Source of the DNA: a bacterium
GTDB lineage: Bacteria > Patescibacteriota > Doudnabacteria > UBA920
DNA length: 64,000 nt
Assembly (NCBI GenBank): GCA_021825655.1
Contig: JAKAGU010000005.1
Location: 12,400 to 76,399 of the forward strand
Direction: 5' to 3'
The position numbers and the translations under genes are program-made. Of the stretch, positions 1 through 64,000 are shown in pieces. The notes beneath the pieces were generated by a model. It worked only from the letters and a program-made list of their open reading frames with translations. It was not told the origin of the DNA and did not search any database. Within the stretch, counting starts at the first letter, position 1, and every line of letters starts with the position of its first letter.

Positions 1-1162
1 TACGGTAATCCTGGTTCTGTCCGCGGGCGAGGGGTTCCGCAGCCTGATTAACGCCCAATTGGAAGCGTACGGCACTAATACGCTGTTTGTGGAAACCCGG
101 GTGCCGCCGACCACCAAGAACCGCAACGCCGGAGCGGCCTCGGCCGATACCAGCCGGGCAAATTCTCCAGTGGCGATTACTTCGTTTAAGAACCGCGACC
201 TGCAGGACATTAAGCAAATACCCAATGTAGTGAACGATTACGGCGTGGTGGTCGGACAGAAAGTTGTCAGCTATAAAGACGTGGATAAAAGTGTGATTTT
301 TTACGGCGCTTCGCCGGAACGGTTTGATATTGATAAGGGCACGCTGAAGGCCGGAAGATTTTTTTCCGTGGCCGAAAATACCGGCGCTGACCAGGTGGTA
401 ATACTTGGCAGCACGCTGGCCAGCGACTTGTTCGGCCAGGAGGACCCGGTGGGCAAACTTATCCGGGTAGGGGACTTGAATTTTGAAGTGATCGGTGTTT
501 ACAACCCGCGCGGCGGTTTGGGCGGGGACGAGGATAATACTTTGTATATGCCCCTGTTTACGGCCCAGAAAAAGCTTTTGGGCATCGATTACCTGCTCTT
601 TGCCATTGTGCAGGTGAAAGACACCAAGCTGGCGGACGCCACTGCTGAAGACATCAGGCAAGTGATGAGGCACAATCATGCCATTAAGGATGTGGACAAG
701 GATGATTTTTTGGTGCAGACCCAGGCCGACAGCCTGAACACCTTCAACACTATTTTTAACGGGATTACAATTTTATTGATTGCCATTGCCGCCATTTCCC
801 TGGTGGTGGGCGGCGTGGGGATTATGAATATTATGTACGTGGTGGTGACGGAAAGGACCGCGGAGATTGGTCTAAAAAAAGCGCTGGGCGCAAAAAGCTC
901 GGATGTGCTAAGTGAATTTTTAATTGAGTCTATTTTGGTGACCGTAATCGGCGGGGCCGTGGGCATATTTTTGGGTTCAGTGCTCGGCTGGCTGGTGTCT
1001 TTGGTGGCGACGGCCAGCGGCCTGTCGTGGAAATATACCGTGCCGTTTTACGCCGTTGCGTTAGGTTTCGGGGTTTCGGCTGTAATTGGCATTTTGTTCG
1101 GCGTATTGCCGGCGCGTTCGGCCGCCAAGCTCGACCCGATTGAAGCTTTGAGGTATGAATAA
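1..1162 (+). CDS. ABC transporter permease, MacB/FtsX family; 5' end lies outside the window
   Basis: The reading frame is open from the first base, with no stop before the annotated Met at 59. The C-terminal FtsX-type 4-TM region (GLKKALGA..., LFGVLPARSAAKLDPIEALRYE) is typical of MacB-like permeases. Confidence 0.8.
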   Translation, partial: TVILVLSAGEGFRSLINAQLEAYGTNTLFVETRVPPTTKNRNAGAASADTSRANSPVAITSFKNRDLQDIKQIPNVVNDYGVVVGQKVVSYKDVDKSVIFYGASPERFDIDKGTLKAGRFFSVAENTGADQVVILGSTLASDLFGQEDPVGKLIRVGDLNFEVIGVYNPRGGLGGDEDNTLYMPLFTAQKKLLGIDYLLFAIVQVKDTKLADATAEDIRQVMRHNHAIKDVDKDDFLVQTQADSLNTFNTIFNGITILLIAIAAISLVVGGVGIMNIMYVVVTERTAEIGLKKALGAKSSDVLSEFLIESILVTVIGGAVGIFLGSVLGWLVSLVATASGLSWKYTVPFYAVALGFGVSAVIGILFGVLPARSAAKLDPIEALRYE

Positions 1163-1250
1163 CTTCCCTTACACCCGCTTTGCAAAGCGGGTGTTTTTGT
1201 TTATAAGTTTTTGATATACTGAGTATAGGTGCTAAGGTTTTGAGACAAAA

Positions 1251-2483
1251 ATGAAAAAAATTATTGTGGTGGGGGCGGGGTTTGCCGGCCTGAATGCAAT
1301 TTTGGAATTGGAAAAACGTTTCCGGAAAAATCTGGAGGTTTCTTTGACTTTGGTCGATCGCGAAGACTACCACTTGTTTACACCCAACCTCTATGAAGTG
1401 GCCACGGCCGAAGAAGAGTTTACCAGCGTTGCTCAGGTGAAAAGCAGCGTGGTTTTGCCGCTATCCCAGATTATCGGCCGCAAGCGCATTGTTTTTATAA
1501 AAGGTGAGCTTACGGAACTGGATTCACAGGCGCGCAAACTTAAGGTGGGCATCCGCACCTTAGAGTATGATTATTTAATTTTGGCTTTGGGCGACCGGCC
1601 GGATTTTTCCCGGGTGGAAGGCGCTCAGGAATACGCGCTAACTTTAAGCGGCTTACCCGGCGCTTTGCGAATACGCAACGCGCTGGAGTTTGCGGTGCAG
1701 GCTGCCAGCCATGAAGTACAGAGAGGAACACTGCGTGTCGTGGTCGTGGGCGGCGGGTACGTGGCGGTTAAATTTGCGGGCGAGCTGAAATCTTTTTTGG
1801 ATATTTTATCGTGGAAATACGGCTACCCCAGGGAAAGACTGGAAATAATGATTGCGGAAAGTTCGGATAGATTAGTTACCGGCCTGGGGAAAGACTTCGG
1901 TCGCCAGGTATTAGAGAGGCTTACAGCTTTGGGTGTCAGGACCGAATTCCACCACCATGCAGTAAAATTTGACCACCACTTTGTGGAATTTTTAAACGGG
2001 GAGCGCATGAGCTACGATGTGCTGGTTTGGAGCCTGGGGACCGCTGCTTCCAGTCTGCCTGGCCCCATGGTCTTGCCTAAAACTTTGGCTGGACGACTGG
2101 AAGTGGATGAATATTTAAAGGTGAAGCAGGCGGCCAATATTTTTGCAGCCGGTAATATGGCCCAGGTGCTGGACAGGCACGGCCAGCCGGTGCCCCGAAG
2201 CGCTGCCGTGGCTGCGGAGCAGGGCAGGTACGTGGCGCAGGCCCTGACGTGTTTGATGCAAAACCAAAAACCCCGCGCGTATAGCCTCGGTTTTTACGCC
2301 GTGACCTTGCGCGTGGGCGGCAAATGGGGCGTGCTTCAAACGCGTCGCTGGTTACTGGCAGGCTATTTTGCCTATTGGGCGGATTTATATTTTCATTTCA
2401 GGCATTATTGGCGGCTCCTGGGTTTTGGACCGGCCGTGCGGTACGTTTTTCGGGAAAAAGAAATTTTTAGCCGCAACGATTAA
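1251..2483 (+). CDS. ndh: FAD-dependent pyridine nucleotide-disulfide oxidoreductase, type II NADH dehydrogenase-like
   Basis: N-terminal GxGxxG (IVVGAGFAGL) and a second dinucleotide fold (VVVVGGGYVAVKFAGEL); length and layout fit NDH-2. Confidence 0.7.
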   Translation: MKKIIVVGAGFAGLNAILELEKRFRKNLEVSLTLVDREDYHLFTPNLYEVATAEEEFTSVAQVKSSVVLPLSQIIGRKRIVFIKGELTELDSQARKLKVGIRTLEYDYLILALGDRPDFSRVEGAQEYALTLSGLPGALRIRNALEFAVQAASHEVQRGTLRVVVVGGGYVAVKFAGELKSFLDILSWKYGYPRERLEIMIAESSDRLVTGLGKDFGRQVLERLTALGVRTEFHHHAVKFDHHFVEFLNGERMSYDVLVWSLGTAASSLPGPMVLPKTLAGRLEVDEYLKVKQAANIFAAGNMAQVLDRHGQPVPRSAAVAAEQGRYVAQALTCLMQNQKPRAYSLGFYAVTLRVGGKWGVLQTRRWLLAGYFAYWADLYFHFRHYWRLLGFGPAVRYVFREKEIFSRND

Positions 2484-2497
2484 AAAACCTCGTAGAG

Positions 2498-4717
2498 CTA
2501 CGAGGTTTTTTTCTTATAGGGTTTTTTTGGTTTGGGCGGATTTTCTTTCCAATATTTCAAGGCTTCCTGCAGTTCAGCTTCGCTTTCCGGCTTTTTATTC
2601 ATAATAAAGTTGCAGTCCGGAAAACGATTGCAGGCATAGAAAGTTTTGCCCCGCCCGCGGCTCTTTCGTTCCACCACGTCGCCAACCTGGCAATTGGGGC
2701 ACTTAAAGCCGGTCTTGTTCCAGATTTTGGAGATGCCTTTGCATTTGGGGTAATCGACGCAACCCAGAAAGTAGCCGAAACGGCCCCGCTTTACTTCCAT
2801 TTCCTTGCCGCAGATCGGGCATTTTTCACCCCGGGTTTTTTCCGTCAGCTCTTTGATTTTGGCCGCTTCTTCCGGCAAGGGCTGGGTGGTCTTGCATTCT
2901 GGGTCGGAGCAGGCCAAGAATTTGCCCATGCGGCCGAATTTGATTACCATATTTTTCCCGCAGGTCGGGCAGATTACGTCGGTCATTTCCACCTGTTTTT
3001 CCACGGTGGCTTCTTTTTCCGTCAAATGTTGCTTAAAAGGCCCGTAGAATTCTTTACAGATTTCCGTCCAGCCGATTTTGCCTGCCGCAATGTCGTCCAA
3101 TTCTTCCTCAATGTGTGAGGTAAAGTTAATATCGACAATTTCAGGGAAGTTTTCCACCAACATGTCGTTGACCAGGGTGCCAATTTCAGTCGGCTGGTAT
3201 TTTTTTTCAACTTTTTCCACGTACTCGCGGTCTTGGATGGTGGACAGAGTGGGTGCGTAGGTCGAAGGCCGGCCGACCCCAGCCGCTTCCAGGGCTTTAA
3301 TCAGAGTGGCATCCGTGTAGCGCGCCGGGGGTTCGGTGAAATGTTGCTGCGGGGACAGCTGGTGCAGTTTAAGGTTTTCGCCGTTGTCGAGTTCGGGCAG
3401 GGTGTTTTCATCGTCTTCTTCGCTTTCCTCGTCGCGCCCCTCGGTGTAGGCCCGGATAAAGCCGTCGAATTTTACGGTCTGACCCGTGGCGCGGAAAGTG
3501 TAATTTTTTGCGCTAATGTCTGCCGCAGTCTGTTCTAAAACAGCGGGAGCCATTTGGCAGGCAATGGTGCGCTTCCAAATTAGGTTGTACAGCTTGTACT
3601 GGCCTTTATCCAAAAAGGTTTTTAGGCTTTCAGGCGTCCTGATTACGTCGGTCGGTCGGATGGCTTCATGGGCCTCTTGCGCCCCTTTGGACTTGTTAGT
3701 GTAAAACCGGGGTTTTTCCAGGGCGTAGCGTTCGCCGAATTCCTTTTTCACCACAGCTGCAATCGCAGACAGGGCCGAGGCCGCAAGGTTAAGGCTGTCG
3801 GTTCTCATGTAGGTAATCAAGCCCTGGCTGCCTTCTTCGCCCAAATCCACGCCCTCGTAGAGCTGCTGGGCAATAACCATGGTTTGTTTGGCCGACATGC
3901 CCAGCTTGCGCGCAGCTTCCTGCTGCAGAGTGGAGGTGGTAAAAGGCGGGGCAGGGTTCCGCGTGATTTCTTTTTTGCTGACGTTTGCGACCTGGTAGGC
4001 GGCGCCGGCCAGTTCTTTCAAAACGGTTTGCGCGGCCTGTTCGTTTTTTATTTCCAACTTACCGATGCTTTTGCCGTCTTTTTGGTGCAGCCTTGCCGTA
4101 AAGGTTTTTTTCTCGGCCAGTTTGGACAGTTCGGCTTCAATGCTCCAGTATTCTTCCCGTTTGAAGTTTTGGATTTCACGTTCCCTTTCCACTACCAGGC
4201 GGACCGCCACTGACTGCACGCGCCCAGCGGAAAGGCCGTAACGGATTTTGCGCCACAGGAAGGGGGAGAGTTCGTAGCCGACCAGGCGGTCCAGTACGCG
4301 GCGCGCCTGCTGGGCGTCTACCAGGTTCTGGTCAATGTCGCGCGGGTGTTCCAGGGCTTCGGCAATGGCGCTTTTGGTGATTTCGTGGAAAACTATCCGT
4401 TCCTTGGGTTTTTTTTCCAAACCCAAGGCTTGGATTAAGTGCCAGGAAATGGCTTCTCCCTCGCGATCTTCATCAGTGGCCAACACCACTTTGGGCGCTG
4501 TTTTGGCCAGGTTTTTCAGCTTGGCTACGGTTTCTTTGGCTTTGGCGGGTATTATATAGGTAGGGGTGAAGCCGTTCTCCACATCGATGCTCATTTTGCT
4601 TTTGGGCAAATCGCGCACGTGCCCCATGCTCGCTTCCACCTGAAACGCCCCGCCCAAAAAACGCGAAATGGTTTTCGCTTTGGTGGGAGATTCAACAATG
4701 ATTAAAGGCTTGGACAT
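2498..4717 (-). CDS. topA: DNA topoisomerase I
   Basis: Toprim N-terminus (LIIVESPTKAKTI), active-site region and multiple C-terminal C4 zinc ribbons (CPTCGK..., CPICGK..., CPNCQ...). Confidence 0.95.
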   Translation of the reverse strand: MSKPLIIVESPTKAKTISRFLGGAFQVEASMGHVRDLPKSKMSIDVENGFTPTYIIPAKAKETVAKLKNLAKTAPKVVLATDEDREGEAISWHLIQALGLEKKPKERIVFHEITKSAIAEALEHPRDIDQNLVDAQQARRVLDRLVGYELSPFLWRKIRYGLSAGRVQSVAVRLVVEREREIQNFKREEYWSIEAELSKLAEKKTFTARLHQKDGKSIGKLEIKNEQAAQTVLKELAGAAYQVANVSKKEITRNPAPPFTTSTLQQEAARKLGMSAKQTMVIAQQLYEGVDLGEEGSQGLITYMRTDSLNLAASALSAIAAVVKKEFGERYALEKPRFYTNKSKGAQEAHEAIRPTDVIRTPESLKTFLDKGQYKLYNLIWKRTIACQMAPAVLEQTAADISAKNYTFRATGQTVKFDGFIRAYTEGRDEESEEDDENTLPELDNGENLKLHQLSPQQHFTEPPARYTDATLIKALEAAGVGRPSTYAPTLSTIQDREYVEKVEKKYQPTEIGTLVNDMLVENFPEIVDINFTSHIEEELDDIAAGKIGWTEICKEFYGPFKQHLTEKEATVEKQVEMTDVICPTCGKNMVIKFGRMGKFLACSDPECKTTQPLPEEAAKIKELTEKTRGEKCPICGKEMEVKRGRFGYFLGCVDYPKCKGISKIWNKTGFKCPNCQVGDVVERKSRGRGKTFYACNRFPDCNFIMNKKPESEAELQEALKYWKENPPKPKKPYKKKTS

Positions 4718-4805
4718 TTTTTAAGAAAATTATTTAAAAGGTACGGAATGGATTTTACTGATGAACTCAGCTTCTGTCAAATGCGCCCGAAATTTTTATC
4801 GGACA

Positions 4806-5966
4806 TTAATGTAAAGTTTTTTCAGTCAAACCGATTTTTTTCAAGATCTGTGCGCTCTCTGTTTCGTTGGCAAGTCGAGGGGTTGAGTAGTCGTCGATAA
4901 TGATGGGCAGCAGCTCTATGCTTTGCAGGCTGGCCGCACTTTTTGGCCCCTGCAGCCCAGAATTGTCCGCTGGAGCTTTTTCCAGGTTGATTTTTAAGAT
5001 TAGCCCCTCGCGGGTTTCCTGGCTCCACATCTGGTCAAAAATGAAATTACCCAGAGAGTAAAAAATGTATTTGCCCTGGTATTTTTCCACGCTCTGGACC
5101 CAATGGGGGTGCGCGCCAATCACCATGTCCGCGCCCGCGTCAACGGCCGCATGCGCAAAGATGGTTTGCGCCTGGTTGGGCGTGCGGGTGTATTCGGTAC
5201 CCGCGTGCATGCTGGCCACTATAAAGTCGCAGGAAGGCCTGAGGCTTAAAATGTTGGCCTTTAGATGATCCAAGTCTTCCATGCGGGCAACGAAGTTGTT
5301 TTTGGCCTTGCCGCCATCATTAACAGAGGCATATGATGCGCCAATAAAGCAGGTGGTGATGCCGTCTGTTTTTACTTTGGCCGGTCGCCAGGCATCTGCC
5401 TGGTCTTTGCCTGCGCCAATGTGCTGTATGCCTAAATCGTCCAAGAAGTGCACGGTGGATTCCAGTCCAGTGATACCCTGGTCAAGCGCGTGGTTGTTGG
5501 CTAAATTCAGGACTTTGAATTTAGTTTTAGCCAGCCCGCCCAGCGTGCTGGAGCTGGCCGCAAAAACCAAGCTATTGCCCCCAAAGGTTCCCGGGCCGTC
5601 GACTATGGGCGACTCCAGGTTGCCAAAGGAAAAGTCCGCGCTTTGGAGTGTGTTGCTGATTTGGTAAAAAGGCGCCGCGGGGTCGCCTGCGGCCTTGATT
5701 TTTTCGGCCACATGGCGCGAAAGCATAATGTCGCCCGTGGCTATGAAACTGGCCTGGCGGGGTGCTATTGGGTTTTTGCCCAAAGCCGCCGCCTCGTTAT
5801 AGTATTGGCCGAGGCTTTTATTTGCGGCTGTCGGATTTTTAAAGCTGTATGTTTTTTTAGAGAGGCCCGCGTAGGGGTCGGTATTTCTTTGGAGCAGTCC
5901 CCAGGCCGCAGCCAGGGCAAAAAGCAAACCCAATAAAATTTTCCAGTAGTTTTTCTTTAAGTCCAT
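4806..5966 (-). CDS. CapA/PgsA-family metallophosphatase (poly-gamma-glutamate synthesis-like), N-terminal TM anchor
   Basis: MHAGTEYTRTP...GAHPHWVQ...SLGNFIFDQ motifs of the CapA family; hydrophobic N-terminus. Confidence 0.8.
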   Translation of the reverse strand: MDLKKNYWKILLGLLFALAAAWGLLQRNTDPYAGLSKKTYSFKNPTAANKSLGQYYNEAAALGKNPIAPRQASFIATGDIMLSRHVAEKIKAAGDPAAPFYQISNTLQSADFSFGNLESPIVDGPGTFGGNSLVFAASSSTLGGLAKTKFKVLNLANNHALDQGITGLESTVHFLDDLGIQHIGAGKDQADAWRPAKVKTDGITTCFIGASYASVNDGGKAKNNFVARMEDLDHLKANILSLRPSCDFIVASMHAGTEYTRTPNQAQTIFAHAAVDAGADMVIGAHPHWVQSVEKYQGKYIFYSLGNFIFDQMWSQETREGLILKINLEKAPADNSGLQGPKSAASLQSIELLPIIIDDYSTPRLANETESAQILKKIGLTEKTLH

Positions 5967-5981
5967 AAATGTAAAAAGCTC

Positions 5982-7079
5982 TTAATGGCTGAGTGCGTAT
6001 TGCTGGCCTCCTAAGTTTCTTATTTTGCCTTTCATTTCCAGAAATGTCAAAGCCGAGCTGGTTTCGGCGGGCGACAGGCCGGACAATTTAATCAGTTCGT
6101 CTATCGCCAAAGGTTCCCGCCGCAGGATTTTTAAGAGCTGGATTTCGGTTGGCGAATCTCCAAATAGGCTTTGGTTTTCTGTGCCTATGTTTCGGCTGTC
6201 CAGATTCAGGTCTTCCAGGATATCCCGGGCATCGCTGACTAGCCGGCCTCCCATTTTGATGAGGTTGTTGGGGCCGCGGCTTTCAGGTACGTAAATGGGT
6301 CCGGGCACGGCATACACGGTTCGGTTTTGCTCCAGCGCGTGGCGCGCGGTTATCAGGCTGCCGCTATCCAAATCGCATTCGACTACCAGCGTGCCTACGG
6401 CCAAACCGGATATGATGCGGTTGCGGGAAATGAAATGGTGGCGCAGGCAGGGGGTGGCTGGCGGGTATTCGCTTACAAGCGCGCCGCCCGCAGCCAGAAT
6501 TTCTTCGGCTAAGAGAGCGTGGTTTTGCGGGTATAGGCTTTTTTTATCCAGGCCGCCGCCCAGTACCGCAATGGTGCGGCAGCCCAGTTTGACTGCAGTA
6601 TGGTGGGCCAGCGCGTCTACTCCGTAAGCCAGGCCGGAGACAATAACCACCCCGGCCAGGCACAAGGGTTCGACCAGGGTGGGCGTGACACTGCGGCCGT
6701 AGGTGGTAATTTTGCGCGTGCCGACTACGGCCAGGCAAAGTTCGTCATTTTGTTCCAGCCGGCCTTTGACGTATAACAAAACCGGAAAACGCCCGGTCTC
6801 AAGCAGCAGCTGGGGGTAGGCAAGGTCGCGGTAAGATATTAGGAAAATATTTTCCCCTGCCAACCTTTGGGTTTCCAGTTCCAGCGACACGCTGTTTTTT
6901 AGAGCACTGAATTTTTTTGCCAGTTCCGGCTCAATTCCCGCTGCCACCAGCTCGTTGGTGCTTGCAGTATAAGCCCGGGCAAAAGTTTTAAAATGTTCTC
7001 CAATTTTATAGAGCCTGGCTGGCCCGAACTCCGGCAGCAGATTGAAAGCATGGATGTATAAATTTTCAGGGAAGCCCAT
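5982..7079 (-). CDS. dprA: DNA processing protein DprA (Smf)
   Basis: Rossmann-like DprA core (LAVVGTRKITTYGR...SGLAYGVDALAH...AVLGGGLD) and a C-terminal winged-helix region. Confidence 0.85.
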   Translation of the reverse strand: MGFPENLYIHAFNLLPEFGPARLYKIGEHFKTFARAYTASTNELVAAGIEPELAKKFSALKNSVSLELETQRLAGENIFLISYRDLAYPQLLLETGRFPVLLYVKGRLEQNDELCLAVVGTRKITTYGRSVTPTLVEPLCLAGVVIVSGLAYGVDALAHHTAVKLGCRTIAVLGGGLDKKSLYPQNHALLAEEILAAGGALVSEYPPATPCLRHHFISRNRIISGLAVGTLVVECDLDSGSLITARHALEQNRTVYAVPGPIYVPESRGPNNLIKMGGRLVSDARDILEDLNLDSRNIGTENQSLFGDSPTEIQLLKILRREPLAIDELIKLSGLSPAETSSALTFLEMKGKIRNLGGQQYALSH

Positions 7080-7107
7080 TTTTGCTTAGTTTATGCGCGT
7101 TTTAGCC

Positions 7108-7136
7108 TTGACAAAACCCTCAAAATGGTATATAAT
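7108..7136 (+). promoter_or_regulatory. sigma70-type promoter TTGACA-17-TATAAT
   Basis: Exact consensus -35 and -10 hexamers with a 17-nt spacer, reading into a non-coding interval. Confidence 0.55.
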
Positions 7137-7142
7137 ATTATA

Positions 7143-7343
7143 TCAGTATACGGTCAGAAGGAGTTTTGCTTAGTTTGTTTGTTTCTTGGATCCTACATGC
7201 AAGTAGCTCGAAACAGGTATGATCCCTCCTACTACTTGTTTTGGCATCAAGTAAAGGTTTGTAGGCGTTTGCTTGCGGCCTTTCACTTGCAGGTAGGGTC
7301 CTCTAAACAAACAATAAATCCCGCAGAGCGCGGGATTTTTTTT
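7143..7343 (+). ncRNA. Candidate ~200-nt structured small RNA (6S-like), promoter to terminator with no credible ORF
   Basis: Lies between the consensus promoter and the intrinsic terminator AAATCCCGCAGAGCGCGGGATTTTTTTT. The 5' segment (TTTGTTTGTTTCTTGGATCCTACATGCAAGT) is largely complementary to the 3' segment (ACTTGCAGGTAGGGTCCTCTAAACAAACAA), giving a long imperfect closing helix. Confidence 0.35.
7318..7343. terminator. Bidirectional intrinsic terminator, serving the sRNA candidate on + and pth on -
   Basis: Palindromic GC-rich stem CCCGCAGAGCGCGGG flanked by an A-run and a T-run. Confidence 0.6.
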
Positions 7344-7887
7344 ATACTCCGAGTTTTAAAAATTGGTCAACTTCATTTTTTACTTTGGGCAGCACCTCAG
7401 CGTCCAGCTGTGCCAGTTCCTGGGGAGTAAAGTTCTGCAGGACAAAGGCGTCGGTGGGCGGGTTCTTTTTGTCTATCCGGGTTTCAACCCCGATGCGCAC
7501 CCGGCTGAAGTTTTGGCTGCCCAGGGCGTCAATAATGCTCTGCACGCCATTGTGTCCGGCTGCCGAAGACCCCGTGCCGGTACGCAGCGCGCCAAAGGGC
7601 AAATCCACGTCATCGTGTAGAACCATCAGGTCATGTTCGGTATCCAGTTTGTAGTAGTGGCAGATTTCCGCCACCGCTTCGCCCGAAAGATTCATGTAAG
7701 TCAGGGGCTTGATAAAAAAGATTTTCAGGCTGCCGAAATGCAGTTCGCAGATTTGGGCTTGGAACCTGGACTGGCAGGCCAGGGGGTGGATGCCTTTTAA
7801 GAAAAAATCCACAGCCAAAAATCCGGCGTTGTGCCGCGTTTTTTGGTATTTGATTTCGGGATTGCCCAAGCCGACAACGAATTTCAT
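7342..7887 (-). CDS. pth: peptidyl-tRNA hydrolase
   Basis: MKFVVGLGNPEIKYQKTRHNAGF, the canonical Pth N-terminus. Confidence 0.9.
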   Translation of the reverse strand: MKFVVGLGNPEIKYQKTRHNAGFLAVDFFLKGIHPLACQSRFQAQICELHFGSLKIFFIKPLTYMNLSGEAVAEICHYYKLDTEHDLMVLHDDVDLPFGALRTGTGSSAAGHNGVQSIIDALGSQNFSRVRIGVETRIDKKNPPTDAFVLQNFTPQELAQLDAEVLPKVKNEVDQFLKLGV

Positions 7888-7969
7888 AGCTATTTTGATT
7901 ATAACACGTTAAAAGAAAAAACAAAGTAATCAAAAAACCCAGGGCGGCCTGGGTTTTTGCAAAAACGTT

Positions 7970-9316
7970 TTATGAATTGGTGAGGGCTTTATCTTTTTTC
8001 AGGAGTTTCAGCAAAATGGGCGTACCCCAGAAACCCAGCTCTTTGACCATTGAGTTTTCCAAAAATTTTCTGAACTGCATGGAAATGGCCGCGGGGTGGT
8101 TGACCAGCATTTGGAAGGTGGGCGGGTTGGTGTCGACCTGGTGCAGGGAAAAAACCTTGGGCCGTTTTTGGTCGCGCAAAAGCTTTGGCGGGTTGGTTTT
8201 AAGTTTTTTTGACAGGTATTCTGCCAGCACCTGGCTGTCAATTTGCTTGTTCCGCGCTTCGTAAATAGGTTTAACGGCTGCCAGGGCTTCGGGCAGGCCC
8301 TGGCCGTTCTTGGCGGAGACAAAAAATGCCGGACACATCCAAAGAAACGGGAAAAAACGGCTGACATAATCCCGCAGCATGTCTTCTTTGCCGTGGTAGA
8401 TGTCGAATTTGTTGGCGAGAATCACGCAGCCTTTTTCCATGGCAAAAATTTCCTGGGCCACGCGCTGGTCCTGCTTGGTCACTTCCTCGGTTGCGTCGAT
8501 GACAAAAAAACACACATCGCTGCGGCGGATGGCCTTGAAGGTTTGGAACCCGGAGAACAGGTCGGGTTTGGATTGCCGGTGCTCTTTCTTTTTTAGTCCG
8601 GCGGTATCGATAAAAGTGTAGGCCGTGCCGTCGATTTCCATTTGAGAATCTATGGCCGTGCGGGTGGTGCCGGGAATAGGGGAGACCACTACGCGTTCTT
8701 GTTTGAGGATGGCGTTAAATAGGCTAGACTTGCCCACGTTGGGTTTGCCGACAATGGATACGGCAATCCTGCTTGCGTGGGTGGAATCTTCGGTTGGTGT
8801 TTCGCGTTTGTGGGCCAGGGTCGTGGCCAGGTGGTCAAGCAGGTCGCCGATGCCCCGGCCGGTGATTGCGGAAACCGCAAAAGCGTTTTTAATGCCCAGC
8901 CGGGCGAAGGCCGCCAGGCTTTCTTCCAATTTTTTGGGCGAATCCACCTTGTTAACGGCCAAGGCCACGGGGATTTTTAGGCTGCGGAATTTTTTTATGA
9001 CTTTCGGGTCCAGTGCGGCGGCAGGCTCCTTGCTGTCCACCAGCAACACTGCCATGTCGGCTTCCGCCAGTGCAAATTCGATTTGTCTTTGAATGGAGGC
9101 TTCCAGTTCGTCGCGGTTCTGGAAAGCCAGACCCGCAGTGTCGACCAGGGTAAAATTGCGGCCGCCCCAGCTGATGTCCAAATATTGCCGGTCTCGGGTG
9201 GTGCCCGCCAGCTCCGAAGTTACAGCCAAAGGTTTGCCGGCGATTTTGTTTAACAACGTGGATTTGCCCGCATTGGGCGGGCCAACAATGGCAATAATAG
9301 GTAGAGTGTCTTTCAT
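7970..9316 (-). CDS. der: ribosome-associated GTPase Der/EngA
   Basis: Two tandem GTPase domains (GPPNAGKSTL and GKPNVGKSSL P-loops) plus a C-terminal KH-like domain. Confidence 0.9.
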   Translation of the reverse strand: MKDTLPIIAIVGPPNAGKSTLLNKIAGKPLAVTSELAGTTRDRQYLDISWGGRNFTLVDTAGLAFQNRDELEASIQRQIEFALAEADMAVLLVDSKEPAAALDPKVIKKFRSLKIPVALAVNKVDSPKKLEESLAAFARLGIKNAFAVSAITGRGIGDLLDHLATTLAHKRETPTEDSTHASRIAVSIVGKPNVGKSSLFNAILKQERVVVSPIPGTTRTAIDSQMEIDGTAYTFIDTAGLKKKEHRQSKPDLFSGFQTFKAIRRSDVCFFVIDATEEVTKQDQRVAQEIFAMEKGCVILANKFDIYHGKEDMLRDYVSRFFPFLWMCPAFFVSAKNGQGLPEALAAVKPIYEARNKQIDSQVLAEYLSKKLKTNPPKLLRDQKRPKVFSLHQVDTNPPTFQMLVNHPAAISMQFRKFLENSMVKELGFWGTPILLKLLKKDKALTNS

Positions 9317-9361
9317 GCGCGGTTTGGTTGAATATTCAGGTTAAAATATCAGGCGGCACTG

Positions 9362-10816
9362 TTAATTTTTCTGGCCCAGCAGCACCACCAGGTCGACTTT
9401 GTCTTTGTCGATTTTTATGCCGGGCGGCGGAGTGGTGACTTCCACGGCGTGCAGTTCGTTTTTTATAAATTCCGTGGTGGCGGGTTTGGGGTTGACCTGG
9501 TAGACCAGGTTTTCGGTTAGGGGCCCCTGGCTGTAGCCAACTTCCCAAACCGTCAGCCCCGCGCCTTTCAGCGTTTTAAAAACTTGGTTGTATTCGGTCT
9601 TGTCGCCTGTGCTGGTGCCAAGCCAGACCACGCTGCCTTCTTCTTTCAGCCGGCCCACGGTAAAACTGTTTTTAAAGTAATTTTGAATATCGCTTTCTGT
9701 TTTGCCCGGACAGGCGACCAGCACCCAGGCGCCGGTGCCCTCCATAATTTTTGGGCAAATCAGCCCGGTTTCTTCGTCCAGCGATGAACTGAGGAACTTC
9801 TGGATATTTTTTTCTTTCATCAGGCTGTAGAGGCGGAAAATTTCCCCGGGGTTGATGTTGGTGTGGAAGTGGTCGGCGAACGTGTTAAGCAGACTGTTGA
9901 TTTTACCTGAATCGGTTATGAGATTGAGGCTAAAGGCTTTGGTTTTGAAAGCTGAAATTACCTTTTGCTGCCGGAGGCTGCGGGCAAAATCCGAACCTTC
10001 ACCGTTGTTGCCGTGGCGGGAGCGGGCGAACTCCAAGGCAGTTTTGCCGTCCAAATGGGCCGGGCCTTGCTTAAAGGTAATAGGCGGCAGGTAGCCAATG
10101 CCTGAATCGGGGAACTGGGCGTCGGTAAAGGTGCGGTCCACGTTGACATCCACCCCGCCTAAGAGATCGATGGCTTTTTCAAATCCGGTGAAATCTATCA
10201 CGGCAAAATAAGGCAGTTTCAGTCCGGTCACTTTTTCCGTAGTTTGGGTCGCCCACTGGCCGGCTTCGTTGTAATCTTTGTGCAGGTTGTAGCCTTCTGC
10301 AAAGGCGGCGTTGATTTTCCGGTAGCCGAGATTATTAGGCAGTTCCACCAGGTAGTCGCGGGGCAGGGAGGTGAGCGTGGCTTCGCCGATGTCAGGCCGG
10401 ATTTGGGCGACAATCATGGTGTCGGTCAGGTAAGGACCGTCGTGGCCTTCGCCGCCAATACCCAACAGCAGGATGTTAATCTGGCCCAGGTCTTCGCCTA
10501 CCAGGGTGGTACCCCCGAAAGTGCCCCGGATGGCGAATTGGATTTTTTGCAGAAAGGAATACTTTTGGCCCACAAAGATTTTATCGGAAAGGTTCATGGC
10601 CTTGCTGACCACCAAGCCGCCTAAAATTAAAATCGCCAGCAGAATCGTGACGAAAAGAGTTTTAAAAACCCGGTGCCGTTTTTTCGGGGCAAGGCTGGGT
10701 TTTAACAGGCTGAGCTCGGGTGTGTTTGCCTGGGGCCGAAAGTCGGGCAGCCCAACCCGGCTGTTAATCTGCGGCGGGGTTGGCTTTTTCGGTTCTAGAG
10801 AGTCGATATTTTTCAT
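9362..10816 (-). CDS. LytR-CpsA-Psr (LCP) family cell-envelope protein, N-terminal TM
   Basis: LCP core (ILLLGIGGEGHDGPYLTDTMIVAQI...SLPRDYLVELPN...GYRKINAAFA) after a TM helix. Confidence 0.8.
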   Translation of the reverse strand: MKNIDSLEPKKPTPPQINSRVGLPDFRPQANTPELSLLKPSLAPKKRHRVFKTLFVTILLAILILGGLVVSKAMNLSDKIFVGQKYSFLQKIQFAIRGTFGGTTLVGEDLGQINILLLGIGGEGHDGPYLTDTMIVAQIRPDIGEATLTSLPRDYLVELPNNLGYRKINAAFAEGYNLHKDYNEAGQWATQTTEKVTGLKLPYFAVIDFTGFEKAIDLLGGVDVNVDRTFTDAQFPDSGIGYLPPITFKQGPAHLDGKTALEFARSRHGNNGEGSDFARSLRQQKVISAFKTKAFSLNLITDSGKINSLLNTFADHFHTNINPGEIFRLYSLMKEKNIQKFLSSSLDEETGLICPKIMEGTGAWVLVACPGKTESDIQNYFKNSFTVGRLKEEGSVVWLGTSTGDKTEYNQVFKTLKGAGLTVWEVGYSQGPLTENLVYQVNPKPATTEFIKNELHAVEVTTPPPGIKIDKDKVDLVVLLGQKN

Positions 10817-10875
10817 AAGTTTGCCCAGGTATTATAACCGAATTTGCGCCATAAGTTAAGCCGCCTGTTTTTCTC

Positions 10876-10904
10876 TTGCATTGCCGCCTCAAATCGTGTA
10901 TATT
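10876..10904 (+). promoter_or_regulatory. Putative promoter TTGCAT-17-TATATT upstream of the tRNA-Val leader
   Basis: Near-consensus hexamers with a 17-nt spacer, about 115 nt upstream of the tRNA. Confidence 0.45.
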
Positions 10905-11019
10905 TTACCCAGCATGCGGCGAATGCCGCGCAAAACAGGCGGTAAACCGCAAACCAAGAAGGTTTGTCCTGCTGCATCTTTTGGACAATTAGCTCAGGCT
11001 TACCCTGTTGCAAATGCCT

Positions 11020-11096
11020 GGACAATTAGCTCAGCTGGTTAGAGCGCGCCGTTCACATCGGCGAGGTCACTGGTTCGAATCCAGTATTGTCCACCA
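11020..11096 (+). tRNA. tRNA-Val (anticodon CAC), encoded CCA
   Basis: Cloverleaf: acceptor GGACAAT/ATTGTCC, anticodon stem CGCCG/CGGCG with loop TTCACAT, T-arm GGTTCGAATCC, 3' ACCA. Confidence 0.9.
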
Positions 11097-11189
11097 TTTG
11101 CAACAGGGTGAAGTTAGAGCCCGCCGCCTTTTCTTGACTCTGCCCGGGAAATCCGTAGAATAATCCTACACAAGACTAAACCGCCATTT

Positions 11190-11792
11190 ATGCCCGAGGA
11201 AACAAACAATCAGGAAAACCAAAATCAGAGCCCTGTCGCATCGTTTGGTTTATTTTTATGGGATTTGGTCAAAATTTTTCTTTTGGCCATGATTATTATC
11301 CTGCCGGTCAGGACTTTTTTAGCTGAACCGTTTATGGTTTCCGGCTCTTCCATGATCCCGAATTTCCATGACAAGGACTATTTAATTGTGGACCGCCTGT
11401 CTTACCGGATACATAATCCCCAAAGAGGCGATGTGATTGTGCTTAAGTTTCCCAAAGACACGACCCAATACTTTATTAAGCGTATAATCGGCCTTCCGGG
11501 CGAAACTGTAATTTGCGAACAGGGCCGGGTGGCGGTGGAGGCGTCTGGAGAAGCCGCGCCGCAAATACTGGCTGAAACCTACCTGCCCAGCACCGCACTC
11601 ACCCAAAACTGCAAACCCAAGCAGGTTTTAGGCAGTGACGAGTATTTCGTGCTTGGCGACAACCGCATGGCCAGCAGCGATTCCCGGGTCTGGGGGATTC
11701 TACCCAAAGATGATATTGTCGGCCGGGTTTGGCTCCGAATTTTTCCTTTCCATGACTTTGGGTTTATGGCGACACCGAGTTACGCCCAGTAG
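11190..11792 (+). CDS. lepB: signal peptidase I
   Basis: N-terminal TM, catalytic Ser region (VSGSSMIPNF), KRIIGLPGE and GDNRMASSDSR boxes. Confidence 0.85.
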   Translation: MPEETNNQENQNQSPVASFGLFLWDLVKIFLLAMIIILPVRTFLAEPFMVSGSSMIPNFHDKDYLIVDRLSYRIHNPQRGDVIVLKFPKDTTQYFIKRIIGLPGETVICEQGRVAVEASGEAAPQILAETYLPSTALTQNCKPKQVLGSDEYFVLGDNRMASSDSRVWGILPKDDIVGRVWLRIFPFHDFGFMATPSYAQ

Positions 11793-11840
11793 CCTTCAGC
11801 GCTTTCTTTTTTAGTCTAAGCATTCAGCTTTTCCATTACC

Positions 11841-13136
11841 ATGGGTCGTCCAAAAAAGAACCCGACCGCCTCAGGCGGTTATGTGTCCAAAAAAATCCAG
11901 AGCCTGCCGGGCTCTACGGATATTATTACCTCCGCCGATGCGCTGTGGGATATTTTGCTGAAGCGTTTGTCCAGGACCGCCCGGGCGTACGGCTTTAACC
12001 GGGTGGAATCGCCGCTTTTGGAAGAGTCGCGCCTGTTTGAAAGCGCGGGCGCTTTTAACCCCGGGCAGGCAGTGGCCATTTCGGACCAAGCTTATGGCCG
12101 GCCGGTTGTGCTCCGGCCCGCGTTGTTGCCGTCAGTGCTCCGCGCCTATGTCCAGCAAAAAATTTACGAAACTTCTCCTGTCAGCAAATGGTGGTACAGC
12201 GGCTTTACCGTAGCCCAGAAAGAAAAAAGCCAGGCCGCATCGGATTTTAATTTTGGTTTTGAGGTGTTCGGCACGTTTACCCACTTAACCGAAGCCCAGC
12301 TGATTTCCGGCGTCTGGGAGCTGTTCCAGTCTTTGGGGCTCAAGGATTTGGCTTTGGAAATCAACAGTATCGGGGAAGAGGCTTGCCAGCGGGTTTACGA
12401 AGAGGCCTTGGCCGGATACCTGAGCGGCAAAAAATATGAGCTGTGCGACGCCTGCAGCGAGCACTTGAAAGGCAGGGTGTTGAACGTGTTGCGCTGTGAA
12501 AATTTGGACTGCCAGGCTTTGACAGCCGAAGCCCCGACCATTTTGGACTATTTGGATCCGAAAAGCCATAAGCATTTTACCAACATCCTCGAAGCTTTGG
12601 ATGAAATGGGGATTCCTTACCAGCTTAACCACCTGTACAGCGGACCCGAGGGCCACAGCCGCACTAATTTTGTGATAAAGCAAAAAACCAAAACAGGCAG
12701 CCTGGTGCTGGGCGAAGGCGGTTACCATGACGGCGTAATTCAGAACATTTGCGGGAAAAATTTTTGTTCTTTTGGTTTTTACGGCAGCCTGCAGAAAGTT
12801 TACGACCTGCTGACGGCCAGCCGGGTGACGGTTTCCCGCGAGCAGTCCAGCGAAGTTTTTCTGGTGCCTTTGGGCGAACTGGCTTCCAAAAAGGCCCTGC
12901 GGCTGTTCAGGGATTTGATCAGCAGCAAAATTTCTGTTTACGACCATTTTGGCGACGCGGGTGTAAAGAACCAGCTCAAAGCGGCCCAAACCTTCAAAGC
13001 CCCCATTGCCTTGATTATGGGGCAGAAGGAAGCTATGGATGAAATGGTGATTTTGAGGGATGTAAAATCCGGCATGCAGGAAGTTATTTCTTATGATAAA
13101 ATAGTGGAAGAAGTGAAAAAGCGCCTAGGCAAGTAA
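11841..13136 (+). CDS. histidyl-tRNA synthetase-like class II aaRS paralog with apparently degenerate catalytic motifs
   Basis: HisRS-like architecture: catalytic core, insertion domain (EINSIGEEACQ) and a C-terminal anticodon-binding domain. Conserved motifs read LRPALLPSV instead of LRPEGTA, there is no Arg-rich motif 2, and motif 3 reads GGYHDG instead of GGRYDG. Confidence 0.6.
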   Translation: MGRPKKNPTASGGYVSKKIQSLPGSTDIITSADALWDILLKRLSRTARAYGFNRVESPLLEESRLFESAGAFNPGQAVAISDQAYGRPVVLRPALLPSVLRAYVQQKIYETSPVSKWWYSGFTVAQKEKSQAASDFNFGFEVFGTFTHLTEAQLISGVWELFQSLGLKDLALEINSIGEEACQRVYEEALAGYLSGKKYELCDACSEHLKGRVLNVLRCENLDCQALTAEAPTILDYLDPKSHKHFTNILEALDEMGIPYQLNHLYSGPEGHSRTNFVIKQKTKTGSLVLGEGGYHDGVIQNICGKNFCSFGFYGSLQKVYDLLTASRVTVSREQSSEVFLVPLGELASKKALRLFRDLISSKISVYDHFGDAGVKNQLKAAQTFKAPIALIMGQKEAMDEMVILRDVKSGMQEVISYDKIVEEVKKRLGK

Positions 13137-13150
13137 TTAACGGAACAAAT

Positions 13151-13486
13151 ATGGAAGATTGCGTATTTTGCAGCATCGTCAATAAAACTTTGGAAAAGGA
13201 ATTGCTTTACGAAGACGACAAGGTGGTTGTTTTCAAAGACATCCTGCCTAAAGCGCCCGTGCATTTGCTCATTGTCAGCAAGGACCATATTGTATCCATT
13301 AACCACATTGCGGACACGCAGGAGAATTTGGCCGGGCATATGGTTAACGTAGCCAGAAAAATGGCTTTAAAGTACGGGGTTTACGAAAGCGGTTACCGGC
13401 TTATTTTTAATGTGGGCCGGGACGGCGGCCAGGTTATTCCCCATCTGCATCTGCATTTGCTCGGTGGTAAAACCTTGGAAGCCTAA
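13151..13486 (+). CDS. HIT-family nucleotide hydrolase
   Basis: Histidine-triad HLHLHLLGG near the C-terminus. Confidence 0.85.
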   Translation: MEDCVFCSIVNKTLEKELLYEDDKVVVFKDILPKAPVHLLIVSKDHIVSINHIADTQENLAGHMVNVARKMALKYGVYESGYRLIFNVGRDGGQVIPHLHLHLLGGKTLEA

Positions 13487-13664
13487 AATGAGAAAATTGC
13501 CGCCCCGCTGTTTAAAGCGGGGCGGTTTTTTATGCCTTCGGGGCAGGGTGTTGCCAGCTTTATCATTCGGGCTGGCAGCCTTTTCGGCTTAGGTTTGACC
13601 AAAGCCCAAAATTTCTGTATAGTATTGGTATCTGTTAACGAGAAAGGAGAGTGAGTTTTTCAAC

Positions 13665-13898
13665 ATGGTAGAAGTCAAACGCAAAGATAATGAATCATTT
13701 GAGAGTTTGCTGAGGCGTTTCAACCGCAAAATCCAACAGAGCGGCGTGCTTATTCGCGCCCGCAAAACTCGTTTTTTTGAATCTCCCAAGTCCCGCAATT
13801 TGCAAAAAGTTGCCGCCAGAAGGCGCTCGCAAATCCGCAGCGAAAAGGAAGAACAGAAAAAAATGATGCGCCCGGTCAAGAAATTCGGCCGCAGATAA
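13665..13898 (+). CDS. rpsU: 30S ribosomal protein S21
   Basis: MVEVKRKDNESFESLLRRFNRK... basic 77-aa protein matching S21. Confidence 0.9.
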   Translation: MVEVKRKDNESFESLLRRFNRKIQQSGVLIRARKTRFFESPKSRNLQKVAARRRSQIRSEKEEQKKMMRPVKKFGRR

Positions 13899-13979
13899 AT
13901 ATGACTCATGACAGATAACTTATTCTCTTAAAGAGGGGATATAAGTTATCCAATTATTAGTCATAATTCGGAAATAAAA

Positions 13980-14420
13980 ATGCTTTCGCTATCACAAATT
14001 GAAACAGACCTGGTGGCGGCTATCAAATCCAAGCAGCAGGCGCTGGTAGAGACCCTGCGGGGGCTTAAAACACGCATCCAAAACGAGCAGATTGCCAAAA
14101 TGAAGGAATTGGCTGAGGCTGATATTGTGGCTTTGGTAAAGTCGGAGGTGAAAAGGCGCAAAGAAGCTGCGGAAACTTACGTTTCCGGCGGCCGGGCTGA
14201 ATTGGCGGAAAAAGAGCTGATGGAAGCCGGGTTTTTGGAAAAATATTTGCCGCCCCAGATGAGCGAGTCCCAGATTGCGGAAATGGCGGAAAAAATTATT
14301 GCGGAAAAAGGTTTTACGGCTGCGGATTTTGGCAAGGCCATGGGGCAGCTTAAGGCCCAGGCCGGACAGAACGCGGACGGTTCCTTGCTTGCCAAGGTCC
14401 TAAAAGAGCAACTAAAGTAA
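13980..14420 (+). CDS. GatB/YqeY-domain protein
   Basis: Typical YqeY helical domain; rpsU-yqeY linkage is common. Confidence 0.8.
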   Translation: MLSLSQIETDLVAAIKSKQQALVETLRGLKTRIQNEQIAKMKELAEADIVALVKSEVKRRKEAAETYVSGGRAELAEKELMEAGFLEKYLPPQMSESQIAEMAEKIIAEKGFTAADFGKAMGQLKAQAGQNADGSLLAKVLKEQLK

Positions 14421-14440
14421 TTTCAGCTAGGTTATTTTTC

Positions 14441-15691
14441 ATGCCAAAAGAACACTACATTGTCGGTTTGGACGTAGGCACTTATGCGGTGCGGGCGGTC
14501 CAGGCCAAATATAACCCTGAAAAAAATGAATTCAGCGTAATTGGCGCCTCGGAAGTGGAGTCCCGCGGCGTGCGGCGCGGCGTCATCGTGGACATAGAAG
14601 AAGCCGTTTCTTGCATTTCCAAAACTTTGGAGCGCTTGGAGCGCATGACGGGCGTGCCCGTGTCCGCGGCTAACGTTTCGGTTTCCGGCGGGCACGTGTC
14701 CGCTTTGCAGTCCCACGGCGTGATTGCGGTTTCCCGGGCTGACGGCGAAATTTCAGAGGCCGATGTGGTGCGCTGCATTGACGCCAGCCAGGCCATCTCC
14801 ATCCCGCAGAACCGCGAGGTGCTCCACGTCTTTCCCAAGACTTTCACTTTGGACGGCCAGACCGGCATCCGCGACCCGCTTGGCATGAGCGGCATCCGTC
14901 TGGAAGTGGACAGCGTGATTGTCCAGGCCGGTTTGCCTTTTGTAAAAAATCTGACCAAAGCGGTCATGCAGGCGGGTTTGGAGATTGAAGACCTGGTTCT
15001 GGCGCCCTTAGGCGCCAGCGAAGCCGTGCTTTCCAAGCGCCAGAAAGATTTGGGAGTGTGCCTGGTGGATTTGGGTGCGGGTACGACCAGTATGGCCGTA
15101 TTTGAAGAAAGCGACCTTGTCCATACCGTGGTTTTGCCAGTGGGCAGCCAGCATATTACCAACGATATTGCCATTGGCCTCCGGTGCAGCATCGAGACCG
15201 CGGAGCGCGTGAAATTGGATTATGGCCATTCGGACCCGAAAGCTATTGCCCGGGACGAGGAGATAGATTTGTCCAAAATAGACCCAGGCGAAGAGCAGAA
15301 CACGACGCGCAATTACGTGGTCGAAATCATTGAAGCCCGCTTGGAAGAAATTTTTAACATGGTGAATGCGGAATTGAAAAAAATTTCCCGCGACGGCAAA
15401 CTGCCGGCCGGTATTGTGCTGACAGGCGGGGGAGCTAACTTGCCGGGCGTAGCGGATTTTGCCAAGAAGCATTTGCGTTTGCCAGTGACTATCGGCAAGC
15501 TCCAGAACATTTCAACCATTATTGACCGGGTGCAGGATCCGAGCTTTGCCACGGTTTCCGGTCTGGCCCTGTGGGGCGAAGAGTTTGGGCATGGCGGGGG
15601 CGGCGATTCCTTGTCCTCGGTCCTGAATAAATTTTTAAAACACCCCAAAGCGGAAAAGGTGAAGAGTTGGTTTAAATCTTTCCTGCCCTAG
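14441..15691 (+). CDS. ftsA: cell division protein FtsA
   Basis: Actin-fold ATPase (IVGLDVGTYAVRAV..., DLGAGTTSMAVF..., VLTGGGANLPGV) with a C-terminal amphipathic tail. Confidence 0.9.
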   Translation: MPKEHYIVGLDVGTYAVRAVQAKYNPEKNEFSVIGASEVESRGVRRGVIVDIEEAVSCISKTLERLERMTGVPVSAANVSVSGGHVSALQSHGVIAVSRADGEISEADVVRCIDASQAISIPQNREVLHVFPKTFTLDGQTGIRDPLGMSGIRLEVDSVIVQAGLPFVKNLTKAVMQAGLEIEDLVLAPLGASEAVLSKRQKDLGVCLVDLGAGTTSMAVFEESDLVHTVVLPVGSQHITNDIAIGLRCSIETAERVKLDYGHSDPKAIARDEEIDLSKIDPGEEQNTTRNYVVEIIEARLEEIFNMVNAELKKISRDGKLPAGIVLTGGGANLPGVADFAKKHLRLPVTIGKLQNISTIIDRVQDPSFATVSGLALWGEEFGHGGGGDSLSSVLNKFLKHPKAEKVKSWFKSFLP

Positions 15692-15703
15692 TAAATTAAA
15701 GTT

Positions 15704-15733
15704 AAAAAAACCCTCAATTTGAGGGTTTTTTTA
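15704..15733. terminator. intrinsic terminator after ftsA
   Basis: AAAAAAACCCTCAAATTTGAGGGTTTTTTTAAT hairpin with a T-run. Confidence 0.65.
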
Positions 15734-15806
15734 ATGCCATACCGCCCGAATTATAAGTAGTTATGTGAAAACTTGTTTTAAATAAGGGTAAAATTAGGCA
15801 GGACTA

Positions 15807-15835
15807 TTGACAATTGGCCATTTTTTTGCTATAAT
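15807..15835 (+). promoter_or_regulatory. consensus sigma70 promoter TTGACA-17-TATAAT for the GC-rich gene downstream
   Basis: Perfect hexamers with a 17-nt spacer; the ~260-nt leader contains hairpins (AGGTGTCCT...AGGACACCT; CAGAGGTCCTCTG plus a T-run). Confidence 0.6.
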
Positions 15836-15911
15836 AGTGGGTCAAAATTATCAGTGTATTTATGCCGGTAATTTTGGCCAATTGTACCTTTTTATTCCGT
15901 AGGAGGAATAA

Positions 15912-16040
15912 GTGCTACTTAATTTAGAGGTGTCCTTTGCGACAAGCAGGCGATTTTTCGTCTTTTTGTGGCAGAGGACACCTACGTGTGTTCCGAAGCC
16001 GCGCAGAGGTCCTCTGGCGATTTTTTCTGGGAGCGTTTAA
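15912..16040 (+). CDS. possible 42-aa leader peptide/uORF (GTG start) in the 5' leader
   Basis: Strong AGGAGG Shine-Dalgarno 5 nt upstream of GTG; the ORF spans both leader hairpins. It is below the ORF-track length cutoff. Confidence 0.25.
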   Translation: MLLNLEVSFATSRRFFVFLWQRTPTCVPKPRRGPLAIFSGSV

Positions 16041-16095
16041 CAGCGTTTCCAAAACCGGAATGTAGTTTAGACACAGACTCCATGGAGATGATTCG

Positions 16096-17400
16096 ATGAA
16101 ACGATTGACCCTGATGTTCGCCTTCGTGCTGGCGCTGGCCATCACGTTTTCTCACTCGGCTCTCGCGCAGTTTGGCGGAGCCGAAAACCCGGGGATCCAG
16201 GCCCAGGCAGATGCGGCACAGGCGAAAGCCGATGCCGCGGCTGCCAAGAAGCAGGCCGACGATCTCAAGAAAGAAGTGGACACGCTCAAGAAGGGCGGCG
16301 GCCTCACATCCGACAACACGTGGATGTGGTGGTTGCTGCTGCTGATTCCGATCGGTCTCGGGGCATGGTGGTTCTTTTTCCGTAATCGTGGAGAGGGGCA
16401 ACCGCCTATCGTTCCCGAACCGGCTGCGCCTGCGGAACCCGAGAATCCGAACCCGCCCGCTCCCGACAACGGTGGTGGCGAACCCCCGGCTCCTCCGGCG
16501 CCCGCACCGCAACCCGAACCGGCTGCGCCTGCGGAACCCGAGAATCCGAACCCGCCCGCTCCCGCTCCTAACCGCAACCCGAACCCGGCACCCATTCTGG
16601 ACGACGCAGCCAAAAGCAGGCTGAGGCAGACACTTCCGGTGATTGCTTTCGTGTTGCTTTTCAGTGGTCTCGCTTCTTCCGTCCGCGCCGCGAACTGCTT
16701 CAACACCGCGGCCCCGGTCGGCGGCGCCTCTCCGGTGCCGATCGCTATTGTGAAGGAATCCAACACCCTTCGCTGCAACAACTCCAGCCCTCTCACCGTG
16801 TTTGACGAGAGCGGCCGGGCAGTTGCCACGGGGACGCGGACTATCACCTTCACTCCCACAACCTCCGGCCGTTACCATATCCGCGCAGGCAGGGTCACCA
16901 TCAGTCCGCTGGTGGTCACGGACCGCTACGGCGCGTTCCTGATCAACGGCTCTGTGGATCTGTCCCGCGGTTCGGTCTCTTCGGCTGACGCCACGGCGCG
17001 CACTCAGGCCAAGCAGGCTGATGTCAAGGCCAACGCGGCAATGAGCCGGGTGACCACTACCGAGAAGTCGGTGGGGACGCTCAGTGACCAGATCAAGGCC
17101 ATCGCCGCCGCGCACGACCGACTGGAGGAGCGCGTCTCCGCTCTGGAAAGCCGGCCGGCCCCCCGGGTCGACCTGGCTCCTTTGGAGCAGCGCGTGGCCA
17201 CGCTCGAAGCCGAGCTGGCGCGAGTGAAGGCCACGGCCAACACTGCGCTCAGTACCGCGCAACAGGCAGATGCCAAGGCTACCGATGCCAACACCCGGTA
17301 TGAAGAGATGGGCCTTGCCCGGTTTAAGACCGGCCTGTTCCGTTCCAAAACCGTGGTTGAGGCCGTCGAAGACGCCAAAGCCAAAGCCAGCAAACAGTAG
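16096..17400 (+). CDS. secreted/membrane protein with a signal peptide, TM helix, proline-rich tandem repeats and C-terminal coiled coil; GC-rich
   Basis: Signal peptide MKRLTLMFAFVLALAITFSHSALA, TM WMWWLLLLIPIGLGAWWFFF, duplicated EPAAPAEPENPNPPAP module, Ala/Glu/Arg-rich heptad C-terminus. The region 15982-17496 is visibly GC-rich (about 60-65% by eye) against ~45-50% flanks. Confidence 0.7.
   Translation: MKRLTLMFAFVLALAITFSHSALAQFGGAENPGIQAQADAAQAKADAAAAKKQADDLKKEVDTLKKGGGLTSDNTWMWWLLLLIPIGLGAWWFFFRNRGEGQPPIVPEPAAPAEPENPNPPAPDNGGGEPPAPPAPAPQPEPAAPAEPENPNPPAPAPNRNPNPAPILDDAAKSRLRQTLPVIAFVLLFSGLASSVRAANCFNTAAPVGGASPVPIAIVKESNTLRCNNSSPLTVFDESGRAVATGTRTITFTPTTSGRYHIRAGRVTISPLVVTDRYGAFLINGSVDLSRGSVSSADATARTQAKQADVKANAAMSRVTTTEKSVGTLSDQIKAIAAAHDRLEERVSALESRPAPRVDLAPLEQRVATLEAELARVKATANTALSTAQQADAKATDANTRYEEMGLARFKTGLFRSKTVVEAVEDAKAKASKQ
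16417..16564 (+). repeat. Two identical 49-nt direct repeats (16417-16465 and 16516-16564), period 99 nt, in frame
   Basis: GAACCGGCTGCGCCTGCGGAACCCGAGAATCCGAACCCGCCCGCTCCCG occurs twice and encodes the duplicated Pro-rich module. Confidence 0.8.
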
Positions 17401-17522
17401 CACTACAATCGCCGTTCCCCGCACGCCTGTAAAAAGGCCGGCGGGGGACACACACTCGAAAAAAGGGCCGGCCTCACAGCTTGCCCTTTTTTCCATGCCT
17501 GTTTTTTATTTTGGTCAACCGA

Positions 17523-17536
17523 GTCACATATGTGAC
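17523..17536. promoter_or_regulatory. perfect 14-bp palindrome GTCACATATGTGAC upstream of the small-protein/giant-protein operon
   Basis: Exact inverted repeat about 75 nt upstream of an extended -10 element (TGCTATAAT at ~17608-17616). Confidence 0.35.
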
Positions 17537-17658
17537 AAAAGTGCTGATTTTAATTGGATTTTGGCAGGCAAAAGAAGTGAGTTGTTTTTTTAAAAATGAA
17601 CCGTTTATGCTATAATTAATTTAAATTAAGCCAAAAATTAAGCATTGGAAACAAAAAT

Positions 17659-17982
17659 ATGAACCCTTCATTAACCTCCGCACAATATGTTGAAGATTTT
17701 TTGCAGGCGTTGTTAACCGAAGCTGGTATGGACACGGTTTCGGCTGAAGTCAAAGAACAGATGCTGACGGACTTAAGGGCCCGTTTGCAGGACCGGCTGT
17801 TCGGTACCATTGTTATGAATTTGAGCGACGGCAAGCTTACCGAATTCCGCGAATTGGTGGACAACGGCGGCTCGCAGGACGAGTTGGAAAAATTTGTGGA
17901 TGCCAATGTACCCAATTCGGCTGAAGTGTTTGCCCAGGCCATGATGACTTTTCGTAGCGATTATTTAGGCTTACAGGAATAA
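17659..17982 (+). CDS. small acidic helical protein (107 aa), first gene of the giant-protein operon
   Basis: D/E-rich, no TM; lies 26 nt upstream of the giant ORF. Confidence 0.6.
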   Translation: MNPSLTSAQYVEDFLQALLTEAGMDTVSAEVKEQMLTDLRARLQDRLFGTIVMNLSDGKLTEFRELVDNGGSQDELEKFVDANVPNSAEVFAQAMMTFRSDYLGLQE

Positions 17983-18008
17983 GCCTTTTTATTTTACCCA
18001 AATTAACT

Positions 18009-21000
18009 TTGCCCACTATGCCAGAAGGAGAAAATAGGGTTATTTTATCTTCCGATCTTGAGCCTAAGCCCAGCCGCGAACAACGCCAGGGGCAAGAGGG
18101 GAAAGAACAGCAAAAAGAAAAACTGAAAACGCGGGAATACTTGGACCGGGCGGTTTTGGAATTGAAAAATTTGCTAAAAGATTTGCCCCGAGACTCCAAA
18201 GAAGGCAAGCGCGCAGAGCATACCCTTAGGGCGGTGGAGTGGGCTTTGGGTAATTTGGGGAAAAATGGCGCGGGTGAAGGCAAGTACCGCCTGGAAATGA
18301 AAGACCACGAAGGCAAACCGGCCAAGTGGCCGGAGGGCAGTCCAGCAGTGCAGGACGAAGGCGTGCCCGTGGATGAGTTGATTGATTTGCTGAAAGGCCG
18401 CGCCCAAGAGCTGAATACTGAAGTCAGAAAAAAGGACAGCGTCAAAAAGAAAAAGCAAGCAATGGATGCACTGTGGGAGCGGTATAATTTGGCGCACGAG
18501 GTGGATTTAAAAGACCAGACGCACGATAAGGCCTGGGTGTATAGCCAGTGGGAGCAAGCCAAAAAGGCCTATGAGGCCGCCCAGGAAGCCTATGAATTGG
18601 GGTATGATGCAAAAGGCAAAGAGCTGGACGAACTGGCCGGGGAGCTTTACAAGCGGAGCGAAACTCACTTTCAGGCGCATTTCAGCCATGAGCTGCCTTT
18701 AAGCAAGGAAGAGTCCGACAAGCAGAATGTGCGTACTACCCATGAGGCGTATTTAATTCACCATGACTACCGCAAAACAAAAAACAAAGATCAGGATTAT
18801 CAGGCGGCCATGGATGCCATGGGCAAAAGAAGGGAACTGATTTTGGAAGAAAAGAAAGAGACTGAGATAATCCAGGGGCCGACGGGTCCGACTGAGGGTC
18901 CTGTGCAAGGCCCCACAGAAGGCCCCACAGAATTTATTAAAGGCCCAGAGCGCGTGGCTATTGTTAATGCCGAAGCGCAGGTAGAGCTTTTGGCCCGTAA
19001 GCGCGCCAACGAGAGGCTGACGGAAATGTTCAATGGCGCCGGACGGCTTAAAAAAATGTGGTATCGCGCCTGGGAAGAAGGCTACCGCCAGCAGCTGATT
19101 GACGAAGAGCGCAAGAAAATTTTAGGCGAAGGCAACAAAGCCAACTGGCTAAAGCGCAAACTGTTCGGGGCAAAGGAGTTTGATGCCACGGGCAAGAAAA
19201 ATTTGTTTGCCGGTACGGCTTCGGAAGGCGAAAATAAAACCGAGCTAACGGCTTTGGCTGAGCGGTTTTCCAAAGGCTACATTAAAGAATCGGAAGGCGA
19301 ACAGAAAGAGCAGCTGCAAGACCCCGAATTCAACAGCCAGCTCAATGACTTGGTTTTTAAATATGTGGAAGGCGGACTGTCGGACGAAGAATTTGAGAAG
19401 CAGAAAGATGAGATGATTGCGGCTATCGGTAAAAAATATCCGGAGAGTTTTGCGGCCGGCAAATTGACAGCGGACAATTTTTTGGAGGCGGCGCGGGAGT
19501 TTAAGAAAATCCACGAGCATTCCAAAAAGCTGGCCCGGGTGGATATCAATCTGGGCATAGATTTGGGCAATGCCAAGCAGGCCATCAAAACCCAGGCTAA
19601 CCTAAAATGGACGGACAGGATGATTGCCAAGCTCCAGAAATACCCCGGCATTGGCCATGTGTTTACTCCGGGCAGCGTAGGGTTTGGGGTTTCCGTGGGT
19701 GGCTATTTATTTAAAAAACCTTTGTATTTTGTGGGCGGCGCGGCGGGCGCGGGCGGCATCTTAGGCGGCATGCGGCGCAATTTTGAGCAGAAGCGCGATT
19801 TGGAAATGCACCGCATTGAAGCGGCCATGGGCAATAAGATTGCGGACTATGGACCGGCAGCCAAGCGCCGCCAGGAAATGGAAAAATATGTGCATGAAAT
19901 GAAAAATGCCTCCGAAGTGAGCGCGGAATTGGCCAGTTTGCGCGCGGCTTTCGAAGCCGGGCCCAGCCCTGAAAATGCGGCGGCTTTAACCAAGCTTTTG
20001 GCGGAAACGGAAGCGCGTATGTCGCTTTCCGAAGAACGGCAGCGGGATTTGATTTCTTTTGACGGCGAAACTACGCTGGAGCGCGGCCGGCTGTTTTTGC
20101 TAAAAGAACTCGCCGAGGCCAAAGTAAAGCTGGGTAATAAGGGCTTTGATTCCAATATTGCCGGCAGCCAGGACTATAAAGATTTTATGGCTTCTTTGGG
20201 CGGCAATATGGACAAATTGGAAAAAAGCGAAAAGTACAAGCGCTGGAAAGAAAACACGAAAGCCGCAGCCGTGGGCGCAGTTACCGGATTGGTGGTGGGC
20301 GGCTTGGCCCAGCAGGGGGCAGCGGAAATCGGCGACCGTGTTTCCTGGCTTTCCTGGCTGCGGCCGGGAGGCCGGGCTACGGGCATGGAGCGGCTTTATC
20401 ACTTTGTTAAAGGCGATTTGCCGACCGCGCCTTCGGGTGCGGGTTTGGCTGAAGTGGTGGGGATTGCCGGCGCGCACGGCACTGTTAAGATTGACGGCTC
20501 CACTGAGCTGGTCCAAAATCGGTCAACCGGCTTATGGAATCTGGTGGATAAGGCCGACCATACCAAAATTTTGGCGGAAATGGATATAGATCCCGCATCA
20601 GGACAGCTTACGCCCCGGCCGGGGAGCTTTGACCATAACCTTATTGATTTTTCTTCCCGCACCGCGGGCGGCGGGCACCGGAGCGTGGCCGAATGGATGC
20701 AGGACAGCCGCGCCGGCTTGCCGAAGGGGGCAAATATGGAGCATTTGCATACGGAGATGTTTTACGACAACGACACCCCGGCGCCAAAGTTTGATTTCAA
20801 CGAACTTCGGTTTTACATGCACGCAGATCCTCACGGCAACATTACCATGGATGCGGGCAAGATCCGGGAATACCTGGAAGAGAATTTTTCCCAAGTGTCG
20901 GGTTCCAGGCATGGCGAGCGGGCGTTGGATATTGTCAGTGCCTTTAAAAGCGGGGAGATAAAAATTGCCATCGCACCTGACCCGGACCATCCGGGAGAAA

Positions 21001-22694
21001 TGTTCACTTTCCAGCCAAATGCCGCAACGGGTGAATATGTGCTGCCTGCAGGCAGTGAAGTTGCCAAAATGTTCGGTGTGGACGGCTCGGGCAATGTTAC
21101 CTATAAAGGCAACGGCTTTATGGGCATGATAGAAAACCCCAAAGGCAGTGCCGTTGCCCGCTGGATAAACAGTATCCGTGGCAACGGCGAAGCCATTGAA
21201 ACAGGTCCGGGCCAGCGCGTGATTAATGAGATTACCAGGAAGTATCCGCGCGAATGGTGGATGCCCTGGATTGGCATTTTCAGGCGCAAGGCTCTGGAGC
21301 AAAAGCAGAAAAAAGAATTGGGCGGCGAACAGAAGGGGAAGGGCTCGCCTGGCCAGGAAGGCGAAGGCCACGGCAATGAAAAGCCGATTATTGTGGATAC
21401 GGAAGGCAAAAAAATTGAACCAAAGTTTATCTACTTTGAGGAAGAGGAAGAAACCGAGGAAGCGATAAAGAAAAAGCTGCTGGGTAAAAAGTTTAAACAG
21501 AAGGTGGCTGTGGATACGCGCGGCCAGAAAATTACCAATGACCGCAAAGATTACGGCAAAGACTACCCGCAGAAGTTTCCGTTTAAGGACGAAAAGCAAA
21601 TGGCCGATTATCTGGTCAACGTGCTCAAGGGGACGGGCAAATTTTTTGCCCGGGCAGAAGATTTGGATGCGCTGAAAAAATTGGACCAGGCTGGCAAGGT
21701 GAAGTTTTTGGAGGAGCGGATTAAAAAAGCCCGCACGACCGGCCTGGAGCTGCGCGACGGAGTCATTAAGCCGGAGGCGGCCCAGGAGCTGACCAGTTTC
21801 GTGCTGAACCGGGTCAATGAAGAGTTTGCCAAGTACGGGCAGGCGGGCCGGAGCGAAATGCCGGATGCCAGCAAAGTGCATATTGTCAGCATTTACGAGT
21901 TCCAGGCCCAGGCCGAATTGGGCGGCCGGGACGCTTTGGGCCTGTGTTTTACCCAAAACGGCGAAATTTTCATCAATTATGAGCTAATAAAAGAGGCGGC
22001 GGCCAACAGCGACGAATTTGTCCGTGAATTAAAGCGCACAATTGCCCACGAAGTGGTCCATGGGGGCGCGGCGGCCAACTATTGGGCGTTTGAACAGGAG
22101 GCCGACGGCAGCGACGGGGTGTTTGTGCAGAGGCGCACGGGTTTAAAAATGGTCCGCAGGGAAAACGCTTCCACCGACCTGGTCCGTGAGCGCGGCCGTG
22201 CGCTGAACGAAGCGGTTACTGAAACCCTGGCTAAGGATATTACCGACAGGATATACAAAGACGAAGGCGCCAAACAGGTTACTTACCGCAGCGAGCCGTA
22301 CCAAGATGAACGCAATGTGCTGAAGCTCATGCAGGAAAAATTCCATATTCCGTTTACGGCCTTTGCGGAAGCCGTAGTCAACCGCAAAGCCTTAAAAAAT
22401 TTGGCAGAACTTCTGGACGGCAAGAGCCAGGAAGGTAACAAGGTGGAGCGGCCTCAGTTTATGTCTTTGCTTATGTCGATTATGGATTACGAGCACAACG
22501 AGCATCACTTCGATTACGCCAAGACCAAGCAGCTTATTCAGGGGGCTAAGGGCCTGCAGATAACCCCGGAGATGAAATTGGCTTTCCCGGCATCGCTTTT
22601 GGACCGCGCCGGCAACATCAAAGCCAGTCTGGTTGAGCAGTACGACTTGGTAGACATGGATGCAGTAAGAAAACTCCGTCCCAAAGCCGCCTAA
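18009..22694 (+). CDS. giant protein (1561 aa): charged N-terminus, two glycine-zipper hydrophobic segments, C-terminal HExxH zincin-like motif
   Basis: K/E-rich low-complexity N-terminus with GPTEGP repeats. Gly-zipper stretches GSVGFGVSVGGYLFKKPLYFVGGAAGAGGILGG (~19670-19770) and AAAVGAVTGLVVGGLAQQGAAEIG (~20266-20335). HEVVH at 22047-22061 in the context TIAHEVVHGGAAANYWAFEQE. No signal peptide. Confidence 0.8.
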   Translation: MPTMPEGENRVILSSDLEPKPSREQRQGQEGKEQQKEKLKTREYLDRAVLELKNLLKDLPRDSKEGKRAEHTLRAVEWALGNLGKNGAGEGKYRLEMKDHEGKPAKWPEGSPAVQDEGVPVDELIDLLKGRAQELNTEVRKKDSVKKKKQAMDALWERYNLAHEVDLKDQTHDKAWVYSQWEQAKKAYEAAQEAYELGYDAKGKELDELAGELYKRSETHFQAHFSHELPLSKEESDKQNVRTTHEAYLIHHDYRKTKNKDQDYQAAMDAMGKRRELILEEKKETEIIQGPTGPTEGPVQGPTEGPTEFIKGPERVAIVNAEAQVELLARKRANERLTEMFNGAGRLKKMWYRAWEEGYRQQLIDEERKKILGEGNKANWLKRKLFGAKEFDATGKKNLFAGTASEGENKTELTALAERFSKGYIKESEGEQKEQLQDPEFNSQLNDLVFKYVEGGLSDEEFEKQKDEMIAAIGKKYPESFAAGKLTADNFLEAAREFKKIHEHSKKLARVDINLGIDLGNAKQAIKTQANLKWTDRMIAKLQKYPGIGHVFTPGSVGFGVSVGGYLFKKPLYFVGGAAGAGGILGGMRRNFEQKRDLEMHRIEAAMGNKIADYGPAAKRRQEMEKYVHEMKNASEVSAELASLRAAFEAGPSPENAAALTKLLAETEARMSLSEERQRDLISFDGETTLERGRLFLLKELAEAKVKLGNKGFDSNIAGSQDYKDFMASLGGNMDKLEKSEKYKRWKENTKAAAVGAVTGLVVGGLAQQGAAEIGDRVSWLSWLRPGGRATGMERLYHFVKGDLPTAPSGAGLAEVVGIAGAHGTVKIDGSTELVQNRSTGLWNLVDKADHTKILAEMDIDPASGQLTPRPGSFDHNLIDFSSRTAGGGHRSVAEWMQDSRAGLPKGANMEHLHTEMFYDNDTPAPKFDFNELRFYMHADPHGNITMDAGKIREYLEENFSQVSGSRHGERALDIVSAFKSGEIKIAIAPDPDHPGEMFTFQPNAATGEYVLPAGSEVAKMFGVDGSGNVTYKGNGFMGMIENPKGSAVARWINSIRGNGEAIETGPGQRVINEITRKYPREWWMPWIGIFRRKALEQKQKKELGGEQKGKGSPGQEGEGHGNEKPIIVDTEGKKIEPKFIYFEEEEETEEAIKKKLLGKKFKQKVAVDTRGQKITNDRKDYGKDYPQKFPFKDEKQMADYLVNVLKGTGKFFARAEDLDALKKLDQAGKVKFLEERIKKARTTGLELRDGVIKPEAAQELTSFVLNRVNEEFAKYGQAGRSEMPDASKVHIVSIYEFQAQAELGGRDALGLCFTQNGEIFINYELIKEAAANSDEFVRELKRTIAHEVVHGGAAANYWAFEQEADGSDGVFVQRRTGLKMVRRENASTDLVRERGRALNEAVTETLAKDITDRIYKDEGAKQVTYRSEPYQDERNVLKLMQEKFHIPFTAFAEAVVNRKALKNLAELLDGKSQEGNKVERPQFMSLLMSIMDYEHNEHHFDYAKTKQLIQGAKGLQITPEMKLAFPASLLDRAGNIKASLVEQYDLVDMDAVRKLRPKAA

Positions 22695-22800
22695 GCGAGC
22701 TGTGAGTTTAAATAAACCCCGCCCCCGGAGGCGGGGTTTTTGCTTATTTTAAAAGCGTTATGCTATAATTCAGTCAGCTTCTTTGATAAGCGATATTTTT

Positions 22801-22829
22801 TTGCAAAAACCGGTTACATAGTTTATAAT
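22801..22829 (+). promoter_or_regulatory. promoter TTGCAA-17-TATAAT ending 6 nt before the ftsZ start codon (ATG 7 nt past the -10), implying a leaderless ftsZ mRNA
   Basis: Hexamers and spacing read directly; ATG at 22836 with no room for an SD. Confidence 0.5.
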
Positions 22830-22835
22830 CTAGCC

Positions 22836-24053
22836 ATGAAAAAAGCTAAATTTATGGAAGTAAAGCCCAAAATTGAAAGTTTTGCGAGGATCAAGGTTTT
22901 AGGCATCGGAGGGTCGGGGACGAATGCGGTTAACCGCATGACCGAGCTGGGAGTAAGGGGGGTGGAGTTCATTGCCATCAACACGGACGCACAGGCGCTG
23001 CATAACAACAAGGCAGACCGCAAGGTCCACATCGGCAAAACCATTACTAAGGGTTTGGGCAGTGGCATGAATCCGGAGCTGGGCAGGCAGGCGGCCGAAG
23101 AAAGCGTGGAAGAGTTGGAAGAGGTGATTGATAATTCTGACATGGTATTTTTGACTTGCGGCTTGGGCGGCGGTACGGGCACGGGCGCAGCGCCGATTGT
23201 GGCTGAGCTTGCCAAAAACAAAGGCATCCTGACCGTAGCTGTAGTTACCAAACCGTTTACATTTGAAGGCAGCAAGCGCAAAGAAGTGGCGGAGATGGGC
23301 TATGACAACCTGAAAGACAAAGTGGATGCCATAATCTCCATCCACAACGACAGGATTTTACAGATTATCGACAAAAAGACTTCCTTGGTGGAAGCTTTCA
23401 AAACAGTGGATGAGGTGTTGCGCCAGGGCATTTCGGGAATTTCGGATTTGATTACTACGCACGGGATTGTGAACGCAGACTTTGCGGACGTAAAAAGCAT
23501 TATGCAGGACGCCGGCACTGCGCTTATGGGCATTGGCCATGCTTCCGGCGAAAACCGGGCGGCTGAAGCTGCCAAGTTGGCCATTAATTCGCCTTTGCTG
23601 GAGCTGACCATTGATGGTGCCAAAGGCGTGCTGTTAAACATCACCGGCGGTTCCTCCTTGGGCATGTTTGAAATCGACGAAGCCGCCAAGGTTATTACCA
23701 AGAGTATTGACCCTGATGCCAAGGTGAAGTTTGGCGCGGTTATTGACGAGGAGATGGGTGAAGAAGTGAGGATTACCGTGATTGCGACGGGTTTTGACGA
23801 GGGCAATAAGCGGCCCACTCCCCTGACCATGTCTTTCGGCGAAGAAACAAAGAAGCCGGTTATGGCGGAACCCCGCCAGCAGCCGGCTCACCAGCCTATG
23901 GAAGTCAGGAAGCCTTTGTTCAACCCCAAACCTATTCAGCCCGTACAGCCGGTCCAGCCCGTACAGCCAATACAGCCCATTGAGAGCAAGCCGGCCCAAA
24001 GCGAAGAAGATGAGTTGGAGATACCTGCTTTCATTAGAAAGAAAATGAAATAA
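22836..24053 (+). CDS. ftsZ: cell division protein FtsZ
   Basis: Tubulin signature GGGTGTG, T7 loop, QP-rich linker and C-terminal FtsA-binding peptide (EDELEIPAFIRKKMK). Start placed at 22836 (MKKAKFMEV) rather than track start 22740 because of the promoter. Confidence 0.92.
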   Translation: MKKAKFMEVKPKIESFARIKVLGIGGSGTNAVNRMTELGVRGVEFIAINTDAQALHNNKADRKVHIGKTITKGLGSGMNPELGRQAAEESVEELEEVIDNSDMVFLTCGLGGGTGTGAAPIVAELAKNKGILTVAVVTKPFTFEGSKRKEVAEMGYDNLKDKVDAIISIHNDRILQIIDKKTSLVEAFKTVDEVLRQGISGISDLITTHGIVNADFADVKSIMQDAGTALMGIGHASGENRAAEAAKLAINSPLLELTIDGAKGVLLNITGGSSLGMFEIDEAAKVITKSIDPDAKVKFGAVIDEEMGEEVRITVIATGFDEGNKRPTPLTMSFGEETKKPVMAEPRQQPAHQPMEVRKPLFNPKPIQPVQPVQPVQPIQPIESKPAQSEEDELEIPAFIRKKMK

Positions 24054-24062
24054 AGTCAAAAT

Positions 24063-24095
24063 AAAAAATCCCCCGCTAGCGGGGGATTTTTTATT
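24063..24095. terminator. intrinsic terminator after ftsZ
   Basis: AAAAAATCCCCCGCTAGCGGGGGATTTTTTATT. Confidence 0.65.
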
Positions 24096-24161
24096 GCCCT
24101 TGAAATCGACCGCTGTCTGTGGTAAGCTGGTGAGTCGTCATCCTAAAAGGGGGATTGCTAA

Positions 24162-24671
24162 ATGGGCGGCCGATGGAGAAGCCAAAGGATAAAGTTAAAC
24201 GCACAACAGAAGCGCGAGCAGAGCCTCGCAGAAATTTTGAAAGGAGTAGAAGACCGCAGGGGAAAGAACAGCGCGCTGTATTTTTTACTGAGCGGCAGTA
24301 CGCAGTCCATGGCCGGCTTCAGCGCACAGCAGATCCGCCGGCATACGCGAGACAGCCTGCGGGTCGTTCGCCGTTCAAATTTCCGCGTAGCAGACTCGGA
24401 CATATGGCACGCGCTTGCTTCCAATATCCACGCGCTAGAAGGCCCGGAAGAGGCCCGTGTGCTGGCACAGGAACTCAGCGTTGACCGCCAACTGGTGAAC
24501 TTCGCAGTTCGGGAGACGCTAAGGCGCTGCGAAAATAGCCATAGGCTGACGCCGCAGCTCCTGGAAAAAATAAACGCTTTACGGGCTTACGTTTCGCTGC
24601 CGGCACTGTTGTGGGAGGACAGGCGCATTGCCGAAGCCCGCGCTTACGCAGAGAAAGTGGGAGCTTTGTAA
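24162..24671 (+). CDS. hypothetical protein (169 aa), GC-rich
   Basis: GGGGGA SD 8 nt upstream, followed by a hairpin terminator (CCTTACCAACATTGGGGGAGTGTTGGTAAGG plus T-run); no recognisable domain. Confidence 0.5.
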   Translation: MGGRWRSQRIKLNAQQKREQSLAEILKGVEDRRGKNSALYFLLSGSTQSMAGFSAQQIRRHTRDSLRVVRRSNFRVADSDIWHALASNIHALEGPEEARVLAQELSVDRQLVNFAVRETLRRCENSHRLTPQLLEKINALRAYVSLPALLWEDRRIAEARAYAEKVGAL

Positions 24672-25005
24672 ACCGAATCCTTACCAACATTGGGGGAGTG
24701 TTGGTAAGGATTTTTGTTGCTTGCAATTTTTTTTTATTTGTGCTATAATACATTTAATAGTGCTAGAACTGCAGAGGAAACAAAAACACAACTGAATAGG
24801 GTTAAAAAGAATTTTTTTCGTGGCATTTCAAAGGTCGTCCCGCATAAAATATCTAGAGGCGGGGAAGTGCCTGGCATTTAGAAACCAAAATTTGTGCTTG
24901 TTGGCTCTGTCAATTGGAGAGCGAATAAGCCCGTCCTGGCTTAGTGTCAGGAAAAACAAAAATCCTTGCCGGACAAAATTTTCGGCAAGCCAAAACAAAA
25001 AATAT

Positions 25006-25437
25006 ATGAATCAAGTTTTAACCCGGGAAACGCCGGGTAAAGTGTTTAGCTTACTGGGTGTGGCGCTTTTTTCGCTCGCATTTCTGTTTACCGTCTCTTC
25101 GACTGACGCCAGTTTTGCGGGAACGAAAGCCCAGGTTTATAATCCGTTTTCCACGGAGAACGTGGTGGCGGTTATTGACCAGGCCGCCGCATCCTACAGC
25201 CAGTTCCTTAGCGCCAACTTTATCCAGCCGTTGATGGCGGATTACAGCGTGTATGGAGAAAATCTCGCCTTTGCTTTTAAGGAAAGCGGGATGGCTTACG
25301 CGTTCGGCGTGGAAGGTTTAATGGATAAGACGCAAGCCGCGCCTGCGGAGGGGCAGGTGGCCGGTGCGCATATCGTCAATCCGGAATACCGGCAAGAGGG
25401 TATGAGCTCGGTCTATTCCATGATTTTAAGCCGATAG
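25006..25437 (+). CDS. hypothetical secreted/membrane-anchored protein (143 aa)
   Basis: Internal Met followed by a signal/TM segment (KVFSLLGVALFSLAFLFTV); terminator CCCCGGTTGTGCCCCCGGGG plus T-run downstream. Confidence 0.5.
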   Translation: MNQVLTRETPGKVFSLLGVALFSLAFLFTVSSTDASFAGTKAQVYNPFSTENVVAVIDQAAASYSQFLSANFIQPLMADYSVYGENLAFAFKESGMAYAFGVEGLMDKTQAAPAEGQVAGAHIVNPEYRQEGMSSVYSMILSR

Positions 25438-25594
25438 AAAACAGGAAAGATAAAAATAGATTTTTAAATCCCCGGTTGTGCCCCCGGGGATTTTTGTTTG
25501 CCAAGCCTGTCGGTTTTGAGTATACTGTGAGCACGCAAAAGCTGTGATTCATCACGGCTTTTTTGTACCCAAATTTCCTGAAGGAGGCAGTATA

Positions 25595-26938
25595 GTGCAA
25601 GCACGTTACACCCTTGAACCCATGCAGCGTTTGTGGGGCGACCCGCAAACCAAATTCCAGTTCTGGCTGAAGGTGGAACTCGCCATGCTGAGGGCGAGAC
25701 AGCTTTCCGGCCAGATTACTGAAGACGCTTATAACGCCATCGCGGCCAACGCCAAAATTGACGTGGCCCGCATCGACCAACTCGAAGCCGAGTACCGCCA
25801 CGACATGATTGCTTTTGTCGTAGCTGTGCAGGAGTCCCTGACCGCCGCCGGAGCTGGACAATACAAGGAAGAGCTGCACAAGCTGCTGACTTCCTATGAT
25901 ACCGAAGATCCAGCTATGATTTTGATGCTCCGTCGCGCAGTGGAGCTGGTTCTCACCGAATTGGAGCTGCTTTCCGACGCGCTGTGCGTCAAAGCCTACG
26001 AGCACCGCGAAACGCTGATGATTGCCCGCACGCACGGGCAGTTCGCCGAACCCACTACTTTCGGGCAAGTCCTGCTGGTCCATTACTACGAAATCGATCG
26101 TAGCCTGGGCCGGCTGCGCCACTTGCTTGAAACCGAACTCGCCGAAGGCAAAATGTCCGGAGCTGTCGGTTCCTATGCCGGACTTGATCCGAAGCTGGAA
26201 GCGGCTGCGCTTAAAGAACTGGGCCTCAAGCCGGCCAAGGCCGAAACCCAAATTCTGCAACGCGATCGCCACGCTACGGTTCTGAACACGCTGGCGGTGG
26301 CCGCTGGCAGCATTGAACGCCTGGCCAGGACTTTCTGGGAAATGATGCGTTCAGACACCCAAGAGCTCCAGGAGCCCCGCGGCGCAAAACAGCGCGGCTC
26401 CTCGGCCATGGCCCACAAGCGCAATCCGATTCTCACGGAGCAGCTCATGGGTTTGCCGCGCCTCCTGCGCGGCTATGCCCATGCAGCCATGGAAAACATC
26501 GCTACGCCGGAGGGAAGGGATATTTCCCAGTCCAGCGTGGAACGGCACATCTTCCCCGACGCGACCAGCTTGCTCCATTACATGGCCGCCCGGGCGACTG
26601 CCTTGGTGGCCAGGCTGGTCGTATATCCGGAACGGATGGCTTACAACCTCAACACTGCCTCCCGGGGCGTTTGGGCCAGCCAGCTGGTCCGCACTGCTCT
26701 CATGGAGGCGGGGGTGGACTACAACGCAGCTTACGACTACCTGCAGCAGGCCTCTTTCCGGACCGACCTGACCCTTAAGCAAGCGGTTTCCGAGATGCCG
26801 CTGTCCAGGGTTGACCCGCAAACCGCCCTGTCTGTTCTGGGGCAGGAGAGGCTCGACCAGTGTTTTGACGCCTGGGCCTATGTTCAACCCGGCATCAAAC
26901 ACCTGTTTAGTGGCTGGCTGAAGCCGGAAGTCGCCTAA
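25595..26938 (+). CDS. purB: adenylosuccinate lyase
   Basis: Fumarate-lyase signature SSAMAHKRNPI, PurB N-terminus (RYTLEPMQRLW); GTG start 7 nt after a GGAGG SD; GC-rich relative to flanks. Confidence 0.85.
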   Translation: MQARYTLEPMQRLWGDPQTKFQFWLKVELAMLRARQLSGQITEDAYNAIAANAKIDVARIDQLEAEYRHDMIAFVVAVQESLTAAGAGQYKEELHKLLTSYDTEDPAMILMLRRAVELVLTELELLSDALCVKAYEHRETLMIARTHGQFAEPTTFGQVLLVHYYEIDRSLGRLRHLLETELAEGKMSGAVGSYAGLDPKLEAAALKELGLKPAKAETQILQRDRHATVLNTLAVAAGSIERLARTFWEMMRSDTQELQEPRGAKQRGSSAMAHKRNPILTEQLMGLPRLLRGYAHAAMENIATPEGRDISQSSVERHIFPDATSLLHYMAARATALVARLVVYPERMAYNLNTASRGVWASQLVRTALMEAGVDYNAAYDYLQQASFRTDLTLKQAVSEMPLSRVDPQTALSVLGQERLDQCFDAWAYVQPGIKHLFSGWLKPEVA

Positions 26939-27101
26939 ACCGAAGGCGCGCAGATTTTAGGAGGAAATCTGCGCGCCTTTTCGTTTGACAAAAAAATCCC
27001 GCGCGCGTTAAAAAAGTTAAATTTTTTTATTTTGTGGATATCATATGCCCCCATTCCGTGGTTTGGGCAAAAACCCCAGGTTTTTGGGAATTTTGACCAA
27101 G

Positions 27102-27147
27102 CACTATATGTAGTATTATGATAAGTAAGGTAATCACTAGATATAGT
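27102..27147 (+). promoter_or_regulatory. two tandem NrdR-box-like palindromes (CACTATATGTAGT at 27102-27114; CACTAGATATAGT at 27135-27147) overlapping the nrdR promoter
   Basis: Two ACTA-N-TAGT-type imperfect palindromes spaced 33 nt, directly upstream of nrdR-nrdJ. Confidence 0.5.
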
Positions 27148-27164
27148 ATTATAAGGAAACAAAA

Positions 27165-27611
27165 ATGAGATGCCCGAATTGCCAGGATGAGGACACCAAG
27201 GTCCTAGACAGCCGCCCCGTGGAAGACGGCAGTGCTATCAGGCGGCGGCGGGAATGCGAAAAATGCGGTTTTCGCTTCAGTACTTACGAAGAAATGGAAA
27301 TTTTGGACTTGTATGTTTTAAAGAAGGACGGCCGTAAGGAATTATATAGTAGGGAGAAGCTGGAGAAGGGAATTAGGCGGGCTTTTGAGAAACGGCCCCA
27401 TACCGATGATACTTTGAGAAAACTGGTTTCCGGCACAGAGCAGGAGATTTACAAGAAAGCCAAGGACAGCGTTATTAAGAGCACGGAGATTGGGGAGGCC
27501 TTGATGAAGCGGGTAAAGAAAGTCGATAAAATTGCCTATATCCGTTTTGCCTCCGTTTACCGTTGCTTTGAAGACGTGGACGAGTTCAAGGAAGAGCTAA
27601 AAAAACTTTAA
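27165..27611 (+). CDS. nrdR: transcriptional repressor NrdR
   Basis: N-terminal zinc ribbon (CPNCQ...CEKCG) and ATP-cone. Confidence 0.9.
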   Translation: MRCPNCQDEDTKVLDSRPVEDGSAIRRRRECEKCGFRFSTYEEMEILDLYVLKKDGRKELYSREKLEKGIRRAFEKRPHTDDTLRKLVSGTEQEIYKKAKDSVIKSTEIGEALMKRVKKVDKIAYIRFASVYRCFEDVDEFKEELKKL

Positions 27612-27686
27612 ACATTTTACTTTAAAAAAATTAACTAATCTGTCCGGCTTATTACGAGATTCCAAAAGGAGAGTTGGAACATCAAC

Positions 27687-30365
27687 ATGGCGGACGCGCA
27701 AACAAGCCATATGCAAACCAAAGAAAACCTGCAAGCCAGAAACAAAAACGCCCTGTCCGAATTAGGCGAGAAAATTTTTCTTGACCGCTACGCGGTGAAA
27801 GACGTAAGAAGAGCGACTTTGAACGTGGGCGACACAGTTATTGTCATGGTTAACGCCAAGACCGGTCAAAGGGAAATCGGCGTGATTGAAAGTTTGGATC
27901 AGGAGCACCGCGAAGCCATGGTCCGTTTGCGCGACGGCCAATTGGAGAAGCGGGCGTTCGAACACATGGACAAGCCTTTGGAGACCGTGCCCGAGCAGAT
28001 GTTTGAACGCGTGGCCAAGCATATGGCGAGCGTGGAGAAAACCCCGGAGAAGGTGCGGGAGTGGGAACAAAAATTTTATCAACTTATGGATGATTGGAAG
28101 TACACGCCGGGCGGAAGAATTTATTCCGGCGCGGGCTCCAGTAACCTGTCGTTCTACAACTGCTTCGTAATTCCCAGCCCGCATGACAGCCGGGGAGGGA
28201 TTTTTGAGACTTTGCGGCAGATGGCGGAAATTATGTCGCGCGGCGGCGGCGTGGGCATCAACGTTTCTTCCCTGCGCCCGCGCTACAGCTATGTTAAAGG
28301 CGTAAACGGAAGGTCTTCCGGCGCAGTGTCCTGGGCTTCGCTTTATAGTTTTGTGACCGGCCTGATTGAACAGGGTGGTTCAAGGCGCGGCGCGCTGATG
28401 TTAATTTTAAATGTCTGGCACCCGGATATTTTAGACTTCATTAATGCCAAGCGCGAGGCGGGCAAGATTACCAATGCCAACATTTCCGTAGGCATTACTG
28501 ACGATTTTATGCAGGCGGTGAAGGACGACGCTTCCTGGGATTTGGTTTTTCCGGACAACCATGACCCGCTGTATGAAGAACACTGGGACGGCAACATGCG
28601 CAAGTGGCAAAGTTTGGGCGGCAAGGTGATTAAATACAAGACCGTGCGTGCGGCTGATATTTGGACGCAGATTATTGAGTCTGCCCATGCTTCGGCCGAG
28701 CCGGGGGTGTACTTTATCGATCGAGCCGAGCATTTTTCCAATTCCTGGTATTTTTCCGCTTTGCCCTGCACCAACCCCTGTGGCGAACAGCCCTTGCCGG
28801 CCTGGGGCGTATGCAACTTGGGCCATGTCAATTTAGCCAAGCATATCAACAAGGAGACTGCGGAGGTAATGTGGAACGAACTGAAGTCTTCGGTCCAGTA
28901 TGCTGTGCGCTTCCAGGATAACGTAATTGATGCCACGCCGTATTTCTTTAAAGAGAATGAAGCTCAGCAGATGTCCGAACGGCGCATTGGCTTGGGCACC
29001 ATCGGCCTGGCTGAGATGCTTATTTACAAAGGCCTGCGCTACGGCAGCCCAGAGGCCGTGGAATTCATCGACAAGCTTTACCAGTTTATTTCCGTAACCG
29101 CTTACGAGACCAGCATTGAACTGGCGCGCGAAAAAGGCTCTTTCCCGAAATTCGATGCGGAAAAATATCTCCAGTCCGGCTTTATGAAGCAGATGCCGGA
29201 ATACATCCGCGATCTGGTCAGGCGCTACGGTATTCGCAATGTAACCATCCTGACCCAAGCGCCTACCGGCAGCGTGGGTACCATGGTGGGCACATCTACG
29301 GGCATTGAGCCGTTCTTCTCCTGGACCTATTTCAGAAAGAGCCGCATCGGCGTACACCAGGAAAAAATGCAAATCGCCCAGGACTGGCTGGATAAGCACC
29401 CCGGGCAGGATTTGCCAGCCTACTTTGCCACGGCCATGGACCTTATGCCCGAAGAGCACGTGCGCGTGCAGGCCGCCGTCCAAAAATGGACGGACAGCGC
29501 TATTTCCAAAACCGTAAATGCCCCGGCTGATTACACCGTGGAGCAAACCAAACAATTGTACACTTTGATGTTTGACTTGGGCTGCAAGGGCGGCACTATC
29601 TACCGCGACGGCTCGCGTGACGAACAGGTGCTGGCCACTGACCACAAAAAGCTGGGCAAGGAAGCCTCCAAGGAAGCGGAAAAACTGGTGCAGAAAATGG
29701 AAGGCGCGCCTGTGAGCGCCAAGCCCCAGGAAGTGCTGTCCACCTCCGGCGACAACATGCAGATTAAGATTGCGCCCCGCCAGCGCCCGGACATGATGCA
29801 GGGGATAACCTACCGCATGGACACGGCTTACGGAAAATTGTATGTGACAATCAACGAGGACGAGCAGGGTCCGTTTGAAGTCTTTGCCCAGATGGGCAAG
29901 TCCGGCGGCTTTTTCTCCGCGCAGACCGAAGCCATTACCCGGCTCATTTCTCTGGCTTTGCGTTCCAATGTGGCCATTGAAGAAGTTATCGATCAGTTAA
30001 AAGGCATCCGCGGCCCGGATGTCAGCTTCTCCGAACAGGGCATGGTGTTTTCTTTGCCCGACGCGGTGGCCAAAGTTTTGGAAAAGCATATTAAGCGCAG
30101 AGACAAACAGCTTGCCTTGGATTTACCTGCCGCTACCGATGCCCCGAACATTGCCGAAACTTTGGTGAAGGAAGAAGTCAAACAGCTGGTGGCGGAAAGC
30201 AACTCCCGTTTGGCCACCCAGGTTATTGCCCAAACGCAGAAAAAGCAGAAGATTTCTATTGCCAATTTGGGCAATGCGCCGGTGTGCCCCTCCTGCGCCA
30301 GCATGCTGGTCTTTGCCGAAGGCTGCATGAAGTGCGATTCCTGCGGCTACTCCAAATGCGGCTAA
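27687..30365 (+). CDS. nrdJ: class II (adenosylcobalamin-dependent) ribonucleotide reductase
   Basis: Active-site region NPCGEQPLPAWGVCNLGHVNLAKH, 10-stranded-barrel layout, C-terminal Cys-rich tail CPSCASMLVF...CMKCDSCG. Confidence 0.9.
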   Translation: MADAQTSHMQTKENLQARNKNALSELGEKIFLDRYAVKDVRRATLNVGDTVIVMVNAKTGQREIGVIESLDQEHREAMVRLRDGQLEKRAFEHMDKPLETVPEQMFERVAKHMASVEKTPEKVREWEQKFYQLMDDWKYTPGGRIYSGAGSSNLSFYNCFVIPSPHDSRGGIFETLRQMAEIMSRGGGVGINVSSLRPRYSYVKGVNGRSSGAVSWASLYSFVTGLIEQGGSRRGALMLILNVWHPDILDFINAKREAGKITNANISVGITDDFMQAVKDDASWDLVFPDNHDPLYEEHWDGNMRKWQSLGGKVIKYKTVRAADIWTQIIESAHASAEPGVYFIDRAEHFSNSWYFSALPCTNPCGEQPLPAWGVCNLGHVNLAKHINKETAEVMWNELKSSVQYAVRFQDNVIDATPYFFKENEAQQMSERRIGLGTIGLAEMLIYKGLRYGSPEAVEFIDKLYQFISVTAYETSIELAREKGSFPKFDAEKYLQSGFMKQMPEYIRDLVRRYGIRNVTILTQAPTGSVGTMVGTSTGIEPFFSWTYFRKSRIGVHQEKMQIAQDWLDKHPGQDLPAYFATAMDLMPEEHVRVQAAVQKWTDSAISKTVNAPADYTVEQTKQLYTLMFDLGCKGGTIYRDGSRDEQVLATDHKKLGKEASKEAEKLVQKMEGAPVSAKPQEVLSTSGDNMQIKIAPRQRPDMMQGITYRMDTAYGKLYVTINEDEQGPFEVFAQMGKSGGFFSAQTEAITRLISLALRSNVAIEEVIDQLKGIRGPDVSFSEQGMVFSLPDAVAKVLEKHIKRRDKQLALDLPAATDAPNIAETLVKEEVKQLVAESNSRLATQVIAQTQKKQKISIANLGNAPVCPSCASMLVFAEGCMKCDSCGYSKCG

Positions 30366-30419
30366 TTGAAGCAGAAATTTAAGATTTGATGGGCGGCGGG
30401 CAACCGCCGCCCAAAAAAT

Positions 30420-31046
30420 ATGAGCACAAAACAAAAAATTAAAATGCCTACGGAGTTTTCTGCCGAGCCCAAGGGCCTGGTGATTGCCTATATCGGCGCG
30501 GGCAAGGGCAAGACTACGGCGGCCATGGGTATGGCAGCGCGCGCGGCTGGCGCGGGCATGGATGTGTTTGTCTTGCAGTTTGTGAAGGCAAAAAAGGAAA
30601 CGGGCAATAATAAGGAAAAAGGCGAGTGGCCGCTGTCTTCGGAGATTGATTTTTTTAACGCCGTCAGCTACCCGTCCAGTATTGGCAGCATAGAGAACCA
30701 GCAGATGGGCCTGGGCTTTGTGGGGATTTTGGGCGACGAGAAAGCCCGGCAGGAGCATGTGCGGGAAGCTCTACAGGGTTTGGAGCGCGCGCGGGAGCTG
30801 ATGCTTTCCGGCCGCTACCAGCTCCTGGTGCTGGATGAGCTAATTTCCGCCCTGGAGGTTAAACTGATTGAAGAGCGGGACATTGTGGACCTCATCAAAC
30901 TTAAGCCCAAGGACATGCATCTTGTCTTGACCGGGCACAACAAATACCCTAAAATTTTAGCATTGTGCGATTTGGTGACGGAGATGAAAATGATTAAGCA
31001 CCCGTACTACAAGGGCATTTTGGCCCAGCGGGGGATTGACTACTGA
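30420..31046 (+). CDS. btuR: cob(I)alamin adenosyltransferase, CobA/CobO/BtuR type
   Basis: P-loop GAGKGKTTAAMG and C-terminal HPYYKGI motif of the CobA family. Confidence 0.85.
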   Translation: MSTKQKIKMPTEFSAEPKGLVIAYIGAGKGKTTAAMGMAARAAGAGMDVFVLQFVKAKKETGNNKEKGEWPLSSEIDFFNAVSYPSSIGSIENQQMGLGFVGILGDEKARQEHVREALQGLERARELMLSGRYQLLVLDELISALEVKLIEERDIVDLIKLKPKDMHLVLTGHNKYPKILALCDLVTEMKMIKHPYYKGILAQRGIDY

Positions 31047-31049
31047 CAT

Positions 31050-31574
31050 ATGAAAAAAAAGTTTTTATACGCAGCGCTATTGGTGTCCTTGCTGGCTGCA
31101 GGCTGCAACAAAAAAGCGGAAGCGCCACAGCCCGCGCCTGAAGCGAGCCCCCCGGTCCAAAAGCAGGCGCAGAAGCCTGCGGGCCAAACCCAGACCGTAC
31201 AGAACGCGGGTAGGCCGGACTATCATCCGAATCCCCCCCAGCCCGGCGCGGTTCAGCCGCAGCTTGCGGGGCTGACAGTCTACCAAACCGTCCAGGGGTC
31301 CAACCTTAACAGCCCCAGCTACCAGGTGGCGGAAAACACAACAGCCTTGGCCTTTTTAAAAGTCAGCCATAAGGTGGTAACCAAAGATTACGGCAGTTTG
31401 GGGGAGATGGTCACGAGCATAGACGGCATTGCTCCGCGGCTGGACCAGTTTTGGGCCTTTTATGTGAACGGCAAATTGGCCAATCTGGGCGCGGGCAGCT
31501 ATACTTTAAAAAATAACGACAAGCTGGAGTGGAAGCTTAATAGCGTAAATTCTTATCAACCTAACAGCCAATAA
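31050..31574 (+). CDS. lipoprotein with a DUF4430-like domain (putative B12-binding)
   Basis: Lipobox LLAAGC; C-terminal domain resembles DUF4430, which accompanies cobalamin uptake systems. Confidence 0.6.
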   Translation: MKKKFLYAALLVSLLAAGCNKKAEAPQPAPEASPPVQKQAQKPAGQTQTVQNAGRPDYHPNPPQPGAVQPQLAGLTVYQTVQGSNLNSPSYQVAENTTALAFLKVSHKVVTKDYGSLGEMVTSIDGIAPRLDQFWAFYVNGKLANLGAGSYTLKNNDKLEWKLNSVNSYQPNSQ

Positions 31575-31577
31575 ACC

Positions 31578-32090
31578 ATGATTGTATATTTGCTTATAAT
31601 TGCCATTGCCGCAGTCTCCCGCTTTGTTCCCCACATACCGAATTTCGCGCCCATCACCGCGCTGGCGATTTTCAGCGCCGTGTACCTGCCCAAAAAACAG
31701 GCGATTGTCATACCTTTGGCCGCGCGTTTTGTTTCCGATTTGTTCATTGGGTTTTTTGCCTGGCCACTGATGCTGGCCGTTTATGCCTCCCATCTTTTGG
31801 GGGTATTGTTCGGTCTTTGGATAAAGCGCGACAGCCAGAACCGCTGGCTGAAAATTTTTGCTTCCTCGCTCGGCGCTTCCTTGTTGTTTTTTGCCATTAC
31901 TAATTTTGCTTTTTTGTACGCGCAGTACCCGCACAACCTGTCCGGTATAATTCAGGCCTACGAGGCCGGGCTGCCTTTCCTGCGAGGTACGGTTTTGGGC
32001 GACCTTACATACAGCACAGCCCTGTTCGGGGCTTATGGTCTGGTTACCAGCCTTGCGGCCAGCCGGCAGTTAGTAAAAAAACCTCTCTAA
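31578..32090 (+). CDS. ECF-transporter substrate-capture (S) component, possibly cobalamin-specific
   Basis: About 170 aa with 5-6 TM helices typical of ECF S-components; specificity is inferred from the adjacent B12 genes. Confidence 0.5.
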   Translation: MIVYLLIIAIAAVSRFVPHIPNFAPITALAIFSAVYLPKKQAIVIPLAARFVSDLFIGFFAWPLMLAVYASHLLGVLFGLWIKRDSQNRWLKIFASSLGASLLFFAITNFAFLYAQYPHNLSGIIQAYEAGLPFLRGTVLGDLTYSTALFGAYGLVTSLAASRQLVKKPL

Positions 32091-32107
32091 AGTAGAGGTT
32101 TTATTTT

Positions 32108-33016
32108 ATGAATCCGGAAAATAAAAATTACGGCCAGGAGCGCCAGAAACCCGGGGAGTATGGGGAGCAGGCCAGGGACTATCCGCTTCATTTAAAAAAA
32201 ATTCACGATGAGATGGAAAGGGATTTGAAATTCAATCCCGAAGCTTTCGGCTACGGTCCGGTGTTCCACCTTAAAACTTCCAAAGGCATGGAAGTTCAGG
32301 TAAAAACGTTCCATTTTGACAAGCAAAACTCCAGTATCAGGCCTATTCCGGGAGATTACCAAAAGTACCGGCGGAGCTATTTGGTTGCCACCGATGCGCA
32401 GGGCGTCATTCTGGGCAACCGCATGATGCGCACTTATTATTACGGGGCCGATCACCCCGGATCAAGAATTGAAACGAGCGGGGAGATTACCACCCGGTAC
32501 CGGGGCTTGGGCTTGTCCGCGGCCATTGATTTGGCCAACCGGGAACTTTTACAAGATGAAGTTGACCATGTTGGCGGGACTTTGAGGTGGGGGATAATCA
32601 ACGGCAACAGGATGGATTTATCCAAATTAAAAAAACCCAAGTCCAAGGTTCCGGGGTTAGTTGAGGCGCCGGCAGGGTTCGCCCCTACGGACAGCGATGT
32701 CAGGGAAAAGGAGGCCGAGCAGGATAGGTGGCAGAATTTATACGGGCCAATGGGAAAATTGGGTGCTTACAGTTCAACCAGCCCGGATGAAGACGATTTT
32801 GAGATTGTATTGGCCGCGCGACGTGTTCCTCAAAATTTAGACAGGGCCAGCGACGTATGGCTGGAGCGGGATTTGGGCGAAACCATAGAAGAGCCTAAGA
32901 TAAAAAATCTTATGCTGGAGAGAGATGGAATCGCGCAGGCGGCCCGGGCGGACAAACTAGAAGAGTTTAAGCGTTTGAGTAAGCAAATGCAGGAGATTTT
33001 GGAAAATGCCGGGTGA
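32108..33016 (+). CDS. hypothetical protein (302 aa)
   Basis: ORF with unremarkable codon usage; no recognisable motif. Confidence 0.5.
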   Translation: MNPENKNYGQERQKPGEYGEQARDYPLHLKKIHDEMERDLKFNPEAFGYGPVFHLKTSKGMEVQVKTFHFDKQNSSIRPIPGDYQKYRRSYLVATDAQGVILGNRMMRTYYYGADHPGSRIETSGEITTRYRGLGLSAAIDLANRELLQDEVDHVGGTLRWGIINGNRMDLSKLKKPKSKVPGLVEAPAGFAPTDSDVREKEAEQDRWQNLYGPMGKLGAYSSTSPDEDDFEIVLAARRVPQNLDRASDVWLERDLGETIEEPKIKNLMLERDGIAQAARADKLEEFKRLSKQMQEILENAG

Positions 33017-33452
33017 CCTCAGTTTAAAAAAAGGCCAGGATTATATCGGAGTTACGGCCGTGTATTTTTGCCATGATGGGCAAGGCAGTTTTGTGATGGC
33101 CAAGCGGTCGAAAAACGCGCGCGATGAGCATGGCCGGTGGGACATTGGGGCCGGGGGCGTAGAGTTTGGCGATTCAGTGGAGAATACGCTGAAGAAAGAA
33201 ATTATGGAAGAGTACTGCACCGATGTTTTGGGGTTTGAATTTTTGGGCTTCCGCGACGTACACCGGGAGGAGGCCGGCCGGCCGACGCACTGGATCGCGC
33301 TGGACTTTAAGGTTTTGGTCGACCGGAAGAAGGTAAAAATCGGCGAGCCGCATAAGTTTGATGAATTGAAATGGTTCAGGCTTGCTGACCTGCCCGCAAA
33401 CCTGCATTCACAACTGCCTTATTTTTTGGAAAAGTACAAAGAGAGGCTATGA
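33006..33452 (+). CDS. NUDIX hydrolase
   Basis: Nudix box GGVEFGDSVENTLKKEIMEE. Confidence 0.8.
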   Translation: MPGDLSLKKGQDYIGVTAVYFCHDGQGSFVMAKRSKNARDEHGRWDIGAGGVEFGDSVENTLKKEIMEEYCTDVLGFEFLGFRDVHREEAGRPTHWIALDFKVLVDRKKVKIGEPHKFDELKWFRLADLPANLHSQLPYFLEKYKERL

Positions 33453-33667
33453 GAGTAACAGTTTTTGTCCACCCTAATTCCCGAAAGCCGCGCGTGGAAA
33501 CCGATTTGCTGGGGGATTTACATGTGCACGTTAATGCGCCGCCCTTGGAGGGGCGGGCCAATCAGGCCACGGCCATGGCTCTCGCCGAATATTTTAAAGT
33601 AGCCAAGTCGAGGGTTGTATTGGTGCGCGGCGCCAAAGCCAAACAAAAAACTTTTGAAATAAGTTAA
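33449..33667 (+). CDS. DUF167 (YggU) family protein
   Basis: Characteristic 72-aa YggU fold sequence; overlaps the preceding stop codon. Confidence 0.75.
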   Translation: MRVTVFVHPNSRKPRVETDLLGDLHVHVNAPPLEGRANQATAMALAEYFKVAKSRVVLVRGAKAKQKTFEIS

Positions 33668-33671
33668 GGGT

Positions 33672-35093
33672 ATGACCAAGAGCAGAATTTTTATTGCCGT
33701 CTGCGCCAGTTTTGCCGCAGGCGTGTTTTTGTCATCCTGGCTGAAAGTTGACGCGCATGCCACGGCTTTGTTGCTGGGCCTTTCCATAATGGCCTTGTCT
33801 TTGGGACTTGTAAGCCGGCGCCCGCTGGTTTTTTTGCCCCCTCTGCTGCTTTTTGCGGGCAGCTTGGGGGTGTTAAGGCTGCAGTGGTCGCTCATGGAAA
33901 ATGAATATGCAAATTTGCTTGACGCTAAGCAGGATTTGGACGGGCTGATTGTGGAGGATCCGGACATCAGGCAAGACCGCCAGCTGCTTACTTTTCAGCC
34001 CGAGGGCTTTGGGCAAAGAATCCTTATTACCACCAGCAAAGCCCAGGAATATTTTTATGGCGACAAGCTGGTGGTGACGGGGAAGCCCAGGGAGCCAAAG
34101 GCTTATGAGGATTTTGACTACCAAAAATATTTGGAACGCTACGAAGTCTATGCGATTATGAGCTATCCGAAAATTTTGGTTACCAGGACCGGACAGGGCA
34201 ATTGGGTAAAGTTCCAGCTGCTAAAACTGAAGCAGGCATTGGTAAAAGATTTATCGGAGAAATTTGCCGAACCTCACGCCAGTTTGCTTCTGGGTATTTT
34301 GATAGGCGCGAAAAAAACCTTGCCTCAAGACTTGGTTGCCAAATTTCAGGCCACCGGGCTGAGCCATATTGTGGCCGTGTCCGGCTATAATATCACTATC
34401 CTCGCTTCGTTTTTGGGCCTGGCCGCCTACCTGCTGGGGCGCCGGGCGAGTTTTTGGTTTTCGCTTTTGGCCATATTTGCCTTTGCGGTAATTGCCGGCT
34501 GGTCGGCTTCCGTGGTACGCGCGGCAATTATGGGGGCTGTGCTGCTGGTCGGCTTTTGGAGCGGCCGGCCGTATTCGGCCGGGCCCGGCATCTGTTTGGC
34601 GGCAGCCGTGATGGTAGCCTTTAACCCCCGCGTGTTGTACTGGGATGCGGGGTTTCAATTGTCTTTTTTGGCCACGTTCGGCATTGTTTATGCCTTGCCG
34701 GTTTTGGAAAAGTTTTTCCGTTTGGAAGCCGGCGCTGCGGGGCTTAAAGCGGCTGCCCTGTCTTCCCTGGCGGCCATCTTGGCTACGCTGCCCTTGAGCC
34801 TGTTGCATTTTGGCCAGCTGCCGGTTTATGCGCTTTTGGCCAATATTCTTGTTTTGCCTGCTGTGCCCTATGCCATGCTGTTTGGGTTTTTGGCCCTTGT
34901 TCCTTTTTTTGGCCCGGGTTTTGGCTTTGTAGCCAAGCTGATTTTGGATTATATGCTGGCGATTATTGGCTGGGTAGCCTCCTGGCCGGGCGCAGTCTGG
35001 AAGGTGAGCGTGGCGCCCGCAGCGGTTTTTGCTGTTTATTTGGTCCTGCTGGCCGTATTTTTTTGGGGACTGAGAAAAAGCCGCCCGGGTTGA
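33672..35093 (+). CDS. comEC: ComEC/Rec2-family DNA internalisation channel (competence domain only)
   Basis: Polytopic membrane protein with the competence motif FQATGLSHIVAVSGYNITIL. Confidence 0.8.
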   Translation: MTKSRIFIAVCASFAAGVFLSSWLKVDAHATALLLGLSIMALSLGLVSRRPLVFLPPLLLFAGSLGVLRLQWSLMENEYANLLDAKQDLDGLIVEDPDIRQDRQLLTFQPEGFGQRILITTSKAQEYFYGDKLVVTGKPREPKAYEDFDYQKYLERYEVYAIMSYPKILVTRTGQGNWVKFQLLKLKQALVKDLSEKFAEPHASLLLGILIGAKKTLPQDLVAKFQATGLSHIVAVSGYNITILASFLGLAAYLLGRRASFWFSLLAIFAFAVIAGWSASVVRAAIMGAVLLVGFWSGRPYSAGPGICLAAAVMVAFNPRVLYWDAGFQLSFLATFGIVYALPVLEKFFRLEAGAAGLKAAALSSLAAILATLPLSLLHFGQLPVYALLANILVLPAVPYAMLFGFLALVPFFGPGFGFVAKLILDYMLAIIGWVASWPGAVWKVSVAPAAVFAVYLVLLAVFFWGLRKSRPG

Positions 35094-35156
35094 AACTCGG
35101 CACGGGTTTATGGTAAACTGCTATAGCTATGTTCAAGTATTAATTCTGCGTAAAAA

Positions 35157-35870
35157 ATGACAAATAAAACCCTGTATATTTTAATTGCTTTAATTTTACT
35201 ATTAGCCGCCGGTCTGTTTGCGTACCGCTTTTATTCTCCAGCTGAAAAAACGGAGCAGCTGTCGCAAAGCGAATCGCCGTCAGAGCCCAAAGAACCCGTG
35301 CCTACAAGCACTCAACCCACTATGCAACCAACCCAACCCCAAACCCCAACTTCTTCCCCAACAGCGGCCAAGCCCTGCCCAGAGCAGAAAGTCTGTGCGG
35401 AAATCAGCGTAAAGAATTTCGGAGTAATGAAGCTGGAGCTTGATCCGGTGGCCGCCCCAAAAACCGTGGCCAATTTTGTGAAGCTGGCTAACGAAGGTTT
35501 TTATAACGGCCTGACTTTCCACCGCATTGCCAAGGATTTTGTAATCCAGGGCGGCGACCCGAAAGGGGACGGTACGGGCGGTCCGGGCTATACTGTGCCG
35601 GCGGAAATAAAACTGCTGCACAAAAAAGGCGCAATTGCCATGGCCCGCCTGGGCGACCAGGTTAATCCGAAACGCGACTCCAGCGGCAGCCAGTTCTATA
35701 TCGCCTTGAACGATTTGCCCCAGCTGGACGGCCAGTACACGGTGTTTGGTTACGTGGTGCAGGGTATGGATGTGGCGGAAAAAATCGGTCAGGTGCCAAT
35801 TGATTCGCCTTATGGCGACGGCGCGCCCAAGGAAAAGGTGGTTATTGAAAGCATTAAAATTTTAAAATAG
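35157..35870 (+). CDS. cyclophilin-type peptidyl-prolyl isomerase with an N-terminal TM and Pro/Thr-rich linker
   Basis: [15 protein letters not shown]...GTGGPGY cyclophilin core. Confidence 0.85.
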
Positions 35871-35891
35871 GCATTAATTTTTAGGAAAACC

Positions 35892-36494
35892 ATGACGGAG
35901 ATTCATAAGACAATCAAACAGGAAAAAACTTTAGTATTGGTTAAGCCCGACGGCGTGAAGCGCGGCCTGGTCGGCGAGGTGGTCCACCGCATTGAGAAGC
36001 GCGGTTTGAAAGTGGTAGCCATGAAAATGGTCCAGGTTGGCCGCGAGCATTTGGAAAACCATTTTCCCAAAAGCGAAGAGTGGGTTGAGCGTTTGGGCAA
36101 CAAGACTTTGAAAACTTTTACCGAATACCAGATTGACCCGGTGGAAGCCCAGGGCACGGCCGATCCCAAAGAACTCGGCAAAATGGTCAAGGAAAGCCTG
36201 TTTGAATACCTCCAGTCCGGCCCCGTGGTGGCCATGGTTATAGAAGGCATTCACGCCATAGACATGGTCAGGAAGCTGGCGGGCAACACTTTGCCGGTGT
36301 TTGCGGAAATGGGCACGATTCGGGGCGACTACTCCGTGGACAGCCCGTCTGTCGCCAACGTGGAGCGCCGCGCCATCCACAACATTATGCATGCCTCGGA
36401 GACCAAGGAAGAGGCCGGCAATGAAATTAATCTGTGGTTTAAGCCCGATGAGATTCACGATTATAAACGCGCTGAAGAAGATATTATGTTCTAA
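35892..36494 (+). CDS. ndk: nucleoside diphosphate kinase (long variant)
   Basis: LVLVKPDGVKRGLVGEVV and the catalytic His region NIMHASE. Confidence 0.85.
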   Translation: MTEIHKTIKQEKTLVLVKPDGVKRGLVGEVVHRIEKRGLKVVAMKMVQVGREHLENHFPKSEEWVERLGNKTLKTFTEYQIDPVEAQGTADPKELGKMVKESLFEYLQSGPVVAMVIEGIHAIDMVRKLAGNTLPVFAEMGTIRGDYSVDSPSVANVERRAIHNIMHASETKEEAGNEINLWFKPDEIHDYKRAEEDIMF

Positions 36495-36551
36495 AAAACT
36501 CCCGCCCCAAAAGGCGGGTTTTTTTAAACCCCAAATGAAAGGAGGGCAGAT

Positions 36552-36764
36552 ATGCCCAAGGTCAGGGCAGTTGTGGTGAGAAGCGCGGAAGCAGGGCTGG
36601 GTTTTGCCGAAAAACACGGCTACCCCATCCTCGTTAAGTCAGCATTTTCGCTTCAGTGGTCGGCGACAGCCGAAGACTCCGGCGAACTGGTCCGCTTGGT
36701 GGAGGAAGGCCTGAGGCTTTCTCCCATCGGCGAAGTGTCGGTGGAAAAGGCCCAAGTGGCCTGA
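36552..36764 (+). pseudogene. possible remnant of an ATP-grasp enzyme gene (70-aa ORF)
   Basis: VRSAEAGLGFAEKHGYPILVKS resembles the ATP-grasp segment (xxEEAxxFAEKIGYPVxIKA) but lacks the Gly-rich loop; enclosed by two terminators. Confidence 0.25.
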
Positions 36765-36829
36765 GCAAAAAAGCCGCCGGCAGTTGTCCGGCGGCTCAAC
36801 TCTTTTTTGTTTTTTAGTTCAAAGACGGA

Positions 36830-38329
36830 TTATTTTTTTCTGAAAAACCGGGGCAGGGTAAAGTTCATTTCCTTAACCCTCTGTATGAGGCCGCGGTTTT
36901 CCTGGTTTAGGTGGGCGCGGATTTTGCTTTTGGCATTGTTGGTCCTGGCGTATTCCAGCCATTTGGGGGAGACCTTGACCGGGTTTTTACTCTTGATGAT
37001 TTCTATAACGTCTTCTTTGTCCAGTTCGTCGTAGATGCTGGCCATTTTGCCGTTAATGCGCGCACCCATCATGTGCATGGCCAAATCCGAGTGGACGCTG
37101 AAAGCAAAATCAATTACCGTGGCGCCGGAGGGCAGGTCTTTAATGTCGCCTTTGGGCGTGTAGACGAAGATGCGATTTTTGAAAAAGTCGATTTTCAGGT
37201 TTTCCAAAAAATCTTCGGGGTTGGGCGTGTTTTCCTGCCAGGCGCGGAGTTCCTTGAGCCACGGCGCTTGCAGGCTGCGCGTAAAAGCGTGATTTTTGCC
37301 TTCTTCATTGTAAAACCAGTGGGCGGCTACGCCGCGTTCCGCCTCTTCGTGCATGAGGTCGGTGCGGATTTGGATCTCAAAAGTTTTGCCGCCTTTGCCG
37401 ATAACCGTGGTGTGGATGCTCTGGTAGCCGTTGGGCTTGGGGGTGGCGATATAGTCCTTAATCCGGCCGGGCACGGGCTGAAAATGTTTGTGGATGGCGC
37501 CTAAAGCCGCGTAACAGTCGCCTGTAGATTTGGTGATGACCCGCAGCGCAATAATATCGTGAATTTTGGAAATATCCCCGTCGTACTTCTTCAGCTTGTG
37601 GTAAAAGGAATACAGGCGCTTCACCCGGCCGGAGACCTCTATGAATTTAATCCCTTCAATTTTTAGGGTGTGGATCAGGGATTTTTGCATTTCTTTGATG
37701 CTTTCTTCGCGCTCAGCCATTTCCTGGTTAAGCAGTTTTTCGGTTTCCGCGTATTCTTTGGGGTGCACGATTTGGAAAGACAGGTTTTCCAGCTCGTCCT
37801 TCCAGGAGCCGATGCCCAGGCGCGCGGCAATGGGCGCGTACACCTCCAGGGTTTCGGAAGCCACTTTAAGCTGTTTGTCCTTGGGTATGTGGTGGATTGT
37901 CCGCATGTTGTGGATGCGGTCGGCGATTTTAATCAGAATGACGCGCACGTCCTCACTGGTGGCAAAAAACAGTTTGCGCAGGTTCTCCACGTAAAATTTG
38001 TCTTTGCTGTCGCGAAAGCGCACATGTCCCAGTTTGGTCACGCCGTCCACCAGCCGGGCGATGTCTTCCCCGAATTCCGCGCGGATTTTTTCCAAAGGCG
38101 TGCCTGTGTCCTCGTGGACATCGTGCAGCAGGGTGGCGGCCAGGGTGGCGGTGTCGGGGAAAATTTGGCCAAGGATAATAGCCGCGCCCCGCGGATGGAC
38201 AATGTAGTCTTCGCCGTTTTTCCTTTTTTGTCCGGCGTGGGCCTTGGTCGCAAAATCCAGCGCTTTATGCAAAAGCGCTGTTTCGCCGGGCTTGAAGTTG
38301 TGGGGGATGGCTTTGAGAAATTCCGTCAT
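36830..38329 (-). CDS. bifunctional (p)ppGpp synthetase/hydrolase, short RelA/SpoT homologue (HD + synthetase + TGS, no ACT)
   Basis: HD motif (HDVHEDTG), synthetase domain and TGS segment; 499 aa. Confidence 0.85.
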   Translation of the reverse strand: MTEFLKAIPHNFKPGETALLHKALDFATKAHAGQKRKNGEDYIVHPRGAAIILGQIFPDTATLAATLLHDVHEDTGTPLEKIRAEFGEDIARLVDGVTKLGHVRFRDSKDKFYVENLRKLFFATSEDVRVILIKIADRIHNMRTIHHIPKDKQLKVASETLEVYAPIAARLGIGSWKDELENLSFQIVHPKEYAETEKLLNQEMAEREESIKEMQKSLIHTLKIEGIKFIEVSGRVKRLYSFYHKLKKYDGDISKIHDIIALRVITKSTGDCYAALGAIHKHFQPVPGRIKDYIATPKPNGYQSIHTTVIGKGGKTFEIQIRTDLMHEEAERGVAAHWFYNEEGKNHAFTRSLQAPWLKELRAWQENTPNPEDFLENLKIDFFKNRIFVYTPKGDIKDLPSGATVIDFAFSVHSDLAMHMMGARINGKMASIYDELDKEDVIEIIKSKNPVKVSPKWLEYARTNNAKSKIRAHLNQENRGLIQRVKEMNFTLPRFFRKK

Positions 38330-38412
38330 ATCAGGCTAATTATACCATTATTTGTTGGCAGATAGAATATAAATTATACTCAATATATAACATATTTATT
38401 TCCTGTATCGTT

Positions 38413-39339
38413 ATGCCAGAATTACCCGAAGTGGAAACCGTCGCCCGTGAGCTGGGCCGCAAGCTTAAGGGCCGGAAGATTGTTTCCGTGGAAGTGCGCG
38501 CGCCGAAAATTATCAGCATCGGTCCGGCCACGCTGCCGCCCGTCCGCGCCGCCAGCCCCGCTGCGGTCGCGCGTTTTAAAAAAATTGCCGTGGGGCAAAA
38601 GTTTGTTTCCGTCCGCCGCCGCGCCAAATTGCTGATTTTCGATTTATCCGGCCCTTGGACCATGCTGGTGCATTTGAAAATGACCGGCCAGTTCATTTTT
38701 GAGGATGTGCGTTTAAGAAAAATGACCGGGGGAAAATACCGGCTGCTGAACAAAGCGGCGGCGCCCAAGCTGCAGCTGCCGGCCAGGCACACTCATGTGG
38801 TTTTTCGTTTTAGTGACAAGAGCGCCTTGTATTTTAATGACGTGAGGAAATTCGGGTATTTGAAACTGGTCCATGACAATGAACTGGGCCAGGTCCGGGA
38901 ATTTTCGGAATACGGTCCGGAGCCGCTGGATAAAAAGTTTACGCTGCAGGTGTTTGTCGACCGGGTAAGCGCGCGGCCGAAAGCCAAAATCAAACAAGTG
39001 TTAATGGACAACAAGGTGGTGGTGGGGATTGGCAATATTTACAGCGATGAAATACTTTTTCACGCCGGGGTCCGGCCAGCCAGAGAAGTTGCCAAATTAT
39101 CCGCCCAAGAGCTGGCAAAAATTTATAGGCACATCCGGCCCATACTACAGAAAGCCATCCAGGCCAAAGGTTCCAGCGTAGGGGATTTCGTGCGCACAGA
39201 CGGCAGCTGGGGGCGCATGGGCAAGTTCCATTATGTTTATGGCCGGAAAGGGCAAAAGTGTAAAAAGTGCGGCAGTATAATCCAGGCCATAAAGCTGGGC
39301 GGCCGGACCGGCTCGTTTTGCCCCCAATGCCAGGCGTAA
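38413..39339 (+). CDS. mutM: formamidopyrimidine-DNA glycosylase
   Basis: N-terminal PELPEVE catalytic Pro/Glu; C-terminal zinc finger CKKCG...CPQCQ. Confidence 0.85.
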   Translation: MPELPEVETVARELGRKLKGRKIVSVEVRAPKIISIGPATLPPVRAASPAAVARFKKIAVGQKFVSVRRRAKLLIFDLSGPWTMLVHLKMTGQFIFEDVRLRKMTGGKYRLLNKAAAPKLQLPARHTHVVFRFSDKSALYFNDVRKFGYLKLVHDNELGQVREFSEYGPEPLDKKFTLQVFVDRVSARPKAKIKQVLMDNKVVVGIGNIYSDEILFHAGVRPAREVAKLSAQELAKIYRHIRPILQKAIQAKGSSVGDFVRTDGSWGRMGKFHYVYGRKGQKCKKCGSIIQAIKLGGRTGSFCPQCQA

Positions 39340-39379
39340 AACCCGGCCGTGTTACAATTAAACAAGAAAGGAAAGACTT

Positions 39380-39592
39380 ATGGACAACCTAAATCCGCCG
39401 GCTCCCAAGAGCCAAGACCAAATTTTACAGGAGATTCTGGAAAATACGCACAAGACCAAAAGGTACATGCAATGGCAGCTGTATATTACCGTGGCCTTGG
39501 TGGTAATTCCGCTCATTGCCATGATTGCGATTTTGCCCATGGTGTTAAGCAGCCTGGGCAGCGTCTATGGCACGGGCGGACTGCTCCAGTAA
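39380..39592 (+). CDS. small membrane protein (70 aa)
   Basis: Single TM (YITVALVVIPLIAMIAILPMVL); tightly packed between fpg and the Nudix gene. Confidence 0.4.
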   Translation: MDNLNPPAPKSQDQILQEILENTHKTKRYMQWQLYITVALVVIPLIAMIAILPMVLSSLGSVYGTGGLLQ

Positions 39593-39595
39593 ATT

Positions 39596-40063
39596 ATGCC
39601 GCATATCAACGAAAAACTAGATTTTACCGCCACGGTTTTCATTGTCCATGACAATAAGGTTTTGCTGCGCATGCACGACAAATACAATGTCTGGCTGGGC
39701 GTGGGCGGGCACATTGAGCCTGGTGAGGACCCAATTGAGGCGCTTTATCGGGAAGTGAAAGAGGAGTGCGGATTGGAATTTGAGCTGGCCGGGAGGCGCC
39801 CGCAGAATTTTTCCGCAGAGTCGGAGGATTTGCCCGTACCCGCTTTTATCAATCGGCACCATACCGGACCCGGCCACGAACATGTTGACATGCTGTATGT
39901 GGCCAGGGCTAAAACCCTTACCATCCAGCCCGGCCCGGAGGAAAAGCAGGTTGAGTTCAGGTGGTTTGCCCGGGAGGAGCTGGAAAATTCGGAGTTAACC
40001 ATAAACGATCACACCCGCTATTATGCGGCGGAAGCGATTAAGCTCGCTTTGGTTAAAGATTAA
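39596..40063 (+). CDS. NUDIX hydrolase
   Basis: Nudix box GGHIEPGEDPIEALYREVKEECGL. Confidence 0.8.
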   Translation: MPHINEKLDFTATVFIVHDNKVLLRMHDKYNVWLGVGGHIEPGEDPIEALYREVKEECGLEFELAGRRPQNFSAESEDLPVPAFINRHHTGPGHEHVDMLYVARAKTLTIQPGPEEKQVEFRWFAREELENSELTINDHTRYYAAEAIKLALVKD

Positions 40064-40075
40064 ATAACAAAATTT

Positions 40076-40420
40076 ATGACTGACGAAAAATGGGAACAGC
40101 TGGTGCAGGCCGCAAAAAACCATTTTGAGGATGTGTCCATAAAGTCGGAAGCGCTGCTTAGGGATACGCCCGAGGGACAGCAAACGGAAGGCACCCAGGA
40201 TGTGTTGGAATTCGAAAAGCAGGGCGGGCGTTTCCGGCTGGTGCGCGAAAACCGGCCCGCGGTATTGGAAAAAAAACAGTACTTTTCCCACCGCATGGGC
40301 GATACCGCCCGCACGGAATATAAATTGTCGGACACGGAATTTTCCCACAAGCTGAAAGTCTACAAAGAGGTGGGGTACGATGACTGGGAAGAAGTGACTT
40401 TGGATAAGTTAGGCTTGTAA
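40076..40420 (+). CDS. hypothetical protein (114 aa)
   Basis: ORF only. Confidence 0.45.
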   Translation: MTDEKWEQLVQAAKNHFEDVSIKSEALLRDTPEGQQTEGTQDVLEFEKQGGRFRLVRENRPAVLEKKQYFSHRMGDTARTEYKLSDTEFSHKLKVYKEVGYDDWEEVTLDKLGL

Positions 40421-40427
40421 AAGCAAA

Positions 40428-41345
40428 ATGCTTTCAGACCGGATTTTGGAAACTTTGCGGTTTTTTGACCTGCAGGATTACCCCCTGACGCTTTTGGAAA
40501 TTTGCACCTATTTGTTGCCGGAGAAAGAAAACCTGGCCGGATTATTAGATGCGCAGCACGAATTCCGCGGTGCGGCGCCTGTTGCTGGGGCCGCGTCGGT
40601 GCCGGCGCTGGCTATTGCGGAGTGTTTGAGCGGCGAACTGGCCGAGAGAACGGAGTGTCACCGCGGGTTTTATTGTTTAAAGGGACGCGGAGGGATTATC
40701 CGGCAGCGCTTGCTTAATTATTTGCACGGCATGTTTCGGGAAAAGCGCGTTGCCCGGTTTGCCCGCGGCCTGAAATGGATACCCTTTGTCCGGGGCGTGG
40801 GCCTGGCCGGTAGCCAGGTTTTGGGCCAGCAGAAAGACACTTCCGATATTGATTTGTTTATTATCACTGATGAAAACCGCATGTGGCTGGCCCGTACCTT
40901 GGTTACTGCCTATTTCCAGATATTGGGGCTCAGGCGCCACGGGACAAAGGTAAAAAACCGTTTTTGCCTTAACCACTATGTCGCGGGGGATAAGGAGCTC
41001 ACCAAACTGCGCAATTTGTACACGGCGCTGGAATACGCCAAGCTGCGCCCCTTGGCGGGCGCCCGGGCCGTGGCCGCATTCCAGAAAAAAAATCAGGCCT
41101 GGATTTCAGGTTTTTACCCCAATTGGCAGGCGCCAACGGCCCAGGCGCCTGCTGCTTCGCCAGTCCAGGTGTTTTTGGAAAAACTTTTTCAGGGCAAATT
41201 CGGCGCGTGGCTGGAAGCCCGGCTCAAAGCCTGGCAGCTGCCGAAAATCCGCACGGAAAAATACATCCTCGTGGCTGACGACGAGCTGTCGTTTCATCCT
41301 GACAGCAAGCAGGAGTTTTTACTTAAGCGGTTTTTCGAAAATTAG
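40428..41345 (+). CDS. nucleotidyltransferase-fold protein (Pol-beta superfamily)
   Basis: GS...DIDLFIITD motif (hG[GS]x9-13DhD). Confidence 0.5.
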   Translation: MLSDRILETLRFFDLQDYPLTLLEICTYLLPEKENLAGLLDAQHEFRGAAPVAGAASVPALAIAECLSGELAERTECHRGFYCLKGRGGIIRQRLLNYLHGMFREKRVARFARGLKWIPFVRGVGLAGSQVLGQQKDTSDIDLFIITDENRMWLARTLVTAYFQILGLRRHGTKVKNRFCLNHYVAGDKELTKLRNLYTALEYAKLRPLAGARAVAAFQKKNQAWISGFYPNWQAPTAQAPAASPVQVFLEKLFQGKFGAWLEARLKAWQLPKIRTEKYILVADDELSFHPDSKQEFLLKRFFEN

Positions 41346-42065
41346 GGCCAAAAGCAAGGGGTAGCGGAAAAGCTGGTAGGCAAGGTCAAAGTCCGGGCTG
41401 TCGGTCCCGGATTTTATTTCGATCAGGCTTTTTTGCTCCAGACCTGCGCCGTTTGCGGCCCGGGCGTAGTCCGCGAGCGTGTAATAGAAAGAGGGGATTT
41501 TAATCCGGCCAAACTCGCGCTGGATTTTTTGTCCCGAAGGCCAGACCTGGGGGCTAATCTTCAGCTTTGGCTTTTGCCGCAAAAGCCAGCCTAATACACC
41601 CCGCTTCCAGACGGCTTTTGGGAAAGTCAGGTCCGGATTGGGTACGGTAATAATCAGCCGGCCTAAAGGTTTAAGCGTTCGGGCCACGTTTTGGAAAGCC
41701 GAGTTTAGATTTTCAATATCCGGAGCGGCCATGTTCAAAACAACGCAATCAAAGCTGTCCGTTGCAAACGGCAGGGGCTGCATAACATCCGCAATTTCCA
41801 GGCGCGCATTTGGCGCGATTTTTTTGGCCAGAGCCAGCAGGGCGGGGGAGGCGTCAAAGCCGGCCAGTTTTTGGTAATCCGGACGCAGCAGGGCCAAAAG
41901 CCAGCCCGAACCGCACGCCGCGTCTAAAACCGCAGCCTGGGGGTTTGGGGGCAGGAGGGGCCTTAGGGTTTGATACAGGAATTTTTGCTGCAGCCGGCCG
42001 TTGTGCGAGGCCAGAAAACGGAGGTAGTTGCGGACAAATTTTTCCTCTTGATATCCCGGGTTCAT
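41319..42065 (-). CDS. class I SAM-dependent methyltransferase
   Basis: Motif I VLDAACGSGWLL; post-I acidic residue (GFDAS). Confidence 0.75.
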   Translation of the reverse strand: MNPGYQEEKFVRNYLRFLASHNGRLQQKFLYQTLRPLLPPNPQAAVLDAACGSGWLLALLRPDYQKLAGFDASPALLALAKKIAPNARLEIADVMQPLPFATDSFDCVVLNMAAPDIENLNSAFQNVARTLKPLGRLIITVPNPDLTFPKAVWKRGVLGWLLRQKPKLKISPQVWPSGQKIQREFGRIKIPSFYYTLADYARAANGAGLEQKSLIEIKSGTDSPDFDLAYQLFRYPLLLALIFEKPLK

Positions 42066-42101
42066 GGTGGTATTATACCACCCAGGCGTAAAAACCGGGT
42101 A

Positions 42102-42128
42102 TTATCACTCAGCTTGACAGAGTGATAA
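42102..42128. promoter_or_regulatory. CIRCE-like HrcA operator TTATCACTC-N9-GAGTGATAA, overlapping a TTGACA-16-TATAAT promoter
   Basis: Perfect 9-bp inverted repeat with a 9-nt spacer (one G-to-T change from the TTAGCACTC consensus). TTGACA at 42114-42119, TATAAT at 42136-42141, groES ATG at 42200. Confidence 0.7.
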
Positions 42129-42199
42129 AATCGGTTATAATTAAACGGTAGTAATTAATTTTGCCTCCAAAAAGCAGGGGCAAGCGAAAGAGAAACCAT

Positions 42200-42505
42200 A
42201 TGAAAATCAAACCTCTCGGCGACCGGATTTTGGTGAAGCAGTTGTCCAGCGAAGAAGTGACCAAAAGCGGCATTGTGCTGCCCGAAACCGCAGACAAGGA
42301 AAAAAAGGCCCAGGGCACGATTGTAGCCTTAGGCAATGGCGAAGAGCTAAAAACTTTGGGGCTCAAAGTGGGTGACGTGGTGGTTTTTGGCAAGTACGCG
42401 GGCGATGAAGTGGAGATGGAAGAAGACGGCAAAAAACATGAATACAAAGTTTTATATGTCGGCAAGGTTAAAGACGAGTCCGATATTTTGGCAATTGTTG
42501 AATAA
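42200..42505 (+). CDS. groES: co-chaperonin GroES
   Basis: MKIKPLGDRILVK...; start taken at the internal Met consistent with the promoter/CIRCE position. Confidence 0.9.
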   Translation: MKIKPLGDRILVKQLSSEEVTKSGIVLPETADKEKKAQGTIVALGNGEELKTLGLKVGDVVVFGKYAGDEVEMEEDGKKHEYKVLYVGKVKDESDILAIVE

Positions 42506-42520
42506 GTAACCAAATAATAA

Positions 42521-44197
<1,677 letters not shown>

Positions 44198-44292
44198 AAA
44201 GTCTGAAATAGGAAATTTTAGACCCCTGCAAAAGCAGGGGTCTTATTTTTTGGCTTATTTAAGACCAAAGTCTTCAAATATAAGCAAAAGCC

Positions 44293-44321
44293 TTGACAAA
44301 CTGTCAATTTTAGTGTACAAT
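44293..44321 (+). promoter_or_regulatory. promoter TTGACA-17-TACAAT with ~520 nt before the first convincing ORF
   Basis: Read directly; it precedes a structured non-coding stretch and then five small ORFs. Confidence 0.5.
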
Positions 44322-44849
44322 TGCCAGTTACGATCTAAAAGTCGTACTTAACAATTTCATATAGATATCTGTCTGTTTTTAACAGGAGAGCACACGGATA
44401 TCGCCCTCACGCCAATCTTCACCAGGCATGATTTAGAGACGAGCGAATTTTTACATAGAGTCATCTGCTATACAGACTTGTTGAGGATTGGTGTGGGGGA
44501 CTTACATGCTCCTGATTTCGCTAATACCGGATTGGGGGCGCGATAAAGCCGTGGCACAAGAACGATTTTACTTTGGTTCTCCTGTCCACGGTTTTTTGTT
44601 TTTTCAAACCGGGGGAATATCGTGTTTTATTCCAAGTTTGGTTATAATTCCTTTTGGCAGCGTGGGCCTTTGGAGGGCAAATAATATTTGGCATCTGCTA
44701 CGATGCTTAGGCCTGTTTCTCAAAGACCCACATTGGCGGAAGGAATTTTTTTGTCCGGAACGCTGTTGCGCTTTTTAAGAGCCCAGCAGCCTTCCGGGCA
44801 GACTGCCGCACTTGTGCGGCAAATCCATTCTGTCTTTGAAGGAGGGGGT

Positions 44850-45170
44850 ATGAGAAAGTCCAAAACGATGTTGGTGTGCCAGTTGGCTTTCGCGCTCCTG
44901 ATTTTAGGGACTGCCGGCAAGATGCTCTGGCAGTTCAAACAGTACACAGTCGTGATGATGGTCGGCGGGCCGGAGAAGTTTAACCGGCTTCAGGCCGATG
45001 CCAATCGCCATGCACAGCAGTTCATCATTGAGCACGGCGGCAGCGCCTTGCTCGAATGGAATGGGCTCGGTAACAACGAACCCACCGTGTACGTGCTTTT
45101 GCACTTGCACGAAGGTTACACCGTCCATCCGGACGGCCGGGTGGAAAAGAACGGAGAGGAGAAACCCTAG
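44850..45170 (+). CDS. small membrane/secreted protein (106 aa)
   Basis: GGAGGGGG SD; N-terminal hydrophobic segment MLVCQLAFALLILGTAG; GC-rich. Confidence 0.45.
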   Translation: MRKSKTMLVCQLAFALLILGTAGKMLWQFKQYTVVMMVGGPEKFNRLQADANRHAQQFIIEHGGSALLEWNGLGNNEPTVYVLLHLHEGYTVHPDGRVEKNGEEKP

Positions 45171-45344
45171 ATGGAGGAAATCGTGAGTGACCTGTTCAAG
45201 GAGTTGGCAGCGTGCTGCCAGTTCAAGTGGCGGGGAATGAACCCCGAGTACAAGTTGGTCTGGAAGATCGTCGGCGCGGCATTCGCGCTGCTGGTCTTTG
45301 CGGCCGCTGTTTCGGGCCTGGCCCTGCTCGTGGGGCCGAGGTAG
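45171..45344 (+). CDS. small membrane protein (57 aa)
   Basis: ATG immediately after the previous stop (TAGATG); C-terminal TM IVGAAFALLVFAAAVSGLALLV. Confidence 0.35.
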   Translation: MEEIVSDLFKELAACCQFKWRGMNPEYKLVWKIVGAAFALLVFAAAVSGLALLVGPR

Positions 45345-45453
45345 CCAACAACATGGACAAACAGAGGGGGCGGGGTAGCTAACCAGCTTATTTCCGCCCA
45401 TCTCCAAACTTGCCAAGTATTCTTGGGAATAGTTGCCAGGTTTGGGGAGAAAT

Positions 45454-45717
45454 ATGTTTAACAAAATGATGATGGCGACTCTCGTCGTCTTGGTGCTTGG
45501 CGGTTTTGCCGTCGAAATCTGCTGGGCCAAGAATTTGGTCAAACAGACACTGAGAGACGAAGAGCTGATGCAGGCGTTCCGAGCGTTCGGGCGCTTTCTG
45601 ATGACCCCATTCCGGTCCCTGGGTACGGCCCTGGACCAACAGTTCAACACGCTAGTCGACACGGCGCAAACCGTGCTCTGGCCGAAAAAACGAGAGGAGG
45701 GGAAAGAAAAGTGGTAA
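45454..45717 (+). CDS. small membrane/secreted protein (87 aa)
   Basis: GGGGAGA SD; TM MMMATLVVLVLGGFAV. Confidence 0.4.
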   Translation: MFNKMMMATLVVLVLGGFAVEICWAKNLVKQTLRDEELMQAFRAFGRFLMTPFRSLGTALDQQFNTLVDTAQTVLWPKKREEGKEKW

Positions 45718-45857
45718 AGGAAAAGCTCCTTTGGCCATTTATGATGGCGGCAGGGTTTGTTCTCCTTGCCATCATCCTTGCGTCGCTTTGGCGCAAGAAT
45801 CTGGAAGACCGGCTCAATGACCCAACCCGCCCGCCTGGGCAGTGGTTGTACCGCTGA
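45711..45857 (+). CDS. small membrane protein (48 aa, GTG start overlapping the previous stop)
   Basis: GAGGAGG SD 10 nt upstream; TM FMMAAGFVLLAIILASLW. Confidence 0.3.
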   Translation: MVKEKLLWPFMMAAGFVLLAIILASLWRKNLEDRLNDPTRPPGQWLYR

Positions 45858-45867
45858 GGGAGCAGGC

Positions 45868-46014
45868 ATGGATAAGCTGCTCATTGCAAACGCCGTATTT
45901 TTCTCGGCGCTCGGCCTGTTTTTCCTTCATGACTTGCTGTTCGGCAAACCCATCGACCGGTCTGACCGGTCCGACAAGTCCAACCGACAGCATCGGCGCG
46001 GGCGCGGTGGATAG
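45868..46014 (+). CDS. small membrane protein (48 aa)
   Basis: GAGGGAG SD; TM AVFFSALGLFFL. Confidence 0.35.
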   Translation: MDKLLIANAVFFSALGLFFLHDLLFGKPIDRSDRSDKSNRQHRRGRGG

Positions 46015-46246
46015 ACAACAGTCTTTCCAAAGCGCCCCCAACCCCCTTTAAGCCTGTTTCTTATCCGTTGGCGATTCGCTAACTTTCGCAAATATCCCAA
46101 AAGGATAAATGCCAAGGCCAGCGTCCTGTTATCGCCAGCGGGTAAGAGCCAGTCTTACCGCTTTACAAGTTTTTTAATCGGGCATAATATGCAGTCAAGT
46201 TTGGTACCCACCAAACTATTCCATGTCCTAGGAGGACAATTAACAC

Positions 46247-46486
46247 ATGAAGAACCAGGAGCTTTGGGCTCAGGGTATACAAGACGGGTTCAACAACCTC
46301 GTGGATCACGAGAACCAGAACCCGCTGTATTGGCGGGGAGTAACAGAAGGTGATCGTCGCTATCACCAGTGGCTGGCGGAAGGACGCTTCACCGAGCAGG
46401 AGACGTTCGTCGACGCACTCCAGCACGTCCAGGAGGACTACCACAATCCGGTCGGGATGCCGCTGCTGAGCGCGTTCGCAATTTAA
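46247..46486 (+). CDS. small hypothetical protein (79 aa)
   Basis: AGGAGG SD; soluble, Trp/His-rich. Confidence 0.45.
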   Translation: MKNQELWAQGIQDGFNNLVDHENQNPLYWRGVTEGDRRYHQWLAEGRFTEQETFVDALQHVQEDYHNPVGMPLLSAFAI

Positions 46487-46670
46487 ACCGCCCGCAGAGG
46501 CGGCGAACACACCAGACGGTATTATAAAATCCTCCCCCATTGCCCAAAGCCGAGAAGCTGTAAGCCTACAAAGGCAGGAGCGCCCGCTTCCTGCCTTTTC
46601 TTTTGACAAAATTTGTCATTTTTAGTATACTTTAGCTACTTTTATTATCTTTAAAAGGAAATTTACTTTC

Positions 46671-46841
46671 ATGGGCGTTCCCAAAAAGCACAAGACCCGT
46701 AGCGGCCGCAACCAGAGGCGCAGCCATTTGTCCCTTAAGCCGAAGAGCTTTGCCACCTGCAAAAACTGCGGCGAACCGGTTATGCCTCACTATCCGTGCA
46801 AAAACTGCGGCTATTACAAAGGCAGAAAAGTAACCAAGTAA
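46671..46841 (+). CDS. rpmF: 50S ribosomal protein L32
   Basis: MGVPKKHKTRSGRNQRRSH...CKNCG...CKNCGYYKG zinc-ribbon L32; below the ORF-track length cutoff. Confidence 0.85.
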   Translation: MGVPKKHKTRSGRNQRRSHLSLKPKSFATCKNCGEPVMPHYPCKNCGYYKGRKVTK

Positions 46842-46879
46842 GCTTGGTTATTTTTTTATCGTTAAGCTGAACAAATTTT

Positions 46880-47320
46880 ATGGCATCAAGGCATCTTGCC
46901 CGCACCGTGGCCATGCAATCCCTGTTTGAGTGGGATTTTAACGGTCGCAAGGAAGAACTTAAAAAAATTATTGCCACCAACCTGGGCGAGTTCGCTTCGG
47001 ATATTAAGGAGCCGGAGTTCGTGTACGGTTTGGCCGAAGGCGTGGCGGAAAATCTGCCCGCCATTGACCTGGTGATTGCCAAAACCGCACCCGACTGGCC
47101 GGTAGACCAGATACCCGACGTGGACCGCAGCGTTTTGCGTCTAGGGATTTACGAACTGCAGTTTCAAAAACAGGCTCCGCCCAAAGTGGTTATCAACGAA
47201 GCGGTGGAGCTGGCCAAAACCTTCGGGGGCGAGCAGAGCGGCAAGTTTGTGAACGGCGTGCTTGGCACGCTTTACAAGCAGATGCAGGCCGCCGGCGAAA
47301 TTACCGAAGAAAAAAAATAA
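46880..47320 (+). CDS. nusB: transcription antitermination factor NusB
   Basis: [18 protein letters not shown]-terminal helix typical of NusB; terminator AACACTCCTTAAGAGGAGTGTT plus T-run follows. Confidence 0.8.
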
Positions 47321-47361
47321 TTTTTTAACACTCCTTAAGAGGAGTGTTTTTTTAAAATTTT

Positions 47362-47385
47362 GGTTCGAACATCGTTCCATAGGGA
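47362..47385 (+). repeat. left copy of a 24-bp direct repeat GGTTCGAACATCGTTCCATAGGGA
   Basis: 22 of 24 positions identical to the 48840-48863 copy; together they bracket the AT-rich gene. Confidence 0.8.
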
Positions 47386-47491
47386 CTGCTATGACTTTTA
47401 AACCATCCGAAAAGGTGTTTTTTTTATTAATTGACTTTAAATAAAGGGGGTTTTAAACTTAAAGTGGTGTTCATATTTAAAAATAATAAAA

Positions 47492-48787
47492 ATGGCTGAA
47501 GATTATAACGCAGATTTAATTACCCAACTTTTTCTTACTGACGACGTGGAAAAAGCTAAAGAAATTTCAGACGAAATGGTAGGCATAGGGAATCTAATTT
47601 TTCCTCGAATAATATACGAGGCATACAAAAAATTTAAAAACACGTCTAGCTCCCACTATTTTATCTCAGATCTTGCGGGATTTAGGTCACCTGAAGTAGC
47701 AGAAATTATGAAAGAAATAGCCCATGAGGCTACAAAATCTGCTGATTTTGAATTTACACTCGACTACCTGGCAGACATTGAATACTTCGATCCTACTATA
47801 ATCGAAAAAGCTAGCACCTTACTTAAGGACAAGCTATTCCTAAAAGGAACAGATGAGTATGACGTGGAAGCGTGCTTGGCGTATTTAAAAAAATCAAAAA
47901 ATGGCATAAAAGATTTAGAACCCGTATTACAAGCATGCTTTGAAAATGAGGGTCTTGCATACTCCCTAAGAACTAAGGTTCTTCGAGATCTCTTGGTCTC
48001 GAATAAACAACTCATTAACTATTACTACGAAAATTACGATAAAATAAAAAACAAAAAGGCCGAAATAATTTTTGCTGAAGAAATTTCTACATGGCAGGGA
48101 GGGATAATACCAGAACTTCATAAAAAGATTTTAAAAAACGGCTCTAGAAGGGCACAAGAAATCATAGAAGAAGCACAGACAAAAAGAACCAAAACAAAAG
48201 ATCAAGCCGAAAAAAAAGAACAAGAAAAGATAAAAGGTACATACGAAACAGCAGATATTGTTTCCGGCATTGCTGCATTAAGGACAAAGGTTAACAGGAT
48301 CAGCTCGGCTGATAAAAGGTTTGGCTTTCCTTTCTTTGCACAATCGGAAGAATTTTATGAACAAAATAAACCCGCTCAAAATAAAGCCTCTTTAGTGGGT
48401 TATTGTATGGTTCTACGAGAGTTCCTGCAAAAATTTGATGAAGCTATAAAAGATTCCGTGATCCCAGTAGACAAAGCAAAGCAATTTTTACCTGAAATAC
48501 AGGACTGGGGTGGAAGTATTAATAAATTTCACTATCTACTTTTGGATAAAGGTGTAACTGTAGATAAAGGAATTTTCGGTTTAAGAAATATAAATAGACT
48601 TGTTACAAAACTTGCACACCCAAACGAAACACTAGGGGAAGAATTTATTAATTTGTTGACTGAAGAAAAATTATTGGATATGTATACAAAAGACAACTGG
48701 TCACTGTTGCATAGAGAAATATTACTACGATATGAAAAAGTATTAGAAAAATTAATCGCAGCTCTTTCGGAGGGAAGTACTGGCTAA
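47492..48787 (+). CDS. hypothetical helical protein (431 aa) in an AT-rich island
   Basis: Long ORF with K/E/I-rich, AT-biased codon usage (about 35% GC by eye) unlike its neighbours; no motif recognised. Confidence 0.6.
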   Translation: MAEDYNADLITQLFLTDDVEKAKEISDEMVGIGNLIFPRIIYEAYKKFKNTSSSHYFISDLAGFRSPEVAEIMKEIAHEATKSADFEFTLDYLADIEYFDPTIIEKASTLLKDKLFLKGTDEYDVEACLAYLKKSKNGIKDLEPVLQACFENEGLAYSLRTKVLRDLLVSNKQLINYYYENYDKIKNKKAEIIFAEEISTWQGGIIPELHKKILKNGSRRAQEIIEEAQTKRTKTKDQAEKKEQEKIKGTYETADIVSGIAALRTKVNRISSADKRFGFPFFAQSEEFYEQNKPAQNKASLVGYCMVLREFLQKFDEAIKDSVIPVDKAKQFLPEIQDWGGSINKFHYLLLDKGVTVDKGIFGLRNINRLVTKLAHPNETLGEEFINLLTEEKLLDMYTKDNWSLLHREILLRYEKVLEKLIAALSEGSTG

Positions 48788-48839
48788 TATTAGTTACAGT
48801 TCCAATTTAGTCAAAAAAGGCTGACGTTTTCTCAACTTC

Positions 48840-48863
48840 GGTTTGAACATCGTTTCATAGGGA
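48840..48863 (+). repeat. right copy of the 24-bp direct repeat GGTTTGAACATCGTTTCATAGGGA
   Basis: See the left copy. Confidence 0.8.
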
Positions 48864-49102
48864 ATATCTGAAATAAATTATATTATTTGATTGTAGGAAC
48901 GATAGGAAAGCAGAAAATACCTAGTTTTGGCTTTCGCCTGCGGGTTTTTTCTCTTCTGGCTATACAAGTTTTTACCCCGGAACCCAAGCCCTGGACAACC
49001 GGCATAAAATTCCTCTAATTTGTAGTTGATTTATTGGAATAGTGCTATAATATGTAGGCATTTGACCCAAGATAATTAACCCATAAAAGGAGACCTACGC
49101 AT

Positions 49103-49396
49103 ATGAACAAGCTGCAATTTACGGAACAATTGGCGGCCAAATTGGGCATTACCGTCAGCGAAGCCGAAAGGTATTTGAACACCTTTATCCAAATGGTTTA
49201 CGATGTGCTTAGAAACGGTGATAAAGTAAACATTTCAGGCTTTGGCCAGTTCAGCGTATCCCATCGCGCTCCCAGAATCGGTGTTAACCCCCGGAACCCT
49301 ACCCAGAAGATTACCATTCCGGAATTGAATACGCCGAAGTTCAAGGCTGGCGAGGCTTTCAAGGAAGCGGTGAAGCTGAGAAGCCCCCAGGGTTAG
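49103..49396 (+). CDS. hupB: DNA-binding protein HU
   Basis: HU/IHF fold with beta-arm (GFGQFSVSHRAPRIGVNPRNPTQKITIP); extended -10 TGCTATAAT upstream. Confidence 0.9.
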   Translation: MNKLQFTEQLAAKLGITVSEAERYLNTFIQMVYDVLRNGDKVNISGFGQFSVSHRAPRIGVNPRNPTQKITIPELNTPKFKAGEAFKEAVKLRSPQG

Positions 49397-49487
49397 GAAT
49401 TTTTATTAATTTTAGTCAGAGCGAAAACCCCCGGAAAGGGGGTTTTATTTTTTCTTTGAAAATGTTATAATCAGCACACGAAAAAAT

Positions 49488-49562
49488 GCGGGTATCGTAT
49501 AATGGTTATTATCTCAGTTTTCCAAACTGATGATGCGGGTTCGATTCCCGCTACCCGCTCCA
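49488..49562 (+). tRNA. tRNA-Gly (anticodon UCC)
   Basis: Acceptor GCGGGTA/TACCCGC, anticodon stem TCAGT/ACTGA with loop TTTCCAA, T-arm GGTTCGATTCC, CCA encoded. Confidence 0.9.
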
Positions 49563-49572
49563 AGGCAATCCT

Positions 49573-50091
49573 ATGAATTATTTTCTTTTATCAATAGCTA
49601 TTGTGGCAGGCTATTTTTTTATTGTCTTTGTTCTGCTCCGTTTGGTCGCCCCGTATATGGGGTTCAGGCCGTACCCTTTGCCTGTTGAGATTCCAGGGGA
49701 AATGAAAAGCGCAATCTTGAATTTGGAAAACCAAACCCAAGACCAGAATTCATATTTGGAAGCTGTTTATAGATTTGTTTTGGGTCGCTGGGAGCACAGC
49801 CGACTGAAAGCCGGGCTGTTGTTGCCCAAGCTGTTTAAAAAAGATTTAACAGAAATTTGGCACACCAAAGGCTTTGTCTATTGCACCAGCATAAATTTTA
49901 TTGTTTACGTGCTTTTGGCTAAGAGTAAATATTTTACCGCTCAAGATGTTAAGATCAGGCATGTTTTTTTAAACTTCGTACCACACCAATACTTACAGGT
50001 TAGGATTGGGGAAAAATGGGTTGACGTTGACCCTGCTGGGGCGGGCATAAGAAACCAGCCTTTGGGTACGCATGCTAGTTTTTTTGGCTAA
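49573..50091 (+). CDS. membrane protein with a transglutaminase-like (Cys-His-Asp) core
   Basis: N-terminal TM; candidate triad GFVYCTSINF...HQYLQVRIGEKWVDVDPAG resembling papain-like transglutaminase folds. Confidence 0.5.
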   Translation: MNYFLLSIAIVAGYFFIVFVLLRLVAPYMGFRPYPLPVEIPGEMKSAILNLENQTQDQNSYLEAVYRFVLGRWEHSRLKAGLLLPKLFKKDLTEIWHTKGFVYCTSINFIVYVLLAKSKYFTAQDVKIRHVFLNFVPHQYLQVRIGEKWVDVDPAGAGIRNQPLGTHASFFG

Positions 50092-50152
50092 TTACCGCTA
50101 ATGGGTAAATTGACAAAAAACCATACCCAGTGTAAGCTAGTTTTAATTAAAT

Positions 50153-50290
50153 ATGTGCATATCAAGAGAGCAGTTAGGGAACTAGCCCGATGACCTGCCG
50201 GCAACCTGTCCTTTTATGGATAAGGTGCCACCTCTAGCCCTTCACAGGGAAAGATAATTTTTATACCCGTGAAGAACGGGATTTTTTATT
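50153..50290 (+). promoter_or_regulatory. SAM-I (S-box) riboswitch with an intrinsic terminator, leader of metK
   Basis: ATCAAGAGAGCAG..AGGGAACTAGCCCGATGACCTGCCGGCAACC...GGTGCCA matches conserved S-box positions; the expression-platform terminator is CCCGTGAAGAACGGG plus TTTTTTATT. Confidence 0.8.
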
Positions 50291-50305
50291 AAGAAAGGAA
50301 AAATT

Positions 50306-51499
50306 ATGAAAAAACTGTTTTCTTCCGAGTCCGTGACCGAAGGCCATCCGGATAAAATGGCTGACCAGATTAGCGATGCCGTGTTGGACGCTATTTTAAA
50401 AGCCGATCCCCGCGGCCGCGTGGCTGTGGAAACATTGCTGACCAACGGCGTGTGCGTTGTGGCGGGCGAAGTCACCACCAAGACCTACGTGGATATTCCC
50501 AAGGTGGCGCGCGAGGTCATTAAGGATATTGGCTACACCAATGCGGAGTACGGCTTCCAGTGGGAAACCTCCGGTTTGCTTGTGGCCATTAAGGAACAGT
50601 CTTCCGATATTGCCATGGGCGTGGATGCGTTCGTTAAAGGCAAGAGCGGGGGCGTGATAAAAGAGGATTTGGAAAAAATCGGCGCGGGCGACCAGGGGCT
50701 GATGTTCGGCCTGGCTACGGATGAAACCAAAGAGTACATGCCCTTGCCGATTGTGCTGGCGCATAAATTAACCCAGCGCCTGGCTTATGTGAGAAAACAC
50801 GGTATTGTAAAAGGGCTCCGTCCGGACGGCAAAAGCCAGGTGACCGTGGAGTACAACGGCGACAAGGCCAAGCGCGTGCACACGGTGCTAATTGCGGCCC
50901 AGCATGATCCGGATGTGGACAGCGAGAAACTGAAAAGCGAGATTATCAAACAGGTGATAAAAAAAGTCATTCCCACTAAGCTTTTGGACAAGCATACCCG
51001 GATCTTAGTTAACTCCACGGGCCGCTTTGTGATTGGCGGGCCGCAGGGCGATACGGGGCTGACCGGCCGCAAGATTATTGTGGACACTTATGGCGGCATG
51101 GGCCGGCACGGCGGCGGCTGTTTTTCCGGCAAGGACCCCTCCAAGGTGGACAGGTCGGGCTCTTACATGGCGCGCTATGTGGCCAAAAATTTAGTGGCTG
51201 CGGGTTTGGCCAAAAAACTGGAAGTCCAGGTGGCTTATGCCATTGGGGTGCCTGAGCCTTTGAGTGTGCGCGTGGACACTTTTGGCACGGGCAAAATTCC
51301 CGATGATACCATTGCGGGCATTGTTGGGAAGGTTTTTGATTTGCGGCCGGGCATGATTATTAAGCAGTTAAATTTGCGGCGGCCGATTTACCGCCAGGTA
51401 GCGGCTTATGGCCACTTTGGCCGCAATGACTTAAAGTTGCCCTGGGAAAAACTGGATAAAGTTAAAGAAATCAAAAAACTGGCCAAATTAAGGAAATAA
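50306..51499 (+). CDS. metK: S-adenosylmethionine synthetase
   Basis: [25 protein letters not shown] and GGGAFSGKDP-type motifs. Confidence 0.95.
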
Positions 51500-51546
51500 C
51501 CAGGAACAAAAGGGTCTTGCCAAAAGCAAGGCCTTTTTAATAGTTT

Positions 51547-51909
51547 GTGGTAAAATTAACTCACAGAGATTTATTATCAAGTAATCAATTCTATATGAAA
51601 TCATCAGGTGAACATCGGTATTCCGAGCATGTCCATAAGGCAGGAGAGGCTTTTGATAGCCTGCAGGAAGCCGAAGCCAAGCAAAAAGAGCTGGAGGCCG
51701 AGCTTAGAGCGGCCACGCAGAAAAGGCTGCATACCCAAGACCAGGCAAGTTTGGATGAATTAAGCAGGGACATAGCCAGGCTGAATGACCAAATACTTTT
51801 TTTTGAGGGCGAAAAGGCCCGGCTGGCGGCCGAAGTGGGGGAGCATACCGATAAGCATTTGAAAGGTGAGGAGTTGCTGGAGCATACCGAAACCAAACAC
51901 ATAAACTAA
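51547..51909 (+). CDS. hypothetical coiled-coil protein (true start possibly the Met at 51595)
   Basis: ORF only; heptad-like EAEAKQKELEAELRAA. Confidence 0.45.
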   Translation: MVKLTHRDLLSSNQFYMKSSGEHRYSEHVHKAGEAFDSLQEAEAKQKELEAELRAATQKRLHTQDQASLDELSRDIARLNDQILFFEGEKARLAAEVGEHTDKHLKGEELLEHTETKHIN

Positions 51910-51915
51910 GTTTGT

Positions 51916-53763
51916 ATGAAAAATAATTTAGAACAGCTTGCCAAGCTGGTGCGTTACCATATTTTAACCTCTACCACGGCCGCAGGCAGCGGCCACCCGA
52001 CTTCGTCCTTGTCCGCAGCGGATGTCATGACCGGGCTGTTTTTTGGCGGTTATTACCGTTTTGACTTAAGCCAGCCGGACAATCCGGCCAATGACCGGCT
52101 GATTTTTTCCAAAGGCCACGCCAGCCCCTTGTTCTATTCACTGTATGCGGCTGCCGACAAAATCAGCAGCGAGGAAATGCTGACCTTGCGCCAGTTTGGT
52201 TCGCGTTTGGAAGGCCATCCAACCCTGGAATTTCCCTATACGGAAGTGCCGACCGGTTCTTTGGGCCAGGGCCTGTCCGTGGGCGTGGGCGAGGCGCTGA
52301 ATGCCAAGCTCGACAAATTGCCCGGCCGGGTGTTTGTGCTTTTGGGCGATTCGGAAATGGCCGAAGGCAGCGTGTGGGAAGCCATGCAGCTGGCTGCCCA
52401 CTATAAATTGGACAATTTGTTGGCTGTGATTGATGTAAACCGTTTGGGCCAAAGGGGCGAGACCATGCAGGGCCATAATTTGGAAGATTTTAAACGCAAA
52501 GGCGAGGCTTTTGGCTGGCAAACGGAAAGCATTGACGGACACAATCTGGGAGAAATTGACGCTGTTTATAAAAAATTATTGTCAGAACAGAACGGCCTGC
52601 CTAAGCTGGTGGTGGCTAAAACTTTAAAAGGCAAAGGCGTGTCTTTTCTGGAAGACCAGGACAACTGGCACGGCAAAGCTTTAAAACAGGAAGAATTGGC
52701 AAAAGCTTTGCAGGAGCTGGGCGAAGTGGATAAAACTTTGGTAGGCGAAGTTCAGTTGCCCGAACAGGCTGCAAAACCCGCGCCATTGCCCGGGAATTCG
52801 TCCGTTAAGCTCACTGCTTATCCCCAGGATAAAACTGTGGCCACGCGCAAGGCTTATGGCAATGCGCTGGTGAATTTGGCCGCAGCCTATCCCAACTTGG
52901 TGGTGCTGGATGCGGAAACCAGCAATTCCACTTATGCGGCGGACATTAAAAAGAATTATCCGGAAAAATTTATAGAGTGCTACATTGCGGAGCAGAACAT
53001 GGCCGGCATGGCCTTGGGTTTTTCCCGCCGCGGCAAACTGCCGTTCGTGTCCACTTTTGCCGCATTTTTGTCCCGCGCGTTTGACCAGATCCGCATGTCG
53101 CAGTACGCGGCCGGCAACATTAAGTTTTGCGGCTCGCACGCCGGGGTTTCTATCGGCGAGGACGGCAGCAGCCAAATGGGCCTGGAGGAGCTGTCTATGT
53201 TCCGGTCTGTGTCCGGCAGCGTGGTGCTGTACCCGTCGGACGCGGTGTCCGCGGAAAAGCTGGTGTGGGAGGCGGCGCGCCACCAGGGGAACGTCTACAT
53301 CCAGACCACGCGCAAGGAAACCCCCATTTTATACGCCGCAGAGGAAGATTTTCCCATTGGCGGCTCCAAAACCTTAAAATTTTCGGCCCACGACCAGGCA
53401 ACGGTAATTGGTGCGGGCGTGACTTTGCACGAAGCTTTGGCAGCGTATGAAGAGTTGCAAAAGGAGAATATCGATATTCGCGTGGTGGATTTGTACTCCA
53501 TTAAGCCGCTCGACGTGGATATGCTGAAGAAAGCCGCTGCGGAAACCGGGAAGATTTTGACCGTGGAGGACAACCACCACGAGGGCGGTTTGGCGGAAGC
53601 CGTACTTTACGGCTTAAACGAACTGGCCGGCAGCAGCGCGAAATTTAAAGCGCTTTCAGTGAAAAAAACGCCGCATAGCGGCAAGCCGGACGAACTTTTG
53701 GCCTATGAAGAAATAAACGCCGCGGCCATTGTTAAAGCAGTAAAAGCTTTAGTCCATGGATAG
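51916..53763 (+). CDS. tkt: transketolase
   Basis: ThDP-binding GSGHPTSSLSAADV and GDSEMAEGSVWEA motifs. Confidence 0.9.
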   Translation: MKNNLEQLAKLVRYHILTSTTAAGSGHPTSSLSAADVMTGLFFGGYYRFDLSQPDNPANDRLIFSKGHASPLFYSLYAAADKISSEEMLTLRQFGSRLEGHPTLEFPYTEVPTGSLGQGLSVGVGEALNAKLDKLPGRVFVLLGDSEMAEGSVWEAMQLAAHYKLDNLLAVIDVNRLGQRGETMQGHNLEDFKRKGEAFGWQTESIDGHNLGEIDAVYKKLLSEQNGLPKLVVAKTLKGKGVSFLEDQDNWHGKALKQEELAKALQELGEVDKTLVGEVQLPEQAAKPAPLPGNSSVKLTAYPQDKTVATRKAYGNALVNLAAAYPNLVVLDAETSNSTYAADIKKNYPEKFIECYIAEQNMAGMALGFSRRGKLPFVSTFAAFLSRAFDQIRMSQYAAGNIKFCGSHAGVSIGEDGSSQMGLEELSMFRSVSGSVVLYPSDAVSAEKLVWEAARHQGNVYIQTTRKETPILYAAEEDFPIGGSKTLKFSAHDQATVIGAGVTLHEALAAYEELQKENIDIRVVDLYSIKPLDVDMLKKAAAETGKILTVEDNHHEGGLAEAVLYGLNELAGSSAKFKALSVKKTPHSGKPDELLAYEEINAAAIVKAVKALVHG

Positions 53764-54700
53764 GAATTTGGCTTTGGAATTTGTTCGCGTAACCGAGGCC
53801 GCGGCTATTGCCTCGGCCCGCTGGATTGGCAAAGGCGACAAGCACAGGGCCGATGGCGCGGCCGTAAAGGAGATGCGCGCCCGGTTTAACCAAATGGACT
53901 TTAAAGGGCAGGTGGTGATTGGCGAGGGTGCCAAAGATGAAGCCCCGGAATTATACGTAGGCGAACGCGTGGGCAAGGGCAAGAGTCCGGTTTTGGATTT
54001 GGCGGTTGACCCTTTGGAATGCACGGACAGCGTGGCCTTTGGGCGCTACAACGCCATGTCGGTCATCGTGGCGGGCGCGAAAAACAGCTTGCTTTCCGCA
54101 CCGGACGTGTATATGGAAAAATTGGCCGCCGGGCCCAGGGCCGCCAAAAGCATCAAGTTTGGCGCGCCCGTCAAGCAGAATCTGCAAAAGGCCGCCCGCG
54201 CTTTGGGGAAAAAAGTCAGTGAGATGACCGTGGTGATTTTGGACCGTGAACGGCATCAGGAGTTAATCCAGCAGGTGCGCCGGGCCGGCGCGCGCGTCCG
54301 TTTAATTACGGATGGGGATGTGGCCGGGGCGATTGCGCCCAGCCTGCCGGAGAGCGGCATTGACCTGCTTATGGGCATTGGCGCTTCGGCCGAGGCCGTG
54401 CTGGCGGCGGCTGCGGTTAAAACCCTGGGCGGACAGATATTTTGCCGCTTTTCCCCGCACAAGGAAAAACATGTTAAGCTGATTAAGCAGGCAGGCCTAA
54501 ATTTAAGCAAGGTTTACAGCGCCGCTGATTTGGCCAAAGGCAAAATTTTGACCTTTACAGCCACAGGAGTCATAGATGGGCCGCTATTGGCCGGAGTCAG
54601 GTTTTCCGATCATACGATTTTGACCCATTCCGTGGTAATCCGCGGCCAGTCCGGCACAGTCAGATATATTTCTACGCAACATCATTTAAAGTACAAATAA
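53756..54700 (+). CDS. glpX: fructose-1,6-bisphosphatase class II
   Basis: GlpX N-terminus (LALEFVRVTEAAAIASARWIGKGDK) and metal-binding regions; overlaps the tkt stop by 8 nt. Confidence 0.9.
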   Translation: MDRNLALEFVRVTEAAAIASARWIGKGDKHRADGAAVKEMRARFNQMDFKGQVVIGEGAKDEAPELYVGERVGKGKSPVLDLAVDPLECTDSVAFGRYNAMSVIVAGAKNSLLSAPDVYMEKLAAGPRAAKSIKFGAPVKQNLQKAARALGKKVSEMTVVILDRERHQELIQQVRRAGARVRLITDGDVAGAIAPSLPESGIDLLMGIGASAEAVLAAAAVKTLGGQIFCRFSPHKEKHVKLIKQAGLNLSKVYSAADLAKGKILTFTATGVIDGPLLAGVRFSDHTILTHSVVIRGQSGTVRYISTQHHLKYK

Positions 54701-54703
54701 AAC

Positions 54704-55621
54704 ATGCCAAAACGGGATTTAGGCTACATTCAGCCGCTATATGTGCTGGCTTTCGACCATCGCGCCAGCTTTGTAAAAAATATGCTCGGGGTTACCGGCC
54801 AGCCGGATATGGACCAGGTTAAGCAAGTGGTGGATTTTAAAAATGTGATTTTTGAAGGCTTTAAGCGCGGCGTGGAATTGGGTGTGCCTAAGGCTCAGGC
54901 TGCGGTGCTGTGTGATGAACAGTTCGGCGATGCGGTCTTGCGCGGCGCGCGCGCTGCCGGTTTTGTGTTTGCCGCCTGCACGGAAAAAAGCGGACAAAAA
55001 GAGTTTGATTTTGAATACGGCGCCGACTTTGGCGTGCACCTTACGGAATACGCGCCGACTTTTGCCAAGGCCCTGGTGCGCTATAACCCCAAGGACGACA
55101 AGGACATGAACCGCCGCCAGTTGGAAAAGTTGAAAATTTTGAGCGAATACTGCCACGCCAACAACCTGAAGTTTTTAATCGAACCGCTGGTAGCCGCCCT
55201 GCCTGAACAGCTGGAAAAAGTGGGCGGAGACCAGGGCAGGTATGATTTGGAAATCCGGCCCAAGCTTATGGTGGAAATGGTCAAACAGATGCAGGAGGGC
55301 GGCGTGGAGCCCGACGTGTGGAAAATAGAAGGCTTGGAAGACACCGCGGAGTACGAAGCCGTGGTAAAACAGGCCCGGTCAGGCGGCCGCGACCAGGTGA
55401 GCGCAGTAATTTTAGGCCGGGGCGCCAGCCAGAGCCAGGTGGAAAAGTGGCTCAAGGCCGCCAGCCGCGCCGAAGGCGTGGTGGGCTTTGCCATTGGCCG
55501 GAGCATTTTCCACGAGGCGCTGATGAAGTACAAAACCGCAGAGCTTACCCGCGAGGAAGCCGTGGAAAAAATCGCCAACAAGTACCTGCATTTTTATCAA
55601 ATTTATACGCAAAACAATTAA
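54704..55621 (+). CDS. class I aldolase, LacD/DUF2090 family (probable fructose/tagatose-1,6-bisphosphate aldolase)
   Basis: LAFDHRASF (cf. LacD LAFDQRGA), LKFLIEPL (Schiff-base Lys region) and FAIGRSIF segments. Confidence 0.6.
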   Translation: MPKRDLGYIQPLYVLAFDHRASFVKNMLGVTGQPDMDQVKQVVDFKNVIFEGFKRGVELGVPKAQAAVLCDEQFGDAVLRGARAAGFVFAACTEKSGQKEFDFEYGADFGVHLTEYAPTFAKALVRYNPKDDKDMNRRQLEKLKILSEYCHANNLKFLIEPLVAALPEQLEKVGGDQGRYDLEIRPKLMVEMVKQMQEGGVEPDVWKIEGLEDTAEYEAVVKQARSGGRDQVSAVILGRGASQSQVEKWLKAASRAEGVVGFAIGRSIFHEALMKYKTAELTREEAVEKIANKYLHFYQIYTQNN

Positions 55622-55631
55622 ATACAATTAA

Positions 55632-56408
55632 ATGGAAGCATTTATGGTTACCAAGGGAAAAAATCCAAACCACCACGACGGGCACGAGGTTGTATGCTTT
55701 ACCTCCCAGGGCAGGGAAATCTGCATCCCGGTGTCCCAGCTGGAACATATTTTTAAAAAAGGCAAAACCCGCGAAGTTTCGACCTGGACTATATTTAAGA
55801 TTATGGCCGAGTTTATTGCGGGTTTTGAGTTTTTAAAGCGCTACAAGAAAGCGGTCAGTATTATGGGCAGCGCGCGCGTGGGCCTGCAAAACGGGGTGTA
55901 CCAGGAAGCAACGGATTTGGCCAGCAAGCTGTCTAAGGCCGGTTTTGCGGTGATTACCGGCGGCGGTCCGGGTATAATGGAAGCCGGCAACAAGGGCGCG
56001 TTCGAAGCGGGCGGCCGGAGCGTGGGCATTAACATCAAGCTGCCGTTTGAGCAGCGCACCAACGCCTATGTTAAAGAGTCGGAAAGTTTTAGCTTCTTTT
56101 TTACCCGCAAGGTCATGCTGGAAACCGCTTCCAGCGTTTACATTTTTTTCCCCGGCGGGTTCGGCACCTTGGATGAACTGTTTGAAATGATTACCTTGAT
56201 CCAGACCAAAAAAATCCGCCCCGTGCCGATTATCCTGGTCAACCGGGAGTTCTGGCAGCCGCTGCTTGAGTGGATCAAGGCTTATATTTATGAAAAAAAT
56301 AAAGCCATCGACAAAGCGGATATGGAAATATACCATTTGGTGAACAATGCCGATGAGGCCTACAAGCTGATTAAGGAACTTTCCAAGAATAAGAATTTAT
56401 TCAACTAG
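55632..56408 (+). CDS. LOG-family (TIGR00730) nucleotide phosphoribohydrolase
   Basis: GGGPGIMEA and PGGFGTLDELFE motifs. Confidence 0.8.
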   Translation: MEAFMVTKGKNPNHHDGHEVVCFTSQGREICIPVSQLEHIFKKGKTREVSTWTIFKIMAEFIAGFEFLKRYKKAVSIMGSARVGLQNGVYQEATDLASKLSKAGFAVITGGGPGIMEAGNKGAFEAGGRSVGINIKLPFEQRTNAYVKESESFSFFFTRKVMLETASSVYIFFPGGFGTLDELFEMITLIQTKKIRPVPIILVNREFWQPLLEWIKAYIYEKNKAIDKADMEIYHLVNNADEAYKLIKELSKNKNLFN

Positions 56409-56411
56409 CCT

Positions 56412-56852
56412 ATGTCCGCAAAACGGCCGGGCGGGGAAGGGGAGCCCGACAACATCGATTTCGTCCTGGAGCAGATAAAAATTGATACTGAAAAGGCGCG
56501 GATTATGCCCACCCCGGAGCAGTTTCAGGACCTGGCGCAAAAAGTAAGGGATTTATCCTTGGGCAGGGGGTTTGCCAAAGCCTCGGCGTGGGAAAAGTAC
56601 TCCGCGGATTTAAGTGTTATTTTGGAAATGCTGCCCAAGCCGGCTTCCGTGGAAATCAATGCCAAGTACAAAGAAATTCAGGCCCGGAAATATTACCAGA
56701 GAGCCATATGGGATGAATTTTTTGAGTATGTGTTGTTGTATTTCCACGACCAGGCGGCCAAAAATTATCCAACGCCGGAGGAAAAAGGATTTTGGGAAGC
56801 GTGTTTTGGCAAGTATTTAGAAATGGCTCTTAAGTATAAGGAGATAATGTAA
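56412..56852 (+). CDS. hypothetical protein (146 aa)
   Basis: ORF only. Confidence 0.45.
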   Translation: MSAKRPGGEGEPDNIDFVLEQIKIDTEKARIMPTPEQFQDLAQKVRDLSLGRGFAKASAWEKYSADLSVILEMLPKPASVEINAKYKEIQARKYYQRAIWDEFFEYVLLYFHDQAAKNYPTPEEKGFWEACFGKYLEMALKYKEIM

Positions 56853-57682
56853 TGTCTACAAAACTTTTTTTGGATTCGGGCGACCCCAAGGAAACCCGCG
56901 CCGCGCTGGAGCTGCTTGGCCACATAGACGGCCAGACCACCAACCCGTCTTTAATCGCCAAAAATCCGGAAGCCGCGGGTAAAAAATTCAGCGAGGCTGA
57001 AATTTACGCTTTTTATAAAGGCGTGGTCAGCGAAATTTCCGGACTGCTCAAGCCTGAGGCCTCGGTCTCCATTGAAGTTTATGCCGATGCCCAGACCACG
57101 GCCGAAGCCATGCTAAAACAGGCCCGCGAATTCAACGCCTGGATACCCAATGCGCACATTAAGCTGCCCACCACGGCCGAAGGTTTAAAAGCCGCGGAGG
57201 TGCTGGTAGGGGAAGGTGTTCGCGTAAATATGACTTTGGTTTTTTCCCAAAACCAGGCCGCGGCCGTGTACGCGGCCACCCAGGGCGCAAAAAAAGGCGA
57301 CGTCTTTCTGTCGCCCTTCATTGGCCGGTTGGACGACCGGGGAGAAAACGGCCTGGATTTGATTAAAAACATTATGGAAATGTACAAGGCCGGGGACGGC
57401 CACGTGGAAGTTTTGTCCGCTTCGGTGCGGAACCTCCAGCACTTTGTGAAATGCCTGGAATATGGCAGCGATATTATTACCGCGCCTTTAAAAGCCTTTA
57501 AAGAATGGGTGGATGCCGGCCGGCCGGAAAGCCTTGCCCTGCCGGAAAACCAGAATTTAAAGCCTATTGCCTATGAAAATGTAGCTTTATCTAAGCCTTA
57601 TGCAGAATACGATATCCGGCACGAGTTAACCGACAAAGGCCTGGCAAAGTTTGCCCAGGATTGGAACAATTTAATCGCTTAA
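56852..57682 (+). CDS. tal: transaldolase (short, F6P-aldolase-like subfamily)
   Basis: LDSGDPKE...TTNPSLI and the catalytic Lys region IKLPTT. Confidence 0.9.
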   Translation: MSTKLFLDSGDPKETRAALELLGHIDGQTTNPSLIAKNPEAAGKKFSEAEIYAFYKGVVSEISGLLKPEASVSIEVYADAQTTAEAMLKQAREFNAWIPNAHIKLPTTAEGLKAAEVLVGEGVRVNMTLVFSQNQAAAVYAATQGAKKGDVFLSPFIGRLDDRGENGLDLIKNIMEMYKAGDGHVEVLSASVRNLQHFVKCLEYGSDIITAPLKAFKEWVDAGRPESLALPENQNLKPIAYENVALSKPYAEYDIRHELTDKGLAKFAQDWNNLIA

Positions 57683-57686
57683 CCTC

Positions 57687-57959
57687 ATGAGCCGGGAACA
57701 AGGCGGGGAGTTTGAAAAGAATTTTGACGAATTGGATTTGCACGGCATGTCCCTCAGGGAAGCGGAGCATGCCGTGGAGTTGTTTTTATTCTCGCTGCAC
57801 AAATCCGGAACCGGCTCGGGCAAAATTGTTACGGGCAGGGGGTCGGGCGTGCTGTATAACGGCATAAAAAGGTATCTGGAGAAACATGATTTGGTTAGGA
57901 AGGTTTTTGATCCGCCTGACAGTACGGGCGCAGCCTTTCTGGTTGAATTGGAAAATTAA
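57687..57959 (+). CDS. Smr-domain protein
   Basis: LDLHGMSLREA...IVTGRGSG Smr signature. Confidence 0.75.
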   Translation: MSREQGGEFEKNFDELDLHGMSLREAEHAVELFLFSLHKSGTGSGKIVTGRGSGVLYNGIKRYLEKHDLVRKVFDPPDSTGAAFLVELEN

Positions 57960-58135
57960 AAAATCCACCTTAAGGTGGATTTTTTAATGGTCGGACTGCT
58001 GGAAACCCTCTTCGCTCCGACTCGTAAGCCTAGGGTGCTACACTCAAAAGCTCCAAATAGTCGCTTTTTTCTCGCACCCTTCGATTCCCTCACTATTAAC
58101 CAAAAGAGAGTATCGAAAAGTTCGACACTCTCTTT

Positions 58136-58209
58136 TGGTCGGGCTGCTGGGAATCGAACCCAGTCTACCTGCTCCCAAAGCAGGCGTACTACCGGTATAC
58201 TACAGCCCG
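58136..58209 (-). tRNA. tRNA-Pro (anticodon UGG)
   Basis: Reverse complement folds as acceptor CGGGCTG/CAGCCCG, anticodon stem CCTGC/GCAGG with loop TTTGGGA, T-arm GGTTCGATTCC, ACCA. Confidence 0.85.
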
Positions 58210-58276
58210 AGGTCCAGAGGATATTTTACCATTAGTCTTTGGATTTAACAATTCTGTATAAATAAGACAAGCTTGC

Positions 58277-58305
58277 TTGACGCGAGGTGAAAAGTGTTTT
58301 ATAAT
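58277..58305 (+). promoter_or_regulatory. promoter TTGACG-17-TATAAT about 850 nt upstream of the large surface-protein gene
   Basis: Read directly; no ORF between it and 59152. A second weaker -10 TATAAT lies at ~58606. Confidence 0.5.
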
Positions 58306-59151
58306 GCGGGAAGTTATGACTACTTTTTTGGAAGTGTTAGAGAGTTTTAAAAATTTGGAAACTGGGTCCCAGAAGACCGGAAAATACCTACAATTTAAGG
58401 TTTTGGCTTATTTAAGCTGAAAATTGTGGTTGTTTTCCGGCTTTTTGATTTTTTGGAAATTTGCCGGGAAATCTGTTTTTAAGGTGTAACAAACCCCAAA
58501 AACTAACGTCTATACATGTGTAAGTCCCAATTTTAGCCTCTGGTAAAGGTTAAAATAGGGAAAATGCCTAAAAACTGCTTATTTTTAGGCAAACAGCCTC
58601 CTATAATGGGGGGTGAATCTCTAGAAGTCTTGAAACAAAAACTCTTAAATTCAAGGCTATTTTATATATTTCGCTTATATATGCGAAACATATAACAGAA
58701 ACAAATGCGTTTTTATCCCAAAATGTTACTAAATGGCTCGAAAATGCATACAACATAGGGTTGAAAACGTATAACTTAGGTAACAAGCTTGGAAAAGTGC
58801 CTTTTTTACAGCAAAGGTACTTTTCCGGGCTGGTAACCCTGGTTAAATCCCTTCGGGTAAATTTAACTGGGCAAGTACGGTCCGGAAAATAATTTATTGG
58901 GCGCTTGCAGACGGCAAGCTGCCCTGGTCCCCGAAAAGCCTGTCTTTTTAGGGGGCGGTCGATCTTCGCGGCGCATAGTCGTCCGTGAACTAACCCAATA
59001 CATCTCGTCTTGCTACGAGTTTTAAGGCGATCTCTAGAGCGCTTTCAAGCAAACGGCCAGGCAGATGTAAAACCCAATTAATATTCTCTGAAAACCAGTT
59101 GATTGTCTCAATTGAATAATCAACCCTTCAGAGAGAGGATAAAACTCTAAA

Positions 59152-62100
59152 ATGCAAACTTCTGTCGCAAAGAAAATCTTTGCTGTAGGGGTAGCTGCTT
59201 CTACCGTTTTGATGTCCTTGGCTCCGTTCGCGGCTCAGGCTGCGTCCCACGCCGAAGGCACCAACGTTAAAGCTTCCGATGGTACGGTTTCCATGATCAT
59301 CGGTGGCCAGCGCCGCCCTTACACTTCCGCCGGTGCATTCCTTTCCTACGGCTTCAACTCCTGGAGCTCGGTTGTGGATGCTAACGCGGACGATTTGGCC
59401 CTTCCGGTCGGATCTTTCATCCCTCCGCAGGACGGCAAAATCATCTGCTCCGACCGCGGAGCTGACAAAGGCACCTGCTACCTGATTACCGGTGGCCAGA
59501 AAGCCGGCTTTACCAGCGCGGCTGTCTTTACGGGCCTTGGCTTTAGCTTCGCTCGCTCTCAAATGGGCGACGTGTCCTGGATGACCTCCACGACAAACAT
59601 TGACAACACCACCGCGGCTCACCGCGCTGGCGTGCTTGTCAACAACAACGGTACTGTCTACTTGGTCGGTGCTACCGGCCTTTTGGGCATTCCCGACATT
59701 GCTACCTTCAACAGCTGGGGTTACAGCTTCTCCGATGTCGTTGTGGCTAACGCCGCCGACAAGGCGATGTCCCAGACCGGCGTGATGGCTGCTCGCACTG
59801 CGGGCCAGCTTTCCCCGACTGCCTTGACCGGTTCCGGTTCTGGCAGCGGCAGCGGTAGCGTGGTTTCCGGCAATGTCAGCGCCATGTTGGCTTCTGACAC
59901 CCCGGCTGCCAATACTGTCATCACTACTCCGGTAGCCTCTCCTCAGCCCGCCGGTCAGTCTGTTGCGGATTTGGCTCATTTCGCCTTCTCCGGTTCCGGC
60001 ACAGTTACCCAAGTTGTCTTGAACAGAATCGGCATTTCTGCTGACACTGTCTTGAGCAACGTGTACCTGTACGTGAACAACAACAAGGTTACCGATGCGG
60101 CCAGTTTCTCCAACGGCGTGTTGACTTTCAACAACCCGGCTGGCATCTTTACCGTCAGCGGCAACACCGTTGTTTCGGTAAGGGCTGATATTGCTGGTGG
60201 TGTTGGCTCCGGCCAGACCATTGGTGTGCAGTTGTCTTCCTATACGGTTGCCAACGGTACCCCGGCAACTGTTTCCCTTTCTGGTAATCTCATGACCGTG
60301 GCTTCTGTTTCTGACATGGCTACTTTCACCTTGACCGCTGTTCCGACCCCGTCGGCCACCGGCAATGTGACTGCTGGCACTATGAACCAGAGCCTGTGGT
60401 CCGGCAACTTCAACGTGGGTACCCGCAAGGTCAACCTGAAGTATGTGGCCTTCAAACAGGTCGGCTCCGTGCCGGTTGGTTCTTTGCAGAACATGAAATT
60501 GTACGTGGCCGGTTCCCCGGTTGGCTCTCCTGTAGCCACCCTGGACTCCACCAACAACGTAGTGTTTGATATGTCCGGTTCCCCGGTGACTTTGAACACC
60601 GGTTCCCAGACCATTGAACTCCGCGGTGATGTAATTAAGGGTTCTTCCTTTAACTACACCTTCCGCATCCAGACGTCTTCTGACATTGTTGCGGTTGACA
60701 CCAACTATGGCGTTAACCTTCCTGTAGCCTTGAGCGGCGGTGCGGTTTTGCCCGCTACCACGGCTGCCCAAACCATTTCCCAGGGTTCTACTTCCACCCA
60801 GCAGGATGCTTCTTTCACGCAGACTCAGGTGGTCAAGAATTCCTCTAACGTGACTTTGGGCCAGTGGACCATGAAGGCTTACGGCGAAGATGTCAAAGTC
60901 CAGACCATGAATGTCGTGGTCAACTACTTTGACTCCACCGGCGCTGCCACTACCACGACTGCTACCGAAGGCTTTAACAACCTCGGTATCTACGTGAACG
61001 GCGGTATGGTTGGTTCCTCTCAGACCACTGTGGCTCAGACTGGCACCACCCACACTAAGACCTATGGTACGACCAACTTGTTCACCATCCCGGCCGGTAC
61101 TACCGTGACTATCGCGGTTAAGGGCGACATGGCTTTGGACTCCGGCACGAAAGTGGCTTCTGTCCGGGCTGACATTGTTACCCCGGCCAACTCCATGCAG
61201 GGTGTGACTTCTTACCAGACCTTCCCGACTAACCCGGCCACCTTCCAGGGTGTGTCCCAGTCTGTGGTCACTTCCAGCATTACCTTGGCTAAGAATGGTT
61301 CTTTGGCCAACGGTACTCTTAGCACCAATGTGGCTAAGCAGAAGATTGGTTCTTACACTGTCCAGGCTTCCAGCGCTGACGGCGTGAGAGTTTCCAGCCT
61401 GACTGTGGCCATTTCCGGTACTTTGGGCACCACCAACCTGGCTAACCTGTACATCCAGACCCCGTCTGGCTCTGCTACTCCGGTTAACCCGCAGCCTTCC
61501 AACAACTTCTCCGTTGACTTCACGGTTGCGGCCAACCAGGCTGCCACGGTTGATGTCTACGCTGACGTTACCAATGCCACCGGCACTGTGACCACCACCC
61601 TTTTGGGTACGGGCACGGGCACGGTCAGCGGCCAGACTGTTTACTTAAACTCCACCGGTTTGTCCGGCGGCGCTGCGGTAACCGGCCAGACCATGACTTC
61701 CGGCACTGGCACTATTACCAACCCGCCGACTTTGAACACCGGTTCTTCTCCGGTGGCCCAGTTCGTGGTTGGCTCTACCAGCAGCACCAACCAGCCGTTG
61801 GCGACTTACACCTTTGTGTCTAGCAGTGGTGCGTCGACCATCACTGAGTTGCACTTCACCGTTTCCGGCACCAACACCCCGACTGACACCCCGATTACGA
61901 AAGTATACGTGGGCGGCCAGTCCGGCAACGTGCTGAACAACGGTACCACCGAGACGGTTACTGTGACCGGTTTGAACATTTCTGTGCCGAACAGCACAGC
62001 AGGTTTGAACGTGCCGGTTACGGTTGACTTTGCTCCGGTCAGCTCCACGGGCGGCGTTGCGTCCGGTAAGACTGCCTATTTGACCTTGACTTATGTCAAG

Positions 62101-62664
62101 TACACTTCCGGTGGTGTTACCACGACCTTCAGCCCGAGTGTTGCTTCCCCGACCATGACCTTGGTTGCGTCTAAGCCCACTGTGGCCGCGACTCAGCCGA
62201 CCAACAAGTTGGCTGTTGCCAACATCGAAGCTATTGACGTAGCTGTTACGGCTGACGCCAATGGCGACATTACGCTCAACAGCATTCCGTTGACCATTGG
62301 TTTGAGCGGCGCGCAGGCGAGCTCCACCTCGACCAGCAACATTCTTGTTTACAGGTCTACTGACCTGACCACCAACATTGCCACTTCCAACACTGCGTTG
62401 GGCGCGGTTACTGGCGGTACCAGCACTGTTACCTTGGACAACACCAAGACCAGAATTACTGCTGGCCAGACTTTGAATTTGAAGGTCTTCGTCACGTTGA
62501 CCCAGGTGACCTCTGCCACTTCCGGCAGCGACTCCATGGCGACCAACATGGCGACTGGTTCCGGCTTTAGCTGGACCGACACTGCTGGCGGCGGCTCTGC
62601 CACCACCGGCACTTCGCTCATCTCCGGCTACCCGAGCACCTTCACCTCTATTGTTACCAACTAA
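59152..62664 (+). CDS. large secreted Thr/Ser/Gly/Ala/Val-rich surface protein (1170 aa), candidate S-layer protein
   Basis: Signal peptide MQTSVAKKIFAVGVAASTVLMSLAPFAAQA; three N-terminal ~40-aa repeats (..AGAFLSYGFNSWSSVVDANADD.., ..AAVFTGLGFSFARSQMGDVSW.., ..IATFNSWGYSFSDVVVANAAD..); a long beta-rich, low-charge, nearly Cys-free body. Confidence 0.75.
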   Translation: MQTSVAKKIFAVGVAASTVLMSLAPFAAQAASHAEGTNVKASDGTVSMIIGGQRRPYTSAGAFLSYGFNSWSSVVDANADDLALPVGSFIPPQDGKIICSDRGADKGTCYLITGGQKAGFTSAAVFTGLGFSFARSQMGDVSWMTSTTNIDNTTAAHRAGVLVNNNGTVYLVGATGLLGIPDIATFNSWGYSFSDVVVANAADKAMSQTGVMAARTAGQLSPTALTGSGSGSGSGSVVSGNVSAMLASDTPAANTVITTPVASPQPAGQSVADLAHFAFSGSGTVTQVVLNRIGISADTVLSNVYLYVNNNKVTDAASFSNGVLTFNNPAGIFTVSGNTVVSVRADIAGGVGSGQTIGVQLSSYTVANGTPATVSLSGNLMTVASVSDMATFTLTAVPTPSATGNVTAGTMNQSLWSGNFNVGTRKVNLKYVAFKQVGSVPVGSLQNMKLYVAGSPVGSPVATLDSTNNVVFDMSGSPVTLNTGSQTIELRGDVIKGSSFNYTFRIQTSSDIVAVDTNYGVNLPVALSGGAVLPATTAAQTISQGSTSTQQDASFTQTQVVKNSSNVTLGQWTMKAYGEDVKVQTMNVVVNYFDSTGAATTTTATEGFNNLGIYVNGGMVGSSQTTVAQTGTTHTKTYGTTNLFTIPAGTTVTIAVKGDMALDSGTKVASVRADIVTPANSMQGVTSYQTFPTNPATFQGVSQSVVTSSITLAKNGSLANGTLSTNVAKQKIGSYTVQASSADGVRVSSLTVAISGTLGTTNLANLYIQTPSGSATPVNPQPSNNFSVDFTVAANQAATVDVYADVTNATGTVTTTLLGTGTGTVSGQTVYLNSTGLSGGAAVTGQTMTSGTGTITNPPTLNTGSSPVAQFVVGSTSSTNQPLATYTFVSSSGASTITELHFTVSGTNTPTDTPITKVYVGGQSGNVLNNGTTETVTVTGLNISVPNSTAGLNVPVTVDFAPVSSTGGVASGKTAYLTLTYVKYTSGGVTTTFSPSVASPTMTLVASKPTVAATQPTNKLAVANIEAIDVAVTADANGDITLNSIPLTIGLSGAQASSTSTSNILVYRSTDLTTNIATSNTALGAVTGGTSTVTLDNTKTRITAGQTLNLKVFVTLTQVTSATSGSDSMATNMATGSGFSWTDTAGGGSATTGTSLISGYPSTFTSIVTN

Positions 62665-62892
62665 CAATTGGGTATAGTGCTTAGGCCTGTCCTAAGATGC
62701 GTTGGCTGAAACGTTAAATCAGCACAAACTCCTCCGCCCCCCAAAGGGCGGGGGAGTTTTGTTTAGGCTTGAAAAAACCTGTAAAATATGCTAAAATATA
62801 TGGGTAATTTAAGAAATCAGAAACGGCTCAAATCTTATTTGACGGGGTAAACATTTGACGGGGCAAACTTAGAATTAATTGAAAATAATTAG

Positions 62893-64000
62893 ATGAAAGC
62901 GTTTTTTTCCAAACATAAGAAAAAGTTGATTTGGCTGGGCATAATTGTCGTGGTGGTCGGCTTTTTTGTTATCCGCAGTCGCAAAACCGACACTTCCGGC
63001 ACCCAGACTGATACGGTAAAAAAACAGGATTTAAAACAAACGGTTTTGGCTACCGGCCAGGTGACCAGCGAGACTGATTTGTCTTTGAGTTTTAAGACTT
63101 CTGGCGTGGTAGGCCGGGTGCCGGTGAAAGTGGGGGACAAGGTAAAGGCCGGCAGCATTTTGGCCAGTTTGCAGGCCAACGACGTGGCCGCACAGGTAAC
63201 CCAAGCCCGGGGTGCGCTAGCCCAAGCCCAGGCGAATTACCAGAAAGTTTTAAACGGCGCTTCCAATGAAGATGTGGCTGTGGCCCAGGTGACTTTGGAT
63301 AATGCCAAGACTAATTTGGTGACTACAACCCAGCAGCAGCAGGTGGCCGTAGACAACGCCTACAAGGCGCTGATGAATTCCGGCCTGGCTGCCATTCCCG
63401 GCACGGGCAATACAGGCAGTGTGACAGCCACCATTACCGGTACTTATACGGGCAAGGATCAGGGTTTGTATAAAGTAAATATTATTGCCACAGGCGATGG
63501 GTTTAAATACCAGTATTCGGGCCTGGAAACCGGCGGCGGCAATGTGGACGTTACGCCCCAGCCTTTGGGCACTAAAGGGTTATATATCCAATTTTCCAGC
63601 ACCAGCGTGCCGACCAATAACACTTGGACTGTGAGCCTGCCTAATACCCAGGCAACAGCTTACGTGACCAATTACAATGCCTACCAGGCGGCTTTGCAGG
63701 CGCAGAGTGTGGCCATTAGCCAGGCGCAGGCCAGCGTAGACGCTGCCCAGGCCGCTTTGGACTTAAAGCGGGCCAAGGCCCGGCCAGCGGATTTGGACGC
63801 TGCCCAGGCCGCAATTTTGACGGCACAGGGCCAGGTGCAGGCCGCGCAGGCGAGCTTGGACAATACGGTTATTGTTGCGCCTTCGGACGGCACTGTTACT
63901 TCGGTGGATGTTAAAGTCGGCGAGCTGGCCACTGCTTTAAAGGAAGCAATTATTTTGCAGGACGTGAGCAACCTGCATGTGGAAGCCAATATTTCCGAGG
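62893..64000 (+). CDS. HlyD-family periplasmic adaptor (membrane fusion protein); 3' end lies outside the window
   Basis: N-terminal TM, biotinyl/lipoyl-like and coiled-coil hairpins (VGRVPVKVGDKVKAGSILASL...; NYQKVL...ASNEDVAVAQVTLDNAKTNL; ...IVAPSDGTVTSVDVKVGE). The frame is open to the window end and is absent from the ORF track because no stop falls within the window. Confidence 0.75.
   Translation, partial: MKAFFSKHKKKLIWLGIIVVVVGFFVIRSRKTDTSGTQTDTVKKQDLKQTVLATGQVTSETDLSLSFKTSGVVGRVPVKVGDKVKAGSILASLQANDVAAQVTQARGALAQAQANYQKVLNGASNEDVAVAQVTLDNAKTNLVTTTQQQQVAVDNAYKALMNSGLAAIPGTGNTGSVTATITGTYTGKDQGLYKVNIIATGDGFKYQYSGLETGGGNVDVTPQPLGTKGLYIQFSSTSVPTNNTWTVSLPNTQATAYVTNYNAYQAALQAQSVAISQAQASVDAAQAALDLKRAKARPADLDAAQAAILTAQGQVQAAQASLDNTVIVAPSDGTVTSVDVKVGELATALKEAIILQDVSNLHVEANISE

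Follow-up and report, generated by a model that had tools for sequence, protein, structure and literature searches.

The gene at positions 59,152–62,664 probably specifies the main protein of the wall-anchored cell surface, in all likelihood an S-layer subunit, in a Candidatus Doudnabacteria bacterium (Patescibacteria/CPR), whose MAG is the source of the window (i.e., the whole 64,000-nt stretch analysed here; features lie on its + strand unless stated otherwise). The control region in front of the gene is unusually elaborate, conserved and outside the catalogued RNA families. Orthologues occur in Doudnabacteria by the hundreds (1130–1330 aa, with conserved synteny), one per genome, each with its own dedicated control region.

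A secreted protein with a mobile triple-repeat module

The open reading frame (ORF), which starts with ATG, specifies 1170 aa and has the features of a secreted protein that the initial annotation had ascribed to it: Residues 1–30 (59,152–59,241; pLDDT <50) read as a Sec signal peptide, MQTSVAKKIFAVGVAASTVLMSLAPFAAQA-AS with cleavage before AS, in which two lysines are followed by a hydrophobic core and the cleavage site is A-Q-A, and a Sec signal peptide is kept in all orthologues. The composition is likewise as had been claimed, rich in T, S, V, G, A and N (together 66%), nearly free of Cys (2 residues) and low in charge (D+E 49, K+R 44).

Residues 36–222 (59,257–59,817) form a triple alpha/beta repeat module, a putative cell-wall anchor, which is conserved better than any other part of the protein. 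That its three repeats (aa 36–95, 96–160 and 160–218) are related, as first proposed by inspection of the sequence, is borne out by local alignment scores that exceed those of 500 shuffles by 10.0, 4.2 and 4.6 sd, and structure prediction, which had been suggested as a check, returned a confident AF2 model of the module (pLDDT 94.7, pTM 0.87). The module sequence is without match in Pfam, NCBIfam or PDB sequences, and in a Foldseek search of the PDB the repeat unit has as its top matches the repeat domains of EccB1/3/5 (E = 5e-5), a likeness that holds for single repeats only (whole-module TM 0.21–0.23). EccB, of type VII secretion, and PlyCB are the closest structural matches to the unit, each a small beta-sheet with helices, ~55–60 aa, in tandem; in EccB, however, the periplasmic repeats number four, arranged about a core domain plus a transmembrane helix, and its sequence similarity to the Doudnabacteria module is undetectable. 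The authors of the EccB work compared its repeats with PlyCB, a cell-wall-binding protein, and PlyCB-like wall binding is a hypothesis only, even for EccB.

The module is a mobile unit: It is carried by 1243 protein clusters, whose members measure 177–2584 aa and have it at either terminus, its fusion partners are extracellular domains such as Peptidase_S8, fn3, Laminin_G_3 and SASA, the carriers including proteases, lectins and fn3 proteins, and several module-only paralogues are present per genome. Of the analogy to SLH and CWB2 anchoring motifs drawn in the initial annotation, the anchor-like behaviour (a mobile terminal module, extracellular partners, an EccB-like fold) and the lack of sequence relationship both stand; wall binding we infer.

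Downstream of a Gly/Ser-rich linker (..TGSGSGSGSGS..; 59,818–59,868; pLDDT <50 for aa 227–237), the body of the protein (aa ~240–1170; 59,869–62,664 with the stop codon) is modelled by AF2 as an all-beta string of Ig-like/beta-sandwich domains, with strands throughout and a mean pLDDT of 84.6. A terminator scan placed a terminator-like hairpin (CCCCC..GGGGG) and T-run at 62,737–62,764, 73 nt past the stop codon, and a separate promoter-like site follows at 62,769–62,797; judged from this layout, the gene appears to be monocistronic.

Two putative promoters and a terminator-like hairpin in the leader

The control region is bounded upstream by a tRNA-Pro(UGG) gene on the - strand (58,136–58,209; ARAGORN; Rfam tRNA, 63.3 bits), divergent from the surface-protein gene, and a tRNA-Pro adjoins the leader in four other loci (L003, L004, L006 and L008) too, in either orientation. 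Three elements go beyond the initial annotation: this tRNA gene, a hairpin with U-tract (~58,372–58,454) and an ECF-type motif (58,485–58,510).

The sigma-70-type promoter that had been reported, TTGACG-17-TATAAT, was found at 58,277–58,305 (P1; 11/12 consensus matches; inferred start ~58,312) and is the top promoter-like site within 57,600–64,000. At 32 of 42 orthologous loci its perfect form, TTGACA-17-TATAAT, precedes the start codon by 416–897 nt. From P1 to the ORF the leader measures ~840 nt and contains ORFs of 42–61 aa only, with convincing matches confined to the two closest relatives (L002 and L003; other matches E ≥0.09). Calling it hairpin-rich proved an understatement: Its minimum free energy is -283 kcal/mol, as against -207.6 +/- 4.5 in shuffles (z = -16.8), and three of its helices have covariation support. 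Codon usage is more strongly biased here than in any other gene of the window, with A-ending codons at 4% (11–24% in all other genes but one) and a GGT share of 40% versus 13%. Promoter and codon bias are real and conserved signs of high expression, and the product may be abundant. The perfect promoter and extreme codon bias also agree with the published hallmarks of S-layer genes (PMC3666127), namely two promoters, biased codon usage and a long structured UTR, the last of which the initial annotation had anticipated.

Some 65 nt past the inferred P1 start lies a long terminator- or attenuator-like hairpin (58,372–58,441; base ..GACCGGAAAA / UUUUCCGGC..), in which RNAalifold on 37 loci found 16 pairs; compensatory changes occur in 15. 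Paired cells amount to 90.6% (73.6% in shuffles) and double-change cells to 105 (34 in shuffles), values reached by 0/500. Directly 3' of the stem is the U-tract TTTTTGATTTTTT (58,442–58,454), whose first four T columns show at least 90% identity across the 37 loci aligned (A3), and the pattern CCTGG[CT]TTTTT was found, across 1.25 Mb searched, within these leaders, bar a few stray matches.

The U-tract is followed by the bipartite motif TGTAAC-N16-CGTC (P2; 58,485–58,510), a single copy in the window, which we read as an ECF-sigma-type promoter. It recurs in 39 of 40 loci; the two boxes are 16 nt apart in 32 of these and 17 nt apart in 7, and the sequence between them is unconserved. Promoters of ECF sigma factors are recognised by an upstream box with AAC and a downstream box with CGT, and those of Bacillus subtilis sigX/sigM/sigW (TGTAAC/TGAAAC-N16-17-CGAC/CGTA) share with the putative promoter P2 the AAC in the -35 box, the CG in the -10 box, the 16–17-nt spacer and a cell-envelope target gene. 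Autoregulation is the rule among these factors, and the P2 motif is found before an ECF sigma gene as well: Outside these leaders it was met once in 1.25 Mb, where such a gene lies 139 nt downstream, and it also precedes that gene's orthologues in L132 and L133 (three related loci, ~130 nt). In the window itself no ECF sigma gene was found, none of the ten 169–208-aa ORFs scanned being a sigma factor. A further short element, CTCTAGA, whose core is shared with the loop of a proximal hairpin, has its upstream copy at 58,619–58,625; it occurs twice per leader in 12 loci and, in several, 15–20 nt past the CGTC box.

Conserved RNA structure up to the Shine-Dalgarno region

The conserved proximal leader begins with the block GGTCGATCT..GGCG (58,957–58,972; alignment A4, 29 loci), of which GGTCG is invariant and which lies 187–244 nt before the ATG in most loci. 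It continues with a hairpin at 59,020–59,049, whose stem covaries (compensatory changes in 9/10 pairs) around the near-invariant loop GATCTCTAGAGC, and with an AATTAAT box (TTAATTAA in most relatives; 59,076–59,082) in invariant or near-invariant columns of alignments A4 and A5. An outer helix then spans 59,084–59,135, with 59,084–59,093 pairing with 59,126–59,135 and the 3' strand ending at the Shine-Dalgarno region (GAGAGGA, 59,133–59,139, 12–13 nt before the ATG; GGAG at the equivalent position in orthologues). This helix, of 8–11 bp, is present in 27/27 orthologues, its native flanks pair at a mean of -10.1 kcal/mol versus -5.4 when cross-paired, and 6% of non-native partners equal the native one. 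For the two proximal helices together, paired cells reach 91.4% as against 76.4% in shuffles, the observed values being reached by 0/500.

Enclosed by the outer helix is the near-invariant hairpin TTGATTGTCTCAATTGAATAATCAA (59,099–59,123; stem TTGATT/AATCAA, CAATTG in the loop). The GTTGATT..AATCAAC stem that had been noted just before the Shine-Dalgarno sequence was located at 59,098–59,124, and its core 25-mer occurs once in the window, where 0 copies are expected. In each of 46 matching loci there is one copy, directly upstream of the gene, and the hairpin is absent at paralogue loci; among 42 metagenome contigs with the hairpin, a homologue of the N-terminus directly follows in 37, four have a curtailed ORF (in three of them the contig stops) and for L106 an ORF was not called. 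Searched against Rfam, the leader elements are without match, and neither the leader nor the whole window matches an sRNA family.

The initial annotation had described a single untranslated leader of ~850 nt and had named a terminator before 59,152 as evidence against it. The leader is indeed ORF-poor and structured, but it is interrupted ~65 nt past the start by the terminator-like hairpin and U-tract, beyond which P2 and covarying helices follow. Because an ECF-type promoter lies past the U-tract and covarying helices extend up to the Shine-Dalgarno region, these elements are still best read as a long, structured 5' UTR that extends for ~630 nt or more.

Alternative explanations

Could the protein be a wall-anchored adhesin or fibre by which an episymbiotic CPR bacterium attaches to its host, and no lattice-forming subunit at all? 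Adhesins, too, typically consist of Ig-like domains in a string; Foldseek gave generic multi-Ig matches only for the body, the best PDB matches including the adhesins PrgB and antigen I/II (C123), and one orthologue was named 'baaA1' by its depositor. In Paceibacteria, moreover, a role in host attachment has been proposed for secreted proteins that are highly expressed and combine Ig-like with peptidoglycan-binding domains (PMC10936435). However, orthologue length is nearly constant (~1130–1330 aa) down to 37% identity, self-BLAST detected no near-identical internal repeats, each genome has a single orthologue under dedicated control, and a consensus promoter with extreme codon bias better suits a bulk structural protein, so that we regard an adhesin as rather unlikely. 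A stronger contender concerns P1, which together with the hairpin and U-tract might constitute a separate sRNA gene of ~130 nt, the surface-protein mRNA starting at P2 or beyond. The run of at least five U directly after the hairpin in over 90% of loci, the fixed distance from P1 to the hairpin (U-tract at +135 in most loci), the covarying stem and the second promoter-like motif downstream make this a distinct possibility, albeit not the one we favour: The element was never found away from the surface-protein gene in the 1.25 Mb searched, its 5' 60 nt have no motif common to all loci, Rfam sRNA families are unmatched, and partial read-through into the gene from a consensus promoter that recurs before it is simpler.

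Two further proposals reinterpret the conserved motifs. The palindromic cores (CTCTAGAG, TTAATTAA and TTGATT..CAATTG..AATCAA) could be double-stranded DNA operators for dimeric transcription factors instead of RNA loops, as they are true palindromes and their sequence itself is conserved, beyond mere pairing ability. Yet they sit hundreds of nt downstream of both promoters, and the stems around two of them covary freely with pairing kept; since this is a signature of RNA structure and not of a protein-DNA site, we consider operators unlikely. RNA-loop and DNA-operator readings can both hold. The TGTAAC..CGTC motif, for its part, would on another account be an RNA signal of the boxA/boxC kind, enabling Nus-factor antitermination and Rho protection of the leader: CUGUAACAA resembles the boxA core of E. 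coli rrn leaders (CUUUAACAA), a hairpin precedes the motif, many loci are GU-rich (..UGUGUG..) just past the CGUC box, and an untranslated RNA of 600 nt would need protection from Rho. This is very improbable in our judgement, given that two-box promoters typically have a spacer fixed in length (here 16/17 nt) but not in sequence, that AAC upstream with CGT downstream is the ECF signature, and that three related loci have the motif ahead of an ECF sigma gene, as expected for autoregulation.

Comparison with known surface-layer systems

The S-layer proteins with three SLH motifs (Bacillus anthracis Sap/EA1) or three CWB2 motifs (Clostridioides difficile SlpA) are alike in their Sec signal peptide, in a terminal three-repeat module common to many surface proteins of the same genome, in a large, low-charge, nearly Cys-free body and in a monocistronic gene, as the present one appears to be, whereas their repeats show no sequence kinship (Pfam, NCBIfam) to those of Doudnabacteria, for which an alpha/beta fold of EccB/PlyCB type is predicted. 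Lactobacillus slpA offers the closest parallel in expression, with efficient tandem promoters, a long stabilising 5' UTR and biased codons (PMC3666127), but the Doudnabacteria leader is several times longer (630–840 nt) and adds a terminator-like hairpin, an ECF-type second promoter and loops that are invariant class-wide. An S-layer protein of Doudnabacteria has already been predicted in a 2024 preprint on Patescibacteria (A0A1F5NRV7, 1264 aa; bioRxiv 10.1101/2024.05.28.596244); it is of the same class and size range as the present protein and a possible member of its family. The selection logic, as set out in the parts of the preprint considered here (signal peptide, anchor, multiple Ig-like domains), matches ours, and these passages of main text and supplement describe neither leader nor promoters, nor how widely the triple repeat is distributed.

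A model for the surface-protein gene

Under the S-layer interpretation, the protein would be exported by Sec and held non-covalently on the cell wall by its three N-terminal repeats of the EccB/PlyCB kind, with the beta-sandwich chain beyond the Gly/Ser linker forming the exposed layer. Transcripts from the consensus sigma-70 promoter P1 may be attenuated or terminated at the conserved hairpin and U-tract ~65 nt downstream, while P2, ~40 nt beyond the U-tract, would serve as an ECF-sigma-type promoter. The mRNA from either promoter would have a very stable, multi-hairpin 5' UTR of 630–840 nt; its last element, the covarying helix around the invariant hairpin that ends exactly at the Shine-Dalgarno region, probably guards the mRNA against 5' decay or docks a regulator. 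With its strong codon bias and a terminator of its own, the gene would be a high-output unit. The leader, with its terminator-like hairpin, ECF-type motif, palindromic loops and terminal helix, is more than a stabiliser. If the hairpin and U-tract terminate efficiently, the consensus promoter P1 would not serve the surface-protein gene.

A predicted surface protein and its genomic setting

The ORF at 59152..62664 (+) encodes a protein of 1170 aa whose first 30 residues, comprising two Lys, a hydrophobic core and an A-Q-A site, read as a cleavable Sec signal peptide, and this segment is kept across orthologues. Behind it lie three related repeats (aa 36-95, 96-160 and 160-218), the pairwise local alignments of which score 10.0, 4.2 and 4.6 sd above 500 shuffles. 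Thr, Ser, Val, Gly, Ala and Asn together make up 66% of the protein, charged residues 8%, and there are two Cys. On the ORF, the signal peptide, the three repeats and the composition, the sequence and the shuffle tests therefore agree with the initial annotation. Both Cys (aa 99 and 109, encoded at 59446-59478) fall in repeat 2, are the protein's only ones and are nearly invariant among orthologues; they probably form a disulfide inside the putative anchor module.

At least 391 relatives of the protein exist, and the best 120 of these share 32-87% identity with it and mostly measure 1130-1330 aa, the named ones among the 120 being assigned to Candidatus Doudnabacteria or to the 'Patescibacteria group'. 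Many contigs with clear orthologues (L013, L016, L019-L022 and others) bear the TPA record title 'uncultured Candidatus Saccharibacteria bacterium', which, on contigs with Doudnabacteria genes, looks like a labelling artefact. The protein itself had no match in Pfam, NCBIfam or PDB sequences, whether searched as a single query or as a 40-sequence profile. It matched neither the SLH profile (PF00395; Pfam scan at E up to 10) nor CW_binding_2 (PF04122; Pfam at E up to 10, and likewise NCBIfam) and is hence a member of neither the SLH nor the CWB2 class. The largest ORF of the window (18009-22694, +, 1561 aa) has no similarity to it.

Closer relatives share a gene order in which LOG-like and transaldolase genes, sometimes followed by Smr, are separated from the surface-protein gene by a gap of ~770-1100 nt; on the 3' side come a variable gene (YknX-like adaptor or beta-lactamase-like) and then a gene for a Wzy_C+TPR protein; 28 of 54 loci have this last gene within ~5 kb on that side. 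The stretches concerned are 7979-11516 in L004, 6419-8795 in L135 and, beyond the window, ~64553 onward in L001. In L004 the Wzy_C+TPR gene is followed by genes for a GT4 glycosyltransferase and a UDP-glucose dehydrogenase, and in L010 the GT4 gene also comes after it; the cluster may represent a glycosylation (O-glycosylation) system for the Thr/Ser-rich surface protein.

Just upstream of the gene's promoter, on the opposite strand, is tRNA-Pro (58136-58209), whose orientation is inverted relative to L004, L006 and L008. An 18-nt near-copy of its 3' end (TGGTCGGACTGCTGGAAA, 57987-58004) is situated ~130 nt from the tRNA gene, and near-copy and inversion may point to a past rearrangement at this place. 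A perfect palindrome, AAAAAATCCACCTTAAGGTGGATTTTTT, directly after the Smr-like ORF (57956-57990) looks like a bidirectional terminator.

The N-terminal repeat module

Conservation within the protein is by far highest in its N-terminal 230 aa. AlphaFold2, supplied with the family alignment, modelled the full-length protein at a mean pLDDT of 84.6 as a compact alpha/beta module at the N-terminus, joined by a disordered Gly/Ser linker (aa 227-237) to a remainder that consists of beta strands only, as far as the C-terminus. Searched with Foldseek against the PDB, this full-length model retrieved generic multi-Ig proteins only, and a fold search of the viral BFVD returned only uncharacterised phage proteins.

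The initial annotation had suggested structure prediction for the triple repeat and a homology search with the N-terminus. Modelled alone, the module reaches a pLDDT of 94.7 and a pTM of 0.87 and consists of three similar beta-beta-beta-alpha-alpha units. In the PDB, its fold significantly resembles only the periplasmic repeats of EccB1, EccB3 and EccB5 (E between 5e-5 and 1e-3; probability as high as 0.98), a likeness that holds at the level of the single repeat, the whole-module superposition having a TM of about 0.22. The EccB1 repeats were likened by the authors of that structure to cell-wall-binding PlyCB, and peptidoglycan binding was suggested (PMC4769845).

Among 1.84 billion representative proteins, the module occurs in 1243 clusters (308 at E <= 1e-30), where it either follows a signal peptide directly or forms the very C-terminal end, in hosts that range from 177 to 2584 aa. 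Sampled module-bearing proteins contain Peptidase_S8+TIG, fn3, Laminin_G_3, SASA esterase and He_PIG domains, and single genomes can combine the full-length gene with several module-only paralogues, e.g., CAWINB01 (loci L014, L073 and L077). Such mobile, terminal and multi-copy behaviour is that of the SLH and CWB2 modules of Gram-positive bacteria, and by this analogy the triple repeat would be a putative wall anchor that attaches the surface protein to the cell envelope.

Promoter and codon usage

The best promoter-like site of the region is TTGACG-17-TATAAT (58277..58305, here P1), which has 11 of 12 matches and upholds the promoter first assigned to the gene. A perfect TTGACA-17-TATAAT is present in 32 of 42 orthologous loci, most others matching at 11/12, and in every case the P1-type site lies 416-897 nt before the ATG; by our own arithmetic, chance would supply about 0.004 perfect sites in a total sequence of that length.

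Of the window's 50 ORFs, the surface-protein gene has the most extreme codon usage. Its codons ending in A amount to 4%, against 11-24% in the other window genes bar ORF 47492-48787 (42%); its two-fold pyrimidine codons have a C/(C+T) of 0.71, against 0.24-0.68 in other plus-strand genes (0.24-0.52 bar two at 0.62-0.68); and GGT accounts for 40% of Gly codons, against 13% in other window genes. A local GC-skew turn coincides with this codon bias. Third codon positions are strand-dependent across the whole window, minus-strand genes having C/(C+T) of 0.52-0.67 (bar 42109-42645, at 0.33), and the surface-protein gene, on the plus strand, opposes that trend. ORF 47492-48787 (+) is compositionally foreign, its GC3 being 0.29 against about 0.62 elsewhere in the window.

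Downstream of the stop codon there is a terminator-like hairpin (62737-62754), and the next gene has a promoter-like site of its own. S-layer genes are characterized by efficient, often double promoters, long structured 5' UTRs with long mRNA half-lives, and biased codons (PMC3666127); the predicted promoters, leader and codon usage of the surface-protein gene correspond to these traits, and its P1 promoter and codon bias are indirect signs of high expression.

A structured leader with a terminator-like hairpin

The RNA between P1 and the ATG had been described as a hairpin-rich leader free of ORFs, and this description is sustained: The ~840 nt fold at -283 kcal/mol, against -207.6 +/- 4.5 in shuffles (z = -16.8), the final 262 nt have a folding z of -5.1, and the only ORFs measure 42-61 aa. 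Coding potential was rejected, as the six small ORFs are without a convincing match beyond the two nearest relatives. Rfam release 15 yielded nothing at the gathering threshold for 58210-59151, the tRNA alone being matched beside the leader, and at E up to 10 across 57900-59250 gave, besides the tRNA, sub-threshold chance matches only. Elsewhere in the window, a SAM riboswitch (50156-50260, +; RF00162, 55.3 bits, above the gathering score) stands directly upstream of ORF 50306-51499.

Some 65 nt after the inferred transcription start, a hairpin of at least 16 pairs (~58372-58441, +) is followed directly on its 3' side by the U-tract TTTTTGATTTTTT (58442-58454, +). Across 37 loci, compensatory changes affect 15 of 16 pairs; paired cells reach 90.6%, against 73.6% when shuffled, and double changes number 105 against 34, with none of 500 shuffles and no slid register coming near the observed values. 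The U-tract opens with four T columns that are identical in 90% or more of the same loci. Hairpin and U-tract have the anatomy of an intrinsic (Rho-independent) terminator or attenuator, which makes them a putative element of this kind. In 1.25 Mb of related DNA they are confined to these leaders, for which reason a dispersed sRNA gene was rejected. By eye, the 5' segment of the P1 transcript shows no consistent conserved pairing with downstream leader motifs.

The first ~60 nt after P1 contain TTATCCACA, the canonical DnaA-box 9-mer consensus, in L011, L017, L021, L022, L024, L037, L040, L043, L051, L057, L061 and L065. A replication origin near P1 was considered and set aside: There is one such box only, none occurs in the window, and flanking genes are co-directional.

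The last ~250 nt of the leader are conserved in relatives down to 37% protein identity. Conserved here are a GGTCGATCT block, a hairpin with a near-invariant GATCTCTAGAGC loop, the stem of which covaries (compensatory changes at 9 of 10 pairs), and a TTAATTAA box, and near the Shine-Dalgarno (SD) site stands the 25-nt hairpin TTGATTGTCTCAATTGAATAATCAA (59099-59123). This 25-mer is found once per matching locus and in front of the surface-protein gene only. Scanning metagenomes with it recovered 42 contigs, 37 of which have an N-terminal homologue directly 3'; among the others, the ORF is shortened in four (by the contig end in three), and one (L106) is without a called ORF. The same hairpin also precedes family members of ~750 aa (L090, L112, L120) and of 1380-1600 aa (L096, L105, L129), and the leader therefore tracks the N-terminal module and signal peptide, not a fixed body.

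In 27 of 27 loci, the flanks of the 25-mer hairpin form a further helix of 8-11 bp, whose variable part covaries and whose 3' strand extends just as far as the ribosome-binding GGAG. Native flanks average -10.1 kcal/mol, against -5.4 when swapped between loci, and 6% of swaps equal the native value. A third sigma-70 promoter within the SD-proximal hairpin was rejected by inspection, given the lack of an acceptable -35 box and the unconserved flanks. A second CTCTAGA is located at 58619, and near P2 (described below) in several relatives; its pairing with the CUCUAGAG loop is speculation.

An ECF-type motif shared with sigma factor genes

About 40 nt downstream of the terminator-like hairpin, 39 of 40 loci have TGTAAC-N16/17-CGTC. 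The spacer, unconserved in sequence, measures 16 nt in 32 of these loci and 17 nt in 7. The copy at 58485-58510 (+; TGTAAC-N16-CGTC, here P2) is the sole one in the 64-kb window, and in 1.25 Mb of related DNA 93 copies of the motif fall in these leaders and a single one outside them. A spacing of 16-17 nt between an AAC and a CGT box is the signature of ECF sigma promoters. The lone non-leader site precedes, by 139 nt, an ORF of 164 aa in L090 that has Sigma70_r2, r4_2 and Sigma70_ECF domains and is divergent from a surface-protein family member of 757 aa. Two orthologous sigma loci (L132 and L133) have GTAAC-N16/17-CGTCT in the same place, about 130-140 nt before the sigma ORF; the sigma gene of the more distant L134 has no motif of the P2 type. 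In the window's own genome, a cognate ECF sigma gene was not found, and the pattern of autoregulation is seen in related genomes only.

The motif might instead be a boxA-like RNA signal. We read P2 as a putative promoter for an envelope-stress-type sigma factor because of its ECF-type boxes, its fixed spacer, its near-exclusive occurrence in these leaders and the sites before ECF sigma genes. With P2 as a promoter and a terminator-like element ahead of it, the single leader of 850 nt first proposed is only partly retained: A long structured RNA reaching to the SD is the preferred reading, and the region as a whole takes the form of a putative dual-promoter region.

In the sister clade (L090, 6342-6972, -; L132 and L133, around 3520-5320), the ECF sigma gene overlaps the ORF behind it, which has ~280 aa and may encode an anti-sigma factor. 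Both are divergent from the adjoining surface-protein member of 736-757 aa, which carries the same leader motifs.

Discussion

Ultra-small CPR/Patescibacteria cells carry surface layers, and their envelope proteins are mostly labelled 'hypothetical'. The gene described here likely specifies a wall-anchored, highly expressed surface protein, and a true S-layer subunit is the probable identity of this candidate. The original S-layer reading is thereby supported in part, as a predicted wall-anchored surface protein that belongs to neither SLH nor CWB2. The assignment is plausible and agrees with recent predictions, but as an idea it is not new: S-layer proteins of Patescibacteria have been predicted from AlphaFold multimers in a 2024 preprint (bioRxiv 10.1101/2024.05.28.596244), whose supplement includes a Doudnabacteria protein of 1264 aa (A0A1F5NRV7). 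The relative P0189 has the same length, yet is from a different assembly. The secreted proteins with the highest expression in Paceibacteria carry peptidoglycan-binding and Ig-like domains (PMC10936435). Within the literature searched, we found no description of the extent of the module, of an architecture of promoter, attenuator, ECF promoter and structured leader, or of the link to an ECF sigma gene.

The arrangement suggests how the gene might be controlled. P1 would fire strongly, and the hairpin and U-tract would limit or end its transcripts, with P2 adding ECF-dependent transcription. The long folded UTR, chiefly the stacked helices abutting the SD, would stabilise the mRNA as in slpA-type genes, and the invariant palindromic loops could be recognition sites for a protein, another RNA segment or DNA-binding factors. 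We tentatively propose, and rate as somewhat improbable in its entirety, a joint reading in which the region is a hitherto undescribed, class-wide regulatory unit (a consensus promoter with attenuator, an ECF promoter and a factor-docking leader) and the triple repeat represents a new family of cell-wall-binding domains that is widespread in ultra-small bacteria. As part of the regulatory unit, the loops CUCUAGAG, UUAAUUAA and CAAUUG may dock a dedicated factor or make loop-loop contacts. Existing groundwater metatranscriptomes include MAGs that bear the locus, and the expression model is therefore checkable without cultivation.

For the biology of these organisms, the locus offers a candidate coat protein for the whole class Doudnabacteria, together with a portable, putatively wall-anchoring module that is not in Pfam, occurs in more than a thousand clusters and is usable to list the surface proteome and to seek the wall ligand. 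It also presents, in uncultured bacteria, a rare regulatory design that is readable from sequence alone: a perfect sigma-70 promoter and a terminator-like hairpin are combined with a putative ECF-type promoter, which also precedes a sigma gene, and with covarying helices that extend to the ribosome-binding site. If the joint reading is true, a regulatory unit of 400-900 nt would link coat production to envelope stress.
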